From positions 3,936,001 through 4,000,000 of the forward strand of contig CBDEFM010000002.1 of assembly GCA_965237415.1 (NCBI GenBank): a stretch of DNA of 64,000 bases. Reading direction: 5' to 3'. Made by a program: the position numbers and the translations under genes. Source of the stretch: Alphaproteobacteria bacterium (GTDB lineage Bacteria > Pseudomonadota > Alphaproteobacteria > UBA828). This document shows positions 1-64,000 of the stretch, one piece after another; positions within the stretch are counted from its first letter, which is position 1; each line of letters opens with the position of its first letter. The notes under the pieces are model-generated. The model did no database searches and was not told the origin of the DNA. It saw only the letters and a program-made list of their open reading frames with translations.

Positions 1-960
1 CTCGCCATCGGTGCGGCGGAAAGCGATGCCATGGACGCCCTCGATCGGCGCTCGGACCTCCAGTGCGCGCGTGTGCGCTGCCACGGCACGTGGGATCCGC
101 TATGCCGGTGGGCGATCGGTCGCTTGCTGCGGCGATTCGAGCCGGACGTGGTGCAGACCCACATGGGCCGCGCCAGTGCGCTTGGCGGCAAGGCCGCACG
201 GTCCGTCGGCTATTCGACACTGGCCATGCTGCACACGATGATCGAGTTGAAATACTACCGCACCATCGACCTGTTCGTGCCGACAACGGCGGATCAGGAG
301 GCTTATCTGCGTAAGAACGGCGTGCCGGCCGATCGCGTCGAGCGCATCCCGCATTTCCGTTCGATGGAGCCGGTTGCAATCGCCAAGGCACCGCGACAAA
401 CGGACGGCGTGGTCAAGACCCTCGGCCGGTTCGTTCACAAGAAGGGGTTCGATGTTCTGCTGCATGCGGCTGCGCACGCTGCAAAGCAGGGCGCGCCGTT
501 CAGGCTGGAAATCGGCGGCGACGGACCCGAACGCAATTCGCTGAAGGCGCTGGCCGCTCGGCTCGGGATCGGGAATCGCGTCACGTTCTGCGGTTGGATC
601 GACGACGTTGCGGCGTTCCTCGCCGATGCCGATCTGTTCGTGCTGCCGTCGAGGATCGAACCGTTCGGCATCGTGGTTCTGGAGGCGATGGCCTGCGGTG
701 TTCCGATCGTCGCCACGCGCGTCAGCGGCCCGCTGGAAACTCTCGATGAGCACACCGCTCTCCTGGTTCCGTCCGACGATCCGGCGGCACTGGCGGAGGC
801 TATGATGGCGGTGTTCGATGCGCCCGACGCGGCAGGGGCCCGCGCCCACGCGGCGCTTGCTTCGTTCAAGGCGAACTACGCCGAGTCGGCCGTTATGAAT
901 CGGTACCTGGTTGCCTGCAGACGTCTCGCGGAGTCCAGCGAAGCGGCCAAGAAGGCCTAA
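1..960 (+). CDS. Glycosyltransferase family 4 (GT-B fold), 5' partial
   Basis: Frame is open from base 1; GRFVHKKGFD and EPFGIVVLEAMACG (ExxxxxxxE) motifs typical of GT4. Confidence 0.9.
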   Translation, partial: LAIGAAESDAMDALDRRSDLQCARVRCHGTWDPLCRWAIGRLLRRFEPDVVQTHMGRASALGGKAARSVGYSTLAMLHTMIELKYYRTIDLFVPTTADQEAYLRKNGVPADRVERIPHFRSMEPVAIAKAPRQTDGVVKTLGRFVHKKGFDVLLHAAAHAAKQGAPFRLEIGGDGPERNSLKALAARLGIGNRVTFCGWIDDVAAFLADADLFVLPSRIEPFGIVVLEAMACGVPIVATRVSGPLETLDEHTALLVPSDDPAALAEAMMAVFDAPDAAGARAHAALASFKANYAESAVMNRYLVACRRLAESSEAAKKA

Positions 961-1838
961 TCCCGCGCGCGCACCGCCGCCGCGTAGTCCGCCATCAGGG
1001 TGCGGGTGATCGGCCCAACCTGGAAATTGTGATCGTCGATCGCGCCGACGGGCGTCACCTCGGCAGCGGTGCCGGTCAGGAAAATCTCGTCGCTCTTCGC
1101 GATCTCGTCGGGCATCACAGCACGCTCGACCACCTCGTAACCGCGCTTTTCAGCGAGCTCGATGACCGTGCGCCGGGTGATGCCGTCGAGGAAACTATCC
1201 GGCGTCGGCGTGTGAATGACGCCGTCCTGGACGAGGAAGATATTGGCGCCCGTGGCCTCCGAGACCCGCCCGCGCCAGTCGAGCATCAGCGCATCGTGGC
1301 AGCCTTCGGCTTCCGCCTCGTGCTTGCTGAGGGTACAGATCATGTAGAGCCCGGCGCATTTCGCCTTCACCGGCGCGGTATCCGGCGCCGGCCGGCGCCA
1401 GCGCGCGGTCTTGAGCTTGATGCCCCGCGTTATCGCATCCTCGCCGAAATACGCCGGCCACGCCCAGGTCGCGATCGCCACGTGGATCGTGTTGTGCTGC
1501 GCCGAGACGCCCATCATCTCGGCACCGCGCCAGGCCATTGGACGCACATAGCCGTCGCCGATGCCAAGCGCCTTGACAACAAGCCTGGAGGCTTCGACCA
1601 GCGCCTCGCAGGTATAGGGGATCTCGAATCCCAGCGCGCTGGCGGAATCCAGAAGGCGTTGGGTGTGCTCCTCGACCTTGAAGATACGGCCGTCGTACAC
1701 CCGCTCGCCTTCGAACACGCAGCTCGCGTAGTGCAGGCCGTGACTCAGCACGTGCAGCTTCGCGTCGCGCCACGGCACGAGCGCGCCATCGAACCAGATG
1801 ACTCCGTCGCGATCGTCGTAGGGGATGAGGTCGGCCAT
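957..1838 (-). CDS. ilvE: Branched-chain amino acid aminotransferase
   Basis: LHYASCVFEG, AKCAGLY (PLP Lys), EATGANIF, LDGITR, FLTGTAAEVTP; start set at MADLIPYDDRDG. Confidence 0.95.
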   Translation of the reverse strand: MADLIPYDDRDGVIWFDGALVPWRDAKLHVLSHGLHYASCVFEGERVYDGRIFKVEEHTQRLLDSASALGFEIPYTCEALVEASRLVVKALGIGDGYVRPMAWRGAEMMGVSAQHNTIHVAIATWAWPAYFGEDAITRGIKLKTARWRRPAPDTAPVKAKCAGLYMICTLSKHEAEAEGCHDALMLDWRGRVSEATGANIFLVQDGVIHTPTPDSFLDGITRRTVIELAEKRGYEVVERAVMPDEIAKSDEIFLTGTAAEVTPVGAIDDHNFQVGPITRTLMADYAAAVRARD

Positions 1839-1902
1839 GGCGCTCACTGATGGTAGGCGGGTGGGCAGAAAGCGGTTGCACTCCTTAGCATCGGCCTGCA
1901 TA

Positions 1903-1923
1903 TAAGTCAATGTGACTGACGTA
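1903..1923. promoter_or_regulatory. Imperfect palindrome TAAGTCA-N7-TGACGTA overlapping the MarR start; probable autoregulatory operator
   Basis: 7-bp arms with one mismatch in the short divergent ilvE/MarR region. Confidence 0.45.
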
Positions 1924-2394
1924 AAGGCCGGGCCGAATCCGCTTTACCTGCGCGAGGATCAGCTTCACGAGGCGATGGAGCTGCTCTTTTTCGCGTATCG
2001 GGACTTTACGACCGAGTGCGATGCGATCCTGGCGTCCTACGGCTTCGGGCGTGCGCATCACCGGGTCGTCTATTTCGTCGGCCGCAATCCGGATATCTCG
2101 GTTACCGCGTTGTTGGAGATTCTGAGGATCACCAAGCAGAGTCTGTCCCGAGTGCTCGGCCAGCTGGTGCGGGAGGGGTTCGTGACGACCCGGCAGGACC
2201 CTGCCGACGGGCGTCGCCGATTGCTGACGCTTACCGCGAAGGGGCGTAGCCTGGAGGGCCGGCTCTCCGCGACCCAGCGGGCCCGTATTGCCAAGGCCTA
2301 TCGCAGCGCCGGCGGTGTCGCCGTGGAAGGATATCGGGAGGTCTTGATGGGAATCATCGACGAGGCAGACCGGCGCCGCTTCGAACGACCCTGA
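1912..2394 (+). CDS. MarR family transcriptional regulator (PetP-like)
   Basis: LLFFAYRDFT, GFGRAHHR, ITKQSLSRVL, DGRRRLLTLT; divergent from ilvE and upstream of an OmpR regulator. Confidence 0.9.
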   Translation: MTDVKAGPNPLYLREDQLHEAMELLFFAYRDFTTECDAILASYGFGRAHHRVVYFVGRNPDISVTALLEILRITKQSLSRVLGQLVREGFVTTRQDPADGRRRLLTLTAKGRSLEGRLSATQRARIAKAYRSAGGVAVEGYREVLMGIIDEADRRRFERP

Positions 2395-2440
2395 GGGCGG
2401 GGTGTCGAATCGGCCCAGCCGGCGGGGGGGCGATGCGTCG

Positions 2441-3175
2441 ATGAACGGCGAGAGCGCGGCTGCGGGCACAGCCCGGCGCGAGGCGCCTCCGGCCGAGGCA
2501 GCGCATATTCTGGTGGTGGACGACGACGACCGCCTGCGCACGCTGCTCGGCCGCTATCTGCGAGACAACGGTTATCACGTCTCCTCCGCCAGCTCGGCCG
2601 CCGACGCGCGGGCCAAGCTCGACGGCATGGCCTTTGACCTGATCGTGCTCGACGTCATGATGCCGGGTGAATCGGGCATCGACTTCACGCGCGGGCTACG
2701 CCGCTCGACCACGGTCCCGATCCTGCTGCTCACGGCCATGGGGGAGCCAGAGGACCGCATCGCCGGGTTGGAGAGCGGGGCTGACGATTACTTGACCAAG
2801 CCCTTTGAGCCCCGCGAGCTGCTTCTGCGCGTTGCCACCATTCTGCGACGTACCGCCCCGCCGCCCTCAGCGCTGCCTGCGACGTGCATCAAGATCGGCG
2901 AGTTCCGCTATTTTCCGGCGCGGGATCAGCTTCTGCGCGGCGATGAGCAGGTCCGGCTGACGACGGCCGAGGCCGGCCTCCTCCGTGTCTTTGCCGCCAA
3001 TCTGGGACAGACGTTGAGCCGGCATGCGCTCAGCCAACGGCTCGGCGGAAGCACATCGCGGCGCGCCATCGACGTGCAGATCGCCCGGCTGAGACGCAAG
3101 ATCGAGCCGGAACCCCAAAATCCCTGCTATCTTCAGACCGTCTGGGGCCGGGGCTATGTTCTGCGGGCCGATTGA
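2441..3175 (+). CDS. OmpR family response regulator (PetR/OmpR-like)
   Basis: HILVVDDD, LDVMMPG (phospho-Asp), GADDYLTKPF, RAIDVQIARLRRKIE, TVWGRGY; start could be 2402. Confidence 0.93.
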   Translation: MNGESAAAGTARREAPPAEAAHILVVDDDDRLRTLLGRYLRDNGYHVSSASSAADARAKLDGMAFDLIVLDVMMPGESGIDFTRGLRRSTTVPILLLTAMGEPEDRIAGLESGADDYLTKPFEPRELLLRVATILRRTAPPPSALPATCIKIGEFRYFPARDQLLRGDEQVRLTTAEAGLLRVFAANLGQTLSRHALSQRLGGSTSRRAIDVQIARLRRKIEPEPQNPCYLQTVWGRGYVLRAD

Positions 3176-3205
3176 GCCGCTCCGTCCGCTCCGCGAGGAA
3201 GCGTC

Positions 3206-4534
3206 ATGAGTTTGTTGAGACGTGTCACGCCGCGCGGTCTGTTCTGGCGCTCCTTCCTGATCATGCTGATCCCGCTCGTCCTGGTTCAGGCGACGGTCGC
3301 CTACATATTCTTCGAGCGTCACTGGGATACGGTCAGTCGCCAGTTGGCGATGGACGTCACCGGCGACGTCGTCACCATCATGCGCATGGCCGACGCTGCA
3401 TCGGGCCCCGAAGAGCGCACCGCTATCGATCGAATCGCCCGCAGGGAGATGCAGTTCGGCGTTGTCTTCGAGGATGGCGCGGTTTTGCCCGACGACTCTC
3501 CCAATCGGTTCGACCGCACCATCGACGCGACGCTACACCGGCAGCTCGAGAAGCGCCTCACTGTCCCCTACCATCTCAACACGCAATTGCCCGACAAGCG
3601 GATGACAATTCGCGTCCAGCGACCGGACGGCGTGCTGACCCTGGTGACGACGGTCAAGCGCATGCGGGAGTCGACCACGGTTCTGGTCATTCTGTGGATG
3701 GTGGGCACGGCGATCGTGGTCTCGGCGATTGCGGTCCTTTTTCTGCGCAACCAGATACGCCCGATCCGGCGACTGGCGGCTGCTGCCGACGCGCTGGGCA
3801 AGGGCAGGCCGGTGACCGACCTCAATCCCTCGGGCGCGACGGAGATCCGGCGCGCGGGCGCGGCGTTCCTGGAGATGCAGGGGCGGATCCAGCGTCAGAT
3901 CGCCCAGCGCACCGAGATGCTGGCCGGGGTCTCTCACGATCTGAGGACACCGCTCACCCGAGTGAGATTGCAGCTCGCCATGCTGGCCGATGCGCACCCC
4001 GGCTCGCGTCAAGAGATTACCGAATCCGAGCAAGACCTGCTGCTCATGGAGCACATGATCGACGAATACATGGCCTTCGCCCGCGGTCAGGGCGGGGAGG
4101 CGCCGGTCAGCACCGATCTCGCCGAAATCATCGACGATGTCGCGGGCGATGCGCGCCGCAGGGGCAGCTCCATCGTGCTCGAGGTCGAGCGGCCGCTGAT
4201 CCTGGCTCTCCGGCCGAATGCCATCCGCCGCTGCCTGACCAATCTGGTCGAGAATGCCATGCACCACGGCGCACGGGTCGCGATCAGCGCCACTCGCCGG
4301 GATGACGTCGTCTCGGTCGCGGTCGAGGATGACGGACCGGGCATCCCGGTGGACCAGCGCGAAGACGTGTTCAAGCCGTTCTTCAGGCTGGATAGCGCCC
4401 GCAATCCGCGCACCGGCGGGGCCGGTCTCGGCCTCTCGATCGCACGCGACGTCGCCCGCGGGCACGGCGGCGATATCCGCATGAGCGGCGGCTCGCTCGG
4501 CGGCCTTCGCGCCGAACTTCGACTGCCGGTCTAA
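3206..4534 (+). CDS. EnvZ-like sensor histidine kinase
   Basis: Two TM segments, HAMP region, H-box GVSHDLRTPLTR, NLVENA, DDGPGI, GAGLGLSI. Confidence 0.93.
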   Translation: MSLLRRVTPRGLFWRSFLIMLIPLVLVQATVAYIFFERHWDTVSRQLAMDVTGDVVTIMRMADAASGPEERTAIDRIARREMQFGVVFEDGAVLPDDSPNRFDRTIDATLHRQLEKRLTVPYHLNTQLPDKRMTIRVQRPDGVLTLVTTVKRMRESTTVLVILWMVGTAIVVSAIAVLFLRNQIRPIRRLAAAADALGKGRPVTDLNPSGATEIRRAGAAFLEMQGRIQRQIAQRTEMLAGVSHDLRTPLTRVRLQLAMLADAHPGSRQEITESEQDLLLMEHMIDEYMAFARGQGGEAPVSTDLAEIIDDVAGDARRRGSSIVLEVERPLILALRPNAIRRCLTNLVENAMHHGARVAISATRRDDVVSVAVEDDGPGIPVDQREDVFKPFFRLDSARNPRTGGAGLGLSIARDVARGHGGDIRMSGGSLGGLRAELRLPV

Positions 4535-4562
4535 ACCCCCTCGGCGGATACTGCGCCGGACT

Positions 4563-5210
4563 CTATCCGGCTTCCTCTGCGGGCTGGGTATCGCGCCAGT
4601 CGCGCCTCGGCGCGAAACGGCAGAGAGTGCGCGTGAGCCTGTCGAGGCGTCGCAGCCGCCTGTCGAGCACAGCCATGGTGCGCGCCATGTCTTCGCTGTC
4701 GTCGCGTAGCCAAACTGGAAGCATGGAGAGGTAGAGCGCCGACAGCGCCTTGACCCGAAGCCCGCCTTGCAGGCCTGCGCTGCTCAAGTCGGCAGCTTCC
4801 AGCATCCAGCGCATCGAGCGCCGCAGCGTCAGCGGACCGCACAGGATTGCCTCCGGGTCCGACGGGCAGCTCCGCATGATCGCGCCAACCCCTTCCTTGT
4901 GGGCATTCAGCAGGTCAAAGCGCTTCATGAGGACATCGAACAGGCGCTCGGTAGCCGGGCGCCCGGCCATCTCAGGGTCCCGCACCGCCAGCACCTCGCG
5001 GTCTATGGCCGCGGCATAGGCCGCGACGATGGCGCTCTTGGAAGAAAACGCGGCGCGCAACTCGGCGAGGGAGACCTCCGCCGCCTCGGCGATGTCGCCC
5101 AACCCGACCCGCGACCAGCCGCGGCTCGCGGCCAGTGTCAGGGCACTCTCGATGATGGCCTGAGGCGCGTCCTTGCGCTTGCCGGCCCCCGGTGCAGTTT
5201 TCCTCGGCAT
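4563..5210 (-). CDS. TetR/AcrR family transcriptional regulator
   Basis: N-terminal HTH (LGDIAEAAEVSLAELRAAFSSK), ERLFDVLMKRF, TMAVLDRRL. Confidence 0.8.
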   Translation of the reverse strand: MPRKTAPGAGKRKDAPQAIIESALTLAASRGWSRVGLGDIAEAAEVSLAELRAAFSSKSAIVAAYAAAIDREVLAVRDPEMAGRPATERLFDVLMKRFDLLNAHKEGVGAIMRSCPSDPEAILCGPLTLRRSMRWMLEAADLSSAGLQGGLRVKALSALYLSMLPVWLRDDSEDMARTMAVLDRRLRRLDRLTRTLCRFAPRRDWRDTQPAEEAG

Positions 5211-5306
5211 GGTCCTGCGCCTCTTCGCCGCCAGTCCCCGAAGTGTAGGCCGCGGGAAAACCGAGCGTCAACACGGCCGGCGTCGGTGTCTCAGCCGCGG
5301 GTGCGG

Positions 5307-6128
5307 TTAGGCCGGGGCGAGGGCGCGGGAACGTTCGGCGGCGGCGCGAACCGCGCGGCTCATCAGCGGGGCAAGCCCGTCCGTCGCCATCAGGACCGAG
5401 AGCGCGGCTTCGGTCGTGCCGCCCGGACTGGTCACGTTGCGGCGGAGCGTGGCGGCGTCCTCTTCGGATTGAGCAAGCAGCGCGCCTGCACCGCTCACCG
5501 TGCGGTCGGCCAGCGTGCGGGCCAGGTCGGCGGGTAGTCCGGCATCGATGGCGGCTTCGGCCAGGCATTCGGCGAGCAGAAAGACGTAAGCCGGTCCGCT
5601 GCCGGACACGGCCGTCACCGCATCCATGAGGGCCTCGTCGTCGATCCAGGCGACCGCGCCCACCGCCCGCAACAACGCCTCGCAGAGCGCTTGCTGATCG
5701 CGGTCGGCGGCCCGGTTGGCCCAGGCGACGGTCATGCCTTCGCCGATGGCGGCGGGCGTGTTGGGCATGGCGCGGACGATCGGCACAGCACCCAGATCGC
5801 GCTCCAGCAAGCGTACAGGCCAGCCGGCGGCAATCGAGAGGTGAACGGTGTCCGGCCCACCGATGTCGGCGTAAGGGGGCACGACCTGGGCCATCACCTG
5901 GGGCTTGACGGCGTAGACGATCGCCGCCGGGCGCAGCGTGCCGGGAAGCGCGGTGGGCGCCGGAACGCATGTCGCGCCGAGCGGTGCCAGACGCTGAGCC
6001 GTGCCGTCGTCCGGCTCGACGATGGCGAGCCGCGCGGCTTCGAGCGGCCCGCGCAGCCACCCTGCTGCAAGAGCGCTGCCCATCCTGCCGCCGCCGACCA
6101 GGAGGATATCGCCGGAAATCGCCGTCAT
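5307..6128 (-). CDS. proC: Pyrroline-5-carboxylate reductase
   Basis: GGGRMG, AVKPQ, RAMPNTP, TAVSGSGPAY, VTSPGGTT; start at MTAISG. Confidence 0.96.
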   Translation of the reverse strand: MTAISGDILLVGGGRMGSALAAGWLRGPLEAARLAIVEPDDGTAQRLAPLGATCVPAPTALPGTLRPAAIVYAVKPQVMAQVVPPYADIGGPDTVHLSIAAGWPVRLLERDLGAVPIVRAMPNTPAAIGEGMTVAWANRAADRDQQALCEALLRAVGAVAWIDDEALMDAVTAVSGSGPAYVFLLAECLAEAAIDAGLPADLARTLADRTVSGAGALLAQSEEDAATLRRNVTSPGGTTEAALSVLMATDGLAPLMSRAVRAAAERSRALAPA

Positions 6129-6631
6129 CAGGCTGACCCGCGCGGCTCCATGAGGGCCGCTTCGAACGCAGTTTCGGGCGCGAGCTCCGTCCCGACCACT
6201 TGCTCGAATGCCGGATAGAAGCGCTCGCACTCGCCCACTCCGACCGTCACGAGATCGACGACCTGAGGGTCCTCCACGCCGTCTGTGCCGCGCAACAGCA
6301 GCGCGTGGCGCCACGTTGGCCTGCCTTCCTCGGCCCAGAGATCGAAATGGCCGATCCACAGGCTCTCGTTGATCAGGTTGATCAGGGCGCCGACCGCCCG
6401 GCGCCGGTCGTCCGGGACGCGCATGTCGAATCCGCTGGCGAAATGCAGGACGTCGAGGTCGGCACGGTAGGCGAACCAGAGCTCATAGTCGCACCAGCCG
6501 CCAGCGAACGAGCCCGTGATGTCCTCGTCGCCCATGCGTTCGAACGAGAGACGGCTGGCCATCATGACCCGCTCGACAGCGTCGAGCGCATCGCTCGCCA
6601 GGCGCTCGGAATGTACTAGTGTCAACGCCAT
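6128..6631 (-). CDS. YbjN-domain protein (putative sensory transduction regulator)
   Basis: GGWCDYELWF, INESLWIGHFDLW, ECERFYPAF; typical alphaproteobacterial proC neighbour. Confidence 0.8.
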   Translation of the reverse strand: MALTLVHSERLASDALDAVERVMMASRLSFERMGDEDITGSFAGGWCDYELWFAYRADLDVLHFASGFDMRVPDDRRRAVGALINLINESLWIGHFDLWAEEGRPTWRHALLLRGTDGVEDPQVVDLVTVGVGECERFYPAFEQVVGTELAPETAFEAALMEPRGSA

Positions 6632-6782
6632 CCCAACTCCCCACCGCTGCGGCGCCATATGCGGTATCCCAACGGAACCACCAGATATGGCGCCAACCAC
6701 AATAGGCTGTGTTGGAGCGCGAGAAAATCCCAAATGTTGAAAATCGGGCGCGACAGCGCGGGGGATTGGATTGCCAGCAGCG

Positions 6783-7340
6783 CTATGTCGGAAGCTGCGG
6801 CGGGGCGCCGCCGGGGAGGGGAATGCGATGCTCGTTCAGCGTCATCGCGATCATCGCGTAGTAGCCGTTGAGCGCCGTGAGCTCCACCACGCCCGCGGGC
6901 CCGAGCAGCGCCAGCGCCTTGTCGTAGGTCTCGTCGCTCACCGCGCGGTTGGTCTGCAGCTCGCAACTGAAATCGTAGACCGTCGCCTCGTCCTCTGCGG
7001 AGAGCGGCGGCGGCCGCCGGTGCTTGATCGCTTCGATCACCGTGTCGGGCAGGCCCGCCTGCGCGGCCTCCGGCGCGTGCCAGTGCCATTCGTACTGGCA
7101 CGACCAGTGGCGGGCGATCGCCAGGATCGCGAGCTCGCTGAGCCTGGGCGCGAGGCTGGTCTGGTAACGGAGGAGGGCGCCCAGCGCCTGGATGCGGTCG
7201 GCGAGCTCGGCATTGTGCAGGAATGCCATGAAGAGCGCCGGCACCGTGCCGCGCGGCCCGCTCTCGATCGCGTCGTAGACGCGGCGCTGGTCGTCCGAGA
7301 GCGACTCGACGCTGGGGAGCGGCAGGCGCCGTTCCGTCAT
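6783..7340 (-). CDS. Carboxymuconolactone decarboxylase/AhpD-like family protein
   Basis: [35 protein letters not shown]. Confidence 0.85.
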
Positions 7341-7849
7341 GGTGCCGTTTCCTCGCCTTCCGCCGCCTCGCGCTCGGCGATCGGCGGCACGAAGCGCAGG
7401 TCCGTGTCCCAGGGGAAGAAGATCCACGTGTCCTGGCTGACCTCGGTCACGAAGGTGTGCGCCTCGGAGCGGCCCGCCGGCTTGGCGTAGATGCAGGCGA
7501 AGTGCGCGCGCGGCAGCATCTCGCGGACGATGCGGGCGGTGGCGCCGGTATCGGCGAGATCGTCGATGATCAGGATGTCCTTACCGTCGCCCGCGACCGG
7601 TTTCAGAACTCTCGCCGACCGCTGGTCCTGATGGTCGTAGGAGGAGATGCAGATGGTGTCGACCACGCGGATGTCGAGCTCGCGGGCGACGATCGCCGCC
7701 GGCACCATGCCGCCGCGAGTGACCGCCACGATGCTGCGCCAGGGGCCGCGCTCGGCCAGCCGCCAGGCAAGCGCGCGGGCGTCGCGATGAAGCTGATCCC
7801 ATGAAACGGGGAACCCTTTCTCGAACTTCTCCGTCATCTCGTCCGCCAT
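7337..7849 (-). CDS. gpt: Xanthine-guanine phosphoribosyltransferase
   Basis: [28 protein letters not shown] loop [18 protein letters not shown]. Confidence 0.95.
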
Positions 7850-7996
7850 CCATCGATGTTGCCATGCCGCTCCCATGCAAGCCGACAACGGGCGGCCGGG
7901 CAAGGGGCGCGCGTAAGTCGCGACACAGTCGACGCAGGAGCCCGCAGGCTGCGCAGCGCCTTTCGATCCGGGCCCGATGCGGGTAAGAAGCGGCGC

Positions 7997-8902
7997 ATGA
8001 CCGACCGAGTGCGGGCGCTGCCGGGCAGCGAAGCCAAGACGCGGGCGCTCCTCGAGGAAGGGCGCTATGTCGCGGACGATGCGCTGGTCAAGACGCTCTT
8101 CCTGAGCTTCGCGCTGGGCCGCCCCCTGCTGCTGGAAGGGGAGGCCGGCTGCGGCAAGACACAGCTCGCCGCGACCCTTGCCGAGACGCTGGGCCGGCGG
8201 CTCCTCCGCCTGCAGTGCTATGAGGGCCTCGACGCATCGGCCGCCGTCTATGAGTGGAACTACGCTGCGCAGATGCTGGCGATTCGCCTGGCCGAGCGCG
8301 GCGGAACCGAGCGCGACGCGCTCGCCGAGGATATTTTCGGCGAGCGCTTTCTGGTCAAGCGTCCGCTGCTCACGGCGCTTGAGCCCGATCCCCTCGGCCC
8401 GCCGGTCCTGTTGATTGACGAGATCGACCGGGCCGACGCACCCTTCGAGGCCTACCTGCTGGAGGTTCTCTCCGAGTTTCAGGTGAGCGTGCCCGAGCTG
8501 GGCACGGTGACCGCTGCCGAGCGGCCGCTGGTCGTCATTACCTCGAACCGCACGCGCGAGGTGCATGACGCGCTCAAGCGGCGCTGCCTCTACCATTGGG
8601 TCGACTACCCCGACGCCGCGCGCGAGAAGGCGATCCTGCGCGCTCGCTTGCCGGGGGTCGAGAAACGGCTGAGCGACAATATCGCCGCCTTCATCGAGCG
8701 CATGCGGAGCGCCGATCTCTCCAAAGTATCGGGGCTGGGCGAGGTGATTGCGTGGTCGAGCGCCGTCATCGAGCTCGACCGGATCGAGCTCGACCCCGAG
8801 ACGATCCAGGCCAACCTCGAGCGCCTGCTGGCCTATCAACGGGGCCTCGCGGAGGCCAGCGGCCGCCCCCCGGGGCCCGTCCGGCCCGCGCCGCGGTCGT
8901 GA
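7997..8902 (+). CDS. MoxR-type AAA+ ATPase (CoxD-like)
   Basis: Walker [22 protein letters not shown], Walker [26 protein letters not shown]. Confidence 0.9.
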
Positions 8903-10113
8903 CGACGGACCCGGTGCCGGTCGAGACGGAGGCGGGCGGCACGCTCGCCTACAACGTCATGCACTTCGTGCGGGGCCTGCGCGGCGCCGGCCTGCCGGCG
9001 GGGCCGGGCAAGACCATCGCGGCGGTGCGCGCCGTCGAGGCGGTCGATCCCACCCGCCGCAGCGATCTCTACTGGGCGCTCCACGCCGTCCTCGTCGAGC
9101 GGCGCGATCAGCACGACATCTTCGACCAGGCGTTTCACCTGTTCTGGCGCGAGATCCGCCTGCAGAGCGCGGTCCAGGGCCCGGTCATGGCGAGCGACAG
9201 GCTGCCCCAGCCCGAGGCACCGCCGGCGAGCCGGCGGGCCAGCGAGGCCATCGCCCCGCGCCTGCCCGACGAGGAGGAGAAACAGGAGAACGTCGAGATC
9301 GAGCTCGACGCGGTGCTCACCTTCTCGCCCCAGGAAGTGCTGCAGGAGATGGATTTCGAGGACATGTCGGCGGACGAGCTGGCCGAGGCGAAGCGGGCGA
9401 TTGCGGCGCTGAGACTGCCGATCAAGCCGGTGCCGACGCGGCGCTTCCGGCCCGACCAGCTCGGCCGGCGGATCGACATGCGGGCCACGCTCCGGGCGAG
9501 CCTGCGGTCGAGCGGCGACCTCATGCCGCTCAAGCGCCGCTCCCGCGCCGAGCGCCTGCCGACGCTGGTCGTGCTGTGCGACGTGTCGGGGTCGATGAGC
9601 CGCTACTCGCGCATGTTCCTGCACTTCGTCCACGCCGTGACCAACGACCGCGACCGGGTGCACAGCTTCCTCTTCGGCACGCGGCTCACCAACATCACGC
9701 GCTACCTCAGGCATCGCGATGTCGATGTCGCCGTCGGCAGTGCGAGCCGCGCCGTCCACGACTGGTCCGGCGGCACGCGGATCGGCCCCTGCCTCAAGGA
9801 CTTCAATCAATACTGGTCGAGGCGCGTGCTGGCCCAGGGCGCGCTGGTGCTGCTGATCACCGACGGGCTCGACCGCGACGATCTCGGCATTCTGCGGGTC
9901 GAGGTGGAGCGGCTGCACAAGTCCTGCCGGCGGCTCATCTGGCTCAACCCGCTGCTCCGCTACGAGGGCTTCAAGCCCGAGGCCGGCGGCGTGCGCACGA
10001 TCCTGCCGCACATCGACGACTTCCGTCCGGTCCACAACATTGCGAGCCTCATGGACATCGCCGCCGCGCTGAGCGCGCCTGCGGCTGCCGAGCAAGGCGC
10101 GGCCTGGGGCTGA
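8899..10113 (+). CDS. VWA-domain protein (CoxE-like)
   Basis: [39 protein letters not shown]; GTG start overlaps the ATPase stop. Confidence 0.9.
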
Positions 10114-10132
10114 CCCGGACTTCTCGCCACGG
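10109..10132 (+). repeat. Direct repeat copy 1, GCTGACCCGGACTTCTCGCCACGG
   Basis: 22/24 identical to 15118-15141; both copies overlap a stop codon. Confidence 0.75.
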
Positions 10133-10211
10133 CGGCTGCCTGAGTCGCACCCCGCGCGTCTTTCGTCCCCGTGCGAGGGCGCGGGATACGATCCGTACAT
10201 TAATTTTGTCC

Positions 10212-10256
10212 GGGATTCGCCGGGATTAAGTGGGATTAAGTGGGATAAGTGGGATT
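10212..10256 (+). repeat. Five GGGAT(T/A) units at about 10-bp spacing
   Basis: Units start at 10212, 10222, 10232, 10242 and 10251 (cgggattcgc cgggattaag tgggattaag tgggataagt gggatt). Confidence 0.8.
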
Positions 10257-10455
10257 CCGCACGGGAAAGGGTCGCGCACGCTCGAAGGGTCGTGCGCGCG
10301 GTAGATAGGGTCGCGCCAGTCCGTTCATTCCGCCTCCGTCTGCCGAGCCCGCTCGCTCGTGCTCTGCAAGGCGCGAATCTGACGCGCACGGCGCACGCCG
10401 TGCAGCGCACCATGGTCCGGGCTAAGATCGGCGCCGCAACGAGGGACGGAGCATC

Positions 10456-11211
10456 ATGAAGCTCGAAGGGAAGGTTGCGATCGTGACCGGCGGCTCGCGC
10501 GGGATCGGCGCCTGCATTGCCCGCCGCTACGGGCGGGAGGGCGCCACCGTCGCGGTGGTCGGCAACACCAGGCGCGACCGCGCCGAGGCGGTGGTGGCCG
10601 AGATCGAGGCCGCCGGCGGCAAGGCCCAAGCGTTCCTGGCCGATATCGGCGTGGTGGCGGACTGCGAGCGCCTGGCGCGGGAGGTGATCGCGGCCTTCGG
10701 CACGGTGGACATCCTGGTGAACAGTGCCGGCATCTTCACGCCGCTCCCCATCGAGGAGGTCACCGAGGAGAACTGGGACGCCCAGCACGCGCTCAATCTC
10801 AAGGGCGCGTTCTTCCTGACCAAGGCCGTCGTCCCCACCATGAAGGCCAAAGGCGCCGGCAAGATCATCAATATCTCGTCCATCGCAGGCTGCGGCGGGT
10901 TCCCGAACTCCAGCGCCTACTGCGCGACGAAGGGCGGCCTCACCAACATGACCAAGGCGCTCTGCCTCGAGCTCGCTGGCGACGGCATCAACGTCAACAC
11001 ACTCTCGCCCGGCAACATCGAGACCGACATGAACGCCGCGTTCCGCACGGATGCGGAATACGACGCGCGGCAGGCGGAGCTCACCCCTGCCGGAATCGGC
11101 CATATGGACCCGGAGCAGCTCACCGGCGCCGCGGTCTTCCTCGCGTCCGCCGATTCGGACTCGGTCCACGGCGTGGACCTGCTGGTGGACAATGGCTGGG
11201 CCGCCTGGTAG
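10456..11211 (+). CDS. Short-chain dehydrogenase/reductase (classical SDR)
   Basis: TGGSRGIG, NSAG, YCATK, PGNIET. Confidence 0.93.
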   Translation: MKLEGKVAIVTGGSRGIGACIARRYGREGATVAVVGNTRRDRAEAVVAEIEAAGGKAQAFLADIGVVADCERLAREVIAAFGTVDILVNSAGIFTPLPIEEVTEENWDAQHALNLKGAFFLTKAVVPTMKAKGAGKIINISSIAGCGGFPNSSAYCATKGGLTNMTKALCLELAGDGINVNTLSPGNIETDMNAAFRTDAEYDARQAELTPAGIGHMDPEQLTGAAVFLASADSDSVHGVDLLVDNGWAAW

Positions 11212-11229
11212 CGGCGAGGGGGCGGCGCA

Positions 11230-12033
11230 GTGACGGCGGCGAACGACATCCTCTACGAGGCGCACGGCCATGTGCGCCTGATCACCATCGACCGCGCCGA
11301 GAAGATGAATTCCCTCGATTTCGCGGCCAACGACCGGTTGATCGAGCGCTGGCGCGAATTTGCCGCCGATGACAAGGCGCGGGTCGCCGTCGTCACCGGC
11401 GCGGGCGACAAGGCGTTCTGCGCCGGCGCGGACCTCAAGACCTACACGATGAATTACGCCGGGCGGCCTGCGCCCGAGTTTCGCACGCGGTTTACGGATG
11501 GGCCCGGCTTCGGCGGCATCACCCGGGGGCTTGAGATCGACAAGCCGATCATCGCGGCGGTCAACGGCTATGCGATCTCCGGCGGGCTGGAGCTCGCCGA
11601 GGCCTGCGACATCCGCTTCTGCTCGCCCAACGCCGAGTTTGCCCATCAGGACGTGAACTGGGGCTTCCACCCGTGCGACGGCGGCAGCGTGCGCCTGCCG
11701 CGGATCGTGGGCCTCGGCAATGCCATGGAAATCATCCTCTCGGGCCGGCGCATCGACGCCGAGCACGCGCTCCGCATCGGCCTCGTCAACCGCATCGTGC
11801 CTGCCGCCGACCTGGTGGCGGAGACCATGGAATTCGCCGCGCTCGTGGCGAGCCGGGCGCCGCTCGCCCAGCGCTTCGCCAAGGACGTCATGCTGCGTGC
11901 CTTCGATATGCCGCTCGCGGATGCGCTCCGCCTCGAATCCCGCTCGTTCTACGATCTCGGCGGCACGCAGGACCTCAGGGAAGGCACCGATGCCTTCCGC
12001 GAGAAGCGCCCGGCAAATTTCAAGGGGCGCTAG
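11230..12033 (+). CDS. Enoyl-CoA hydratase/isomerase (crotonase) family protein
   Basis: AFCAGADL, AAVNGYAISGGLEL, ALRIGLVNRIVP, EKRPANFKG. Confidence 0.92.
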   Translation: MTAANDILYEAHGHVRLITIDRAEKMNSLDFAANDRLIERWREFAADDKARVAVVTGAGDKAFCAGADLKTYTMNYAGRPAPEFRTRFTDGPGFGGITRGLEIDKPIIAAVNGYAISGGLELAEACDIRFCSPNAEFAHQDVNWGFHPCDGGSVRLPRIVGLGNAMEIILSGRRIDAEHALRIGLVNRIVPAADLVAETMEFAALVASRAPLAQRFAKDVMLRAFDMPLADALRLESRSFYDLGGTQDLREGTDAFREKRPANFKGR

Positions 12034-12120
12034 AGGAGGTGTGTTGCGGTGCGTGCCGCCTTGCCCTCGGCCCAACCCGAACATATCGTGCCCGCCTAGG
12101 AAACGGGGGAGGAGCAGGGC

Positions 12121-12453
12121 GTGACCGACGATCCGGGACGCGGCTGCCACGACATCGGCGGGCTGCCCGCCGGCCGCATCGAGCGGGCGGAGCATGCGCA
12201 TGCGCTCTGGGAAAAGCGGGTCGACGCCCTGATGGTGCTGCTCGGAAGCCAGGAGCGGCGGGTCATCACCGTGGACGAGCTTCGCCGCGGCATCGAGCAG
12301 CTCGGCGCCGAGGCCTACGACGCGATGAGCTACTACGAGCGCTGGATCGCCTCGATCACCAACACCCTGCTCAACAAGGGTGTCATCGATTCCGACGAGC
12401 TCGGCCGCCGCATGGCCGAGGTCGAGGCGCGGGGCGAGGAGGGCGCCGGCTGA
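12121..12453 (+). CDS. Nitrile hydratase beta N-terminal half (thiocyanate hydrolase ScnB-like subunit)
   Basis: HDIGG, WEKRVDAL, DELRRGIE, SYYERW, GVIDSDEL. Confidence 0.85.
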   Translation: MTDDPGRGCHDIGGLPAGRIERAEHAHALWEKRVDALMVLLGSQERRVITVDELRRGIEQLGAEAYDAMSYYERWIASITNTLLNKGVIDSDELGRRMAEVEARGEEGAG

Positions 12454-12743
12454 TGGCCGCCCGCTTCACCGTCGGCGACCGTGTCGCCGTGCGCCGTGCC
12501 TTCCCGCTCGGCCACATCCGCACGCCCTACTACGCGCGTGGCGCCGTCGGCGATGTGGAGCGCATCTGCGGCGCCTTCGGCAATCCCGAGGAGCTGGCCT
12601 TCGGGCGCGGCAACGGCCCCAGGCAGAGCCTCTACCGGGTGCGGTTCGCCCAGACGGCGCTCTGGCCGGACTATGACGGCCCGCCCGGCGATAGCATCGA
12701 CATTGAGCTCTACGAGCATTGGCTCGAGCCCGAGACGGAGTGA
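12453..12743 (+). CDS. Nitrile hydratase beta C-terminal SH3-like half (ScnA-like subunit)
   Basis: FTVGDRV, GHIRTPYYARG, LYRVRF, LWPDY, LYEHWLE; ATG overlaps the upstream TGA. Confidence 0.87.
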   Translation: MAARFTVGDRVAVRRAFPLGHIRTPYYARGAVGDVERICGAFGNPEELAFGRGNGPRQSLYRVRFAQTALWPDYDGPPGDSIDIELYEHWLEPETE

Positions 12744-12746
12744 GCG

Positions 12747-13382
12747 ATGGCAACCGACTCCCACGCCCACGCCCACGCCCACGATCACCAGCCGCCGCCC
12801 GACGAGGCCGGTCCGCTCACCTACTACCAGACCATGGAGATCGCCGTTCGCGAGCTCTTGATCGAGAAGGGCGTGTTCGGCGCCGACGACGTGCGCGCGG
12901 CGCTCGAGGCGATGGATGCCCGCAGCCCCGCGCGCGGCGCCGACGTCGTGGCCCACGCCTGGACCGACCCGGCCTTCAAGGACGCGCTGCTGGAAGACGG
13001 CACGGAGGCCTGCGCGCAGCTCGGCATCGACATCGGGCCGACCCGGCTCATCGCCGTCGAAAACACGGAGGCCGTGCACAACGTCATCGTCTGCACGCTC
13101 TGCTCGTGCTATCCGCGCAACCTCCTGGGTCTTCCGCCCGACTGGTACAAGGCGAAGGCCTACCGCTCGCGGGTGGTGCGCGAGCCCCGCGCGGTCCTGC
13201 GCGAGTTCGGCACCGAGGTTTCTGACGACGTGACCGTGCGGGTGCACGATTCGACCGCCGACATGCGCTACATTGTGGTGCCCCGGCGGCCCGCCGGCAC
13301 CGAGGGGTGGGACCGCGAGCGCCTTGCCGCGTTGGTGACGCGCGACTGCCTCATCGGCGTGACGCTGCCGAAGAACCCCTGA
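12747..13382 (+). CDS. nthA: Co-type nitrile hydratase alpha / thiocyanate hydrolase gamma (ScnC-like) subunit
   Basis: Metal motif VCTLCSCYPR (Thr indicates Co type), PPDWYK, YRSRVVREPR, His-rich N-terminus. Confidence 0.93.
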   Translation: MATDSHAHAHAHDHQPPPDEAGPLTYYQTMEIAVRELLIEKGVFGADDVRAALEAMDARSPARGADVVAHAWTDPAFKDALLEDGTEACAQLGIDIGPTRLIAVENTEAVHNVIVCTLCSCYPRNLLGLPPDWYKAKAYRSRVVREPRAVLREFGTEVSDDVTVRVHDSTADMRYIVVPRRPAGTEGWDRERLAALVTRDCLIGVTLPKNP

Positions 13383-13445
13383 CGCCAGCCCGGCGGCGCA
13401 CGTGGGCGCCGGGCGGCCTCAGCTTGAGAGGGATCGACTCCGACT

Positions 13446-15122
13446 ATGCATGATCTCGTAATTCGCGGCGCCATGGTCGCCGACGGTGTGGGTAATCCGC
13501 TGATCCGCGCCGATGTTGCCGTCAAAGGGGAGCACATCGCCGAGGTCGGCGACGTGACGGAAAGCGCGCGGGAGACCGTCGACGCCGACGGCCTCGTGCT
13601 CGCGCCCGGCATCGTCGACGTGCATACCCATTACGACGCCCAGATCACGTGGGAGAGTCAGGCGACGCCGTCGCCCTCGCTCGGCGTGACCACGGTCGTC
13701 ATGGGCAATTGCGGCTTCAGCATCGCGCCCTGCCCGCCGGAGCGGCGCGAGCAGATGGCGCGCAACCTGGCCGAGGTCGAGGGCATGTCCATCGCCGCGC
13801 TGGAGGCCGGGATCGACTGGAGCTTCGAGGACTTCCCCGAGTACTTGGCGCTGCTGCGGCGCAAGGGGTGCTATCCCAACGCCGGCGTCTTCGTCGGTCA
13901 TTCGGCGGTGCGCACCACGGTGCTCGGCGCCGAGGCCTCGGATCGCGCAGCGACCGAGGACGAGATCGCCACCATGCGCGGGATCGTGAAGGAGGCGATG
14001 GAGGCGGGCGCCATCGGCTTCGCCACCTCCACCTCGATCAACCACAACGGCGACGGCGGGGTGCCGATGCCCTCCCGGCTCGCGGAAGACGACGAGATGC
14101 GCGCTCTGGTGGGTGTGCTCGGCGAGCTCGGCCGCGGCATCTTCCAGCTCACGGTCGGCCCGAGCATGACGGTGGAACGGCTGGAGAGCATGGCGGCCGA
14201 GACCGGCCGGCCGGTCTTCATGACCGCAGCCCTCCACAACGAGACCTTTCCCGACCGCGCCATCGGCATGCTCGACGGGGCAGCGGCCGCCCAGAGCCGC
14301 GGCAACGCGGTGTGGGCCCAGGTCTCGTGCCAGCCGCTTTGCATGGATTTCTCCATGCGGACCGCCTTCCCGCTCCAGAGCCTCAACGCCTGGGAGCCGC
14401 TGCACCGCGCCTCCGACGAGGAGTTCCTGGCGATCATCGGGAGCCAGGACTTCCGCAACAGGTTCCGGGAGGACATGGAGAAGCCGCAGAGCGGCAAGAT
14501 CTTCTACGGCGACTGGCGACGGGTCGAGGTGGCGAAGGCGACGACGCCCGCGCACCAGGCGCTGGAAGGCGAGACCATCGAGGCCATCGCCGGGCGCGAG
14601 GGCCGCGATCCGGTGGACGTGATGTTCGACATCGCCGTGGACGAGAGGCTCGGCACCACCTTCAACGCAGCCCTGCTCAATGCTGACGAGGCGGCGGTCG
14701 AGGACCTGCTGCGTCACGACGCGGGCCTCATCAGCCTGTCCGATGCCGGCGCCCATCTCTGCTACCTCTGCGATGCCGGCTACGGCCTGCACCTCTTGGG
14801 CCACTGGGTGCGCGACAAGGGCGTCTTCGATCTGGCGGACGGCATCCGCCGGATCACCAGCCTGCCGGCGCAGCTTTACGGAATCGCGGATCGCGGTGAG
14901 ATCGCGCCGGGCAAGTTCGCGGATTTTCTGCTCTTCGATCCGGCGACGGTCGGGCGCGGCGCGATCCGGAGAGTCGACGATCTGCCCGGCGGCGAGAGCC
15001 GCCTGGTCCGCGATGCCAGCGGCGTGCACGGGGTCTGGGTCAACGGCACCGGCGTCTACGACGGCGACGGCTACCGCGACGTGCCGCCGCCCGGTCACGT
15101 GCTCGACCGCTTCCTGAGCTAA
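13446..15122 (+). CDS. N-acyl-D-amino-acid deacylase-like amidohydrolase
   Basis: PGIVDVHTHYDAQ, GVTTVVMGNCG, SDAGAH, DLPGGESRL. Confidence 0.9.
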   Translation: MHDLVIRGAMVADGVGNPLIRADVAVKGEHIAEVGDVTESARETVDADGLVLAPGIVDVHTHYDAQITWESQATPSPSLGVTTVVMGNCGFSIAPCPPERREQMARNLAEVEGMSIAALEAGIDWSFEDFPEYLALLRRKGCYPNAGVFVGHSAVRTTVLGAEASDRAATEDEIATMRGIVKEAMEAGAIGFATSTSINHNGDGGVPMPSRLAEDDEMRALVGVLGELGRGIFQLTVGPSMTVERLESMAAETGRPVFMTAALHNETFPDRAIGMLDGAAAAQSRGNAVWAQVSCQPLCMDFSMRTAFPLQSLNAWEPLHRASDEEFLAIIGSQDFRNRFREDMEKPQSGKIFYGDWRRVEVAKATTPAHQALEGETIEAIAGREGRDPVDVMFDIAVDERLGTTFNAALLNADEAAVEDLLRHDAGLISLSDAGAHLCYLCDAGYGLHLLGHWVRDKGVFDLADGIRRITSLPAQLYGIADRGEIAPGKFADFLLFDPATVGRGAIRRVDDLPGGESRLVRDASGVHGVWVNGTGVYDGDGYRDVPPPGHVLDRFLS

Positions 15123-15141
15123 CCCGGACTTCTCGCCGCGG
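15118..15141 (+). repeat. Direct repeat copy 2, GCTAACCCGGACTTCTCGCCGCGG
   Basis: 22/24 identical to 10109-10132. Confidence 0.75.
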
Positions 15142-16073
15142 TCACTGATCGGCGCTGGCGCGCGGGGCCACTGGGGTGGCGCGGTATCGCTGATGAACGG
15201 CCGCTCCGCCTGGGGCGCGACCGCGAGCTCGGGCTCGCCCGCCTCGGTCACAGTCACCCGCACTTCGAGCCGGGAGCCCCCGCCGCCGAACACGGCACCC
15301 CGCGTCGGCGCTGCATCGGCATAGTCGCGGCCCACGGCGATGCGGACATGGCGGTGGTCGGCGAGGGTGTCGTTGGTCGGGTCGATGCCGATCCAGCCGA
15401 GATCGGGGAGCAGGAACTCCGCCCAGGCGTGGCTCGCCCCCTCAGGCGTCTGCTCGCCCGGTGCGCCTTCGCGATGGAGGTAGCCTGAGACATAGCGGCT
15501 CGGGATGCCCCACGAGCGCGCGATGGTCAGCATCACATGGGTGTAGTCCTGACAGACGCCGCGCCCGGTTTCCAGAATGTGCTCGATCGGCGAATCGACA
15601 GCGGTGCTGCCCGGCTCGTATTGGAACAATGCGTGCAGCGCGCGGGCCATCTCCAGAAGGGAGGAGAGGGGGTCGCCGCCGCGGCGCGGACCGTTGGCGT
15701 CGGTGAACGCTGCGAGTGCCGGGCTCGGACGGGCGAAGCGGCTCGGCGTCAGGAACTCCCAGTGGTGGAGCGGTGCCGCAACCTCCGCCAAGGCGTCCCA
15801 GGAGTCCTTCTCCGGGCGATCCGGCAAGTCGGGCGCAGGCGCGGTCACGACATCCGCCCGCGAGCGGACGGCGGTGTGCTCGTGCGACCGATGGATATTG
15901 AACAGATGGCAGGCGTTGCCGAAGGGGTCCTCGAATGCAATCGGGGCGGCGACCGGATCGATCTCGAGCGAGAAGGAGGCGAAGGTGAGCCGCGGAATCG
16001 TCATCCCCGGCCCGGTCGAGGAGTGCCGCGCCTTCTTCGCTCGATCGTCCTCATGCGTTGCGCCGCTGTTCAT
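15142..16073 (-). pseudogene. Transglutaminase-like protein, N-terminally truncated and apparently frameshifted near the 3' end
   Basis: GVCQDYTH, RYVSGY, ASHAWAE, IDPTN and GRDYAD motifs are present; the usual N-terminal segment is missing; there is no in-frame stop until 13419, and an out-of-frame TGA lies at 15142-15144. Confidence 0.65.
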
Positions 16074-16121
16074 CTCGCCTTCATCCCTGTCCTCGCCCGT
16101 GCGGGGGTTGCCGGCCTTATA

Positions 16122-16184
16122 TGCGAATAACTCTCATTGCGGATATTTTATTCGCAGAAAACGATAATGCAACTCATTCCTATT
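16122..16184. promoter_or_regulatory. AT-rich patch with Fur-box-like 7-1-7 motifs and a 9-bp inverted repeat
   Basis: TGCGAAT-A-ACTCTCA (16122-16136) vs consensus TGAGAAT-N-ATTCTCA; TGCGAATAA/TTATTCGCA arms (16122-16130, 16148-16156); GATAATGCAACTCATTCCTATT (16163-16184). Confidence 0.5.
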
Positions 16185-16334
16185 GGTATTTAGAGACGGC
16201 GATGAGGGTTCGTATCGTCCGATCACGCCGCGCCCTGATACCGCGCGAGCCATGATCATGGTGAAATATCCGGGCTGGTCGGTTATTCATCGATGATCGA
16301 CACGCCCCACAATCCTCTCGGGAGGCTAGACGCC

Positions 16335-17372
16335 ATGAAGTTTCAATTGGCCATCAACATGGAGCGGCTCGTGCCCGACCTCGACATGACCGACGTCGCG
16401 CGCCATACGCTGGAGATGGTGCAGATGGCCGACGAGGGCGGGTTCGCGATCGCATGGGCCGCCGAGCACCATGCGCTGGAGATGACCATCGCGCCCAATC
16501 CGTTCCAGATCCTGACCTGGTGGGCGGCGCACACCTCGCGCATCCGGCTCGGCTCGGCGGTGGTCGTGGCGGCGTACTGGCATCCGATCAAGGCTGCAGG
16601 CGAGGCTGCGCTGCTGGATCTCTACAGCGGCGGGCGGCTCGAGTTCGGCATCGGCTCCGGCGCCTACCAGCGCGAGTTCGACCGCATGCACCCGGGCCTG
16701 CAGCGCAATGACGCATTTCACTACATGTTCGAGATGCTGCCGGCGGTGAAGGCGCTCTGGCAGGGCGACTACGCGCACGAGGGCGAGTTCTGGTCATTTC
16801 CTGCCGCGACCTCCGTGCCGAAGCCGCTGCAAAAGCCCCATCCGCCCATCTGGATCGCCGCGCGCTCGCCGGACACCTACGACTTTGCGGTGAAGCACGA
16901 ATGCAACATCCTCTCGTGGCCTCTCACCCGCCCGATGTCGGAGGTCGAGGCCTACAGGGAGCGTATGGAGACCGCGCTCGCCGACAATCCCGGTAAGCCC
17001 CGGCCCATCTTCTCCACCATGCGCCACACGGTGGTGTACGACCGCAAGGAAGAGTGGGAGGTGCCGGTGAAGGCCGCGATGCGCCAGTTCGGCCAGTTCG
17101 AGAACCTGTTCAAGAACCTCGGCGACGTTGCCAACGGCTTTCCCCGCACGATCGAGCTTTCGGAGCTGGAGAACCGGGACGAGTACGACCCGCAGATGCT
17201 CCATCGCAACCTCATGTTCGGCACGCCTGACGAGGTGATCGAAAAGCTCAGGGCCTACGAGGCGCTGGGTGTCGACCAGTTCACGTACTACGCGAGCCTC
17301 GGCCTCGGGATGAAGGAGCAGAAACGCTCGCTCAAGCTGTTCATCGAGGAGGTGATGCCGGCATTCGCGTGA
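16335..17372 (+). CDS. LLM-class flavin-dependent monooxygenase, TgnB (trigonelline monooxygenase)-like
   Basis: MKFQLAINMER, EHHALEMTIAPNP, WHPIKAAGEAA, PKPLQKPHPPIWIAAR, EVMPAF; GGAGG RBS at 16321. Confidence 0.85.
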   Translation: MKFQLAINMERLVPDLDMTDVARHTLEMVQMADEGGFAIAWAAEHHALEMTIAPNPFQILTWWAAHTSRIRLGSAVVVAAYWHPIKAAGEAALLDLYSGGRLEFGIGSGAYQREFDRMHPGLQRNDAFHYMFEMLPAVKALWQGDYAHEGEFWSFPAATSVPKPLQKPHPPIWIAARSPDTYDFAVKHECNILSWPLTRPMSEVEAYRERMETALADNPGKPRPIFSTMRHTVVYDRKEEWEVPVKAAMRQFGQFENLFKNLGDVANGFPRTIELSELENRDEYDPQMLHRNLMFGTPDEVIEKLRAYEALGVDQFTYYASLGLGMKEQKRSLKLFIEEVMPAFA

Positions 17373-17409
17373 CGATACCTGCGCTGTCGGCAATGAACGG
17401 CAGGCGTGT

Positions 17410-18207
17410 ATGAGCGCCGGTAGCGCGGGCGAAACGGCCTGGGAACTGCACGGAAGCGGCCCGGCGGTCGTACTGATCCACGGCTTCGGGCTCAACCGCG
17501 CGATGTGGCAGTGGCAGCTCCCCGCTCTCACGCCGCATTTCAGCGTGCTCACCTACGATCTGCTGGGGCACGGAGAGAGCGCGCCACCTCAGGGCACGCC
17601 CGATCTCGCCATGTTCTCCGCGCAGCTGCTCGGCCTCATGGACTGCAGCGGTATCGCGCGCGCGGCAGTCGTGGGGTTCTCGCTCGGCGGCATGATCGCC
17701 CGCCGCTTCGCGCTGGACCATCCGGACCGGCTTTCGGCGCTCGCGATTTTGAACTCGCCGCACGACCGCAGCCCCGCCCAACGCGCCGCGGTCCGCGAGC
17801 GCGTCCGTCAGACGCGGGAGCAGGGGCCTTCGGCCAACGTGGAGCCCGCCCTCGAACGCTGGTTCACGCCGGCGTTCCGCGCCGAGGCGCCAGAAACGAT
17901 CGCGCTTGTCCGCAGGTGGATCACGGGCAACGACCCGGCCGTGTATTGGCAGGTTTACCGCGTGCTCGCCGAGGGCGACGCCGAGATTGCACAGGGTCTG
18001 GAACGGATCGCTTGTCCGACCCTGGTCATGACCGGCGCGGACGACCCCGGCAACACGCCCGCCATGGCGCGGGCCATGGCCGGGCTCATCCCCGGCGCCC
18101 GTCTCGCGATTCTGCCGGGTCTCAGGCACATGGCGCTCGCCGAATCGCCGGCGGCGGTCAACGAGCCGCTCTCTGCGTTCCTCCGCGACGCGCTCGGGAC
18201 GGACTGA
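17410..18207 (+). CDS. Alpha/beta hydrolase (PcaD/TgnD-like)
   Basis: LIHGFG, DLLGHG, nucleophile elbow GFSLGG, GADD, LRHMA triad. Confidence 0.88.
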   Translation: MSAGSAGETAWELHGSGPAVVLIHGFGLNRAMWQWQLPALTPHFSVLTYDLLGHGESAPPQGTPDLAMFSAQLLGLMDCSGIARAAVVGFSLGGMIARRFALDHPDRLSALAILNSPHDRSPAQRAAVRERVRQTREQGPSANVEPALERWFTPAFRAEAPETIALVRRWITGNDPAVYWQVYRVLAEGDAEIAQGLERIACPTLVMTGADDPGNTPAMARAMAGLIPGARLAILPGLRHMALAESPAAVNEPLSAFLRDALGTD

Positions 18208-18212
18208 ACCGG

Positions 18213-19085
18213 CTACCCGAACGCGGCGAGGATGCCGACGCCACTCACCACCATGCCGACGCCGCCCCATTGCAGCGGCGAGACCGGCTCGCGCAGGAAG
18301 ATGCGCGCCAGCACCACCGTCACCACCGTGTAGCCCACGCTGGCCACGATTGCGTACTCGCCATGGGGCAGGTCGAGGCCGATGTAGAGCAGCAGGTGGC
18401 CGAGGGTATCGAGGAACCCGAAGGCCGCCAGCACGGGCCAGGCCCGCACCGGGAAGCGCACGCGTTCGCGGCGCACGAGCAGGATCGCCCCAAGCGCCAC
18501 GAAGCCGATGAGTCGCACGATCAGAACGGTCTGCCAGGGGCCGTAGATCTCGATGGCCCGGTCGGCAGCGGTGAGGGAGGCGGCGTAGGTCGCGGCGGCG
18601 ATCAGGGAGTAGATGATCGTCCGCCGCACCACGGCGGGCGCGTATTCCGGCGCTGCGCCTTCGCCCGTCGGCGTCGCCCGCGCGACCAGCCAGACCCCGG
18701 CCATGGTGGCGACCATCGCTACCCAATGGACGGGGTCGGGGCGGGCGCCGAGGGCGACAGAGATCGGCACCGCGATCGCCGGGTAGCAGGCCACCACCGG
18801 CGAGGCGAGCGACACCGGCCCGTGGGTCACGGCATGATAGAACAGGATCGAGCCGATTACGGTGCCGGCACCGATCCCTATGAGCCAGTGGATACCGTCG
18901 AGGCGCCAAACGAAGGGCTCGCCCGTCGTCGCCATGACGGCCGCAATCAGCGCGGCGCCGATCGTCATCATCGTGCAGGTCGCCACCAGGACGCCCACCG
19001 AGCGGCCGGCGAAACGCGCGACGATATCCGAGACGCCCCACGAGAGCGCGCAGCCCGCGCCCCAGGCGGCTGCGCTCTCTAGCAT
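18213..19085 (-). CDS. EamA/DMT family transporter
   Basis: About 10 hydrophobic segments, GPVSLASPV, ARIFLREPVSPLQWGG. Confidence 0.85.
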   Translation of the reverse strand: MLESAAAWGAGCALSWGVSDIVARFAGRSVGVLVATCTMMTIGAALIAAVMATTGEPFVWRLDGIHWLIGIGAGTVIGSILFYHAVTHGPVSLASPVVACYPAIAVPISVALGARPDPVHWVAMVATMAGVWLVARATPTGEGAAPEYAPAVVRRTIIYSLIAAATYAASLTAADRAIEIYGPWQTVLIVRLIGFVALGAILLVRRERVRFPVRAWPVLAAFGFLDTLGHLLLYIGLDLPHGEYAIVASVGYTVVTVVLARIFLREPVSPLQWGGVGMVVSGVGILAAFG

Positions 19086-19296
19086 CGGCGCGCCGTCACT
19101 GCGTCATGCGATCATGCGGGGGCAGCCGAGTGCGCAGGATTGGCGGCCAGGTGAGGGAAGGCGGTGCGGGGAGGATCCATGACGGCGCGGATTATGGTCG
19201 GTGCGACCGGCCCCGTCGAGGCACGGGAGACACGGCGGCGCTACGCCATAATTCCGTCGCATTCTTGCGAGATCGTAGCCTCGACAGCCGGGGTGA

Positions 19297-20124
19297 ATGA
19301 CAGTGCGGCTTCTTCGCGCGAGACACTGGCTCGGAGGCCGCACGCCGCAATCGCGGAGGGCGCTCGTTGTGGGCTGCGCCTTGGTTCTGATCGGCTCCGC
19401 GACGGCGGGAACCCCGGCTGTCCCTGCGGAGGCGGATGGGGCGTACGCCGTGCGCGCGTCCCCGTGGGCGTCGGCTGCCGCCGAGGCGAGCGTTCTGGCC
19501 GACCGTATCCTGCAACGAGAGAGCGGCGACCTCCTGCTGGACGACAGGCGGCAGCGCACGCTCGGCCACGAGATCAAGCAGGCGTTGTCGCTCATCCGAC
19601 GCAGCTATCCGGCGATGGCATCGATTACGGCGCGGGACGCGCACGGCTCGGCGACGCTTCTTCTCGGCCTGGAGGGCGCGCTGCGCGATGCCGTCGTCGG
19701 CACGTGGGACGGCGAGAGCGTCTCCGCCCCGCCGCGAACTGGGCATGCGGCGTTCGATGCCCTCAATGCGACGCTCGGGCTCAGGGCGGTTCAGCCGTTC
19801 CCCGCCCTCGACTCGGTCGTCCTGCATCTCGACGAGCGCGCGAACATCGCTGCGGCGATCCGGGCGTATCGCGCGATCGACGGTGTCGCTTACGCTGAGC
19901 CCGACGCGGCGTTGGGGGATGGCCCCGATATCGAGGCGGCGAAAGTGCAGGGCCGCTGGCACTTCGTCTTTCGCCGGGCGTGGGGCGACTGCCCCTCCGG
20001 CTGCATCGACGAGGAGCTTTCGTTCTTCACCGTGGGGGAGGGAAAGGCCGAGCTTATCGAGCCCGCACGGGCGCGCAGCATGAATGCCTTCGCGGCGCTC
20101 CTCGCCCGCCGAATCTGGCGCTAA
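19297..20124 (+). CDS. Hypothetical exported protein with C-terminal WGDCPSGC motif
   Basis: Signal-peptide-like RRALVVGCALVLIGSATAG; IDGVAYAEPD...GDGPDI...WGDCPSGC. Confidence 0.65.
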   Translation: MTVRLLRARHWLGGRTPQSRRALVVGCALVLIGSATAGTPAVPAEADGAYAVRASPWASAAAEASVLADRILQRESGDLLLDDRRQRTLGHEIKQALSLIRRSYPAMASITARDAHGSATLLLGLEGALRDAVVGTWDGESVSAPPRTGHAAFDALNATLGLRAVQPFPALDSVVLHLDERANIAAAIRAYRAIDGVAYAEPDAALGDGPDIEAAKVQGRWHFVFRRAWGDCPSGCIDEELSFFTVGEGKAELIEPARARSMNAFAALLARRIWR

Positions 20125-20149
20125 TCGGGTTGGAAGCGGGGGCGTCCGC

Positions 20150-21262
20150 TCAGGCCGCGGGCAGGTCGAAGTTGTAGAAGCGGGCGCAGTTGTTGAAGGT
20201 GATGTCCCGCCGGATCTCTTCATCGAGATGGCCGAACACGCGGTCGATCACCTTCATCGTATTCGGGTAGGTGCAGCGCGCGTGCGGGAAGTCCGAACCC
20301 CACATGATGGTCTTCGGGTCGACCACGTCCAGCACCTTGTCGAGGTAGGGATCGTCGATCAGCCCGTGGTAGATCTGGCTTAGATACGCCTCGACCGGCC
20401 GCTTGATCTTGGGGATATCCATCGCCGGGCCGAAATCGTCCTGGATCTGCTTGGCGCGGAACAGCCAATAGGGCAGCCAGCAGACCTCGTATTCCGAGAG
20501 CACCAGCTTCAGCTTCTCGAAGCGGTCGAGCACCCCGCCGAAGATGAACTCGTTGGCGAGCACGGGGCCTGCCTCCGCCAGGACATTCAGCGTGCTGCGC
20601 GCCATGTTGATGCGCTCGGACCCATGCAGGGTGAAGGGGTCGACCTCGTTGCCGGTGATGATATGGAGCGTCACCGGCTGGTCCAGCTCCTCTGCCCGCG
20701 CCCAGAAGGGATCGTAGTGCTTGTCCTGGAACGGCGGCCACTCGGGGCGCGCATCGCAGTTGATGATCACGCTCTTGAGCCCGCGCTTGGCGGTACGCTC
20801 CAGCTCCTTGCAGGCCCATTCGATGTCCGCCATGTGGATCATCGAGGTGCCGTAGAGGCGCTTCGGCGCGTGGCTGCAGTATTCGGCGAGCCAGTCGTTG
20901 AACACCTGGCACAAGTCCTCGACCAGCCGGTCGTCCCGCGCGCGCAGCGCGTAGAGCATCCAGGTGGAGTTCACGATCTCGCCGATGACGCTGTCCTCGT
21001 CCATGCAGACGAGACGGATCGCGGGGTCGATACCCGAGCCGACCAGCTTCCGCTGCAGCTCCTCGTCGCCCTCGACGATCTCGTCCACGCGGACGTATTC
21101 GAGGCCGGTGAAGAAATGATCGGCCTTGACGCCTGCATGTTCGGAGACCATGCGGGGCACGGCATCGCCGTAACGCGCACCCAGCGGCTTCGACCAGAGA
21201 TCCGCCGGCTCGATGACGTGGGAATCGCCGGAGATGACGGGGAGTTGCCCGTTCGTCGCCAT
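20150..21262 (-). CDS. Amidohydrolase_2 family metallo-hydrolase/decarboxylase
   Basis: ISGDSHVIEP, YDPFWARAEEL, LHII, GVLDRF, MWGSDFPH. Confidence 0.88.
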   Translation of the reverse strand: MATNGQLPVISGDSHVIEPADLWSKPLGARYGDAVPRMVSEHAGVKADHFFTGLEYVRVDEIVEGDEELQRKLVGSGIDPAIRLVCMDEDSVIGEIVNSTWMLYALRARDDRLVEDLCQVFNDWLAEYCSHAPKRLYGTSMIHMADIEWACKELERTAKRGLKSVIINCDARPEWPPFQDKHYDPFWARAEELDQPVTLHIITGNEVDPFTLHGSERINMARSTLNVLAEAGPVLANEFIFGGVLDRFEKLKLVLSEYEVCWLPYWLFRAKQIQDDFGPAMDIPKIKRPVEAYLSQIYHGLIDDPYLDKVLDVVDPKTIMWGSDFPHARCTYPNTMKVIDRVFGHLDEEIRRDITFNNCARFYNFDLPAA

Positions 21263-21271
21263 CGCTAGTCG

Positions 21272-22297
21272 CTAGTCCCTGAGCATGAGCAGCAGCTTCT
21301 GCCGGTAGTTGTCGGCGATCACCGCGAGGATGAGCAGGATGCCGATCACCACCAACTGCATATAGGAGCTGATGCGCAGGAGGTTCATGCCGTTCTGCAC
21401 GAGGATGATGAAGACGGCGCCCAGCACCACGTTCGGCAGCCGCCCCGTGCCGCCGAAGAGGCTGACGCCGCCGATGACGCAGGCCGCGATCGAGAGCAGC
21501 GGATACTCCTTGCCGATGTTCCCCTCGCCGCTTTCGAGGCGGGCGGTCAGCATGATAGCGCCGATGGTCGTGATCCCTGCGGTCACGACATAGGCCATGA
21601 ACAGATAGAAGCGGGTGCTGATGCCCGAGAGCTGCGAGGCCTTGAGATTGCCGCCGAGCGCGTAGAGATACCGCCCCATCCGCGTCCAGTTGAGGAAGGT
21701 GTACATCAGGATGACGAACCCGATGGTGATCCAGATCGGGACCGGGACGCCGAGCCCTCGGCCGTAACCGAGGACGTTCGCGAAGGTGTCCGGCATGCCG
21801 TAGATCGGCGTGCCCCCGGTGATCATGAGCGCGATGCCGAAGACGATGGACGACATGGCGAGCGTCATCATGAAGGGCGGCACGCGGAAGACCGCGACGC
21901 CGATGCCGTTGACCACGCCAATGCTGGTGCCGGCGCCGAAGCCCGCGAGGCAACCGATGAGGATCGCGCCCGTGCTGGCGACGCCGCCGTCCCAGGCACC
22001 GACCATGGCCATGGAGGTGATGACCGAGACCAGCGCGAACATGACGCCGACCGAGAGGTCGAGGCCCGCGGTCAGCAGCACGACCATCTGACCCATGGAG
22101 ACCATCACCAGGTAGGTCGCCTGGCGCGCGACCTGCATGAGATTGCGGCCGCTCAAGAAGTTTTCCGTGGTGATCGCGAAGACGACGACCGTGATGAGGA
22201 GGAACCAGGGAAGCACGCCCGCGCGGACGAAGATGAGCGTTGCGAAATACTCCGCTCTCTCCAATATCGTGGGGCGCTGCTGGGCGACATCGGCCAT
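21272..22297 (-). CDS. Monosaccharide-type ABC transporter permease (RbsC-like)
   Basis: GLDLSVG, VPPFMMTL, GRYLYALGGN, IAACVIGGVSLFGG. Confidence 0.92.
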   Translation of the reverse strand: MADVAQQRPTILERAEYFATLIFVRAGVLPWFLLITVVVFAITTENFLSGRNLMQVARQATYLVMVSMGQMVVLLTAGLDLSVGVMFALVSVITSMAMVGAWDGGVASTGAILIGCLAGFGAGTSIGVVNGIGVAVFRVPPFMMTLAMSSIVFGIALMITGGTPIYGMPDTFANVLGYGRGLGVPVPIWITIGFVILMYTFLNWTRMGRYLYALGGNLKASQLSGISTRFYLFMAYVVTAGITTIGAIMLTARLESGEGNIGKEYPLLSIAACVIGGVSLFGGTGRLPNVVLGAVFIILVQNGMNLLRISSYMQLVVIGILLILAVIADNYRQKLLLMLRD

Positions 22298-22313
22298 TAA
22301 CTCTTCCTCCGGG

Positions 22314-23891
22314 TCACGCCTCAGCCTCCTTCTCGAAGAAGTGGTGCAGAACCGATTCCTCCGAGATTTCCGATTGATCCAGCTCGGCGCGCAGTTCGCC
22401 GCGGTACATGACGTAGGCACGGTGCGTGAGGTGCAGTATCTCCGGCAGGTCCGATGAGATCAGGAGAACGCCGGCGCCGGCCTCGCAAAGATCGCGGATG
22501 AACTCGTAGATCGCCACGCGCGCGCCCACGTCGACGCCGACCGTCGGCTCGTCGAAGATGAACAGCTTGACGTCGCGCACCAATGACTTGCCCACGAGCA
22601 CCTTCTGCTGGTTGCCACCTGAGAAATGCTCGAGATTGCGCTCTATGTTGAGCGGCATCAGGTCCAGATCCCGCGCGATGTCGCGCACGACCTTGCGTTC
22701 GTTGGCCCTGCGCAGAAAGAGGGGGTTCGAGAACTTGGAGAGCCCGAGCGAGGGCAGCGCCACATTCTCCCGCACGTTCTGCATCATGATCAGGCCCTCT
22801 TTGCGGCGGTCCGAGGGCAGGTAGTAGACGCCGCGGTCGAGCATCCGGCGCGGGCCCAGCTTGTTCACGTGCTTGGCTCGGTCGTAGACGACCTCGCCGT
22901 CGAAGGCGATCGAGCCAGCCCTGATGCGTTCGAGGCCGAAGCATGCACGGCCGAGGTCGGACTTGCCCGACCCCACCAGGCCAGCGAGGCCCACCACTTC
23001 GCCGCGCCGCACGTTGATCGAGACGTCGTTCACGTAGTGCTTCGCGGTGATGAGCCCTTCGATCTCCAGCAGGGTTTCCGCCGGGTTGCGCTCGATGTGC
23101 GGGAAGATCTGGTCGATGACCCGGCCGGTCATCAGCTCGACGAGCTTCTGGTCGCTCGCTTCCTCGACGGGAATGGTGTCGATGTGAACCCCGTCGCGCA
23201 GCACGGTGATGCGATCGCCGATCCGCTTGATCTCGTTCATCCGGTGGGTGATGTAGATGATGCCGATGCCTTCGGACTTGATCTGCTCGATCAGCCCGAA
23301 CAGCCGGTCGGTCTCGCGTTCCGTGAGCGAGGCGGTCGGCTCGTCGAAGATCATGATATCGGGCCGGGTGCGGAAGGCCTTGGCGATCTCCACCATCTGC
23401 TGCTCGGCGCGGGAGAGGTACATCACCTCGTCCCGCGGCCTGAGCGGGAAGCCCAGGCGGTCCAGCGTCTCGCGCGCCTGCCTGGCGAGCGCCGCCTTAT
23501 TGAGGAGCGGCCCCCGCGTCAGCTCATCGCCGAGGAACAGGTTCTCCTCGACCGTGAGCTGCGGCACCAGCGAGAATTCCTGAAACACGGCGCTCACGCC
23601 GAGCTGGCGTGCGTGATGCACCGAGTGAATGACGGTCGGCTGGCCACGCAGATGGATCGTTCCGCCGGACGGCCTGTGGACGCCGGCGACGACCTGAATC
23701 AGCGTCGATTTGCCCGCGCCGTTCTCGCCGAACAGCACGTGCACTTCGCCCGCGCGCACGTCGAAATTGACGCGATCGAGCGCGAGCGTGCCGGGAAATT
23801 GCTTCGAGAGATTTTCTAGCCTGAGAAGGACATCCCCGGAGGCGTGGGCCTCCGGGGACTCCTCAAGTGCAACGGCTGATGGTTCTGCCAC
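22314..23891 (-). CDS. Monosaccharide-type ABC ATP-binding protein (two NBDs, RbsA-like)
   Basis: GENGAGKST, DEPTASL, SDRRKEG, SGGNQQK, DEPTVGVDVG. Confidence 0.94.
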   Translation of the reverse strand: MAEPSAVALEESPEAHASGDVLLRLENLSKQFPGTLALDRVNFDVRAGEVHVLFGENGAGKSTLIQVVAGVHRPSGGTIHLRGQPTVIHSVHHARQLGVSAVFQEFSLVPQLTVEENLFLGDELTRGPLLNKAALARQARETLDRLGFPLRPRDEVMYLSRAEQQMVEIAKAFRTRPDIMIFDEPTASLTERETDRLFGLIEQIKSEGIGIIYITHRMNEIKRIGDRITVLRDGVHIDTIPVEEASDQKLVELMTGRVIDQIFPHIERNPAETLLEIEGLITAKHYVNDVSINVRRGEVVGLAGLVGSGKSDLGRACFGLERIRAGSIAFDGEVVYDRAKHVNKLGPRRMLDRGVYYLPSDRRKEGLIMMQNVRENVALPSLGLSKFSNPLFLRRANERKVVRDIARDLDLMPLNIERNLEHFSGGNQQKVLVGKSLVRDVKLFIFDEPTVGVDVGARVAIYEFIRDLCEAGAGVLLISSDLPEILHLTHRAYVMYRGELRAELDQSEISEESVLHHFFEKEAEA

Positions 23892-23939
23892 TGTGATGGG
23901 CCTCCACCAGTCTCGTTCTTAGTCAGCACGAAAGCGTGC

Positions 23940-25118
23940 TTAGTCGGTGCTGAACACCGGCGACCAGCCCTTGGGTGCGAGCGTCGTGGTGGTGTCGAAG
24001 TCCCCGTGGTTCTCCGGCGTCACCTGCATCGCCACCGGCTGCACATGCTCGATCATCCGACCGGTGTCGTTGTACTCGGGCCGACCGCCGGTCGCCGACG
24101 GCTTGCCCTCGAGGATGCGGACCGCCTGGTCGATGGCGATCCGCGACTGGATGATCATCTGGTCGGTCGGCGCCATGGCGACGCTGCCGCGGCCGACGAA
24201 CTGATGCATGCCGGGCGTGTAGTAGTAGGAGACGAGCTTGATCTCGTCCTGCAGGCCCAGGTCGCGGAGCGCGGCCATGCCGCCCTCGACCGCCGGCGCG
24301 ACGCCCACGATGTAGTCGAGATCGACGTCGTCGCCCGAGGTCTGTGCCTGAATCACGTCCTCGACGAGCTTGAGCTGGACCTCCTTACTGGTCTGGCCCC
24401 ACTTGGTCGAGATGACCTCGGCGTCGGTGCCCACGACTGCATCGTGGCAGCCCTGATTGCCGGCGACCGACCAGCTGGCTCCGGGCGGTCCCGGGAACCA
24501 GGCCAGCTTGACGTTGCCGCTGCCTGCGGGGTGCTGATCGGCGATCCACTTACAGGCGATGTGACCCATACTGTAGTAGCTTTCCAGCGACTTGGCATCG
24601 ACTTCGGTGTTGATCCCGTTGATCAGGTCGATCACCGGGATACCGCGGCCGCGCAACTCGTTCACCTGCTTGACGCTGCCCTCGGCGGAAATCGCGGAAA
24701 GTACGAGGATCTCGGCGCCGTTCGCGATGCAGTCCTCGACCTGTGAGAGCTGCCGCTCGAGCTTGTCGTAGCCGCCGGCTTCGATCAGGGAGATCTTCTG
24801 GCCGAGGCGCGTGCCCTCCTCGATGATCCCGTAGGCCGCGCCGACCCAGTAGGAGTCAACGAGGTGGGGGAAGGACACGCAGATATGGTGCTTGGCATCC
24901 ACCTCATCGGGCATCAGCGGCACGTAGTCCACGACCTCGAGGTTCTGGTTGGCGGGATCGGTCCAGCACGCCGGGTCGCCGTCGGTGCAGGACGGATTGT
25001 AAATCTCGACTTTGGCCGGCCACCAGACGCCGTCGTCTTGTGCCCGAGCGTCGGAGGCGGCGAAGCTGGACATAGCCATGCCCGCCGCGACTGCGACGCC
25101 TAAGGTCAGTTTCCACAT
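23940..25118 (-). CDS. torT: TorT-like periplasmic binding protein
   Basis: Signal peptide; ICVSFPHLVDSYW, EAGGY, WFPGP, KEVQLKLVED, IAIDQAVRILEGK, TLAPKGW match the TorT family. Confidence 0.75.
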   Translation of the reverse strand: MWKLTLGVAVAAGMAMSSFAASDARAQDDGVWWPAKVEIYNPSCTDGDPACWTDPANQNLEVVDYVPLMPDEVDAKHHICVSFPHLVDSYWVGAAYGIIEEGTRLGQKISLIEAGGYDKLERQLSQVEDCIANGAEILVLSAISAEGSVKQVNELRGRGIPVIDLINGINTEVDAKSLESYYSMGHIACKWIADQHPAGSGNVKLAWFPGPPGASWSVAGNQGCHDAVVGTDAEVISTKWGQTSKEVQLKLVEDVIQAQTSGDDVDLDYIVGVAPAVEGGMAALRDLGLQDEIKLVSYYYTPGMHQFVGRGSVAMAPTDQMIIQSRIAIDQAVRILEGKPSATGGRPEYNDTGRMIEHVQPVAMQVTPENHGDFDTTTTLAPKGWSPVFSTD

Positions 25119-25156
25119 AGTCGTCTCTCCCTCTGGTCATGGACCCGTATCGGCGA

Positions 25157-25183
25157 AGGCGCCGGTAAACTTCGCCGGCGCCT
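25157..25183. other. GC-rich stem-loop between nicX and the binding-protein gene
   Basis: AGGCGCCGG / CCGGCGCCT arms. Confidence 0.5.
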
Positions 25184-25303
25184 ATGCCATCACGTCTCCG
25201 TGCGGCGCGCATATTACGGTTCGACGTACCGCACCGCAAATACCCATCTTCGCTCGCGAAACCCGCCCCATCGCCGGTGTAAAGGGCAGGGATACGCGCC
25301 GAA

Positions 25304-26344
25304 TCAGTGGGCCGGCGCCCGCATGTCCTCAGGCACGACCGCGCCGTCCTCCACGACGAGCTCGTCGTCGAGCCAGAGCGAACAGCCCTGCATCGGCAGG
25401 TCGAGGTGGCAGGGCGTGTCGTTCTCGCCGCCGAACTCCGTATCGGGGCCGAGCGAGAACAGCACGTTGCCGTAGTGCGCGCGGCCGTCCATCCCGATGC
25501 CCGGCAGGTCGGGCCGCCAGATGCAGTGATGGTTCAGGCCCCAGCCGATGTGCGAGACCGCGTAGGCACGCGGGTCGTTATAACCCTCGATGAAGCCGCG
25601 CAGGTTGTCGGCGCGCGCACCGCCGCTGATCTCCGTCACCATGCCGCCCTCGATCTCGAAGGCGATCCGCTCGCCGGTGAATTCGCGGAGCGGGAAGACG
25701 ATGTCGTCGGCCTCCATCACCACCCGACCGTTCACGCCGCGCTCGGCCGCAAGTGTCGCGAGGAAGCCCCCCGGCCAGTGGTCCCAGCGCCCAGGCTTCG
25801 TGGTGTAGCCGTACTCCGTCAGGATCGGCTTGTCGGCGAGCGTGTAGGTCACGTCCGTGCCGGCATCGTTGGTGAAGCGGAGCCGCTCCGCCGCGGTGAG
25901 TCGCCGCTCGCCGGCCTCGACGCGCGCGCGCATCTCGGCGGTCGGGAACAGGCGCTCCAGAATCTCCACCGGCTCCACGACGAGCAGGATGCGGGAGTCC
26001 GCCTCTTGCATCGCAATCTGCTCGTGGGAGAAGAGGAGGAGCATGTGGTCGACGACCATGTCGGCGTCCTTGCAGGTCTGCATCGCCTCCGGGTGCTTGC
26101 TCAACGCGTTCTGCCCGATATTGGCGATCCTGACCGCCGGGTCCTCCGCGCCGTCCGAGGGGAGGTGCACGTCCGCCACATCGGCGCCGAGGTCGCGCGC
26201 CGCGGCCAGCGAGGCTTCTCTATAGTTCCCGAGCTGATCGCCTTCCGAAAGGACGGCGACCGTCTCCCCCGGCCCTACCTCGCAGAGCTCCAGGTTGCGC
26301 CTGAACAGCTCCGTCAGTCGTGCCTGATCCTGCTGTGTGCTCAT
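25304..26344 (-). CDS. nicX: 2,5-dihydroxypyridine 5,6-dioxygenase (NicX family)
   Basis: RILLVVEP, TEYGY..PGRWDHWPGGF, SHIGWGL, MDGRAHYGNVLFSLGP, TPCHLDLP (His/His/Asp iron ligands), colinear with recalled P. putida NicX. Confidence 0.82.
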   Translation of the reverse strand: MSTQQDQARLTELFRRNLELCEVGPGETVAVLSEGDQLGNYREASLAAARDLGADVADVHLPSDGAEDPAVRIANIGQNALSKHPEAMQTCKDADMVVDHMLLLFSHEQIAMQEADSRILLVVEPVEILERLFPTAEMRARVEAGERRLTAAERLRFTNDAGTDVTYTLADKPILTEYGYTTKPGRWDHWPGGFLATLAAERGVNGRVVMEADDIVFPLREFTGERIAFEIEGGMVTEISGGARADNLRGFIEGYNDPRAYAVSHIGWGLNHHCIWRPDLPGIGMDGRAHYGNVLFSLGPDTEFGGENDTPCHLDLPMQGCSLWLDDELVVEDGAVVPEDMRAPAH

Positions 26345-26355
26345 GATTTCGGCTC

Positions 26356-27627
26356 CTATTCCGCCGCGCTCACCAGCGCCGTGTAGCCGCCGTCGCGCGG
26401 CTCCCTGCTGCGCGAGGCGCTCTCGCGCAGGGCTTCCTCGCCATCCTGGCGGCGCCTGGCACGGGCCTCGTCGTCTTCGCTCAAGAGTTTGTCGAGATAG
26501 TAGTTGAGAAGATGATGGATGGCGCGCTCCAGCTTGACCGTCGGCCCCGGCCGGAAGGCGCGCGAGCCGACGCCGTTCTGGAGCGATTCCAGCATCGCCC
26601 GGTCCTCGTTCGCGACCAGCCGGATGAAGTCGGCATAAATCTGGCTCTTCTCCTCGAAGGCCGGCTCGTCGAAATAGGCGTCGGGCAATTGCGTGTAGAT
26701 GATGATCTGGGTGGTGGTGTGGTCGATCGGCAGCGCCACCCAAGGCTGGATCAGGTCGTGGCGGCCGAAGATGTTCATGGTCGGCCGGATCCACGTGGTG
26801 CACGCGAACTTGTCCGTCACCTTGCCCTTGAGCCACGGCATGGTGTCGAAGAGCGTGACGCCGTTCGGCGCCATGGTGAAGCTCTCGTAGGCGGCGTTGT
26901 AACCGTTCTTCTGCAGGTTGAAGCGGAAGTCGTTGACCGGGAAGTGCCCGCCGAATGACTCATTGTGGATCACGCCGACGTGGTACATGTCCATCAGATT
27001 CTCGGGGATGAACTTCCAATTGCACGGCACGTCGAAGACGTACTTGTCCGATGTCCGCGTGTTCTCCGGCTGCAGGAACGCCGCGAACTCCCTGATCCCG
27101 TCCTCGTCCAGATAGTCTGCGAGGCTCGGGCAGTCGGGGTCGAAGTTCACGAAGATGTAGCCGCCCCACGTATCGAGATTGACCCGCGGCAGCGCGCACG
27201 ATGCGAAGTCGAAGCCTTCGACCTCCTTCGAGTGCGGCGCGCCGAGCAGCTTGCCCTCCAGGTCGTAGACCCAGGAGTGATAGGGGCAACGGAAGCTCTT
27301 GCACGTCCCTTCGCCGGTCGCGACCTCGACGCCCCGGTGCCGGCAGACGTTGTTGAAGGCGTTAAGGGCGCCGTTGGCGTCGCGACAGACGAGCAGGGGC
27401 TCGCCCGCGATCCGCATGGCCCGGTAGTCGCCTTCGTTCTCGAACTCCTCCACGCGGCCGACGCAGAGCCACTCCTTCATGAAGATGGTTTCGACCTCGT
27501 AGTCGAAGATCTCGGGCGCCGTGTAAAGGAAGCCCGGCAAATGCCGCGCCTGGCCGAGGTTCCGGCGCGTCTCCCTGATCGCCTCGAGAATGCTCTCGTC
27601 GAGCGTGACGCCCCGATTCTGCATCAC
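26356..27627 (-). CDS. Rieske non-heme iron oxygenase alpha subunit (choline monooxygenase/CntA-like)
   Basis: Rieske CRHRG...CPYHSW; NWKFIPENLMDMYHVGVIH; NED iron ligand. Confidence 0.9.
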   Translation of the reverse strand: MMQNRGVTLDESILEAIRETRRNLGQARHLPGFLYTAPEIFDYEVETIFMKEWLCVGRVEEFENEGDYRAMRIAGEPLLVCRDANGALNAFNNVCRHRGVEVATGEGTCKSFRCPYHSWVYDLEGKLLGAPHSKEVEGFDFASCALPRVNLDTWGGYIFVNFDPDCPSLADYLDEDGIREFAAFLQPENTRTSDKYVFDVPCNWKFIPENLMDMYHVGVIHNESFGGHFPVNDFRFNLQKNGYNAAYESFTMAPNGVTLFDTMPWLKGKVTDKFACTTWIRPTMNIFGRHDLIQPWVALPIDHTTTQIIIYTQLPDAYFDEPAFEEKSQIYADFIRLVANEDRAMLESLQNGVGSRAFRPGPTVKLERAIHHLLNYYLDKLLSEDDEARARRRQDGEEALRESASRSREPRDGGYTALVSAAE

Positions 27628-27702
27628 TCAATTTCCCCCTTTGTTTGCCATTTCCGCCAGTATAGCGGCCCGCCCCCGGCGAGTCCGCAGGCGCCGACGC
27701 GT

Positions 27703-29019
27703 CTACACAGGGCAGCGGGTGAGCAGGCGGCCCTCGTCGTCGAAGCGGAGCGCTTCTGCCTCCCCCAGCACCGTTCCGTCGCCGTTCAGCTCGGCGGCGA
27801 GCGGCGGCGAAACGAGTATCGTCTCCAGATGCAGGGTCGAGCGGATCAGGCAAAGCCGCGCCTCGGCCCCGTCGAGCCGCCAGCTGGTGCCGACGGCGGC
27901 CTGCAGCGCCGCCTTGTCGCTCGCGAGCACGGCCGGGATTCGCACCCGCTCGGTAAACGTCGCGGTGCAGGCGTTCATATACATGGCATAGAGGTCGAGT
28001 TGGTCGGCGACCGCCTTGGTCGTGTAGTCGGCCGAGCCTACGCCGAGACCGTTGCCGTGGGTCTCCGGCGTCAGCCCCAGCACCACCAGCTTGCTGATCA
28101 CCGGTGCCGGCGGGTTCGGGCGCCCGCGGATGTCGTAGCGCGCGGTGACCGCAGGATCCATGCCGGTGCCGGAGATGTTCTTGCCGAGCCTTTCCACCGC
28201 GAGCACGTCGATCTGCTCGAAGGGGAGCTTGGGGATGCAGCCCTTGGCCGTCTTCAGCAGGCGGGCGTCGGTCTCGTAGAAGGCCTCGGGCTCGGCGCCT
28301 TCGATCACCGCCGCCTCGCGCGCGGCGTTCTCGACGATGGCGATGCCGTAGGCGACCGGGGCCTCGCGGATGACGATGCGCGCCCACTCGGGCAGCACCT
28401 CCATGTAGCCGCGCACGCCGAGGCGATGCACAAAGCGTGCGCCCTCGGCCTTGCCGAGGCCGATGGCGACCATCTTGGTGAGCCCGCTCTCCACCTCCCG
28501 GTCGAAGGAGGTGTGAGACTTGACCCGGCCCACCACCAGCACGGCGTCGGCCTCGAAGGCGCGGCGGTCGAAATGGACCGCTATGCCCGCGCTGGTTTCG
28601 CCCAGCCGCACGACCTCCATGCTGGCCTCGATGGGGCAGCCCATGGCCTCTTCCGTGAAGCCGAGCTCGGCCAGCAGCGTCACCTGGCCGGTGGCGACGG
28701 CGCCGCCGTGACTGCCCATCGCCGGCACGATGAAGGGTGCGAGCTCGCGGTCCTTGAGCCAGGCGACCGCAGCCTTGACCACCGCGGGCTTGCTGCGGAT
28801 GCCCCGGCTGCCGCACGTGATCGCCACGCGCGCGCCTGCCGCGAGCGCGGTGAGCCGCTGCGAGGCATCGAGGGCCGCGCGGGTGGCGGCGGCTACGTCG
28901 TCGAGCGCCGGAACGTCGGGGTGACGCAGCGCCACCGGCATCACCGGCGGCAGCGGCTCGCTCTCGAACTGCGGCAGCGCGATGGCGGGGAAGGTCGGGC
29001 TCGGCGTGTTCAGGGTCAT
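27703..29019 (-). CDS. Lactate racemase (LarA/DUF2088)-like domain protein
   Basis: GSRGI, PAMGSHGGA, RVKSHTSF, ESGLTKMVAIGLGK, GKNISGTGMD, HGNGLGVG. Confidence 0.75.
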   Translation of the reverse strand: MTLNTPSPTFPAIALPQFESEPLPPVMPVALRHPDVPALDDVAAATRAALDASQRLTALAAGARVAITCGSRGIRSKPAVVKAAVAWLKDRELAPFIVPAMGSHGGAVATGQVTLLAELGFTEEAMGCPIEASMEVVRLGETSAGIAVHFDRRAFEADAVLVVGRVKSHTSFDREVESGLTKMVAIGLGKAEGARFVHRLGVRGYMEVLPEWARIVIREAPVAYGIAIVENAAREAAVIEGAEPEAFYETDARLLKTAKGCIPKLPFEQIDVLAVERLGKNISGTGMDPAVTARYDIRGRPNPPAPVISKLVVLGLTPETHGNGLGVGSADYTTKAVADQLDLYAMYMNACTATFTERVRIPAVLASDKAALQAAVGTSWRLDGAEARLCLIRSTLHLETILVSPPLAAELNGDGTVLGEAEALRFDDEGRLLTRCPV

Positions 29020-29068
29020 GGTGGCACGATACACCAGAGCGGCGCCGGTCAGAACGTCGGCTTACGGA

Positions 29069-29494
29069 TTAGTGGAGCGGCCCCGGCGGGCGCTCGCTAG
29101 TGCGGGGCGCGGGCTGGGCTTGCCCGGCGGGTCCGGCCTGATGGTGGACCATGAGCCAGCCGGCCGGCTCGCGTGCGAAGACGTTGGTGGCAATCAGCTG
29201 GCCCTGCTCCAGAACCTCGCGGCAGATCACGAAGGCGCTCGGTCCGAGGACGAACGCCCGCGGCCCCTCGCAGCGGATCTGCGGCGCGCCCGCACCGCCG
29301 AGGATCGCAGCCCAGCTCTCCATCACCATGTCGCGCCCGACCAGCGCGTCCCAGCCCGGATGAATGCAGGCCACAGGCGCTTCTCTGGCCCAGAGCGCAT
29401 CCATCGCCGCGAGGTCGCGGGTGGTAAAGGCACGGTAGAACTCCTGATTGGCGGCGAGCACCGCTTCTTCGTCCGACGTCGCTTGGTCCGGCAT
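29069..29494 (-). CDS. SnoaL-like/NTF2 family protein
   Basis: ANQEFYRAF, CIHPGW, ATNVF, WLMVHHQA. Confidence 0.85.
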   Translation of the reverse strand: MPDQATSDEEAVLAANQEFYRAFTTRDLAAMDALWAREAPVACIHPGWDALVGRDMVMESWAAILGGAGAPQIRCEGPRAFVLGPSAFVICREVLEQGQLIATNVFAREPAGWLMVHHQAGPAGQAQPAPRTSERPPGPLH

Positions 29495-29515
29495 GGCCGC
29501 TCCTCCTCGCGCCTC

Positions 29516-31129
29516 TCAGCCGCGCAGCGCCTCGTATTGGGCGTTGTAGGCGTCGGGATCGACCGTCACGTCGACCAGTGCCGGCCCGTCGTGCGCGAAC
29601 GCTTGCGCGAGCGCCGGGGTCAGCGGCTCGGTCGCGTCCACGCGCCAGCCCTGGCATCCGAGACCCTGCGCGACGGCGGCATGGTCCATCGCTCCGAAGC
29701 GGACGCCCCGGCTCTCCCGCTGCTGCCGCTGTTGCTTGATGTCGATGAGGGAGAGCCTGGAATCGTTGAACACCACGACCACGATGCGGCAGCCGAGGCG
29801 GGCGGCCGTCGCAAGCTCCGCGAGGCACATGTGCAGGCCACCGTCGCCGGTCATGGCGATCACCGGGCGCGCCGGCTCCTCCAGCGCTGCGGCGATCGCC
29901 GCCGGCAGCGCAAAGCCCATGGTGGAGAGGCCGTTCGACTTCAGCACGTCGTTGGGCTCGTCGGCCTGCCAGAGGCCCATGGCCGAGAACATGTGCGCGC
30001 CGGAATCGACGGTAAGCCGCGCCCCTGCCGGGGCGACGCGGCGCACGGCCGTCACCACGTCCTCCGCCGTGCGTCCGCCGGGGCCGGTCATGGCGAGGCC
30101 GGCACGAAGCCGGCTGCGGAGCGCGGCGATCTCCAGCTCCGACCAGCCCGCCGGCCGCGCGTTCTCCATCAGGGCCACGGCGGAGCGGTCGAGGGCACCC
30201 GTCAGCACCGCCGTCGGCACGGCCGGATAGTCGTAGCCGTCGTGAGCCGCGAGGGCGAGAATTCGTCCCTCGAAGCGCCAGGGCCCGGGGAGCAGTTCCA
30301 CCGGATCGAGGCCGAAGAAGATCAAGAGGTCGGCCCGGTCGAGGCAACGCGCATCGGCCGAGGCCCCGGTGAAGCAGCCGACGGCGAGGCGATCGGCGTC
30401 GGCGATCGCGCCCTTGGCCTTGTAGGTGGTCATCACCGGGCAGCCGAGCGCCTGCGCGAGCACTCTCAGCGCCGCACTCGCCGCCCGCCCGCGTGCCTCC
30501 ATGCCGGCGACGATCAGGGGCCGTGCCGAGGCGGCGAGCAGGCCGCGCGCCTCGGCCAGCGTGACGAGATCGTACGACTTGTCGGCCGTCTTCGCCGTCT
30601 TCCGCTTGCCGGAGGCGGGCGCGGCGGGGGCCGTGGCTGCCGCGGCCGTTAGGTCGAGCTGCACGGGGCCCGCCGGGTGCGCCGCCGCGGTATCGAGCAG
30701 CGAGTCGATCTCGCCCAGCCCGCCGCCGGGCGCCGGTTTCGCGTAGGCCTTGACCAGGGGCGCGAAGAGGGCGCGCTGGTCGAAACGCTGGTGCAGGGCG
30801 TGGTGGCCCGGCGCGGGCTCCGCGAGCGCATCGGTGACGAGAAGCACGGGCGCCCGCTCCAGCGCGGCGTAGGCGATGCCGTTGACGGCGCTTGCGGCAC
30901 CCGGCCCCACGCCCGTCACCGCCACACCGGGCGCGCCGCCGAGCTCGGCGGTGACCGCCGCCATCAGGGTGGCCGCGGTCTCGCCGTGGGTGAGCACGAA
31001 GTCGATGCCCTCTGCGGCGAACGCATCGATGACATCGAGACTGCTGGCTCCGCCCGGCACGCCGAAGGCGCGGCGCACGCCCCGCGCCCGGCACGCCGCC
31101 GCGAGGCCCTGGGCGAGCGTCTGTGCCAT
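29516..31129 (-). CDS. Thiamine pyrophosphate-dependent enzyme (acetolactate synthase-like)
   Basis: FGVPGG, catalytic Glu in HGETAA, GPGA, TMGFALPAA, GDGG...FND. Confidence 0.9.
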   Translation of the reverse strand: MAQTLAQGLAAACRARGVRRAFGVPGGASSLDVIDAFAAEGIDFVLTHGETAATLMAAVTAELGGAPGVAVTGVGPGAASAVNGIAYAALERAPVLLVTDALAEPAPGHHALHQRFDQRALFAPLVKAYAKPAPGGGLGEIDSLLDTAAAHPAGPVQLDLTAAAATAPAAPASGKRKTAKTADKSYDLVTLAEARGLLAASARPLIVAGMEARGRAASAALRVLAQALGCPVMTTYKAKGAIADADRLAVGCFTGASADARCLDRADLLIFFGLDPVELLPGPWRFEGRILALAAHDGYDYPAVPTAVLTGALDRSAVALMENARPAGWSELEIAALRSRLRAGLAMTGPGGRTAEDVVTAVRRVAPAGARLTVDSGAHMFSAMGLWQADEPNDVLKSNGLSTMGFALPAAIAAALEEPARPVIAMTGDGGLHMCLAELATAARLGCRIVVVVFNDSRLSLIDIKQQRQQRESRGVRFGAMDHAAVAQGLGCQGWRVDATEPLTPALAQAFAHDGPALVDVTVDPDAYNAQYEALRG

Positions 31130-31147
31130 AGGATTCGCGCGGTGCCG

Positions 31148-32187
31148 CTAGGGGATCAGCACCGCGCGGCCCTTGACCGTGCCGGCGTGGAGGTCGTGCA
31201 GCGCCCGGTTGGCGTCGGCGAGCGCGTACTCGCGGGTAGCCAGCGTCACCAGCCCCCGGTCGGCAAGCGCCATGAGCTCGACCAGCTCCGCATAGGTGCC
31301 CACCAGATTGCCGACGATGGTCTTCTCCGAGACGATCATGTCGATCGCCGGGATCTGGACGCGGCCGCCGTAGCCCACGATGTAGTAGAAGCCGTCGTTC
31401 CGCGTCATGGCGAGGCCCTTGTCGATGGCATCGCCCTCGCCGACGAAGTCGATCACCGCTTCCGCGCCGTGCCCGCCGGTGAGCGAGAGCACCTCGTCCA
31501 CCGCGCCCTCGTCGGCGCGCAACACGTGGTGCGCGCCGCATTCCTTGGCGAGACCCAGCGCGAGGTCGGAGCGGTCGAGCACGATGATCTCGGCCGCGCA
31601 GAGCGCCGCAAGGGACTGGATACCGATGTGGCCGAGCCCGCCGGCGCCGATGATCACCGCGTATTCGCCCGGCACCAGATGCGCGGCGGCCTTCTTGGCG
31701 ACGCGGTAGGCGGTGAGGCCTGCGTCGGTATAGGGGGCCACGTCCTTGGGCGCGAGGCTCTGGGGCAGCTTGATCAGGGCGCGCTCGCCGGTCAGCAGAT
31801 AGTCGGCGTAGCCGCCGGCTGCGTTGATGCCGGGGAAGCTGCTCTCGCTCGCGTGCATGTCGTTGCCGCGCCGGCAGGCGAGGCAGTGGCCGCTGGTTAC
31901 CAGCGGGTGGCAGATCACCGCGTCGCCGACCTTGACGCTTTCCACGCCTGAGCCGACCTCTTCCACCCAGCCCGCGTTCTCGTGCCCCATGATGTGGGGG
32001 AAGGCGACATCCACATGCCCCCGCCACACGCCCTCGATGATGTGGAGGTCGGTGCGGCAGACGCCTGCGCCGCCGATGCGGACGATGACATCCGTGGGCT
32101 TCGCGATCGTGGGATCGGGCACCTCCTCGTAGGTCACGAATTCGGGCTGGGTGAGGGATTCGTCGTAGCCGTGGAGCGTCGCTGCCT

Positions 32188-32191
<4 letters not shown>
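31148..32191 (-). CDS. Zn-dependent NAD(P) alcohol dehydrogenase
   Basis: GVCRTDLH, GHENAG, GAGGLG, GRAVLIP. Confidence 0.92.
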
Positions 32192-33273
<1,082 letters not shown>

Positions 33274-33277
33274 GCAC

Positions 33278-34141
33278 CTACTCCCGGATCACGCCGGCGA
33301 GCGTGCCGCGCGCAAGGTAGCGCTCCAGCACGAAGGCGATGATGACCAGAGGCAGCACCGAGACCAGCGCCGATGCGCTCAGACTCCACCACGGCACCTT
33401 GTTGGAATTGAGGATTACGATGGTGGGCGGCAGCAGTTGCACCTTGGCGAAGGTCAGCGTCAGCGCGAAGAAGAAGTCGCTCCACGAGAAGATGATGCAG
33501 AGCAGCGTCGCCACCACCATGCCCGGCGCGCAGTTGGGCAGAATGATCCGATAGAAGGCCTGGATCGGGTTGCAGCCGTCGATCAGCGCCGCCTCGTCGA
33601 GTTCGATGGGCACGGTGTTGAAGAAGTCCACCATCACCCAGACGACGATGGGCAGCAGCATTGCAACATAGACCAGGATTAGGCCCAGATGCGTGTCGAG
33701 TAGGCCGGTGAAGCGCAGCAGTAGGAAGTAGGGGATCGCGAGCACCGCGGGCGGCATGATGCGCTGGGAGATGAAGAAGAAGGTGATGTCGTTGTTGCCC
33801 AGGGGGCCGGCGCGGAAGGTGAAGCGCGAGAGCCCGTAGGCCGCGAGGGTGCCGAGGAAGAGCGCGATCAAGCTCGAGATCAGGCTGACCACGAGGCTGG
33901 AGAGGTAGGGCCCCTGCATGCTGATCCCGCCCGAGCTGGTGTCGCGGAATAGCGCCGTCCAGCCCTCGACCGTGGGCTCGTATTCGAGGAAGGGGATATA
34001 GGTCGCGCCGCCGACCACGCCGGGGTCGCTCTTGAACGAGGTGGAGAGCGCCCACAGGAATGGGGCCACCACGAAGATCGCCCAGGCGATGAGCGCGGCG
34101 TACTTGAGCACCCGGTAGAGGTCGGCCTTGAGCCCGGTCAT
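33278..34141 (-). CDS. Carbohydrate ABC permease (MalG-like)
   Basis: AAYGLSRF, EAA motif LDEAALIDG. Confidence 0.92.
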   Translation of the reverse strand: MTGLKADLYRVLKYAALIAWAIFVVAPFLWALSTSFKSDPGVVGGATYIPFLEYEPTVEGWTALFRDTSSGGISMQGPYLSSLVVSLISSLIALFLGTLAAYGLSRFTFRAGPLGNNDITFFFISQRIMPPAVLAIPYFLLLRFTGLLDTHLGLILVYVAMLLPIVVWVMVDFFNTVPIELDEAALIDGCNPIQAFYRIILPNCAPGMVVATLLCIIFSWSDFFFALTLTFAKVQLLPPTIVILNSNKVPWWSLSASALVSVLPLVIIAFVLERYLARGTLAGVIRE

Positions 34142-34172
34142 GGCGACCCCAGGCGCGTGCGCGCGCGCACGC

Positions 34173-35057
34173 TCATACCCGCACCGGCCCCTGACGGCCG
34201 ATCATGAGGCGGCTCATCATGCGGGCGAAGATGGTGAGCGCGACGATCATGATCACCAGATAGATGATCGAAAGCGAGGCGGTGTAGCCGATCTGAAACT
34301 CGCGCAGGCCCCGGATGTAGAGCAGATAGCTCGTGGTCTCGGTGGAGGAGCCGGGGCCGCCCGAGGTCAGCGCATAGATGGTCTCCATCAGCTTGGAGGA
34401 TTCGATCAGGCGGATGATCAGCGCGCCCAGCGTGATCGGCGCCATCAGTGGGAAGGTCACGTGGACGAAGGTGCGGATCGGCCCGGCGCCGTCGATCTGG
34501 GCCGCCTCGTAGGGCTCGCGCGGCAGCGACATCAGGCCGGCCAGCAGCAGGATGAACATGAAGGAGGTCCACTGCCAGACGTCGATGATGATGACCGCAG
34601 CGAAGGCGGGGCCGGACTTGCTCAGCCACGGCACGCCCGGGATGCCGAACCAGCTCAGCACATCGTTGAGCGGCCCGAGGGTCTCGTGAAAGATCGTGCG
34701 CCAGACCACCGCCATCACCACCGGCGTCACGCACATCGGTACGATGAAGAGCACGCGGAAGAAGCGACCCGCGCGCACGTCCTTCCACAGCATGAGCGCG
34801 AGCGCGAAGCCCAGCAGATATTCGAAGACGACGCAGAAGAGCACCATCAGGTAGAGGGTGCCCATGGAATCCCAGAAGCGGCCGTCGGCGATGACTCGGG
34901 TGTAGTTGTCCCAACCGATGTAGTCGAGTTCGGGGAAGTTCACGTCCCAGCCGGAGAAGCTGAGGCGCACCGTGTAGATGAGCGGAAAGATGATGATTGC
35001 GAGCAGCGCAATAAGCGCCGGAAGCAAGAAGATATGCTTGTAGCGCGAATCAAGCAT
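34173..35057 (-). CDS. Carbohydrate ABC permease (MalF-like)
   Basis: DVWQWT, YEAAQIDGA, GGPGSSTET. Confidence 0.92.
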   Translation of the reverse strand: MLDSRYKHIFLLPALIALLAIIIFPLIYTVRLSFSGWDVNFPELDYIGWDNYTRVIADGRFWDSMGTLYLMVLFCVVFEYLLGFALALMLWKDVRAGRFFRVLFIVPMCVTPVVMAVVWRTIFHETLGPLNDVLSWFGIPGVPWLSKSGPAFAAVIIIDVWQWTSFMFILLLAGLMSLPREPYEAAQIDGAGPIRTFVHVTFPLMAPITLGALIIRLIESSKLMETIYALTSGGPGSSTETTSYLLYIRGLREFQIGYTASLSIIYLVIMIVALTIFARMMSRLMIGRQGPVRV

Positions 35058-35072
35058 GGCCGGGCGAAGAAC

Positions 35073-35098
35073 GACCGGCGGGCCTCAGCCCGCCGGTC
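35073..35098. other. Perfect 11-bp stem-loop between binding protein and permease (mRNA-stabilising or partial terminator)
   Basis: GACCGGCGGGC-CTCA-GCCCGCCGGTC. Confidence 0.65.
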
Positions 35099-35140
35099 TC
35101 CTCATGCAAAACCTACCGTCGGTCTCGATGGCGGCCGGTC

Positions 35141-36709
35141 CTATTTGACCTGATCCAGCGAGACGTTGTCCTCGAGCGCGACCACATTCTTGTAGGCATC
35201 GCGGATCGCGTCGACGCCGATCCGGTCGGCGATGCGGGTCCATTCCTCGGCGACCTCGTCGAGCGCGGCCTGGGCCGTCATCTCGCCGGCCATCGCCTTG
35301 GCGACGCTCGCCATCATCGCGACGTAGAACTGATTGACGCCGGGCACGCGCAGGTCGAAGACCCGGTTGGTGCTGGTGTCCATGCCCCGCAGCATGACGG
35401 TGAAGCTCTCGGCCACCGCACGGTCCCAGCCGGCTTCCTGCTCCCAGTAGTTGGGGTCCATGTGGCTGGTGCGGAAGGGGTTGACGCCGAAGCGACCGAT
35501 CAAGAGGTCGTGGTTGGTGTTGGCGTAGTTCGAGAAGAAGCAGAACCAGTCAAACGCCATCTCCTGCTCTTCGCTGTACTTGGAGACGCCGGCGCCCCAG
35601 CCCCAGGTCACGTAGGGCGCGACCGAGGGAGTCTCGAACTCGTCCCACTGGCCGCTGACGCGGTTCCACACCTTGTGCGAGCCCATGGAGGGACCGTACT
35701 GGGTACCGACGCGGATCTTGTTGCGGATCGGCGAATCCGGCTGCATCGCCTGGATGAAGGCGTCGTCCCAGGTCACGCTCATCAGCGATTGGCCGCCGCC
35801 CCAGGAGAAGATCTCGTCGCCGATGCCGAAGTTGATCCCGCCCGGCGGCATGTAGCGGAGCGCGTCCATCCACATCTCGAGCCCCTTGACGAAGCCCGGG
35901 TTGTTGACCTGCGGCGTCATGGTGTCGAGATCGAACCAGAAGCCGCCGGTGACGTTCGGGTTCTTGGCGTAAGAGGCGACGCGGGTGATGAAGTTGGCGA
36001 AGGCCACGTCGTCGCGCTTGACGATCTCGGTCGAGCCGTATTCCAGCTCGCCGTCGCCGTCCCAATCCCAGCCGCTGAAGAAGGTGGCGACCTCGGCGTA
36101 TTCCTCCCAGGTCGTCGGCACTGCGAGATCGCGGCCGTACTCGGCCTTGAACTTGGCCTGATTCTCCGCGTCCTCGAAGGGCGGCAGGATGTACTTGAAG
36201 TAGTTCCGGTCGCCGTCGAAGGTGTACTGCAGGCGCTGGCCGTTCCAGCTGGCCACGCCCTGGTAGGAGGGCGTGATGTCCTTCATCTCGTCGGTGTCGA
36301 GATATTTCTGCGGGACGGGCGCCAAGTGCGGGGCCCAGTCGCCGATCCAGTAGGAGCCGCCGTAGACGATGTCATAGATGTGCTGGCCGGTCTGGAAGGG
36401 GATCATCACCTTGTGGTAGAGCTCGCCGAAGGGGGCGTGCACCACGTTGACCGTGCCGCCGGTCAGCTCCTCGAACTGCTTGGAGTGCAGCGCTACCGGC
36501 TCGCCCATCACGGGCACGGCGTGGGTCAGGATGGTGATCTCGTGCCCGGTATAGTCCTTCGCGTCGATCGAAGCGTAGGAGCAGACACCGGGAACGTCTT
36601 CCTTGATCCCGTAATTCGCGACGTAGTCGGTCTCCGCGAAGGCGGGCATCGTCATGGCCACGCCGAACGCGCCAAGGACGCCGGCCGCCAGAACAGCTCT
36701 CGGATTCAT
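35141..36709 (-). CDS. Carbohydrate ABC extracellular solute-binding protein
   Basis: Signal peptide, FEELTG, VPTTWEEY, DWDGDGE Ca-binding-like loop, NPFRTSH, DLRVPG. Confidence 0.88.
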   Translation of the reverse strand: MNPRAVLAAGVLGAFGVAMTMPAFAETDYVANYGIKEDVPGVCSYASIDAKDYTGHEITILTHAVPVMGEPVALHSKQFEELTGGTVNVVHAPFGELYHKVMIPFQTGQHIYDIVYGGSYWIGDWAPHLAPVPQKYLDTDEMKDITPSYQGVASWNGQRLQYTFDGDRNYFKYILPPFEDAENQAKFKAEYGRDLAVPTTWEEYAEVATFFSGWDWDGDGELEYGSTEIVKRDDVAFANFITRVASYAKNPNVTGGFWFDLDTMTPQVNNPGFVKGLEMWMDALRYMPPGGINFGIGDEIFSWGGGQSLMSVTWDDAFIQAMQPDSPIRNKIRVGTQYGPSMGSHKVWNRVSGQWDEFETPSVAPYVTWGWGAGVSKYSEEQEMAFDWFCFFSNYANTNHDLLIGRFGVNPFRTSHMDPNYWEQEAGWDRAVAESFTVMLRGMDTSTNRVFDLRVPGVNQFYVAMMASVAKAMAGEMTAQAALDEVAEEWTRIADRIGVDAIRDAYKNVVALEDNVSLDQVK

Positions 36710-36842
36710 CGTTATCTCCCTGAGTGGCTTGCGGGATGGCTCCCGGCGGATGCATACCGCCGGCGCCGGCTCCCAGCCGGCGAGTATGCGTCATCGCCCG
36801 CGGGCCAAGCAAGAAAAGGCCGGTGGTGTGCCGTGCCTCGCC

Positions 36843-38021
36843 CTAATGACCGAGGCTGTTGCCGGTTGCGATATCGAACAGGTGGACGCGATCGCCTTCG
36901 ACAATGAGGTCGATGACCTCCCCCCGGTCGGGCACCCGATCCGCCGACACCCGCAGCGTCAGGAATCGGGCATCGTCGACTGCAAGTCCGGCTTTGTCCT
37001 CAGAGCTCGCGCCGACCAGTTCGTCGGCTGTGCGGATGGCGATGGCCGGGTCGACCAGGGAGGCGGAGACATAGGCCTCGGGCTCGATATGCTCGATCAG
37101 CTCGACGCGGGCCTGCAAGGCGCCGGGTGCGCCATCCGCGCTACGGCGCCATCCCAGATGCTCCGGCCGGATCCCTAAGAGAACCTTGTCGCCGGGCCTC
37201 GCCTCGATGCCCGCCGCGCGCGGGCCGAGCACGAGTTGGGTGCCTCCCATCGATACTGCGGGCCCGTCTCGGCTGCCGACGAACGCGGCTTCGAAGAAGT
37301 TCATCGCCGGGCTGCCGATGAAGCCGGCCACGAAGATATTGGCCGGTTGGCGATAGAGCGCCTGTGGGGTGTCGTATTGCTGGAGCGCGCCTTCCGAGAA
37401 TATGGCGACGCGGTCGCCCAGCGTCATCGCCTCCACCTGATCGTGGGTGACATGGATCGTGGTCACGCCGAGCCTTTCATGGAGGCGCCGCAGCTCGGCC
37501 CGCAACTGCACCCTGAGCTTGGCATCCAGGTTGGAGAGCGGCTCGTCGAGGAGGAAGGCGCCTGGATGGCGGACGATTGCCCGCCCCATGGCCACGCGTT
37601 GCCGCTGGCCGCCGGAAAGCTGCTTCGGCTTGCGGTCGAGAAGCTGGGCGAGATCGAGAATGCGCGCCGCCTCGTTCACCCGCTCATCGATCTCCGACTG
37701 GCGGAACTTTCGCACGCGCAACGCAAACGCGATGTTCTGGCGCACCGTCATGTGCGGATAGAGCGCGTAGTTCTGAAAGACCATGGCCATGTTGCGCTCG
37801 CGGGGCGAGATCTCGTTGATGACCTGGCCGTCGAAGCGGAGCTGGCCGGCGGTGGCCGATTCGAGCCCCGAGATCAGCCGCAGCAGGGTCGTTTTCCCAC
37901 ACCCGGAAGGCCCGACGAACACCACGAACTCGCCGTCGGCGATTTCCAGGTCCACGTCGTTGACGGCCACCGTGCCGTCCGGAAAGACCTTGCTGATTCC
38001 GCTCAGACCGATCGCGCCCAT
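36843..38021 (-). CDS. Carbohydrate ABC ATP-binding protein (MalK-like)
   Basis: GPSGCGKTT, LSGGQRQR, DEPLSNLDAKLR. Confidence 0.94.
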   Translation of the reverse strand: MGAIGLSGISKVFPDGTVAVNDVDLEIADGEFVVFVGPSGCGKTTLLRLISGLESATAGQLRFDGQVINEISPRERNMAMVFQNYALYPHMTVRQNIAFALRVRKFRQSEIDERVNEAARILDLAQLLDRKPKQLSGGQRQRVAMGRAIVRHPGAFLLDEPLSNLDAKLRVQLRAELRRLHERLGVTTIHVTHDQVEAMTLGDRVAIFSEGALQQYDTPQALYRQPANIFVAGFIGSPAMNFFEAAFVGSRDGPAVSMGGTQLVLGPRAAGIEARPGDKVLLGIRPEHLGWRRSADGAPGALQARVELIEHIEPEAYVSASLVDPAIAIRTADELVGASSEDKAGLAVDDARFLTLRVSADRVPDRGEVIDLIVEGDRVHLFDIATGNSLGH

Positions 38022-38283
38022 CGGGAGACCTTACACGGCATTGACGCGCCCGCAGAAGACCCGCCGCTTGCGTCCCGCAATGCTGGCGGGCGCAGCCGAC
38101 ACGTCGCCTATCGGTCGACCGTAGTCGCTGACACCTCCCGCCGCATTGACCGCGCCGGACCGCCCGACTACCGTCGCCGATCCATCGTTTGATACAGGCT
38201 TTCGGCTGCGATGGGTACCGTCCTGCGGCAAAGCATTCCGGCGGGACGCGATCTGATCGCCCCGCTTCTCATCCGTTCCGGAG

Positions 38284-39090
38284 GTGGCGATGTCCTCGGA
38301 TGACAGCAGCGTCCCGCTCGGCTACGCGCGCGATATCTTCGACCTGTCCGGCCGGGTGGCCGTGATCACGGGCGGCGGCAGCGGGCTCGGCCGGGCAATC
38401 GCCATCGGCTACGCGCAATGCGGAGTCACGGTCGTCGTCGCGGACATAAACGAAGACGGCGCGGCCGAGACATCGGCAGCCATAGCCGAGCAGGGTGGGA
38501 CTGCCGTCGCCTTGCCACTCGATGTGACGAAGCGCAGCCAGTGCGTCGACGTCGCGAACGCCGTGCGGCGCGAGCATGGGCACATCGACATCCTCGTCAA
38601 CAGCGCGGGCGGCGCCCATCGCAGCCCGGCCGAGGAGTTCCCTGAGGAGCGCTTCGACTACATCATCGAGCTCAACCTGAAGGGCACATACCTGTGCTGT
38701 CAGGCCTTCGGCGGCATCATGCTCGAGCAGGGGAAGGGCAGCATCATCAACATGGCGTCGATCGGCTCCTTCATCGCCTATCCGTTGTCGAGCGCCTATC
38801 TCGCGTCGAAGGGCGGGGTCGCCCAGGTGACCAAGGTCATGGCCCTGGAGTGGCGCGAGCGTGGCGTGCGCGTCAACGGCATCGGCCCGACGCTGATGGA
38901 ATCTCCGATGACCCGCAAGGCCGCCCAGACAACCTCGCTAACCGCCGACTTCATCAAGGCCCGAATGATTCGGCCACGGGTCGGCTTGCCGCGCGAGTTG
39001 ATCGGCGCCGCGGTCTTCCTCGCGAGCGATGCGTCGGAGCTGGTGACCGGCCACACACTCATGTGCGACGACGGTTACTTGACCGCCTGA
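38284..39090 (+). CDS. SDR oxidoreductase (gluconate 5-dehydrogenase/KduD-like)
   Basis: TGGGSGLG, NSAG, YLASK, ALEW, VTGHTLMCDDG. Confidence 0.9.
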   Translation: MAMSSDDSSVPLGYARDIFDLSGRVAVITGGGSGLGRAIAIGYAQCGVTVVVADINEDGAAETSAAIAEQGGTAVALPLDVTKRSQCVDVANAVRREHGHIDILVNSAGGAHRSPAEEFPEERFDYIIELNLKGTYLCCQAFGGIMLEQGKGSIINMASIGSFIAYPLSSAYLASKGGVAQVTKVMALEWRERGVRVNGIGPTLMESPMTRKAAQTTSLTADFIKARMIRPRVGLPRELIGAAVFLASDASELVTGHTLMCDDGYLTA

Positions 39091-39209
39091 TTGGGCCGGG
39101 TGTCAGGACGCTTGTCCGGCAATCCGGTGGTTCCCCTATCCTTTCGGTGGTAGCGTGCGATGGCTGGCGCATAAGCGCCGACAACAAGAAAATCCGAGGG
39201 GAGGAACCC

Positions 39210-40667
39210 ATGGCCAAGAGGACCACGTCTGGCCTGACGGGCGATTCGAGCGATGGCACAGTCCGCGGGCTGAATCGCCGTCAAATCATCAAAGGCGCGA
39301 GCGCGGCGGGGGTCACTGCTGCGGCGCTTCCCGGACTGTTGAGCGGTCATGGACCGTTCGGTGCAGGGTCGGCATCGGCCGCCGACTACGACCCGTTGAA
39401 GTATGCCGGGACCGAGATTAACATCCTCATGACCGGCGACGAGAACGATCACCGGGCGCTCAACGATCTGCTGCCCGAAATGAAGGCGGAGACCGGAATC
39501 GACCTGGTGGTCACGTCTCCCGCCCTGGGACCGTTGATCGAGAAGACTCTGCAGAACCTCAAGGGCGAGCAGTCGTCGTTCGAGATAATCGAGTACCTGG
39601 GATTCCTGACCACGCAGCAGGTGGGTGGCGGCTACTTCTCGCAGCTCAACGATTTAATCGACGATCCCAGCGAGACACCGCCCGACTGGGACCTCGGAGA
39701 CTTCATTCCTGCTGCCATGAGAAATGTCGGCTACTACGACATGGCGACGGGAACGGTCGGCAAGGGCTCGGATGTCTACGGCGTTCCCGGCCTGCATTCC
39801 GGCTCGGTCATCTACTTCTACCGCAAGGACCTGTTTGAGGAGGCCGGTCTCCAGCCGGCCTCGACGTGGGACGAGTTCATGGCGGCCGCCCAGGCGTTGC
39901 ATAGCGACGACGTGGCCGGATGCAGCTTCATCGGCGCCAACGATTTCTCGCTCGCCACGGTGGACTGGTACACGCGCTTCGTGACCACCGGCGGCAGCTT
40001 GATGAGCGGCAACCCCAATGAGGGGAACTTCATGCCGCAGATCAACTCGCCCGAGGGCATCGGTGCGCTGCAAATGCTCATCGACTTGCTGCCCTACGCG
40101 CCGAAGAACGTGACGCAGTACGGCTTCGCGGAGAACGTGGACGGCTTCTCCACCGGCAGGATCGCGCAGATGATCTTCTGGTCGACCATTGCCGGACCGG
40201 TCCTCAACGAGGAGAATTCGCTGGTCGCCGACGTGACGGGGACCGCGCCCGTGCCGGCGGGGCCGGGGCAGACTCCCAGGGCGATCCAGGGTGGCTGGGG
40301 GGTCGGCATTCCCGCGAACGTCGATCCTGCCAAGAGGAACGCCGCCTGGCGGGCGCTGACATGGGTCACCAACAAGCGCATCAACCGCCACTCGATCGAG
40401 GCCTACAACATCGATGCCAACCGCACCTCGGCCTTCAAGGACCCGGAGCTGGCTGAGAAGTTCCCCTATCTGGAGCATGCGCTGGCGGCGATCGAGAACG
40501 CGGTGACCATCCCGACCTCGCGCATCCCGGAGTTCTTCCAGATGAACGCCCTGATGAACGTCGAGTTCAACGCGGCGCTGATCGGCGCGCAGGACGCCAA
40601 GACCGCGTGCGACAACGTGCAGGCCCAGTGGGAGGATGTTCTGCGCAAGGCGGGTCACCTCGCATAG
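39210..40667 (+). CDS. Carbohydrate ABC solute-binding protein with Tat signal
   Basis: LNRRQIIKG twin-arginine motif, YRKDLF, STWDEF, GGWGVGIP. Confidence 0.88.
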   Translation: MAKRTTSGLTGDSSDGTVRGLNRRQIIKGASAAGVTAAALPGLLSGHGPFGAGSASAADYDPLKYAGTEINILMTGDENDHRALNDLLPEMKAETGIDLVVTSPALGPLIEKTLQNLKGEQSSFEIIEYLGFLTTQQVGGGYFSQLNDLIDDPSETPPDWDLGDFIPAAMRNVGYYDMATGTVGKGSDVYGVPGLHSGSVIYFYRKDLFEEAGLQPASTWDEFMAAAQALHSDDVAGCSFIGANDFSLATVDWYTRFVTTGGSLMSGNPNEGNFMPQINSPEGIGALQMLIDLLPYAPKNVTQYGFAENVDGFSTGRIAQMIFWSTIAGPVLNEENSLVADVTGTAPVPAGPGQTPRAIQGGWGVGIPANVDPAKRNAAWRALTWVTNKRINRHSIEAYNIDANRTSAFKDPELAEKFPYLEHALAAIENAVTIPTSRIPEFFQMNALMNVEFNAALIGAQDAKTACDNVQAQWEDVLRKAGHLA

Positions 40668-40707
40668 GCTGAAGAGAGACCGACACCGCGCGTAACCCGA
40701 TCGCGGG

Positions 40708-41625
40708 ATGACTCCCGCCAGTCGCGAGCGTCTCGGTACCAGGCTCGGGAAGCTGGATCGGCCGGGGACAGTCGTATGGCTGCTCCTCGTGCCGACCCTG
40801 CTCTACCTCGCGGCGTTTGCGATCTTTCCGCTCTTCTACAGCCTGCGGCTCTCGTTCACGGACCTGACCGCAGCAGCGGGCACCGGAGACTGGGTCGGCC
40901 TCAGGAACTACGGCGACCTGCTGCGCGACCCGCATTTCTGGAACGCGACCAAGAACAGCGCGGTCATGGTGAGCGCCTCGCTGGCAATTCAGGTCGTGCT
41001 CGGGGTCGCGCTTGCGATGTTCTTCAACTTGCACCTCAAGGGTGCATGGCTCGTGCGCGGTATCCTGGTGCTGCCCATGCTGATCACGCCCATCGTCGTC
41101 GGCGTGATGTGGCGGGCCCTGCTCAACCCGGACTGGGGGCTGGTCAACTGGTGCATCGCGGCGGTCGGCCTCGAGCCGCCGAACTGGTTCGGCTCGATCG
41201 AGATGGCCATGCCGACGCTCATCCTCGTCGAGTCCTGGCAGTGGACGCCGTTCGTCTTCATCATCGTGTATGCGCGCCTGCAGGCGCTGCCGCAGGAGGT
41301 CTTCGAGGCAGCGATCGTCGACGGCGCCAAGCCGCTCGCCACGTTCCGCTTTGTCACGTTGCCGCTCCTGATGCCGGCGATCATATTCGCCGCAGTCTTC
41401 CGTGGGGTTGATTCGTTCCGCTCCTTCGACCTCATCTTCGGGCTGAGCTACGGCGGGCCGGCACGGAGCACCACGACGCTGAGCTTCTTCTCGTTTCAGA
41501 ATGGCTTCCAGTGGCAGAACTACGGCTATGCCGCCGCTGTGTCTTACATGATGCTGCTGATCCTCGCGGTGGGCACGATCATCCTGCTCCGTTTCGTCCA
41601 GATACGGCCGGGGTACGCGAAATGA
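40708..41625 (+). CDS. Carbohydrate ABC permease (MalF-like)
   Basis: WVGLRNY, WQWTPF, FEAAIVDGA, YGYAAA. Confidence 0.92.
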   Translation: MTPASRERLGTRLGKLDRPGTVVWLLLVPTLLYLAAFAIFPLFYSLRLSFTDLTAAAGTGDWVGLRNYGDLLRDPHFWNATKNSAVMVSASLAIQVVLGVALAMFFNLHLKGAWLVRGILVLPMLITPIVVGVMWRALLNPDWGLVNWCIAAVGLEPPNWFGSIEMAMPTLILVESWQWTPFVFIIVYARLQALPQEVFEAAIVDGAKPLATFRFVTLPLLMPAIIFAAVFRGVDSFRSFDLIFGLSYGGPARSTTTLSFFSFQNGFQWQNYGYAAAVSYMMLLILAVGTIILLRFVQIRPGYAK

Positions 41626-42455
41626 GGCGACGAATTGGCAGGACGTTCGCCTATCTCGTGCTGATCATGCTGGGGCTCGCCGGCATCGCGCCGATCATCT
41701 ATCTCGGGGTTCTTTCAACGAAGAAGCGCATCGAAATTCTGGCCCAGGTGCCGCCGACCCTCGATTTCAAGTGGTCCCGGATCACGAAGAATTACAACGA
41801 AGTTCTCTTCAGCCAGGGCATGCTGGAGTTCACCGTCAACTCGATCATCGTGGTGGGGGCCACCACGGTTCTGGTGCTCGTGATTGCGACGCCGGCGGCC
41901 TACGCATTTTCGCGCTTCCGCTTTCGCGGCAACGAGAATCTCGCGTTCACGATCCTCAGCATGCGCTTCATGCCACCGGTCGCGATCGCGATCCCGCTGT
42001 TTCTGATGATGCAATGGGTGGGCACGCACGACAGCTATCTGGGGCTGATCCTGCCCTATATCGCGTTCTCCCTGCCGCTGGTTGTCTGGATCATGATCGG
42101 GTTCTTCGACGAGATCCCGCAGGAGATCGACGACGCCGCGATCATGGACGGCTGCACCCGCTTCGAGGTGCTCTGGCGTGTGATGCTGCCCATGGTCCGG
42201 CCGGGGCTGGTGACGGCGTCGCTGTTCGGCGCGATCTTCATCTGGAACGAGTTTCTGGTTGCGCTCTACGTGATCGACTCTCGGGAATTCCAGACGATCT
42301 CGCTGGGCGCCGCCACCCTGGTCAGTGCGCAACGGCCGATCGACTGGAATATCGCAGCCGCGGTGGGCGTGGTGACGGTGGTGCCGATCCTGATTTTCTC
42401 GCTCTTCGTGCAGCGCTACATCGTGCGCGGACTGACAGCAGGAGCCGTAAAATGA
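41622..42455 (+). CDS. Carbohydrate ABC permease (MalG-like)
   Basis: AAYAFSRF, IDDAAIMDG, WNEF, RGLTAGAVK. Confidence 0.92.
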   Translation: MRRRIGRTFAYLVLIMLGLAGIAPIIYLGVLSTKKRIEILAQVPPTLDFKWSRITKNYNEVLFSQGMLEFTVNSIIVVGATTVLVLVIATPAAYAFSRFRFRGNENLAFTILSMRFMPPVAIAIPLFLMMQWVGTHDSYLGLILPYIAFSLPLVVWIMIGFFDEIPQEIDDAAIMDGCTRFEVLWRVMLPMVRPGLVTASLFGAIFIWNEFLVALYVIDSREFQTISLGAATLVSAQRPIDWNIAAAVGVVTVVPILIFSLFVQRYIVRGLTAGAVK

Positions 42456-43354
42456 ATAGCGGAGAAACGCCCGTGCTCGTGGCCTCCGGGCTCGGTTGGC
42501 CGGAAGGCCCGACCGTCAGACCCGACGGCAGCGTGGTCTTCGTCGAGAGCTACCGAAGCCAGCTCACGGTCGCAGAGGTGGGCGGTGAGACGCGCCGCTT
42601 CGCTTACACCGCGGGCGCGCCGAACGCCTGCGTCCTGGGCGGCGACGGCGCGCTCTATGTCTGCCAGAACGGCGGCACCGTTGGGCCGTGGCGCGCGGCG
42701 GAGATGACCGCGCCCTCGATCCAGCGCGTGCGGGAAGGCGGCGCAGCCGAGATCCTGGTCACGGAGATCGCGGGAATCGCGCTGAACGGCCCCAACGACT
42801 TGGTCTTCCACACCGACGGCCGGCTGATCTTCACCGATCCCGGCACCTACAACCCGGCCGACCCGGACCCCAGCTACATCTTCTCCATCGCGCCGGACGG
42901 GAGCACGAGCCTCCTCGTCGACTTCTCCGAACCCGTCTTCCCCAACGGGGTCGCCGTCGAGGCCGACGGCTCGATCGTATGGGACGAATCCTACACCGGC
43001 CATGTCGGCCGCCTGCGGCCCGACGGCACCAAGGAGGATTTTGGCCGCATGCCCGGCGACAATCCTATATTGGACGGCATGACCGTCGGTGCCGACGGCC
43101 GCCTCTACGTGACCGATCTCGTCGCCGGCGGGATGCACGTGCTCAGACCCGACGGCACGGTGGATGGCTTCATCGTCTGCGGCGGGGCGCCGACGAACTG
43201 CGTGTTCGACGGCGAGACGATGTGGGTGACCGATGCCGGGGTTCTCGCCGTGAGCGAAGAGCCCAACTATGAAGGCCAGTTATGGCGCCTGCGCGTGCCG
43301 GGCGGCGGCGCACCGACCCATAGAGGAACGATCGGCAAGGATGCACAGCGATGA
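42452..43354 (+). CDS. SMP-30/gluconolactonase/LRE family protein
   Basis: WPEGP, GPNDL, FTDP, FPNGV, LDGMTV, PTNCVF. Confidence 0.9.
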   Translation: MNSGETPVLVASGLGWPEGPTVRPDGSVVFVESYRSQLTVAEVGGETRRFAYTAGAPNACVLGGDGALYVCQNGGTVGPWRAAEMTAPSIQRVREGGAAEILVTEIAGIALNGPNDLVFHTDGRLIFTDPGTYNPADPDPSYIFSIAPDGSTSLLVDFSEPVFPNGVAVEADGSIVWDESYTGHVGRLRPDGTKEDFGRMPGDNPILDGMTVGADGRLYVTDLVAGGMHVLRPDGTVDGFIVCGGAPTNCVFDGETMWVTDAGVLAVSEEPNYEGQLWRLRVPGGGAPTHRGTIGKDAQR

Positions 43355-44181
43355 CAGAGAGATCGACCCATCCCGGCCTCTCCTATCGGGGCAGGACCGC
43401 GTTCGTCACCGGCGGCGGCTCCGGCATCGGACTCGAGACGGCGCTCACCCTCGCTGATCTCGGTGCCGATGTCGCCGTGCTCGACTGGACGCCGGGCGCC
43501 GCGGCCAGCGCCGCGGAGCGCATCGAGCAAATCGGCCGCCGCGCGCTCGCGATCGAGGGCGACACCGGCGACGAGCGGACCGTCGTCGATGCCTTCGAGG
43601 CGACCCGGCGCGCGCTCGGCGATATCGACGCGGCTATCGCCTGCGCCGGCGTGCTGGGCGAGGGCGGCCCGGTGTTCGAAACCTCGGTCGAGGATTTCGA
43701 GCAGGTCATGGGCGTCAACGTGCGCGGGTCCTTTCTTGTGACGCGCGAAGCTGCGCGCCACATGCGCCCGCGCCGCGCCGGCGCGATCGTGCTGCTCTCC
43801 AGCCTCGACGGGCTGCAGGCCGAACACGGCATGTTCTCCTACTGCACGTCCAAGGGCGCGCTGCTGAATCTGGCGCGCGCGGCCGCGCTCGATCTGGCGC
43901 GGGACGGCATCACGGTGAACTGCGTCTGCCCGAGCGTGACATTCACCCCGCTGCTCGAGGGCCGTCTCGCGACCATACCCAACGGCGAGGAGGTGCTCCG
44001 CTCCTACGCCGAGCGCCACCCGCTCGGGCGCGTCCTCACCTCCCGCGACATCGCGTCGGCCGTCGCCTACGTCGCATCCCCGCTCGCGACCGGAATTACC
44101 GGCGCGGCCATACCGGTCGACGCCGGCATCGGCGCGACCTGGGACAATTTCCGCGACCCGCCCTGGGTCGACGCAGGATGA
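43351..44181 (+). CDS. SDR oxidoreductase
   Basis: TGGGSGIG, YCTSK, VNCVCP, HPLGR. Confidence 0.9.
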   Translation: MTERSTHPGLSYRGRTAFVTGGGSGIGLETALTLADLGADVAVLDWTPGAAASAAERIEQIGRRALAIEGDTGDERTVVDAFEATRRALGDIDAAIACAGVLGEGGPVFETSVEDFEQVMGVNVRGSFLVTREAARHMRPRRAGAIVLLSSLDGLQAEHGMFSYCTSKGALLNLARAAALDLARDGITVNCVCPSVTFTPLLEGRLATIPNGEEVLRSYAERHPLGRVLTSRDIASAVAYVASPLATGITGAAIPVDAGIGATWDNFRDPPWVDAG

Positions 44182-44323
44182 ACGCGGAGCCGGGCCGACC
44201 TTTGGACAGATCGAAGCCAATGAAGACTCGTTCCACTGCGACCCGTCCTTGCAAAGGCACTCTCGCGGGGCGGGACGAGAGACCGTTCGGGTTCTCGGGA
44301 TCGGCGGACGGTAAGACGCGCTC

Positions 44324-45193
44324 ATGATCTTCACGCAGCCGGTCTTCCGGCCGGGCGGCGACCGCTTCATAGAGATGGAGCTCGGCGACGAGATGAGCTT
44401 CGATCTCAACTTCCGCGTGCACAGCGTCTCGAAGCTGATTCGCGAGAGCGGCCCGGCCGGCATCATCGAGATCGTGCCCGAGCTCACCTCGATCATGATC
44501 AGCTACGACTTCGAGCGGATTTCCTACGCCGATGTCGTGACCGAGGTGACCGCGCTCTTCCACGCCGTGGGCCCCCTCGACGGGTTGGAGCTCGACAGCC
44601 GGATGTTCTACCTGCCGATCCGCTACTTCGACCCGTGGACGCGTGAGTGCTACGACGACTACTGCGCGAAGATCGCGCCCAAGGAGCGCGATCCAGAACT
44701 GGTGGCGCGCCTCAACGGCCTCGCCGATCTCGCCCAGCTCGCCCGCGTCCATTCCGGCACGGATTACTGGGTGGCGGCGTTGGGCTTCTATCCGGGTCTG
44801 GTCTCGCTGATGCCGCTCGACCCGCGCTGCCGGCTGACCGCGCCCAAGTACGACCCGCCGCGCACCTGGACCCACAAAGGCACCATCGGCATCGGCGGCG
44901 CGCTTTGCTCGATCTATCCAGACCGGACGCCGGGCGGCTACCAGATGATCGCGCGCACCCCGGTGCCGATCTGGGACCCGGCGCAAAGGCTCGCCGCCTT
45001 TGCCGAGAGCCTCGCGCTCTTCCGGCCGGGCGATCGCGTGCGCTTTATCCCGGCGAGCGCCGAGGAGTACGACCATGTCGCGGCCCAGGTGGAGGCCGGC
45101 ACCTACCTCCACAACGTGGCGGAGTACCAGCGTTTCTCGATCCGCAACTACCACGCGTGGCTCGCCACCATCGACGAGACGGTGCGGTTCTAA
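44324..45193 (+). CDS. Carboxyltransferase domain protein (5-oxoprolinase PxpB/KipI, urea carboxylase CT-like)
   Basis: RPGGDRF, GFYPGL, PKYDPPRTWT, TPGGYQ, GDRVRF. Confidence 0.85.
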   Translation: MIFTQPVFRPGGDRFIEMELGDEMSFDLNFRVHSVSKLIRESGPAGIIEIVPELTSIMISYDFERISYADVVTEVTALFHAVGPLDGLELDSRMFYLPIRYFDPWTRECYDDYCAKIAPKERDPELVARLNGLADLAQLARVHSGTDYWVAALGFYPGLVSLMPLDPRCRLTAPKYDPPRTWTHKGTIGIGGALCSIYPDRTPGGYQMIARTPVPIWDPAQRLAAFAESLALFRPGDRVRFIPASAEEYDHVAAQVEAGTYLHNVAEYQRFSIRNYHAWLATIDETVRF

Positions 45194-45260
45194 TGTCCTG
45201 CTTCCGACGTTCCAATGACTTCGGTTTAGGGGTGTGACTTCTCCGGCCCGGCCACTCACG

Positions 45261-45357
45261 CCGTCATGCCCGGACTTGTTCCGGGCATCTCCGTCGGCTA
45301 GCTCCGTCGGTTGGTGGGCGGCCGCATGGATGGCCGGAACGAGTCCGGCCATGACGG
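45261..45357. repeat. Alphaproteobacterial palindromic intergenic repeat (REP/RPE-like; 'MAGLVPAI' type)
   Basis: CCGTCATGCCCGGACTTGTTCCGGGCATC ... GATGGCCGGAACGAGTCCGGCCATGACGG: long terminal inverted arms, each with an internal hairpin. Confidence 0.8.
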
Positions 45358-45408
45358 GAGGGATCTGGGACGCCCGAACCTGCGCTCCCTTCTATCAGGA
45401 CACCGGCC

Positions 45409-46383
45409 ATGCTTGAGGTGATCAAGCCCGGTCTCGAGACCACGGTGCAGGACTATCCGGGGCGTATCGGCTACTGGGAGCAGGGGTTTCCGTTCTCGGG
45501 CCCGATGGACGACTGGTCCTTCCGCCTCGCCAACCTGCTGGTCGGCAACCCCGAGGGTACGGCCGGGCTCGAATGCCAGTTCACCGGCCCGGCGCTGCGT
45601 TTCGGCCGGGACTCCGTCGTCGCCGTCACCGGCGCCGACATGCAGCCCACATTGGACAACGCGCCGGCGCCGCTCTGGGAAAGTTTTGCCGTCCGTGCCG
45701 GCCAGGTGCTGGCGTTCCGCTTCGCGCGCTTGGGCGCCCGCGCCTATCTCGCCATCGCGGGCGGTATCGACACGCCGCCGGTGCTGGGCTCGCGCGCGAC
45801 CTTTCACCAGGCCGGGATCGGCGGGCTCGACGGTCATGCGCTCAAGGCTGGGCAGAGCCTGCCGCTGGGTGACGGTGCCGGCACGCCCGGCCGGCGGGTG
45901 CGGGAGGACTGTCGCCCTCCGCTCAAGGCTGAGCGGGTGTGGCAGATGGAGGCGGTGCCCGGCCCCAACGACGACTGGATCGACGAGGCCGGCCACCGCA
46001 TGTTCCTGGAGAGCGACTGGACCGTGCAGACGCGGAGCAACCGCACGGGCTTCCGCCTCTCAGGCCCCGCCTGGAGCTTCACGGAGAAGGCGACCGACAA
46101 GCGCTCCGAGCATGGCGAGGACCCGTCCAACATCCTCGACCACGGCTATCCGGTGGGCGCGGTCAATCTCTGCGGCCAGACCCCCATCATCCTGGTCAAC
46201 GACGGGCCGAGCACGGGCGGCTTCATCAACCCCTATACGGTGCCGTCTGCGGCGTTCTGGAAGCTCGCCCAGTCGAAGCCGGGGGACGTCTACCGCTTCC
46301 GCGCCGTCTCCGTAGACGAGGCGCAGGACAAGCGCCGGGCGATCAACCGGCTCATCGCAGAGGCGAGCATCGAGACGGTCTGA
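45409..46383 (+). CDS. Biotin-dependent carboxyltransferase family protein (PxpC/KipA-like)
   Basis: TTVQDYPGR, SGPMD, ANLLVGN, GARAYLA, LGSRAT, SNRTGFRL, DGPSTGGF. Confidence 0.88.
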   Translation: MLEVIKPGLETTVQDYPGRIGYWEQGFPFSGPMDDWSFRLANLLVGNPEGTAGLECQFTGPALRFGRDSVVAVTGADMQPTLDNAPAPLWESFAVRAGQVLAFRFARLGARAYLAIAGGIDTPPVLGSRATFHQAGIGGLDGHALKAGQSLPLGDGAGTPGRRVREDCRPPLKAERVWQMEAVPGPNDDWIDEAGHRMFLESDWTVQTRSNRTGFRLSGPAWSFTEKATDKRSEHGEDPSNILDHGYPVGAVNLCGQTPIILVNDGPSTGGFINPYTVPSAAFWKLAQSKPGDVYRFRAVSVDEAQDKRRAINRLIAEASIETV

Positions 46384-46399
46384 GCCTTAGTGCCTGCTG

Positions 46400-47716
46400 C
46401 TATTGGGCGAGGCGCTTGATCTCCGGCGATGCGGCGATCTTGCCCTCTCTCACGTAGCTCTCGTGATTGCGCTCGATCGTCCGCGGGTCATACACATAGT
46501 TGACCAGCAACCCCGCCGATTCCGCGAGCCCCTTCGCAGAAACGTCTCCGAGCCAGTTGATCCGCTCAAGCCGCGCACCGTTCCGCAGGTGAAAGCGGGC
46601 CACGGGATCGAGCGGGCGGCCACTCGACTTGGCCTCAAGCAGATAGCGCGCGCAAAGCCGGGTCAGCGGCTCCCGTAGCTCCGCTGCGGCGCCATCGTTT
46701 CGATGCCAATCGGCCTCCGACACGCGACCGATCGCCGTCGTTTCCTCCGCCGAAAGCTCGCTGTCGGCACTATCGACGAGAGACGCGAGCCAGGTCCGAA
46801 ATCCCGGAACGGGCGAAAGTGTCGCAAAGGTCTTGAGGCCCGGCAGTTCATGGGCCAACTCCACCACGACCTGCTTGATGAGAAAGTTGCCGAAGGAGAT
46901 GCCGATCAAGCCGACCCGGCAGTTGTTAATGGCGTAGAAGATTGCGGTGTCGGCCCTTACCGAATCCAGCGTGTCCTCCGGGCCCGAAATCAGCGGCTGC
47001 ACGGCGGTCGCCATGCCGCGCACCAGCGCCACCTCCACGAAGATCAGTGGCTCGTCGGGGAGCGCAGGGTGGAAGAAGGCGAAGCATCGCCGGTCCTCGG
47101 CGAGACGGCGTTTCAGATCCGCCCACCCCGCCACGGGATGCACGGCCTCGTAGGTCATGATCTTCTGCAGGAGCGCCGCCGGGCTCTCCCAGTCTATCCG
47201 CTCCAGGTGCAGGAAGCCCCGGTTGAACCAGGATGTGAACAGGTGCACGAGATCGACGTCCACCGCCTTGAGCGACGGGTCGTCCGGCAGCAGCGTCAAC
47301 AGGTCCTCGCGCATCGCGACGATGGTGGCGGTACCGTTCGGCGCCATGTTGATGCGGCGAAAAAGCTCCTGCCGGGGCGGCTCGACCGCGGCCGTGAGCG
47401 CCATGAGCGTGTCGGGGCCAGGCGCCGCCTTGTAACGATCGCCCGCCGCATGGATCGCCGCTGGGTCCGGTCCGTAATCGGCCGCGAGAGTCGTGAAGAA
47501 GGCGTGCTTTTCCGCCCCGCTCATGGCGCGGTAGGCATCTGCCACGTCGCGCGCGAGCGCCGTGCCCGACGCCTCGCCTCGCGTGGAGAGCAGCGCATCG
47601 CAAAGCGCCCCCGGCGAGCGCTCGCGCAACCTGCCCGCAGGCGAACCGCGCCGCAGCAGTTCGCGGCCGGCGTCGGCCACGGAGTTGAGCACCTGGTTCA
47701 GGCGCGAGCGCCTCAT
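46400..47716 (-). CDS. matA: Malonyl-CoA decarboxylase
   Basis: EPPRQELFRR, SWFNRGFL, YEAVH, EPLIFVEVAL, ISFGNFLIKQV, TLSPVPGF, DPVARFHLRNGA. Confidence 0.95.
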   Translation of the reverse strand: MRRSRLNQVLNSVADAGRELLRRGSPAGRLRERSPGALCDALLSTRGEASGTALARDVADAYRAMSGAEKHAFFTTLAADYGPDPAAIHAAGDRYKAAPGPDTLMALTAAVEPPRQELFRRINMAPNGTATIVAMREDLLTLLPDDPSLKAVDVDLVHLFTSWFNRGFLHLERIDWESPAALLQKIMTYEAVHPVAGWADLKRRLAEDRRCFAFFHPALPDEPLIFVEVALVRGMATAVQPLISGPEDTLDSVRADTAIFYAINNCRVGLIGISFGNFLIKQVVVELAHELPGLKTFATLSPVPGFRTWLASLVDSADSELSAEETTAIGRVSEADWHRNDGAAAELREPLTRLCARYLLEAKSSGRPLDPVARFHLRNGARLERINWLGDVSAKGLAESAGLLVNYVYDPRTIERNHESYVREGKIAASPEIKRLAQ

Positions 47717-47858
47717 GCGTCTCCGCTCCCCGTATTGAGAGTCGATTACTACACACGCATATGGTGACGCGCGGCCCCCGGCGCCACGGTCAAGTTGCGG
47801 TGTCCGTGCTCGCGATGGGCGTTGAGAAAACGGGACGCGGCGACGACCGGCCGCCGGA

Positions 47859-48443
47859 TCAATTCATGGAGACGAACTCGTCCGCCGTGATCAGATCGGC
47901 GTAGAGCGGCATGATCTCCACCATGGCGTCGTAGTTCTGGTCGGTGAAGCCGCTGGTGCAGTCCTTCAGGATCGTCGCGCTGTAGCCCATATTGACGGCG
48001 CGTTTCACCGTCGTCGCCACGACATGCTCGATACACTGGCCGACGACATAGAGGCTCTTGATCCCCCGGTTTCTGAGGATGAGGTCAAGGTCCGTCCCCT
48101 CGAAGCCGTCCGAGCCGAAGTTGATGACGATAATCTCGGTTCCTTCCGGCTTGAGCTCGTCAATCACGTCCGCGCCCCAGGAGCCGACCAGGCACTCGTT
48201 ATTGTCCTTGGCCTCCTTGAGGAGGCCGCAGGTGTTGTCCGGTAGCTCGGGGAAGCCGGGCCGCCAGGCGATGTTCACATAGATGACCGGCATGCCGCGC
48301 TGCCGGGCGGTCTCCAGCGCCCGCCGCGCATTGCCGACCGACCCGTTCTTCTCCACCTGCGGGAACAGATACTTGCCCCATACGCCATCGGGATGGGCGA
48401 CGCCGTTCTGGAAGTGCAGCACCAGGAGTGCGGAGTCTGACAT
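47859..48443 (-). CDS. Isochorismatase/cysteine hydrolase-fold protein with non-canonical active site
   Basis: ALLVLHFQN, GSWGADVIDELKP, FEGTDLDLILRNRGI, GYSATILKDCT; D/K/C triad positions appear to be H/N/V. Confidence 0.8.
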   Translation of the reverse strand: MSDSALLVLHFQNGVAHPDGVWGKYLFPQVEKNGSVGNARRALETARQRGMPVIYVNIAWRPGFPELPDNTCGLLKEAKDNNECLVGSWGADVIDELKPEGTEIIVINFGSDGFEGTDLDLILRNRGIKSLYVVGQCIEHVVATTVKRAVNMGYSATILKDCTSGFTDQNYDAMVEIMPLYADLITADEFVSMN

Positions 48444-48494
48444 GTCCTGAGTTCCTTTCGTCGTAGGATGGTAAGCGTGTTCGGTTCCGTTGGG

Positions 48495-49280
48495 TTATGA
48501 CAGATCGAGGCGGCCGAGAAAGCGCGCCATCGCCGCGTTCACGGTCGCCGGCTTCTCCAGATTGACCGAATGCCCGGCCTCTGGAACACGCGCGAACGTC
48601 GCGTCGGGGAGGGCGTCTGCCATCGCCGCCGCCCGTTCGATGGGGAGCGGCACGTCCTCCTCTCCGTGGATCACGAGGACCGGCAGGTCGATATCCGCGA
48701 GGCGGTCGGTGATATCCGCCTTGTCGATCCAGGACCGGCCCTGGACGAGCACCGCGCGCGCCGGCACCGTCGTCGACCAGCGCTCGACCCAATGGTCCGC
48801 GAGCGCCTTGTTGCGGGCGAGCGTCGTCTCGCCGAAGCAGAAGGGCGCGACCCACTCGGCGAAGGGCCGCGGCACCATGCCGTCCGCATCCAGCTTGTCG
48901 AACTGGTGGTGGTAGGCCTCCCGCTCCTCGGCCGCATAACCCTTCGATGTGGCGGCGACGAGGATCAGCCCGTTCAACCGCTCCGGATAGGCGAGGGCGA
49001 ATTCGAGGGCCATGAAGCCGCCGACCGACATGCCCACGAGCACGCATTTCCCGATGCCGAGGTCGTCGAGCAGCGCGCGGCAATCCTCGACCAGGTCGCT
49101 CAGTGTGTGCGGGGCCGGCTCCCCGCTGAGCACCCGGCTGTTGTAGGCAAGCGCCCGATAGCCCCGCTCGGCCAGATGGTCCAACTGGGGGTCGAACATT
49201 GTTGCATCCATCAGCGTGCCGTGGCTGAAGACCACCGCAGGCCCCGATCCCTTCTCGATATAGCGCTCGTGAAACCCCAC
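48495..49280 (-). CDS. Alpha/beta hydrolase
   Basis: GTG start after AGGAG; FSHG, GMSVGG, HGEED, AGHSVN triad. Confidence 0.88.
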   Translation of the reverse strand: MGFHERYIEKGSGPAVVFSHGTLMDATMFDPQLDHLAERGYRALAYNSRVLSGEPAPHTLSDLVEDCRALLDDLGIGKCVLVGMSVGGFMALEFALAYPERLNGLILVAATSKGYAAEEREAYHHQFDKLDADGMVPRPFAEWVAPFCFGETTLARNKALADHWVERWSTTVPARAVLVQGRSWIDKADITDRLADIDLPVLVIHGEEDVPLPIERAAAMADALPDATFARVPEAGHSVNLEKPATVNAAMARFLGRLDLS

Positions 49281-49336
49281 TGGTGTCTCCTGCTTCGTTG
49301 AGGGGTACGGCGCTGCGACCGCACGCGCCGAAGGCG

Positions 49337-49945
49337 CTATGTAACCGGCTCCGGTGCTGCGGTCGTATAAGGCTTCCAGCCCTCGGTGGCCATGATATGG
49401 GCGAGCGCGTCGGCCGCATCCCACACATCGATATAGCGCATGTAAAGCGGGGTGTTGCCGAACCTGAGAATGTCGGGGTTGCGGAAATCGACGACGACGT
49501 CCGCAGCGCGGACGAGGTCGTAGCGCTCGCCCAGGAATGCGACGAGGCCTTCCAGAATGTAAGTGTCGCTGGGGAAGTTGCCCCGCTCGGTGACGACCCT
49601 TCGCCGCCCCTTGCTGTCTCGCAGCAGGGAGGCCGCAAGCTTGAACATGTTGACGGAGGTGGAATCGGCGACGATGACTTCGCCCGCCGAGGCGCCGATC
49701 AGCGGAGCGATGGCATCGCCCGTCTTGCGTGCGAGGAAGAACCAGTCGGCGTCGAGCCAGCTCTCGACGAGGCCCCGGCCCCATTCCTCCCGGACCAGGC
49801 GGTCGAGGTCGGCGGCGGTGGTCTTGGGCAGCGCGCCGAGGGAGTTGCCGTCGAAATAGAGCATGTCCTCCGGCAGGGAAAACCGTTCGCGGCAGTGAGC
49901 GAGCGGGCACTCCCGGTCCAGTCTTTGACACGCCGCGCGATCCAT
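49337..49945 (-). pseudogene. kynU: Kynureninase with a large in-frame internal deletion
   Basis: N-terminal YFDGNSLG, DSTSVN and NFPSD joined directly to C-terminal DFRNPDILRFG..PLY..YIDVWDA; 202 aa, about half the normal length; PLP-Lys region absent. Confidence 0.85.
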
Positions 49946-49964
49946 GGGGCGCTCGCGGTGCCCA

Positions 49965-50693
49965 TCAGAAGTGTGAGCGGCCATCCGCCTTGCCGAAGCC
50001 GAAGTAGGCCTGCTCCACGCGCTCGTCGGTGAGCTCGCTGCAGTCGCCTTCGAGCTCGATCTGGCCTGAGCGGATGATGTAGATGCGATCGCCGTTCTCC
50101 AGCGCCCGGTGGGTGCTCTGCTCGACGACGAGCAGCGTGATGCCCTCGTCGCGGAGCCCCTTGAGAATCTCGTAGACGGTGTCCACCACCATCGGCGCGA
50201 GCCCGAGCGAGGGCTCGTCGAGCAGGATGAGGCTCGGCCGCGTCATCAGCGCGCGGGCGATAACCAATTGCTGCTGCTCGCCGCCCGAGAGCTTGCCGCC
50301 AGGGGTGGAGAGGCGCCCGCGCAGGAAGGGGAAGCTCTCCATCATGCGCTCGAAATCCGCCCTCACCTGCTTGCGGTCGCGGCGCATCTGGCTGCCCAGC
50401 AGGATGTTCTCCTGCACCGTGAGCTGGGTGAAGACGTGGCGCCCCTCCGGCACCAAAGAGAGGCCCCTGCGCGCGATGATCTCCGGCGCCATCCCGACCA
50501 CAGAGCGGCCGCCCAGCCTGATATCGCCCTGGGCCGGCGGGTGGAGGCCGGCGATGCTGCGCAGCGTGCTCGACTTGCCGGCGCCGTTGGGGCCGACCAG
50601 GCAGACGATCTCGCCTTCGCCCACGGTGAGCGAGACACCGCGCACCGCGCGCAGCCGGCGGTAGCGGACGTGCAGGTCGTCAACTTCGAGCAT
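49965..50693 (-). CDS. livF: Branched-chain amino acid-type ABC ATP-binding protein
   Basis: GPNGAGKSS, VPEGRHVF, LSGGEQQ, DEPSLGLAP, VEQ. Confidence 0.93.
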   Translation of the reverse strand: MLEVDDLHVRYRRLRAVRGVSLTVGEGEIVCLVGPNGAGKSSTLRSIAGLHPPAQGDIRLGGRSVVGMAPEIIARRGLSLVPEGRHVFTQLTVQENILLGSQMRRDRKQVRADFERMMESFPFLRGRLSTPGGKLSGGEQQQLVIARALMTRPSLILLDEPSLGLAPMVVDTVYEILKGLRDEGITLLVVEQSTHRALENGDRIYIIRSGQIELEGDCSELTDERVEQAYFGFGKADGRSHF

Positions 50694-51489
50694 CGGCCGA
50701 TTTTGTTCCCAGATAGGCGCGCATCACGTCTGGATTGACCTGGATCTCCTCCGGCGGCCCCTCGGCCACGGAGCGCCCGCTCTCGATCACGTGGATGCGG
50801 TCGCAGGCTCCCATGATGACCCGCATGTTGTGCTCGATCAGCAGCACGCCGCAGCCGAAGACAGTGGGAATTTCGGCGATGAGACCCATGAGCTCGTCGC
50901 ACTCGGCATCGCTCAAGCCTGCCGCCGGCTCGTCCAGCAGCACGAATCGCGGCGCCATGGCGAGCGCGCGGCCGATGCCGACCCGCCGCTCGTCGCCGTA
51001 GGGCAGCGTGTCCGCCCAATCGTCGGCCCTGTGCGCGAACTTCATCCAGGCGAGGATGCGGGTGGCACGGCGGGCGGCTTCGCGGCGCCCGAGTCCCATT
51101 CCCACTGCCGCCGCCTCCAGATTCTCGATCACCGGCATGTCGCGGAAGAGCCGCACCGCCTGGAAGGTGCGGGCGAGACCGCGCCGCCCGAGCTCGTGGG
51201 GGGGCAGGCCGGTCACATCGTCGCCGCCCAGCTCGACCCGCCCCCGCGTGGGACGCTGGAAACCGGTGAGCACGTTGACGAGCGTTGTCTTGCCGGCGCC
51301 GTTGGGGCCGATGAGCCCAAAAACCTCGCCGTTCTTCATGGAGATCGAGACCCCGTCGACGGCCGCGAGACCCTCGAAATGGACCGTGACATCGAAGGCC
51401 TCCAGCGTGTCGTCGGCCGTGCCGGCAACGGCCAGAGCCGCCGCGCCGGGCCGGGCCGGACGCAACTTGCGTGCGAGCCGATCCATCAT
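50680..51489 (-). CDS. livG: Branched-chain amino acid-type ABC ATP-binding protein
   Basis: GPNGAGKTT, ARTFQ, LPYG, DEPAAG, IEHNM, AYLG. Confidence 0.93.
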   Translation of the reverse strand: MMDRLARKLRPARPGAAALAVAGTADDTLEAFDVTVHFEGLAAVDGVSISMKNGEVFGLIGPNGAGKTTLVNVLTGFQRPTRGRVELGGDDVTGLPPHELGRRGLARTFQAVRLFRDMPVIENLEAAAVGMGLGRREAARRATRILAWMKFAHRADDWADTLPYGDERRVGIGRALAMAPRFVLLDEPAAGLSDAECDELMGLIAEIPTVFGCGVLLIEHNMRVIMGACDRIHVIESGRSVAEGPPEEIQVNPDVMRAYLGTKSADARS

Positions 51490-52622
51490 GGCGCGCCATC
51501 CCGGTGCGCGACGCCCCGCCGCAGGGGGTCGCCGGCGTCCGCGTCTTCCGCGCCGGCATCCCGCGCGATGCGCCCGGCCTTGCCGAAGGGCCACGGTATC
51601 TCGCGCCCGGCCATGATGCCGTCCGGCCGGAAGACCAGGATGATGATCATGAGGCCGGCGATGGTGAGCTCCTGCGCGCCGATCGGCACCGAGAGCACGG
51701 CGACACCCACGTCCATGCCGGCTTCGAGGGAGTTCAGAATCTCGATCAGGGTCGAGATGACCACGACGCCCACGATGGCGCCGCTCAGGCTGCGCTGGCC
51801 GCCTACGATGAGCATGGCGAGCAGGATGAAGGTGATGGTGAGCCAGAAATTTTTGACCGCGATGGTGCCGAGATAGTGCGCCTCCAGAACCCCGCCGATG
51901 CCCATGAAGAAGGCGCTCAGCACAAAGGCGATGAGCCGCTGACGCGGGATGTTGATGCCCGCCGCGCGGGCCGCGAACTGATCCTCGCGCGAGGCGCGGA
52001 GCGCGAGCCCGTAGCGGGAGCGCTGGTAGATGAAGGCGACGAAGAGCGCCACCACCACCCAGGCGAGCGCGATCCACATGTCCACATAGATCGGGATGCC
52101 CGGCATGGTCGCCGCGCCCAGCGTCCATTCGCTCCAGTTTGAATAGAAGGTCTTGAACATGCCGAGCACGGCAAGCGTCGCGATGGCTGCGGCGATGCCC
52201 GAGAGCCGCATGATCGGGATGCCGACGACGAACGCGACAATGGCGGCGAGCAGCGCCGCCGCAATCGCCGACGGCAGCATCGGGTACTGGTGCGCCGCCA
52301 GGAACTCCGGCAGCTGCAGCGCAAAACTCTTGTTGAAGGGGCGGAGCGTGAGCCACGCCACGCCATAGGCGCCGACCATCATGAAGGTCGCGTGGCCGAA
52401 GGCGAGCACGCCCGAGTTGCCGATGAAGATGTAAAGGCCGATCACCATCACGGCGCGGATCAGCGCGGCCGTCACCGCGAGCGCCAGCACCGCGTCGCCT
52501 GTCGCCCAGATGGCGAGCGCGATGACGAGCACGCCGAGCGAGAGCGCGATCGGCGTCCAGAAGGCGCGCAGGCCCACGATCGGCAGGCGCAGGATCGAAT
52601 CGCCCCGGCCCGGTCCGTCCAT
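51486..52622 (-). CDS. livM: Branched-chain amino acid-type ABC permease
   Basis: GVLAFGHATF, RLSG..AAIATLA, ALRASRED..AA..GIN, RPDG. Confidence 0.9.
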   Translation of the reverse strand: MDGPGRGDSILRLPIVGLRAFWTPIALSLGVLVIALAIWATGDAVLALAVTAALIRAVMVIGLYIFIGNSGVLAFGHATFMMVGAYGVAWLTLRPFNKSFALQLPEFLAAHQYPMLPSAIAAALLAAIVAFVVGIPIMRLSGIAAAIATLAVLGMFKTFYSNWSEWTLGAATMPGIPIYVDMWIALAWVVVALFVAFIYQRSRYGLALRASREDQFAARAAGINIPRQRLIAFVLSAFFMGIGGVLEAHYLGTIAVKNFWLTITFILLAMLIVGGQRSLSGAIVGVVVISTLIEILNSLEAGMDVGVAVLSVPIGAQELTIAGLMIIILVFRPDGIMAGREIPWPFGKAGRIARDAGAEDADAGDPLRRGVAHRDGAP

Positions 52623-52623
52623 C

Positions 52624-53538
52624 TCAGACCTTCTCCTCGATCGACTTCACCTTCACGAGGCCGGAGGGTCTCAGCAGCAGGATCAGCAGGATCAGCCCAT
52701 AGACGAAGACGTCGCGGTCGGGACGCATGGCGACCGGCAGCGAGACCTGGAGGACCACGCTCGCGATCCCCACCACGAAGCCGCCGAGAACCGCGCCCGT
52801 GAGGCTCCCCATGCCGCCCACCACGGTGGCGACGAAGGCGAAGAGCACGAGTGGAATGCCCATGCTGTAGGTGAGCGCGCCCACCTGCGAGACGTGGAGA
52901 AGCGAGACCACGGCGGCGAGCATCCCGCTGATGGCAAAGGCGACCGCGATCACCCGGTTGCCGCGGACGCCGAGCAGCCGCGCCGTGGAAAAATCCTCCG
53001 ACGCGGCACGCATCTGGATGCCCATGGCGGTGCGTTTGAGGAAGAGCACGAGGAGCACGAGCAGGCCCATCGTGACCCCGATGGTGACGATCTGCAGGTA
53101 GGGGATGCGGACGCCGCTGATGGGCAGCGCTTCGAGCAGCTCGGGCCAGATGCTCACCGCCTTCACCCGGCCGCCATAGATCATCACCACGAGATGCTCG
53201 AGGAAGAAGCTGAGCGCGAACGAGGTAATCAGCAGAACCGAGGGATCGGCGCGCCGGAGCGGGCGAAAGGCGAGGCGCTCGCAGGCGAGCGCAAACACCA
53301 TGACGATCAGGACGATGGCGCCGACCAGGAGCGGTGCCGGCCAGGCACCGATGAAGGCGACTGCGGCGGCGGCGGTCGACGGCACGATCAGCGCATAGCC
53401 GCCGATCATGATGAGGTCGCCATGGGCGAAGTTGATCAGCCGCATGACGCCGAAAATCAGCCCGATGCCGAGCGCGGTGAGCGCGTACAGGCTGCCGAGC
53501 GCGAGCGCGTCGATGGCGTTCTGGACCAGTCCGGTCAC
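52624..53538 (-). CDS. livH: Branched-chain amino acid-type ABC permease
   Basis: GSLYALTALG, LINFAHG, VVGGMGS, RPSGL. Confidence 0.92.
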   Translation of the reverse strand: MTGLVQNAIDALALGSLYALTALGIGLIFGVMRLINFAHGDLIMIGGYALIVPSTAAAAVAFIGAWPAPLLVGAIVLIVMVFALACERLAFRPLRRADPSVLLITSFALSFFLEHLVVMIYGGRVKAVSIWPELLEALPISGVRIPYLQIVTIGVTMGLLVLLVLFLKRTAMGIQMRAASEDFSTARLLGVRGNRVIAVAFAISGMLAAVVSLLHVSQVGALTYSMGIPLVLFAFVATVVGGMGSLTGAVLGGFVVGIASVVLQVSLPVAMRPDRDVFVYGLILLILLLRPSGLVKVKSIEEKV

Positions 53539-53571
53539 GACGGCCCCTCGGATGAGGAATCGGCAACTGAG

Positions 53572-53609
53572 GCGGAGGCCGGCCCGCCTTGCGGCGAACC
53601 GGCCTCCGC
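53572..53609. other. Stem-loop downstream of the Liv binding-protein gene
   Basis: GCGGAGGCCGG ... CCGGCCTCCGC 11-bp arms. Confidence 0.6.
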
Positions 53610-53619
53610 ACGGTGAGGA

Positions 53620-54852
53620 CTAGTTCTCGTAAAGATCCTCGGTGAAGTCGGGGAAGATGAGCTGCAGCGCCGGCGGATTTTCGGCACCGCCCTTCCCGGC
53701 ATAGCTGCCCTTGCCGTCCTGGATCTGGACGATGGTCAGGACATGGGTGAGGTCGATGTGGGTATCCGCCGTATAGGTGGTCTCACCCCAGAGCAGCGGC
53801 TCCTTGTCGAACTTGTTCATCTCGGCCAGCACGGCATCGGAATCGAGGGAGCCCGCGCGCTCGGCCGCGACCTTGATCATCTGGATCACGCTGTAGCCGT
53901 TGATCGGGAACGAGGTTTCCGACTCGCCGTACTTCTCCCGATAGCGGTCGAAGAACTCGTTCACCTCGGGCCGGGGATCGTCGCCCCAGATCGAGCCGAA
54001 GGAGGCGGAATAGTGGTCGTTCAAGCCCGGGACCGCCTCGGCCCAATAGTCGCCGTCCATCGAATCGCCGCCGCCGATGGGCACGTCGATTCCGGCGGAG
54101 CGAATCTGGCGGATCGCACTCACCGCGCCGCCGCCGTAGGAGCAGAGATAGAGGAATTCGGGCTCGCCCCGCTCGGCCGCCAGCTGCCTGTAGCGGGTGA
54201 TCTGCGAGGCGATTGAGGCGTCCTCCTGCATGTAGCTGTCGACGCCGATCACCGTGCCGCCATAGTCCTTCCACTGCTCCATGAAGCCGTGGCAGATGCT
54301 CTTGTCGTACTCGATCGAAGCATCGAGCAGCAGGTAGGCATTGCGCCAGCCCCTGTCGTGGAAGGCGTACTTGGCCATGCCCGCGCCTTCGCCCTGGCCG
54401 TAGGTATTGAGAGTGAAGGCATAGGGCCCGATGCCCTGCACGCCCATCTTCGCGTCGGATGCGCACGACGAGATCGAGATCATGTTGTTGCTGTTGGCGA
54501 CCGTGGCGGCAGGCGCCCCCATGTCGTAGTCGCAGGAGACGACCATGAAGTGCGCCCCTTGCGCTACCACGTCGGCGCCGGCCTTGGCGCCCTGCACCGT
54601 GTCGGTCTTGGTATCCGAGACCACGGCCCGGATCTGCTTACCGAGGATGCCGCCTTGCTCGTTGAACTCGTCGATGGCCATCAGCGAGCCCTGATAGGGC
54701 GGGCCGTCGTACTGGTTCATCCAGCCGCTGAGGGCGATGGCGAAGCCGATGACCACCTCGTGGTCGTCCGCCTTGGCCTGTTGTTGATGAGCTACCGGCG
54801 CGGCCACCAGGGCCGCAAGCGCCACGAGAGCAGCGAATCTCCCTAACATCAT
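53620..54852 (-). CDS. Leu/Ile/Val-type periplasmic binding protein
   Basis: Signal peptide, IGFAIALSG, NEQGGILGKQI, AAERAGS; start uncertain (54852 or 54885). Confidence 0.87.
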   Translation of the reverse strand: MMLGRFAALVALAALVAAPVAHQQQAKADDHEVVIGFAIALSGWMNQYDGPPYQGSLMAIDEFNEQGGILGKQIRAVVSDTKTDTVQGAKAGADVVAQGAHFMVVSCDYDMGAPAATVANSNNMISISSCASDAKMGVQGIGPYAFTLNTYGQGEGAGMAKYAFHDRGWRNAYLLLDASIEYDKSICHGFMEQWKDYGGTVIGVDSYMQEDASIASQITRYRQLAAERGEPEFLYLCSYGGGAVSAIRQIRSAGIDVPIGGGDSMDGDYWAEAVPGLNDHYSASFGSIWGDDPRPEVNEFFDRYREKYGESETSFPINGYSVIQMIKVAAERAGSLDSDAVLAEMNKFDKEPLLWGETTYTADTHIDLTHVLTIVQIQDGKGSYAGKGGAENPPALQLIFPDFTEDLYEN

Positions 54853-55031
54853 TCCATTCCTCCCATCTTGCCCAGACGCCGTCATGTTCTCGCGATTGTT
54901 CATCGGCCGTCTCGGGCCTGCCACTATAGGCGGGCCGCGGGTGAGCGTCCATGCGACCGGCGGCCCAACTTTCTGCCCCGTTGCGTGCTCGCCTGCCGGG
55001 CGCCTAGGCTTCGAAGCCAGCATGACGGGAG

Positions 55032-57364
<2,333 letters not shown>

Positions 57365-57425
57365 GGCCGCCGGTGTGGTCGAGCTCGGTGCGGCCGCCGA
57401 CCCGATCCAGCCCCGGAGGTGCGAT

Positions 57426-57917
57426 ATGACGACACTCGTGAGGATCCTCGCCGTTATCCTTCTCTTGGCCGGCGTTGGCGCCATTCTCCCTGGTTCGGGC
57501 GCCTTGGCCGCGGGCAGCTCCAGCGGCTCGAGCGATACAGCGTCCCAGGCGGACCAGCGCAATATCGAGCGCGGCAAGCAGGCAATCGAGGCCGGCGACT
57601 GGGAACGCGCCGCGAGCTTTCTCGCGCGAGCAGCGGAGGCCAATTCGCGCAACGCGGACGTCTTCAACCTGCTCGCCTACAGCTATCGCTATCTCGGCCG
57701 GCTCGATGACGCCTTCGCGAACTACGGGAGGGCGCTTGACCTCGATCCTAAGCACCTTGGCGCCCACGAGTACATCGGCGAGGCCTATCTGATGGTCGGC
57801 GATCTCGCCAAGGCCGAGGAGCACCTGGCGACCCTGACGGGGATCTGCGCCTCCTGCGAAGAGACGGAGGAGCTGGCGGAGGCCATCGCGCACTTCAAGG
57901 AAGGCGCGTCGCAATAG
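57426..57917 (+). CDS. Exported tetratricopeptide repeat protein
   Basis: Signal peptide; NADVFNLLAYSYR, ALDLDPKHLGAHEYIGEAYL, C-terminal CxxC. Confidence 0.85.
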   Translation: MTTLVRILAVILLLAGVGAILPGSGALAAGSSSGSSDTASQADQRNIERGKQAIEAGDWERAASFLARAAEANSRNADVFNLLAYSYRYLGRLDDAFANYGRALDLDPKHLGAHEYIGEAYLMVGDLAKAEEHLATLTGICASCEETEELAEAIAHFKEGASQ

Positions 57918-57967
57918 ACCGGGCCGAAGTCCCGCGCTCCGCCGACGACGCACGAGGAGAATCGGCG

Positions 57968-58390
57968 ATGAACGTCCCCTTCTGCGGCGGCTGCGCATGC
58001 GGCGCCACTCGCTACGAGTGTGCGGGCGCGCCGCGCTACATGGGCAACTGCCATTGCCGCGACTGCCAGCAGGCAACCGGCAGTGCCTACATGCCGGTCG
58101 TGGTGGTGAAGGAGAGCGACTTTTCCCTGTTGCGCGGCGAGCCGAGCTGGTTCGAGAGACCCTCGGACAGCGGAAACACCATGGGGCGGGCGTTCTGCCC
58201 CGCGTGCGGCACACCGATGTTTCTGACCAACGGAGGGCACACAGGGGTTCGGGCGGTCTATGCGGGAAGCCTGGACGACCCAAGCTGGTACAAGCCGAGC
58301 CGTGAGATTTACGTGGCGAGCGCGCAGCCTTGGGCTCTCATGCACCCGGACCTTCCCAAGGACGAGGGCATGCCGGGGCGAAAGGGCTAG
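57968..58390 (+). CDS. GFA/CENP-V family protein
   Basis: GGCACG, CHCRDCQ, FCPACGT. Confidence 0.9.
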   Translation: MNVPFCGGCACGATRYECAGAPRYMGNCHCRDCQQATGSAYMPVVVVKESDFSLLRGEPSWFERPSDSGNTMGRAFCPACGTPMFLTNGGHTGVRAVYAGSLDDPSWYKPSREIYVASAQPWALMHPDLPKDEGMPGRKG

Positions 58391-58556
58391 CCCGGAATTC
58401 CGACCGAAGGCATCGAGCCGGCGGCTTGATCGCCGGCGCGGGCGCCGCGCTTGACAAGCCGGCCCGTTCCGTGCGCTTTCCCGATCCGGCCCCGGCCCGC
58501 TCCGGGCACCACCCTCCACACCTCGCTCCAACCTAAACTCCACTGGGCCTCCCGCC

Positions 58557-60356
58557 ATGCATCGATTTCGTACCCACACCTGCGGCGCGCTCAGGCCGTC
58601 CGATGTCGGCTCCACCGTGCGCCTCTCCGGCTGGGTCCATCGGGTGCGCGATCACGGCCACCTCGTCTTCGTGGACCTGCGCGACCACTACGGCATCACC
58701 CAGTGCGTCGCCGAGACAGGCGAGCCGCTCTTCGACGCGGTGACGGCGCTCAAGCCCGAGACCGTGGTGACGGTGACTGGCCCGGTGGTCACGCGCGACG
58801 AAGAGACGGTGAACTCCAAGATCCCGACCGGCGAGGTCGAGGTCCGCATCGCCGCGCTGGAGGTGCAGAACGCCGCCGAGACGCTGCCGCTGCCGGTCCA
58901 CGGCGAGCACGACTACGGCGAGGAGGTGCGGCTCCGCTACCGCTTCCTCGACCTCAGGCGCGAGCGCATGCACCAGAACATGGTGCGGCGCAGCGCGATC
59001 GTCGCCAGCATTCGCCGCCACATGGTCGATCAGGGCTTCATGGAGTGCCACACGCCGATCCTGACCGCGAGCTCGCCCGAGGGCGCGCGCGACTTCCTCG
59101 TGCCGAGCCGCCTCCATCCGGGCACCTTCTACGCGCTGCCCCAGGCCCCGCAGCAGTTCAAGCAGCTGGTGATGGCGTCGGGCTTCGACCGCTACTTCCA
59201 GATCGCGCCGTGCTTCCGCGACGAGGACGCCCGCGCCGACCGCTCCCCCGGCGAGTTCTACCAGCTCGATATCGAGATGGCCTTCGTCGAGCAGGAGGAC
59301 GTGTTCGAAGCGCTGGAGCCGGTCATGCACGGCGTCTTCACGGAATTCACCGAGCGCACCGTCACCCGGCCGCCCTTCCCACGCTTGGCCTACAAGGATG
59401 CGATGCTGCGCTACGGCACGGACAAGCCGGACCTGCGCATCCCCATCGAGATCGTCGATCTGACCGAGCAGTTCGCGGGCGACGCGGTCACCTTCAAGGC
59501 CTTCAAGGGCACCATCGCCAAAGGCGGCGTCGTGCGCGGAATTCCGGTCAAGGGGGCCGCCAGCCAGCCGCGCAGCTTCTTCGACCGCATGATCGCGTAC
59601 GCCCAGAGCCTCGGCGCGCCCGGCCTCGGCTACATCACCTTTGCCGACGGTGCGGGCAAGGGGCCCATCGCCAAGTTCGTGCCCGAGGCGGTGCAGGAGG
59701 AGATCCGCTCGATCGCGGGCCTGGAGGACGGCGACGCGGTCTTCCTGAGCTGCGACAAGCCAGACGCCGCCGCGCGCTACGCGGGCGCCGTGCGGCTCGA
59801 GCTCGGCAAGCGGCTCGACCTGATCGACGAGGACACCTTCGCGTTCTGCTGGATCATCGACTATCCGATGTTCGAGCGCGACGAGGCGACCGGCGCCATC
59901 GGCTTCAGCCACAACCCCTTCTCCATGCCGCAAGGCGGGGTGGAGGCGCTGGAGAGCGACGACCCGCTCAGCGTGCTCGCTTACCAGTACGACATCGTCT
60001 GCAACGGCGTGGAGCTTTCCAGCGGCGCGATCCGCAATCACCGGCTCGACCTCATGGTCAAGGCGTTCGAAATCGCGGGCTACGGCGAGGACGAGGTGAA
60101 GCGCCGCTTCGGCGCGCTCTACCACGCCTTCCAGTACGGCGCGCCGCCCCACGGCGGCATCGCGCCGGGGATCGACCGGATCGTCATGCTGCTCTCGGAC
60201 GAGCCCAACATCCGCGAGGTCATCATGTTCCCGCTGAACCAGACGGCGCAGGACCTGATGATGGGGGCGCCGGCGCCGGTGCCGGCCAAGCACCTCAAGG
60301 AGCTGAGCCTCAAGCTCGACCTCCCGCCCAAGCGGGAGCACGAGAAGGACGAATAG
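58557..60356 (+). CDS. aspS: Aspartate--tRNA(Asp/Asn) ligase, probably non-discriminating
   Basis: RTHTCG, RDHG (His typical of ND-type), [26 protein letters not shown]. Confidence 0.97.
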
Positions 60357-60366
60357 TCTCGCCCGC

Positions 60367-60693
60367 TCAGTGCTGCGGGTTGAAGTGCAGGGGGTCGCAG
60401 GCCTCGATTACCTCGCGGCGCTTGTAGATCTCCACGAGGTTGGCGACCTCAACCGGAGACAGCGTCAGCAGGTAGAGGCGGTGCGCGGGTGCCGGCTTTT
60501 CGTCGCCGTCCGGGACGCCGTCGAGGTAGGCGATGATCTCCTCCATGCGCGGCATCATGGCATCGTAAAAGGCGCCGATCTCCTCCATCGAGGACGCCAC
60601 CTTCTTCGCCGCGCGCGCTCGCTCGGGCTCCAGCGCCCAATCGAGCCAGGGGGCGAGATCCTCGAATGCCTCCGGCAATAGGGCCTCGGTCAT
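60367..60693 (-). CDS. Small conserved hypothetical protein downstream of a Rieske oxygenase
   Basis: 108-aa ORF with RBS (GAGGGG); LPEAFEDL..WAL..R....ASSMEEI.AFYDAM pattern; co-oriented, 32 bp after the oxygenase. Confidence 0.75.
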   Translation of the reverse strand: MTEALLPEAFEDLAPWLDWALEPERARAAKKVASSMEEIGAFYDAMMPRMEEIIAYLDGVPDGDEKPAPAHRLYLLTLSPVEVANLVEIYKRREVIEACDPLHFNPQH

Positions 60694-60725
60694 CGTGCGC
60701 GTCCCCTCCGTCTCGCGACTGCCGC

Positions 60726-61916
60726 TTACGCGTTCCGGTAGAACCCGCAGTGATCCTCCAGCACCTTGTGGAAGTAGCGGATCGGCGTCTCGTCGTCCTG
60801 CAGGATCACGTGCGACTTCGCGCGCGACGCGAGGCCCGCATGGACGTTCTCGTGCGCGATCGTGTCCTCATGCAGCGTGTCCCGGATGAGGCACTTGAAA
60901 TATTCCTGCTGGAAGCGCTCGCGCGTATTCGCGGGCTCCCTGAAGTGCATGCGGATCTCCCAGATCGTCCGATCGATGGCCATGGGCCAGAAGTTGTAGC
61001 TGACATAGCTGGTCGAGTTACCGACATCGAACAGCAAGATGACGAAGTTCGGGAACAGCACGAAGAAGTCGAACTCGCCGATCATCTGCGGGATACGGGT
61101 GACGGGGGCGCCGTTTTCCGCAGCGAAGACGATGCTCTCCAGCGGGGTGAGCTTGTGGGTCGGGTCGTACTCGCACGACCAGACGGAGTGATAGTTGTAG
61201 AGATTGACGTCCTGGAAGCGGCAGTGCCCCTTGTCGTTCATCAGGAAGGCATCGCCCAGGATCCGGCGATGCTGGAAGGGCAGGTGGTAGAGCTCGTTCT
61301 GCGCATCGAGCCCGACCTTCCAGTTGGCGCGCTCGTCCACCAGGTAGGTCTGCATCAGCGGCATCTCGTGGAAGGGGCAACCGTCGAGCTGGTCCGCAAC
61401 GCCGCCGAGGTATGCCCGCAGCGTCTCCACAGGTTCCGGATCCAGGTGGACGAAGACGAAGCCCTCCCAGATGTCCGTGTTCACCGGCGTCAGCCCATGG
61501 TCGCGCTTGTCGAAGTCGAAAAAATTCTCCTCGTCCGGCACGCGGATCAGCTCGCCGGTGTCGCTGTACACCCAGTTGTGGAAGTGGCAGTAGACGCTGC
61601 CGGGGCATGAGCCGCGCTCATCCAGCACCAGTGTGTTGCCGCGGTGCGAGCAGACGTTGAAGAAGCCGCGCACGACGCCGTCCGAGCCCCGGATGATCAG
61701 GACCGAGGTCTTGCAGATGGCGATGTCGCGCACGTAGTAGTCGCCGGCACGCGGGATTTCGTCGACACGGCCGACGTTGATCCAGCACCGGCGGAAGATG
61801 AGGTCGCGCTCGAGCTCGTAGTGCTTGTCGGAGACGTAGGGCTCGGTCGGCACTGGCTCGGTCCCCAGCCCGGGGTACTTCTCCGCCCACTGCTTCTCGC
61901 GCATCACGGTCTTCAT
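60726..61916 (-). CDS. Rieske non-heme iron oxygenase alpha subunit
   Basis: CSHRG...CHFHNW; NWK..DAQNELYHLPFQH; HED ligand. Confidence 0.9.
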   Translation of the reverse strand: MKTVMREKQWAEKYPGLGTEPVPTEPYVSDKHYELERDLIFRRCWINVGRVDEIPRAGDYYVRDIAICKTSVLIIRGSDGVVRGFFNVCSHRGNTLVLDERGSCPGSVYCHFHNWVYSDTGELIRVPDEENFFDFDKRDHGLTPVNTDIWEGFVFVHLDPEPVETLRAYLGGVADQLDGCPFHEMPLMQTYLVDERANWKVGLDAQNELYHLPFQHRRILGDAFLMNDKGHCRFQDVNLYNYHSVWSCEYDPTHKLTPLESIVFAAENGAPVTRIPQMIGEFDFFVLFPNFVILLFDVGNSTSYVSYNFWPMAIDRTIWEIRMHFREPANTRERFQQEYFKCLIRDTLHEDTIAHENVHAGLASRAKSHVILQDDETPIRYFHKVLEDHCGFYRNA

Positions 61917-62112
61917 CGGTCCCCCTTCCGCGCACCCCGGCGCGGCTTCCGATGGGCTCTTCAGGCCACGGACCGCAACGGTAGCACGCCCGCCCACGCC
62001 CGCGCAGCTACCGCTGTCGATACCGCTCTTGTCGGCCGGGAAAAAAGCCTATACGGGGTCCGTGGCCGGCGGAACCGGCCGAGGGGCCGCAAGGGACCGG
62101 GAGGAGACGTCC

Positions 62113-62487
62113 ATGAGCGACAGCTACCAAGGGATCACCGATGTGGTGCAAGACTATTTCGACGGGCTTTACGAGTGCGACCCGGAGAAGCTCGCCACGA
62201 TCTTTCACCCGTCCTGTCATCTGTTCGCGAACATGGACGGCGCATTCGTCGACTGGCCGCGCGAGGAGTGGTTCGAGATCGTGAGGGGGCGTGAGTCGCC
62301 GGCGTCGAAAGGGCAAGCGCGTCACGACCGCATCGTCTCCATCGACATGTCCGACGATAACACCGCCGTCGTGACCTGCGAGTGCGCGATCCATCCGCGC
62401 TACTTCACCGACTTCCTGAGCCTGATCAGGATCGACGGCGACTGGAAGATCGTCTCGAAATCGTTCCGGTTCGACGTTCACGAATAG
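62113..62487 (+). CDS. NTF2-like (putative lumazine-binding) protein
   Basis: YFDGLY, FHP, FTDFLSL, WKIVSK; GAGGAG RBS. Confidence 0.85.
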   Translation: MSDSYQGITDVVQDYFDGLYECDPEKLATIFHPSCHLFANMDGAFVDWPREEWFEIVRGRESPASKGQARHDRIVSIDMSDDNTAVVTCECAIHPRYFTDFLSLIRIDGDWKIVSKSFRFDVHE

Positions 62488-62499
62488 GCGACCCGGCGT

Positions 62500-62574
62500 T
62501 CAGCCGGTGCCGACCGTCAGTTCCACACCGTTGATGGCAAGAACGTCGGCGAGCGTCAGATAGTCCCGCGTCAC
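62500..62574 (-). pseudogene. doc: Doc/Fic toxin remnant (24 codons)
   Basis: GTG overlapping the antitoxin stop; translates (V/M)TRDYLTLADVLAI-NGVELTVGTG, a Doc N-terminus fused to the post-motif LAING segment. Confidence 0.7.
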
Positions 62575-62798
62575 TGCGCGAGCTTCTTGTAAAGCGGCGC
62601 GTAGCGGGCGTGGCTCTTCCGATAGGCGCTCATCACATGCGGCCTGACCGTGCCCTGCCGCCGCTGCTCGATCAGCGCTGCGATCGCCTCTTCGACGAGC
62701 GCCTGGATTTGACGGCCCTCTTGCTTCGCCAGACTTCGCAGGTCGGCGAGCAGCGCGCCGTCGACCAGCGTGGCGAGTTTCTCGCGAGACTGCGGCAT
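62571..62798 (-). CDS. Small antitoxin-like (RHH-type) protein
   Basis: 75 aa; KLATLVD..LL..LRSLAKQEGRQIQALVEEA, SHARY..LYKKLA; stop overlaps the Doc remnant start. Confidence 0.75.
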   Translation of the reverse strand: MPQSREKLATLVDGALLADLRSLAKQEGRQIQALVEEAIAALIEQRRQGTVRPHVMSAYRKSHARYAPLYKKLAQ

Positions 62799-62888
62799 GG
62801 TGAGGCCTCGATTGCTCTTTGAAGGCCTAGTTCTTCAAATCATGAAACATCGGGCTCGTTCCGACCCTCCGGCCGCGTGACCCGGCGC

Positions 62889-63587
62889 TCAGCCGTCAGC
62901 GCGGTGCCAGGCCGTGAGCGCGGCGAGGTCGTGGAAGGTGATGTCCGGCTCGACGTCGACCGGCGGCGTGGCACCGCCGGGGCGGCCGGCGCGGCGGTCG
63001 ATCCAACAGGTGGCGAAGCCGGCTGCGCGGCCGGGCTGGACGTCGTGGAAGAGGCTCTGGGCCACGTGCAGCACCTGGCCGGGCGCGATACCCTCGTCCG
63101 CGAGCAGCGCCTTCGCGCGTTCGAAATGCGCCGGCGCCGGCTTGTAGCTCCCGACATCCTCGGCGGTGACGACGGCGTGGAAGGGGTCGCCCAGGCGCCG
63201 GGCGCTGTGGGCGAATGAGGCCCGGTCCACGTTCGAGAGCACCATCAGCAGCCCATGCTGCTTGAGGTAGGCAAGCGCCTCCACCGTATCGGGGAAGGGC
63301 GGCCAGTCGGCGATCGAGGCGCCGAACGCGTGGGCCTTCTCATCCGTCGCTACGTGACTGAAGTCGGCCGCGATTGCCTTGCAGACGCGGCCTAGCACCT
63401 CGGGATAGATCATCGCCGGGTTCTCTTCTTGGATGGCGTGCTCGTGCCGGGCGAAGGCGGCGAGTAGTGCCTCGTCGGCGGCATCGATCGCCAGAAGCGC
63501 GCGGAGCGCCCGGAGCATGCCTTGCTCCCAGTCGATGAGGGTGCCGTAGCAATCGAAAGTGAAGGCGCGAAAGGCGCTCGGGTTCAT
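62889..63587 (-). CDS. HAD-superfamily hydrolase (haloacid dehalogenase type II-like)
   Basis: FDCYGTLIDWE, LSNVD, GSYKP, HVAQSLFHD, WIDRR. Confidence 0.92.
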   Translation of the reverse strand: MNPSAFRAFTFDCYGTLIDWEQGMLRALRALLAIDAADEALLAAFARHEHAIQEENPAMIYPEVLGRVCKAIAADFSHVATDEKAHAFGASIADWPPFPDTVEALAYLKQHGLLMVLSNVDRASFAHSARRLGDPFHAVVTAEDVGSYKPAPAHFERAKALLADEGIAPGQVLHVAQSLFHDVQPGRAAGFATCWIDRRAGRPGGATPPVDVEPDITFHDLAALTAWHRADG

Positions 63588-63646
63588 AGGCTCATCCTGC
63601 TGTCATGGGTGTTGGTCCGGCGGACACGCGCGGCGCCGGCAGGAAC

Positions 63647-64000
63647 TCAGCGCGCCGGGCCGAGATGCGCCTCGAAGAACCTTAGCATACGCGCCTGCGA
63701 ATCCCGCCGCGCCTCGGGGTTCCCGGCCACCGTGTGGAACTCGCCGGGCGGCATTTCAATGACAAATGGCCCACCCATGGGCAGATCGAACGAATGATGG
63801 GTGTCCGGATAGATCGTCAGGTCGACGTGGTCGGGGTCCCGAGAGGCGACAGCGCTGCAGAGCCGGGCCGGGGTCCAATCGTCGTCGGCGCCGATCAGGA
63901 TCTTGACCGGTACATCGAAGCGATAGAGGTAATCGAAGCAGTAAGGATAGTACGCGACCGCTGCCGCGTAATCTGTCTTCGCGCGGCCGTGGGCGGTCGC
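63647..64000 (-). CDS. Dienelactone hydrolase family protein, 5' partial
   Basis: Hand translation: AAAVAYYPYC...VKILIGADDDWTPA...IYPDTHHSFD...RMLRFF; not in the ORF track because its start lies outside the window. Confidence 0.8.
   Translation of the reverse strand, partial: ATAHGRAKTDYAAAVAYYPYCFDYLYRFDVPVKILIGADDDWTPARLCSAVASRDPDHVDLTIYPDTHHSFDLPMGGPFVIEMPPGEFHTVAGNPEARRDSQARMLRFFEAHLGPAR

What the first reader, a model, noticed from the sequence alone, without database searches (positions are those of the whole stretch)
20150..27627. Candidate new pyridine-catabolic operon: Rieske oxygenase, NicX, TorT-like ABC importer, amidohydrolase_2
Seen: six co-oriented genes, with an 11-bp gap between Rieske and nicX and a 9-bp gap between permease and amidohydrolase. 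Knowledge: in the picolinate pathway a Rieske oxygenase (PicB), an amidohydrolase_2 decarboxylase (PicC) and a NicX-type dioxygenase (PicD) convert 6-hydroxypicolinate via 2,5-dihydroxypyridine to N-formylmaleamate. Here the same fold trio occurs, but the Rieske looks choline-monooxygenase/CntA-like with no beta subunit or reductase gene, the importer is TorT/ribose-type, and nicD/E/F are not adjacent. This suggests a different substrate (N-methylated or N-oxide pyridine) and possibly a new lower pathway in which the amidohydrolase acts as deformylase. This is my best candidate for an undescribed system.
Basis: partly seen in the sequence, partly recalled or inferred. Interest (0 to 1): 0.75.

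Follow-up and report, generated by a model that had tools for sequence, protein, structure and literature searches.

The report
Pyridine ring-cleavage pair beside importer-oxygenase unit
Six neighbouring genes of an uncultured alphaproteobacterium form two separable units, a Rieske oxygenase with a genuine pyridine-ring-opening enzyme and a nutrient importer with an unusual two-metal-type oxygenase that had been taken for a hydrolase, so this is probably a variant route for breaking down pyridine compounds.

Summary
The six co-oriented minus-strand genes and the 11-nt and 9-nt gaps are real.

**Two units, not one operon:**
- **Unit A (27627-25304):** an alpha-only Rieske oxygenase, followed 11 nt later by a true NicX homologue. 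It matches P. putida NicX at E 4e-79 and keeps all four Fe ligands.
- **Unit B (25118-20150):** a TorT-like CUT2 ABC importer plus a PF04909 protein.

**The PF04909 protein looks like an oxygenase.** Its nearest solved relatives are the dinuclear oxygenases PtmU3 and DitZ, not decarboxylases. It has their D-x-H and D-x-P-H ligand motifs, but Arg replaces the final D/E. Paralogues sit beside 2Fe-2S/flavin reductases.

**The units are separable.** They lie together in 15 of 20 genus relatives. They are 1.1-1.6 Mb apart in two genomes, and unit B was not found in one 92%-complete genome.

**Pyridine role of unit A.** Its orthologues in gammaproteobacterial MAGs sit in nic-like clusters with a Mo hydroxylase and NicD-, NicE- and NicF-type genes.

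**Verdict:** the pyridine-catabolic reading is supported for unit A. The decarboxylase or deformylase role for the PF04909 protein is not. The substrate is unknown. I rate it a new variant of a known kind, of moderate interest.

The parts
26356..27627 (-). Alpha-only Rieske non-haem iron oxygenase (423 aa), unit A
   Evidence: Pfam Rieske 2.3e-21 and Ring_hydroxyl_A 4.2e-22. Best solved relative is CntA, 5.2e-41, aligned over residues 27-362. CxH/CxxH cluster ligands and the H216/H221/D catalytic-iron ligands align with those of CntA. NCBIfam GbcA scores 144.9 bits, far below its cut-off of 670.
25304..26344 (-). NicX-family Fe(II) 2,5-dihydroxypyridine 5,6-dioxygenase homologue (346 aa), unit A
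   Evidence: E 4e-79 to P. putida NicX (7cn3), residues 7-343. Fe ligands H265, S297, H313, D315 are kept, as are E177, H189, R288 and E303. Its start lies 11 nt after the Rieske stop.
25119..25303 (-). 185-nt intergenic region with a promoter-like core conserved across the genus, then a conserved box and a stem-loop
   Evidence: The alignment of 8 genus loci keeps TTTGC, a 17-nt spacer, a TAATAT-like hexamer, GGAGACGTG and a paired stretch whose sequence differs between subgroups. There is no Rfam match and no hit in the consensus scan. Promoter function is inferred.
23940..25118 (-). TorT-like CUT2 periplasmic binding protein (392 aa), unit B
   Evidence: Peripla_BP_4 4.8e-23. NCBIfam TorT NF008185 scores 282 bits against a cut-off of 200, but TIGR02955 scores 207.6 against 310. 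Best solved relative is 4yhs, a CUT2 ABC binding protein, at 8.6e-83; TorT 3o1h scores 1.5e-39.
22314..23891 (-). Tandem-cassette ABC ATPase of the sugar/CUT2 type (525 aa), unit B
   Evidence: ABC_tran x2. It resembles AraG, XylG and RbsA but stays below all equivalog cut-offs.
21272..22297 (-). CUT2 permease, unit B
   Evidence: BPD_transp_2 2.3e-25. The ATG lies 16 nt after the ATPase stop and is preceded by GGAGGAAG.
20150..21262 (-). PF04909 protein related to the dinuclear oxygenases PtmU3 and DitZ (370 aa), with motif D13-S-H15 and D324-F-P-H-A-R329, unit B
   Evidence: PDB sequence search: PtmU3 8.7e-39, DitZ 6.4e-19, best decarboxylase 1.5e-12. The model has pLDDT 94.6. Foldseek ranks PtmU3 3.5e-24 (TM 0.82), DitZ 1.1e-20, ACMSD 4e-17. 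Motifs.
18213..19085 (-). EamA-family transporter, a conserved neighbour of the PF04909 gene; possibly belongs to unit B
   Evidence: EamA 3e-30. An EamA gene also follows the PF04909 orthologue in another genus (L125) and lies beside it in L021 and L022.
17410..18207 (+). Alpha/beta hydrolase, a weak candidate for N-formylmaleamate deformylase
   Evidence: It is the best own-genome match (31.6% identity) to the hydrolase that follows NicX in the gammaproteobacterial cluster L031. It is PcaD-like but below cut-off. It was not seen within about 10 kb in L013-L015. Membership of the system is doubtful.

Best explanation
The block is two juxtaposed catabolic units.

Unit A is a 'hydroxylate, then cleave' pair. 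An alpha-only Rieske monooxygenase needs a reductase encoded elsewhere. It turns a pyridine precursor, most likely a hydroxypyridine or a hydroxylated pyridine carboxylate, into 2,5-dihydroxypyridine or a close analogue. This is the role played by the flavoenzyme NicC in the nicotinate pathway and by PicB+PicC in the picolinate pathway. The NicX homologue then opens the ring with Fe(II) and O2 to N-formylmaleamate.

Unit B probably has its own promoter. It imports a small polar nitrogen compound through a TorT-like CUT2 ABC system and oxidises it with a PF04909 enzyme. That enzyme works like the amidohydrolase-related dinuclear (Fe/Mn) oxygenases PtmU3 and DitZ. It is not a decarboxylase or a deformylase.

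In this genus the two units usually lie side by side, so unit B may deliver or prepare the substrate of unit A (my odds about 0.4). They are not obligately coupled.

Shown: gene identities, ligand motifs, and the synteny patterns. Inferred: every catalytic step, the substrate, the promoter and the link between the units.
For: NicX: E 4e-79 to the solved enzyme. The four Fe ligands are kept in 83 of 83 homologues aligned, and E177+H189 in 69 of 83, this one included.

The Rieske-NicX pair:
- It is adjacent in 19 of 20 genus relatives.
- It is adjacent in 7 loci outside the genus: L029, L030, L031, L034, L035, L048, L049.
- A paralogous pair exists in L018/L052.
- In L031 the pair lies in one run with CoxG, a three-subunit Mo hydroxylase, a second Rieske, an SDR, a NicD-like hydrolase and a maleate-isomerase-like gene. 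L030 adds an isochorismatase.
- In L052 the pair lies with a Mo hydroxylase and an amidase.
- No flavin NicC-type gene was seen among the ORFs scanned in those clusters.
- Of 8 NicX loci without the orthologous Rieske, 4 carry another alpha-only Rieske within two genes: L032, L033, L037, L044.

The PF04909 protein: closest solved relatives are PtmU3 and DitZ. D-S-H and D-F-P-H are present. Paralogues of 55-57% identity lie next to DmmA_N+Fer2 reductases (L130, L131).

Modularity:
- The importer and the PF04909 gene stay linked in two other genera, without Rieske-NicX nearby (L125, L129).
- G018 and G077 carry both units 1.6 and 1.1 Mb apart.
- L025/G020 has unit A only.
- The 185-nt gap has a conserved promoter-like core.

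Expression: contigs from four metatranscriptome libraries of two studies tile all six genes.
Against: - No activity is shown for any protein.
- The PF04909 protein fails the last position of the published oxygenase motif D-x-P-H-x-D/E: it has Arg. Decarboxylases share its fold, with Foldseek E values only about 7 orders of magnitude weaker.
- No reductase or ferredoxin lies in the window's cluster. The only PF00175 reductase in the genome is 1.7 Mb away, with an identical copy on the other contig.
- The lower maleamate pathway is incomplete by my queries. No maleate-isomerase match was found. The best NicF-like gene (58% identity) lies about 68 kb away in an unrelated-looking operon. The NicD candidate is weak.
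- In genus g2 (G021) and in G024 the Rieske and NicX orthologues are not adjacent.
- Contigs from RNA libraries bridge the 185-nt gap in 3 of 4 runs. This fits read-through from unit A as well as a separate promoter; DNA carry-over is not excluded.
- The Rieske's best relatives, CntA and GbcA, act on quaternary amines, which fits a demethylase role as well as ring hydroxylation.
Confidence: 0.6

Rival explanations
1. All six genes form a single operon for one pyridine substrate, in which the PF04909 protein is a PicC-like non-oxidative decarboxylase or an N-formylmaleamate deformylase acting between or after the Rieske and NicX steps.
For: All six genes are co-oriented with short gaps and are kept together in 15 of 20 genus relatives. 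PF04909 does contain decarboxylases, PicC among them. Contigs from RNA libraries bridge every junction. The cluster holds no NicD-type gene.
Against: The PF04909 protein scores 8.7e-39 to PtmU3 but only 1.5e-12 to the best decarboxylase. It has D-x-H and D-x-P-H; the paper read reports that no characterised PF04909 hydrolase or decarboxylase has these motifs. Its paralogues sit beside reductases. The two units separate in G018, G077, G020 and G021. Where the Rieske-NicX pair occurs in gammaproteobacterial clusters, the deformylase slot is taken by an alpha/beta hydrolase and no PF04909 gene is present.
Confidence: 0.1
2. A coupled pathway for an N-methylated pyridinium betaine such as trigonelline or homarine. 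The TorT-like protein binds the quaternary nitrogen. The CntA/GbcA-like Rieske, or the PF04909 oxygenase, removes the N-methyl group as formaldehyde. The other oxygenase hydroxylates the ring, and NicX cleaves the product.
For: The Rieske's best solved relative is carnitine monooxygenase CntA, and its best NCBIfam model is GbcA. The binding protein passes one TorT model. Known relatives of the PF04909 protein hydroxylate aliphatic C-H bonds. Several runs that hold this DNA are labelled sponge metagenome; that sponges are rich in such betaines is my recollection and comes from no call.
Against: The GbcA score is 144.9 against a cut-off of 670 and covers the N-terminal half only. The alignment to CntA scores only 144 bits. 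Orthologous Rieske-NicX pairs lie next to Mo hydroxylases, as in nicotinate or picolinate clusters, with no sign of formaldehyde handling. No binding-site test was possible. The units are separable.
Confidence: 0.15
3. The two units are functionally unrelated neighbours. Unit B takes up and oxidises a non-pyridine compound, for example a methylated amine, an amide or a cyclic amide. Unit A is fed by pathways encoded elsewhere, such as Mo hydroxylases acting on nicotinate or picolinate.
For: The units are separated by over 1 Mb in G018 and G077, and unit B was not found in G020. PF04909 orthologues and paralogues elsewhere keep company with Amidohydro_1, alpha/beta hydrolases, RidA, SDR, a dimethylformamidase-like gene and DmmA-like reductases, not with NicX. 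The own genome has at least 5 Mo-hydroxylase large subunits.
Against: Both units are adjacent in 15 of 20 genus relatives, down to 82-88% protein identity. Both units are present in nearly all genus genomes. Contigs from RNA libraries run across the gap.
Confidence: 0.3

Closest known systems
NicX / PicD / Hpo: Fe(II) 2,5-dihydroxypyridine 5,6-dioxygenases of the maleamate pathway (P. putida nic cluster, A. faecalis pic cluster)
   Same: Full-length homology to solved NicX (E 4e-79). The same four Fe ligands (His, Ser, His, Asp) and the Glu177/His189 substrate contacts.
   Different: In the window it lies beside no nicC, nicD, nicF or nicE gene. Its upstream partner is an alpha-only Rieske oxygenase rather than a flavin monooxygenase. 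Residue 105 is Phe, not His; none of the 83 homologues aligned has His there (75 Phe, 7 Trp, 1 Tyr), and the H105F variant of NicX is reported to remain active.
PicB, the four-component Rieske 6-hydroxypicolinate 3-monooxygenase (bioRxiv 10.1101/530550)
   Same: A Rieske oxygenase that acts upstream of a 2,5-dihydroxypyridine dioxygenase in a pyridine pathway.
   Different: PicB has large and small oxygenase subunits, a ferredoxin and a reductase encoded together. Here there is a single alpha subunit of the CntA/VanA-like homotrimeric type, with no partner genes.
Amidohydrolase-related dinuclear oxygenases (AROs): PtmU3, DitZ, SfbO, AibH1H2 (PMC10811679, PMC13154177)
   Same: PF04909 TIM barrel. 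PtmU3 and DitZ are the closest solved relatives by sequence and by fold. N-terminal D-x-H and C-terminal D-x-P-H are present. Paralogues are linked to reductases.
   Different: The last motif position is Arg rather than Asp or Glu, in 99 of 109 full-length relatives. The published D-x-P-H-x-D/E filter would therefore miss this subfamily. There is no Rieske ferredoxin or reductase next to this copy. Its partner is an ABC importer.
TorT, the TMAO-binding periplasmic protein of the TorS/TorR sensor system
   Same: It passes NCBIfam NF008185 (282 bits against a cut-off of 200) and matches solved TorT at 1.5e-39.
   Different: It is encoded with an ABC ATPase and a permease, not with a TorS kinase. 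It is closer to a CUT2 transporter binding protein (4yhs, 8.6e-83). It is below the TIGR02955 cut-off.

Membership tests
NicX-type 2,5-dihydroxypyridine 5,6-dioxygenase | Fe(II) ligands His265, Ser302, His318, Asp320 (P. putida numbering; PMC7910607) | tested here: met
   They align to H265, S297, H313 and D315. They are invariant in 83 of 83 homologues aligned.
NicX-type 2,5-dihydroxypyridine 5,6-dioxygenase | Substrate-positioning residues Leu104-His105, Glu177, His189 | tested here: inconclusive
   L104, E177 and H189 are kept; residue 105 is Phe. None of the 83 homologues has His there. The paper reports that H105F and H105M retain activity while H105A does not (passages).
NicX-type 2,5-dihydroxypyridine 5,6-dioxygenase | O2-dependent cleavage of 2,5-dihydroxypyridine to N-formylmaleamate | not testable with these tools
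   This needs an enzyme assay.
Rieske non-haem iron oxygenase, alpha subunit | CxH...CxxH Rieske cluster motif and a 2-His-1-carboxylate catalytic iron site | tested here: met
   C95/H97, C114/H117, H216/H221 and the Asp of 'nED' align with the corresponding CntA residues. Both Pfam domains are above cut-off.
GbcA / CntA quaternary-amine monooxygenases | Score above the curated equivalog cut-off | tested here: not met
   GbcA NF058607 scores 144.9 bits against a cut-off of 670, over the N-terminal half only. CntA scores 144 bits.
PicB-type four-component ring-hydroxylating oxygenase | Adjacent genes for a small subunit, a ferredoxin and a reductase | tested here: not met
   None of these lies in the block or its flanks. 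PF00175 occurs only at C1:707382 and C2:2229989.
PF04909 non-oxidative decarboxylases (PicC, ACMSD, LigW, gamma-resorcylate decarboxylase) | Closest similarity to decarboxylases, and their N-terminal metal motif rather than D-x-H | tested here: not met
   The best decarboxylase scores E 1.5e-12, against 8.7e-39 for PtmU3. The N-terminus is D-S-H. The paper states that characterised hydrolases and decarboxylases of this fold use other motifs. PicC itself could not be compared because no sequence of it was at hand.
Amidohydrolase-related dinuclear oxygenases (ARO) | N-terminal D-x-H on the first beta strand | tested here: met
   D13-S14-H15 lies on strand 9-16 of the model. D-S-H is present in 107 of 109 full-length relatives.
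Amidohydrolase-related dinuclear oxygenases (ARO) | C-terminal D-x-P-H-x-D/E motif | tested here: not met
   The sequence is D324-F-P-H-A-R329. Asp, Pro and His are kept, but the last residue is Arg. Arg occurs in 99 of 109 full-length relatives. I therefore do not file it as an ARO by the published definition, only as ARO-like.
Amidohydrolase-related dinuclear oxygenases (ARO) | A redox partner (Rieske ferredoxin or reductase) encoded nearby | tested here: inconclusive
   None lies next to this copy. DmmA_N+Fer2 reductases lie next to the paralogues in L130 and L131, and a small Fer2 gene lies near L128. The paper notes that partner genes are largely absent near one ARO subclass.
TorT (TMAO sensor partner) | Curated model scores, and pairing with a TorS kinase | tested here: inconclusive
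   NF008185 is above cut-off and TIGR02955 is below it. The neighbours are an ABC ATPase and a permease, not a kinase.
Complete maleamate (nic/pic lower) pathway cluster | NicD-, NicF- and NicE-type genes encoded with NicX | tested here: not met
   They are not in the block. In the genome, the best NicD-like match is 31.6% identical (window 17410-18207), the NicF-like match is 58% identical at C2:3893042-3893755, and there is no NicE-like match with the L031 query. The feature is met in the gammaproteobacterial loci L030 and L031.

The most novel reading that the evidence does not exclude
A previously undescribed route to 2,5-dihydroxypyridine in which no molybdenum hydroxylase and no flavin monooxygenase takes part. 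A TorT-like ABC system imports a pyridine carboxylate or pyridinium betaine, possibly host-derived in sponge-associated bacteria. An Arg-variant member of the amidohydrolase-related dinuclear oxygenases performs the first oxidation (ring or N-methyl). An alpha-only Rieske monooxygenase performs the second. NicX then opens the ring. This would give the dinuclear oxygenase superfamily its first role in heteroaromatic catabolism, and would define a subfamily that the published motif filter misses.
Probability: 0.15. Interest if true: 0.75.

Novelty: new variant of a known kind. Interest (0 to 1): 0.5.

Why it matters
2,5-Dihydroxypyridine is the hub of most known aerobic pyridine pathways (nicotinate, picolinate, nicotine, hydroxypyridines). 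In all described cases it is made by flavin monooxygenases, by the multicomponent PicB with PicC, or by diiron enzymes.

This analysis shows an alpha-only Rieske oxygenase paired with NicX in several lineages: the orthologous pair in 7 loci outside the genus, and other alpha-only Rieske types beside NicX in 4 further loci. That points to an unassayed class of 2,5-dihydroxypyridine-forming enzymes. I found no paper describing it in three full-text searches.

The 'amidohydrolase' in the block belongs to an Arg-variant subfamily of PtmU3/DitZ-like proteins. By inference the published D-x-P-H-x-D/E filter excludes it, although members sit beside reductases. Testing it would show whether the dinuclear oxygenase superfamily is wider than the roughly 17,000 sequences reported.

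The carriers are uncultured alphaproteobacteria, and the DNA occurs in runs labelled sponge metagenome. The substrate could therefore bear on host-symbiont nitrogen exchange.

Tried and rejected
1. **His105 to Phe as a sign of a new substrate: rejected.** None of the 83 homologues has His at this site (75 Phe, 7 Trp, 1 Tyr), including those from Delftia, Achromobacter and Bordetella. H105F NicX is reported active.
2. **KpiC as a precedent: rejected.** KpiC is the 'amidohydrolase' that cleaves 3,4-dihydroxypyridine, but it belongs to PF01979, not PF04909.
3. **Riboswitch or known RNA in the gaps:** no Rfam match at E up to 1.
4. **Consensus promoter/terminator scan:** 2 promoter-like hits inside genes and 0 terminators, which is no better than shuffles.
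5. **Ligand of the closest binding-protein structure, 4yhs:** one unrelated paper mentions the code, so no ligand information was obtained.
6. **DUF3891, a companion gene in the gammaproteobacterial clusters:** no paper found.
7. **Trigonelline + Rieske + demethylase search:** 10 papers were listed, none on a pyridine pathway of this kind by title or abstract. I did not read them.
8. **The 797-aa open frame over NicX in L016 as a possible fusion: rejected.** Only the NicX part matches anything solved, so it is probably a high-G+C artefact.
9. **Reductases of L130 and L131 as queries against the own genome:** no match over at least 60% of their length.
10. **Depth of the RNA-library contigs:** it looks higher over the binding-protein gene, but contig depth cannot rank genes, so I draw nothing from it.
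12. **The family-scan cap (12 of 12) was used up.** Because of this, L036 and most of the 80 NicX loci were never scanned for neighbouring families.

Full report
**Observation**

The window is high in G+C (about 0.64-0.73). It lies at C2:3936001-4000000 of a 4.75-Mb, two-contig genome. The record titles of its closest relatives call them uncultured Alphaproteobacteria or Rhodospirillales MAGs.

Six minus-strand genes occupy 27627-20150. I read the junctions directly:

| Junction | Gap | Note |
|---|---|---|
| Rieske TAG to nicX ATG | 11 nt | GGAG overlaps the stop codon |
| Binding-protein TAA to ATPase GTG | 48 nt | holds a 6-bp hairpin |
| ATPase TGA to permease ATG | 16 nt | |
| Permease TAG to PF04909 ATG | 9 nt | |

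**The NicX homologue**

Pfam and NCBIfam have no model that matches it, even at E up to 10 for Pfam. It aligns end to end with solved P. putida NicX (7cn3, E 4e-79).

The Nature Communications paper on NicX (PMC7910607, passages read) names the key residues:
- Fe ligands: His265, Ser302, His318, Asp320.
- Substrate contacts: Leu104, His105, Glu177, His189.

Here the four ligands, Glu177 and His189 are all present. Residue 105 is Phe. I first took this for a substrate signal. However, none of the 83 homologues aligned from 80 loci has His there (75 Phe, 7 Trp, 1 Tyr), and the paper reports H105F as active. So it carries no signal.

**The Rieske protein**

It has both Pfam domains of an oxygenase alpha subunit. 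It also has the cluster and catalytic-iron ligands, by alignment to CntA. CntA is its best solved relative (5.2e-41). The GbcA equivalog model scores 144.9 bits against a cut-off of 670, so it is not a member of that family.

All 120 listed relatives are unnamed or generically named metagenomic proteins. No beta subunit, ferredoxin or reductase lies nearby. The only PF00175 domains in the genome belong to a 437-aa Fer2-FAD-NAD reductase present as two identical copies, 1.7 Mb away and on the other contig.

**The 'amidohydrolase_2' protein**

Sequence search of the PDB gives PtmU3 at 8.7e-39 and DitZ at 6.4e-19, while the best decarboxylase scores 1.5e-12. A confident model (pLDDT 94.6) gives the same order by Foldseek:

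| Match | E value |
|---|---|
| PtmU3 (TM 0.82) | 3.5e-24 |
| DitZ | 1.1e-20 |
| ACMSD | 4e-17 |
| SfbO | 1e-16 |

PtmU3, DitZ, SfbO and AibH2 are 'amidohydrolase-related dinuclear oxygenases' (AROs). I read the first of three parts of the text of PMC10811679, and sections of PMC13154177. The later paper defines AROs by an N-terminal D-x-H and a C-terminal D-x-P-H-x-D/E. It states that no characterised PF04909 hydrolase or decarboxylase has these motifs.

The window's protein has D13-S-H15 and D324-F-P-H-A-R329. All positions are kept except the last, which is Arg. In most AROs that last residue only hydrogen-bonds a metal-bound water; in PtmU3 it binds the metal directly.

The Arg is a subfamily trait:
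- It is present in all 11 orthologues and paralogues taken from loci.
- It is present in 99 of 109 full-length database relatives. The other 10 read A, G, P or D and I did not inspect them.

Two paralogues of 55-57% identity lie directly beside reductases with DmmA-like_N and 2Fe-2S domains (L130, L131). I conclude that it works like an ARO oxygenase (odds about 0.65). Because one defining position is not met, I do not file it as a member.

**Two units, not one**

*Within the genus (20 relatives):*
- Rieske and NicX are adjacent in 19. The exception, G010, is 62% complete.
- The PF04909 gene lies 4-5 kb beyond NicX in 15.
- In G018, a single complete contig, the importer-PF04909 set is 1.6 Mb from Rieske-NicX.
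- In G020 (92% complete; locus L025) unit A is present, but no orthologue of the PF04909 protein or of the binding protein was found.
- G001 has the units on different small contigs.
- G007 (67% complete) shows no PF04909 orthologue.

*Outside the genus:*
- G077 has both units 1.1 Mb apart.
- G021 keeps the PF04909 gene next to the importer, divergently oriented. Its NicX and Rieske genes are on other contigs.

*The 185-nt gap.* It has a core conserved across 8 genus loci: TTTGC, a 17-nt spacer, a TAATAT-like hexamer, then GGAGACGTG and a stem-loop whose sequence differs between subgroups. I read this as a promoter and a structured leader for unit B; this is inference only. Against it, contigs from RNA libraries cross the gap in 3 of the 4 runs laid. 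That fits read-through, and DNA carry-over cannot be excluded.

**What unit A does**

The orthologous pair (Rieske 50-75%, NicX 52-68% identity) recurs in 7 loci outside the genus.

- **L031:** one run of genes reads CoxG; the three subunits of a Mo hydroxylase; a second Rieske; an SDR; DUF3891; an AtzH-like gene on the opposite strand; the Rieske; NicX; an alpha/beta hydrolase; a maleate-isomerase-like gene.
- **L030:** has an isochorismatase just upstream of the pair.
- **L052:** a paralogous pair in the same genus, with a Mo hydroxylase and an amidase.

These are nic- or pic-like clusters. Among the ORFs I scanned, no NicC-type flavin monooxygenase appears, and the Rieske sits where it would.

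Of 8 NicX loci lacking the orthologous Rieske, 4 carry a different alpha-only Rieske within two genes of NicX:
- L032 and L037, of VanA_C type;
- L033, of Aromatic_hydrox type;
- L044, of Ring_hydroxyl_A type.

Three of these four also have a hydrolase or a reductase alongside. I therefore commit to the Rieske forming the NicX substrate by ring hydroxylation, possibly decarboxylative (odds about 0.55). N-demethylation is the main alternative.

Three full-text searches found only PicB as a Rieske enzyme in a 2,5-dihydroxypyridine pathway. PicB is a four-component enzyme.

**What unit B does**

The binding protein passes one TorT model and fails the other. It is much closer to a CUT2 transporter binding protein, 4yhs, than to TorT. 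It is encoded with a sugar-type ATPase and permease.

The PF04909 family is rare in the class: 8 of 301 genomes at E up to 1e-40, the own genome included. Its members keep company with CUT2 importers, Amidohydro_1, alpha/beta hydrolases, RidA, SDRs and reductases; one locus also has a dimethylformamidase-like gene. This suggests a small nitrogen-containing substrate, but I cannot name it.

I used the neighbours of NicX in L030 and L031 as queries against the genome:
- The best NicD-like match is the window's own alpha/beta hydrolase at 17410-18207 (31.6% identity).
- A NicF-like isochorismatase (58% identity) lies at C2:3893042-3893755, beside a Zn-dehydrogenase.
- No maleate-isomerase match was found.
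- An orthologue (56% identity) of the second Rieske of L031 lies in the window at 60726-62048.

**Expression**

The stretch is held by 20 of the 24 listed runs, from 9 studies. Eight of these are on record as RNA, and several are labelled sponge metagenome. Contigs from four metatranscriptome libraries of two studies tile all six genes, and each junction is bridged in at least two runs. This shows presence in RNA libraries. It shows neither transcript boundaries nor expression levels.

**Verdict**

The genes and the gaps are real. The pyridine-cleavage reading holds for the Rieske-NicX pair. The PicC-like or deformylase role for the PF04909 protein does not hold: it is an Arg-variant, PtmU3/DitZ-like putative oxygenase tied to the importer. 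The 'operon' is two separable units whose functional link is open.

I rate it a new variant of a known kind, with interest 0.5. I could not see supplements of the ARO papers, which may list this subfamily.

Noticed in passing
window 27703-38030 (- strand): Directly upstream of the Rieske gene (75-nt gap) runs a second co-oriented set. It holds a nickel-pincer-cofactor isomerase of LarA 'group 22' (NCBIfam 477.6 bits against a cut-off of 400), a SnoaL-like protein, a ThDP enzyme, a Zn-dehydrogenase and a MalK-type ABC importer with two ATPases. The substrate is unknown. The LarA-like gene is absent next to the Rieske gene in L014 and L015.
   Followed up: partly
G000:C2:1632231-1637970 (L103 8232-13971): Two tandem paralogues of the PF04909 protein (46-48% identity, both with D-S-H and D-F-P-H-x-R) lie between a two-domain glyoxalase-type extradiol dioxygenase and a bicupin. 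The layout recalls the AibH1H2 heterodimer.
   Followed up: partly
window 23892-23939 and 23940-25118: A 6-bp hairpin (AGCACG cttt CGTGCT) sits just after the binding-protein stop codon. In all four runs, contigs from RNA libraries over the binding-protein gene carry much higher depth figures than those over the ATPase, permease and PF04909 genes. Contig depth cannot rank genes, so this is only a hint of segmental mRNA stability.
   Followed up: no
window 60726-62048 (- strand): A second alpha-only Rieske oxygenase is 56% identical to the 'second Rieske' of the gammaproteobacterial nic-like cluster L031. Here it lies 33 kb from NicX, beside aspartyl-tRNA synthetase and a HAD hydrolase.
   Followed up: partly
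protein P0104 (metagenomic, 312 aa, contig of 2,609 bases): A gene call joins an N-terminal 2Fe-2S ferredoxin-like domain to the C-terminal two thirds of a 77%-identical PF04909 protein that lacks the D-S-H end. It could be a natural fusion that supports a redox role, or a mis-assembly.
   Followed up: no
window 12100-15122 (+ strand): Nitrile hydratase beta and alpha subunits are followed by an Amidohydro_3 protein. They are preceded by an SDR and an enoyl-CoA hydratase. CoxD/CoxE-like maturation genes for Mo hydroxylases lie at 7805-10113, without a Mo hydroxylase in the window.
   Followed up: no
window 19297-20124 (+ strand): A 275-aa opposite-strand gene with a signal-like N-terminus and a fervidolysin-prodomain-like stretch is wedged between the PF04909 gene and the EamA transporter. 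In another genus (L125) these two genes are direct neighbours.
   Followed up: no
G000:C1:706770-707678 and C2:2229989-2230897; C2:14119-14889 and C2:1142918-1143688: The Fer2-FAD-NAD reductase and a DUF3891 gene each occur as two copies with identical scores. This suggests repeated or duplicated assembly regions; genome contamination is estimated at 6.35%.
   Followed up: no
window 27700-27703: Contigs from two RNA libraries (X6, X10) carry 729 extra letters between the LarA-like gene and the Rieske gene. Related strains therefore differ by an insertion at this junction (table 5).
   Followed up: no
G000:C2:2212000-2231999 (L132): This island holds orthologues (66-73% identity) of the alpha/beta hydrolase and Amidohydro_1 genes that flank the PF04909 gene in genus g2. 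It also holds a dimethylglycine-dehydrogenase-like DAO-GCV_T protein, an M20 peptidase, a PhyH dioxygenase, two amidases, a second CUT2 importer and the reductase. It may be the rest of unit B's pathway.
   Followed up: partly
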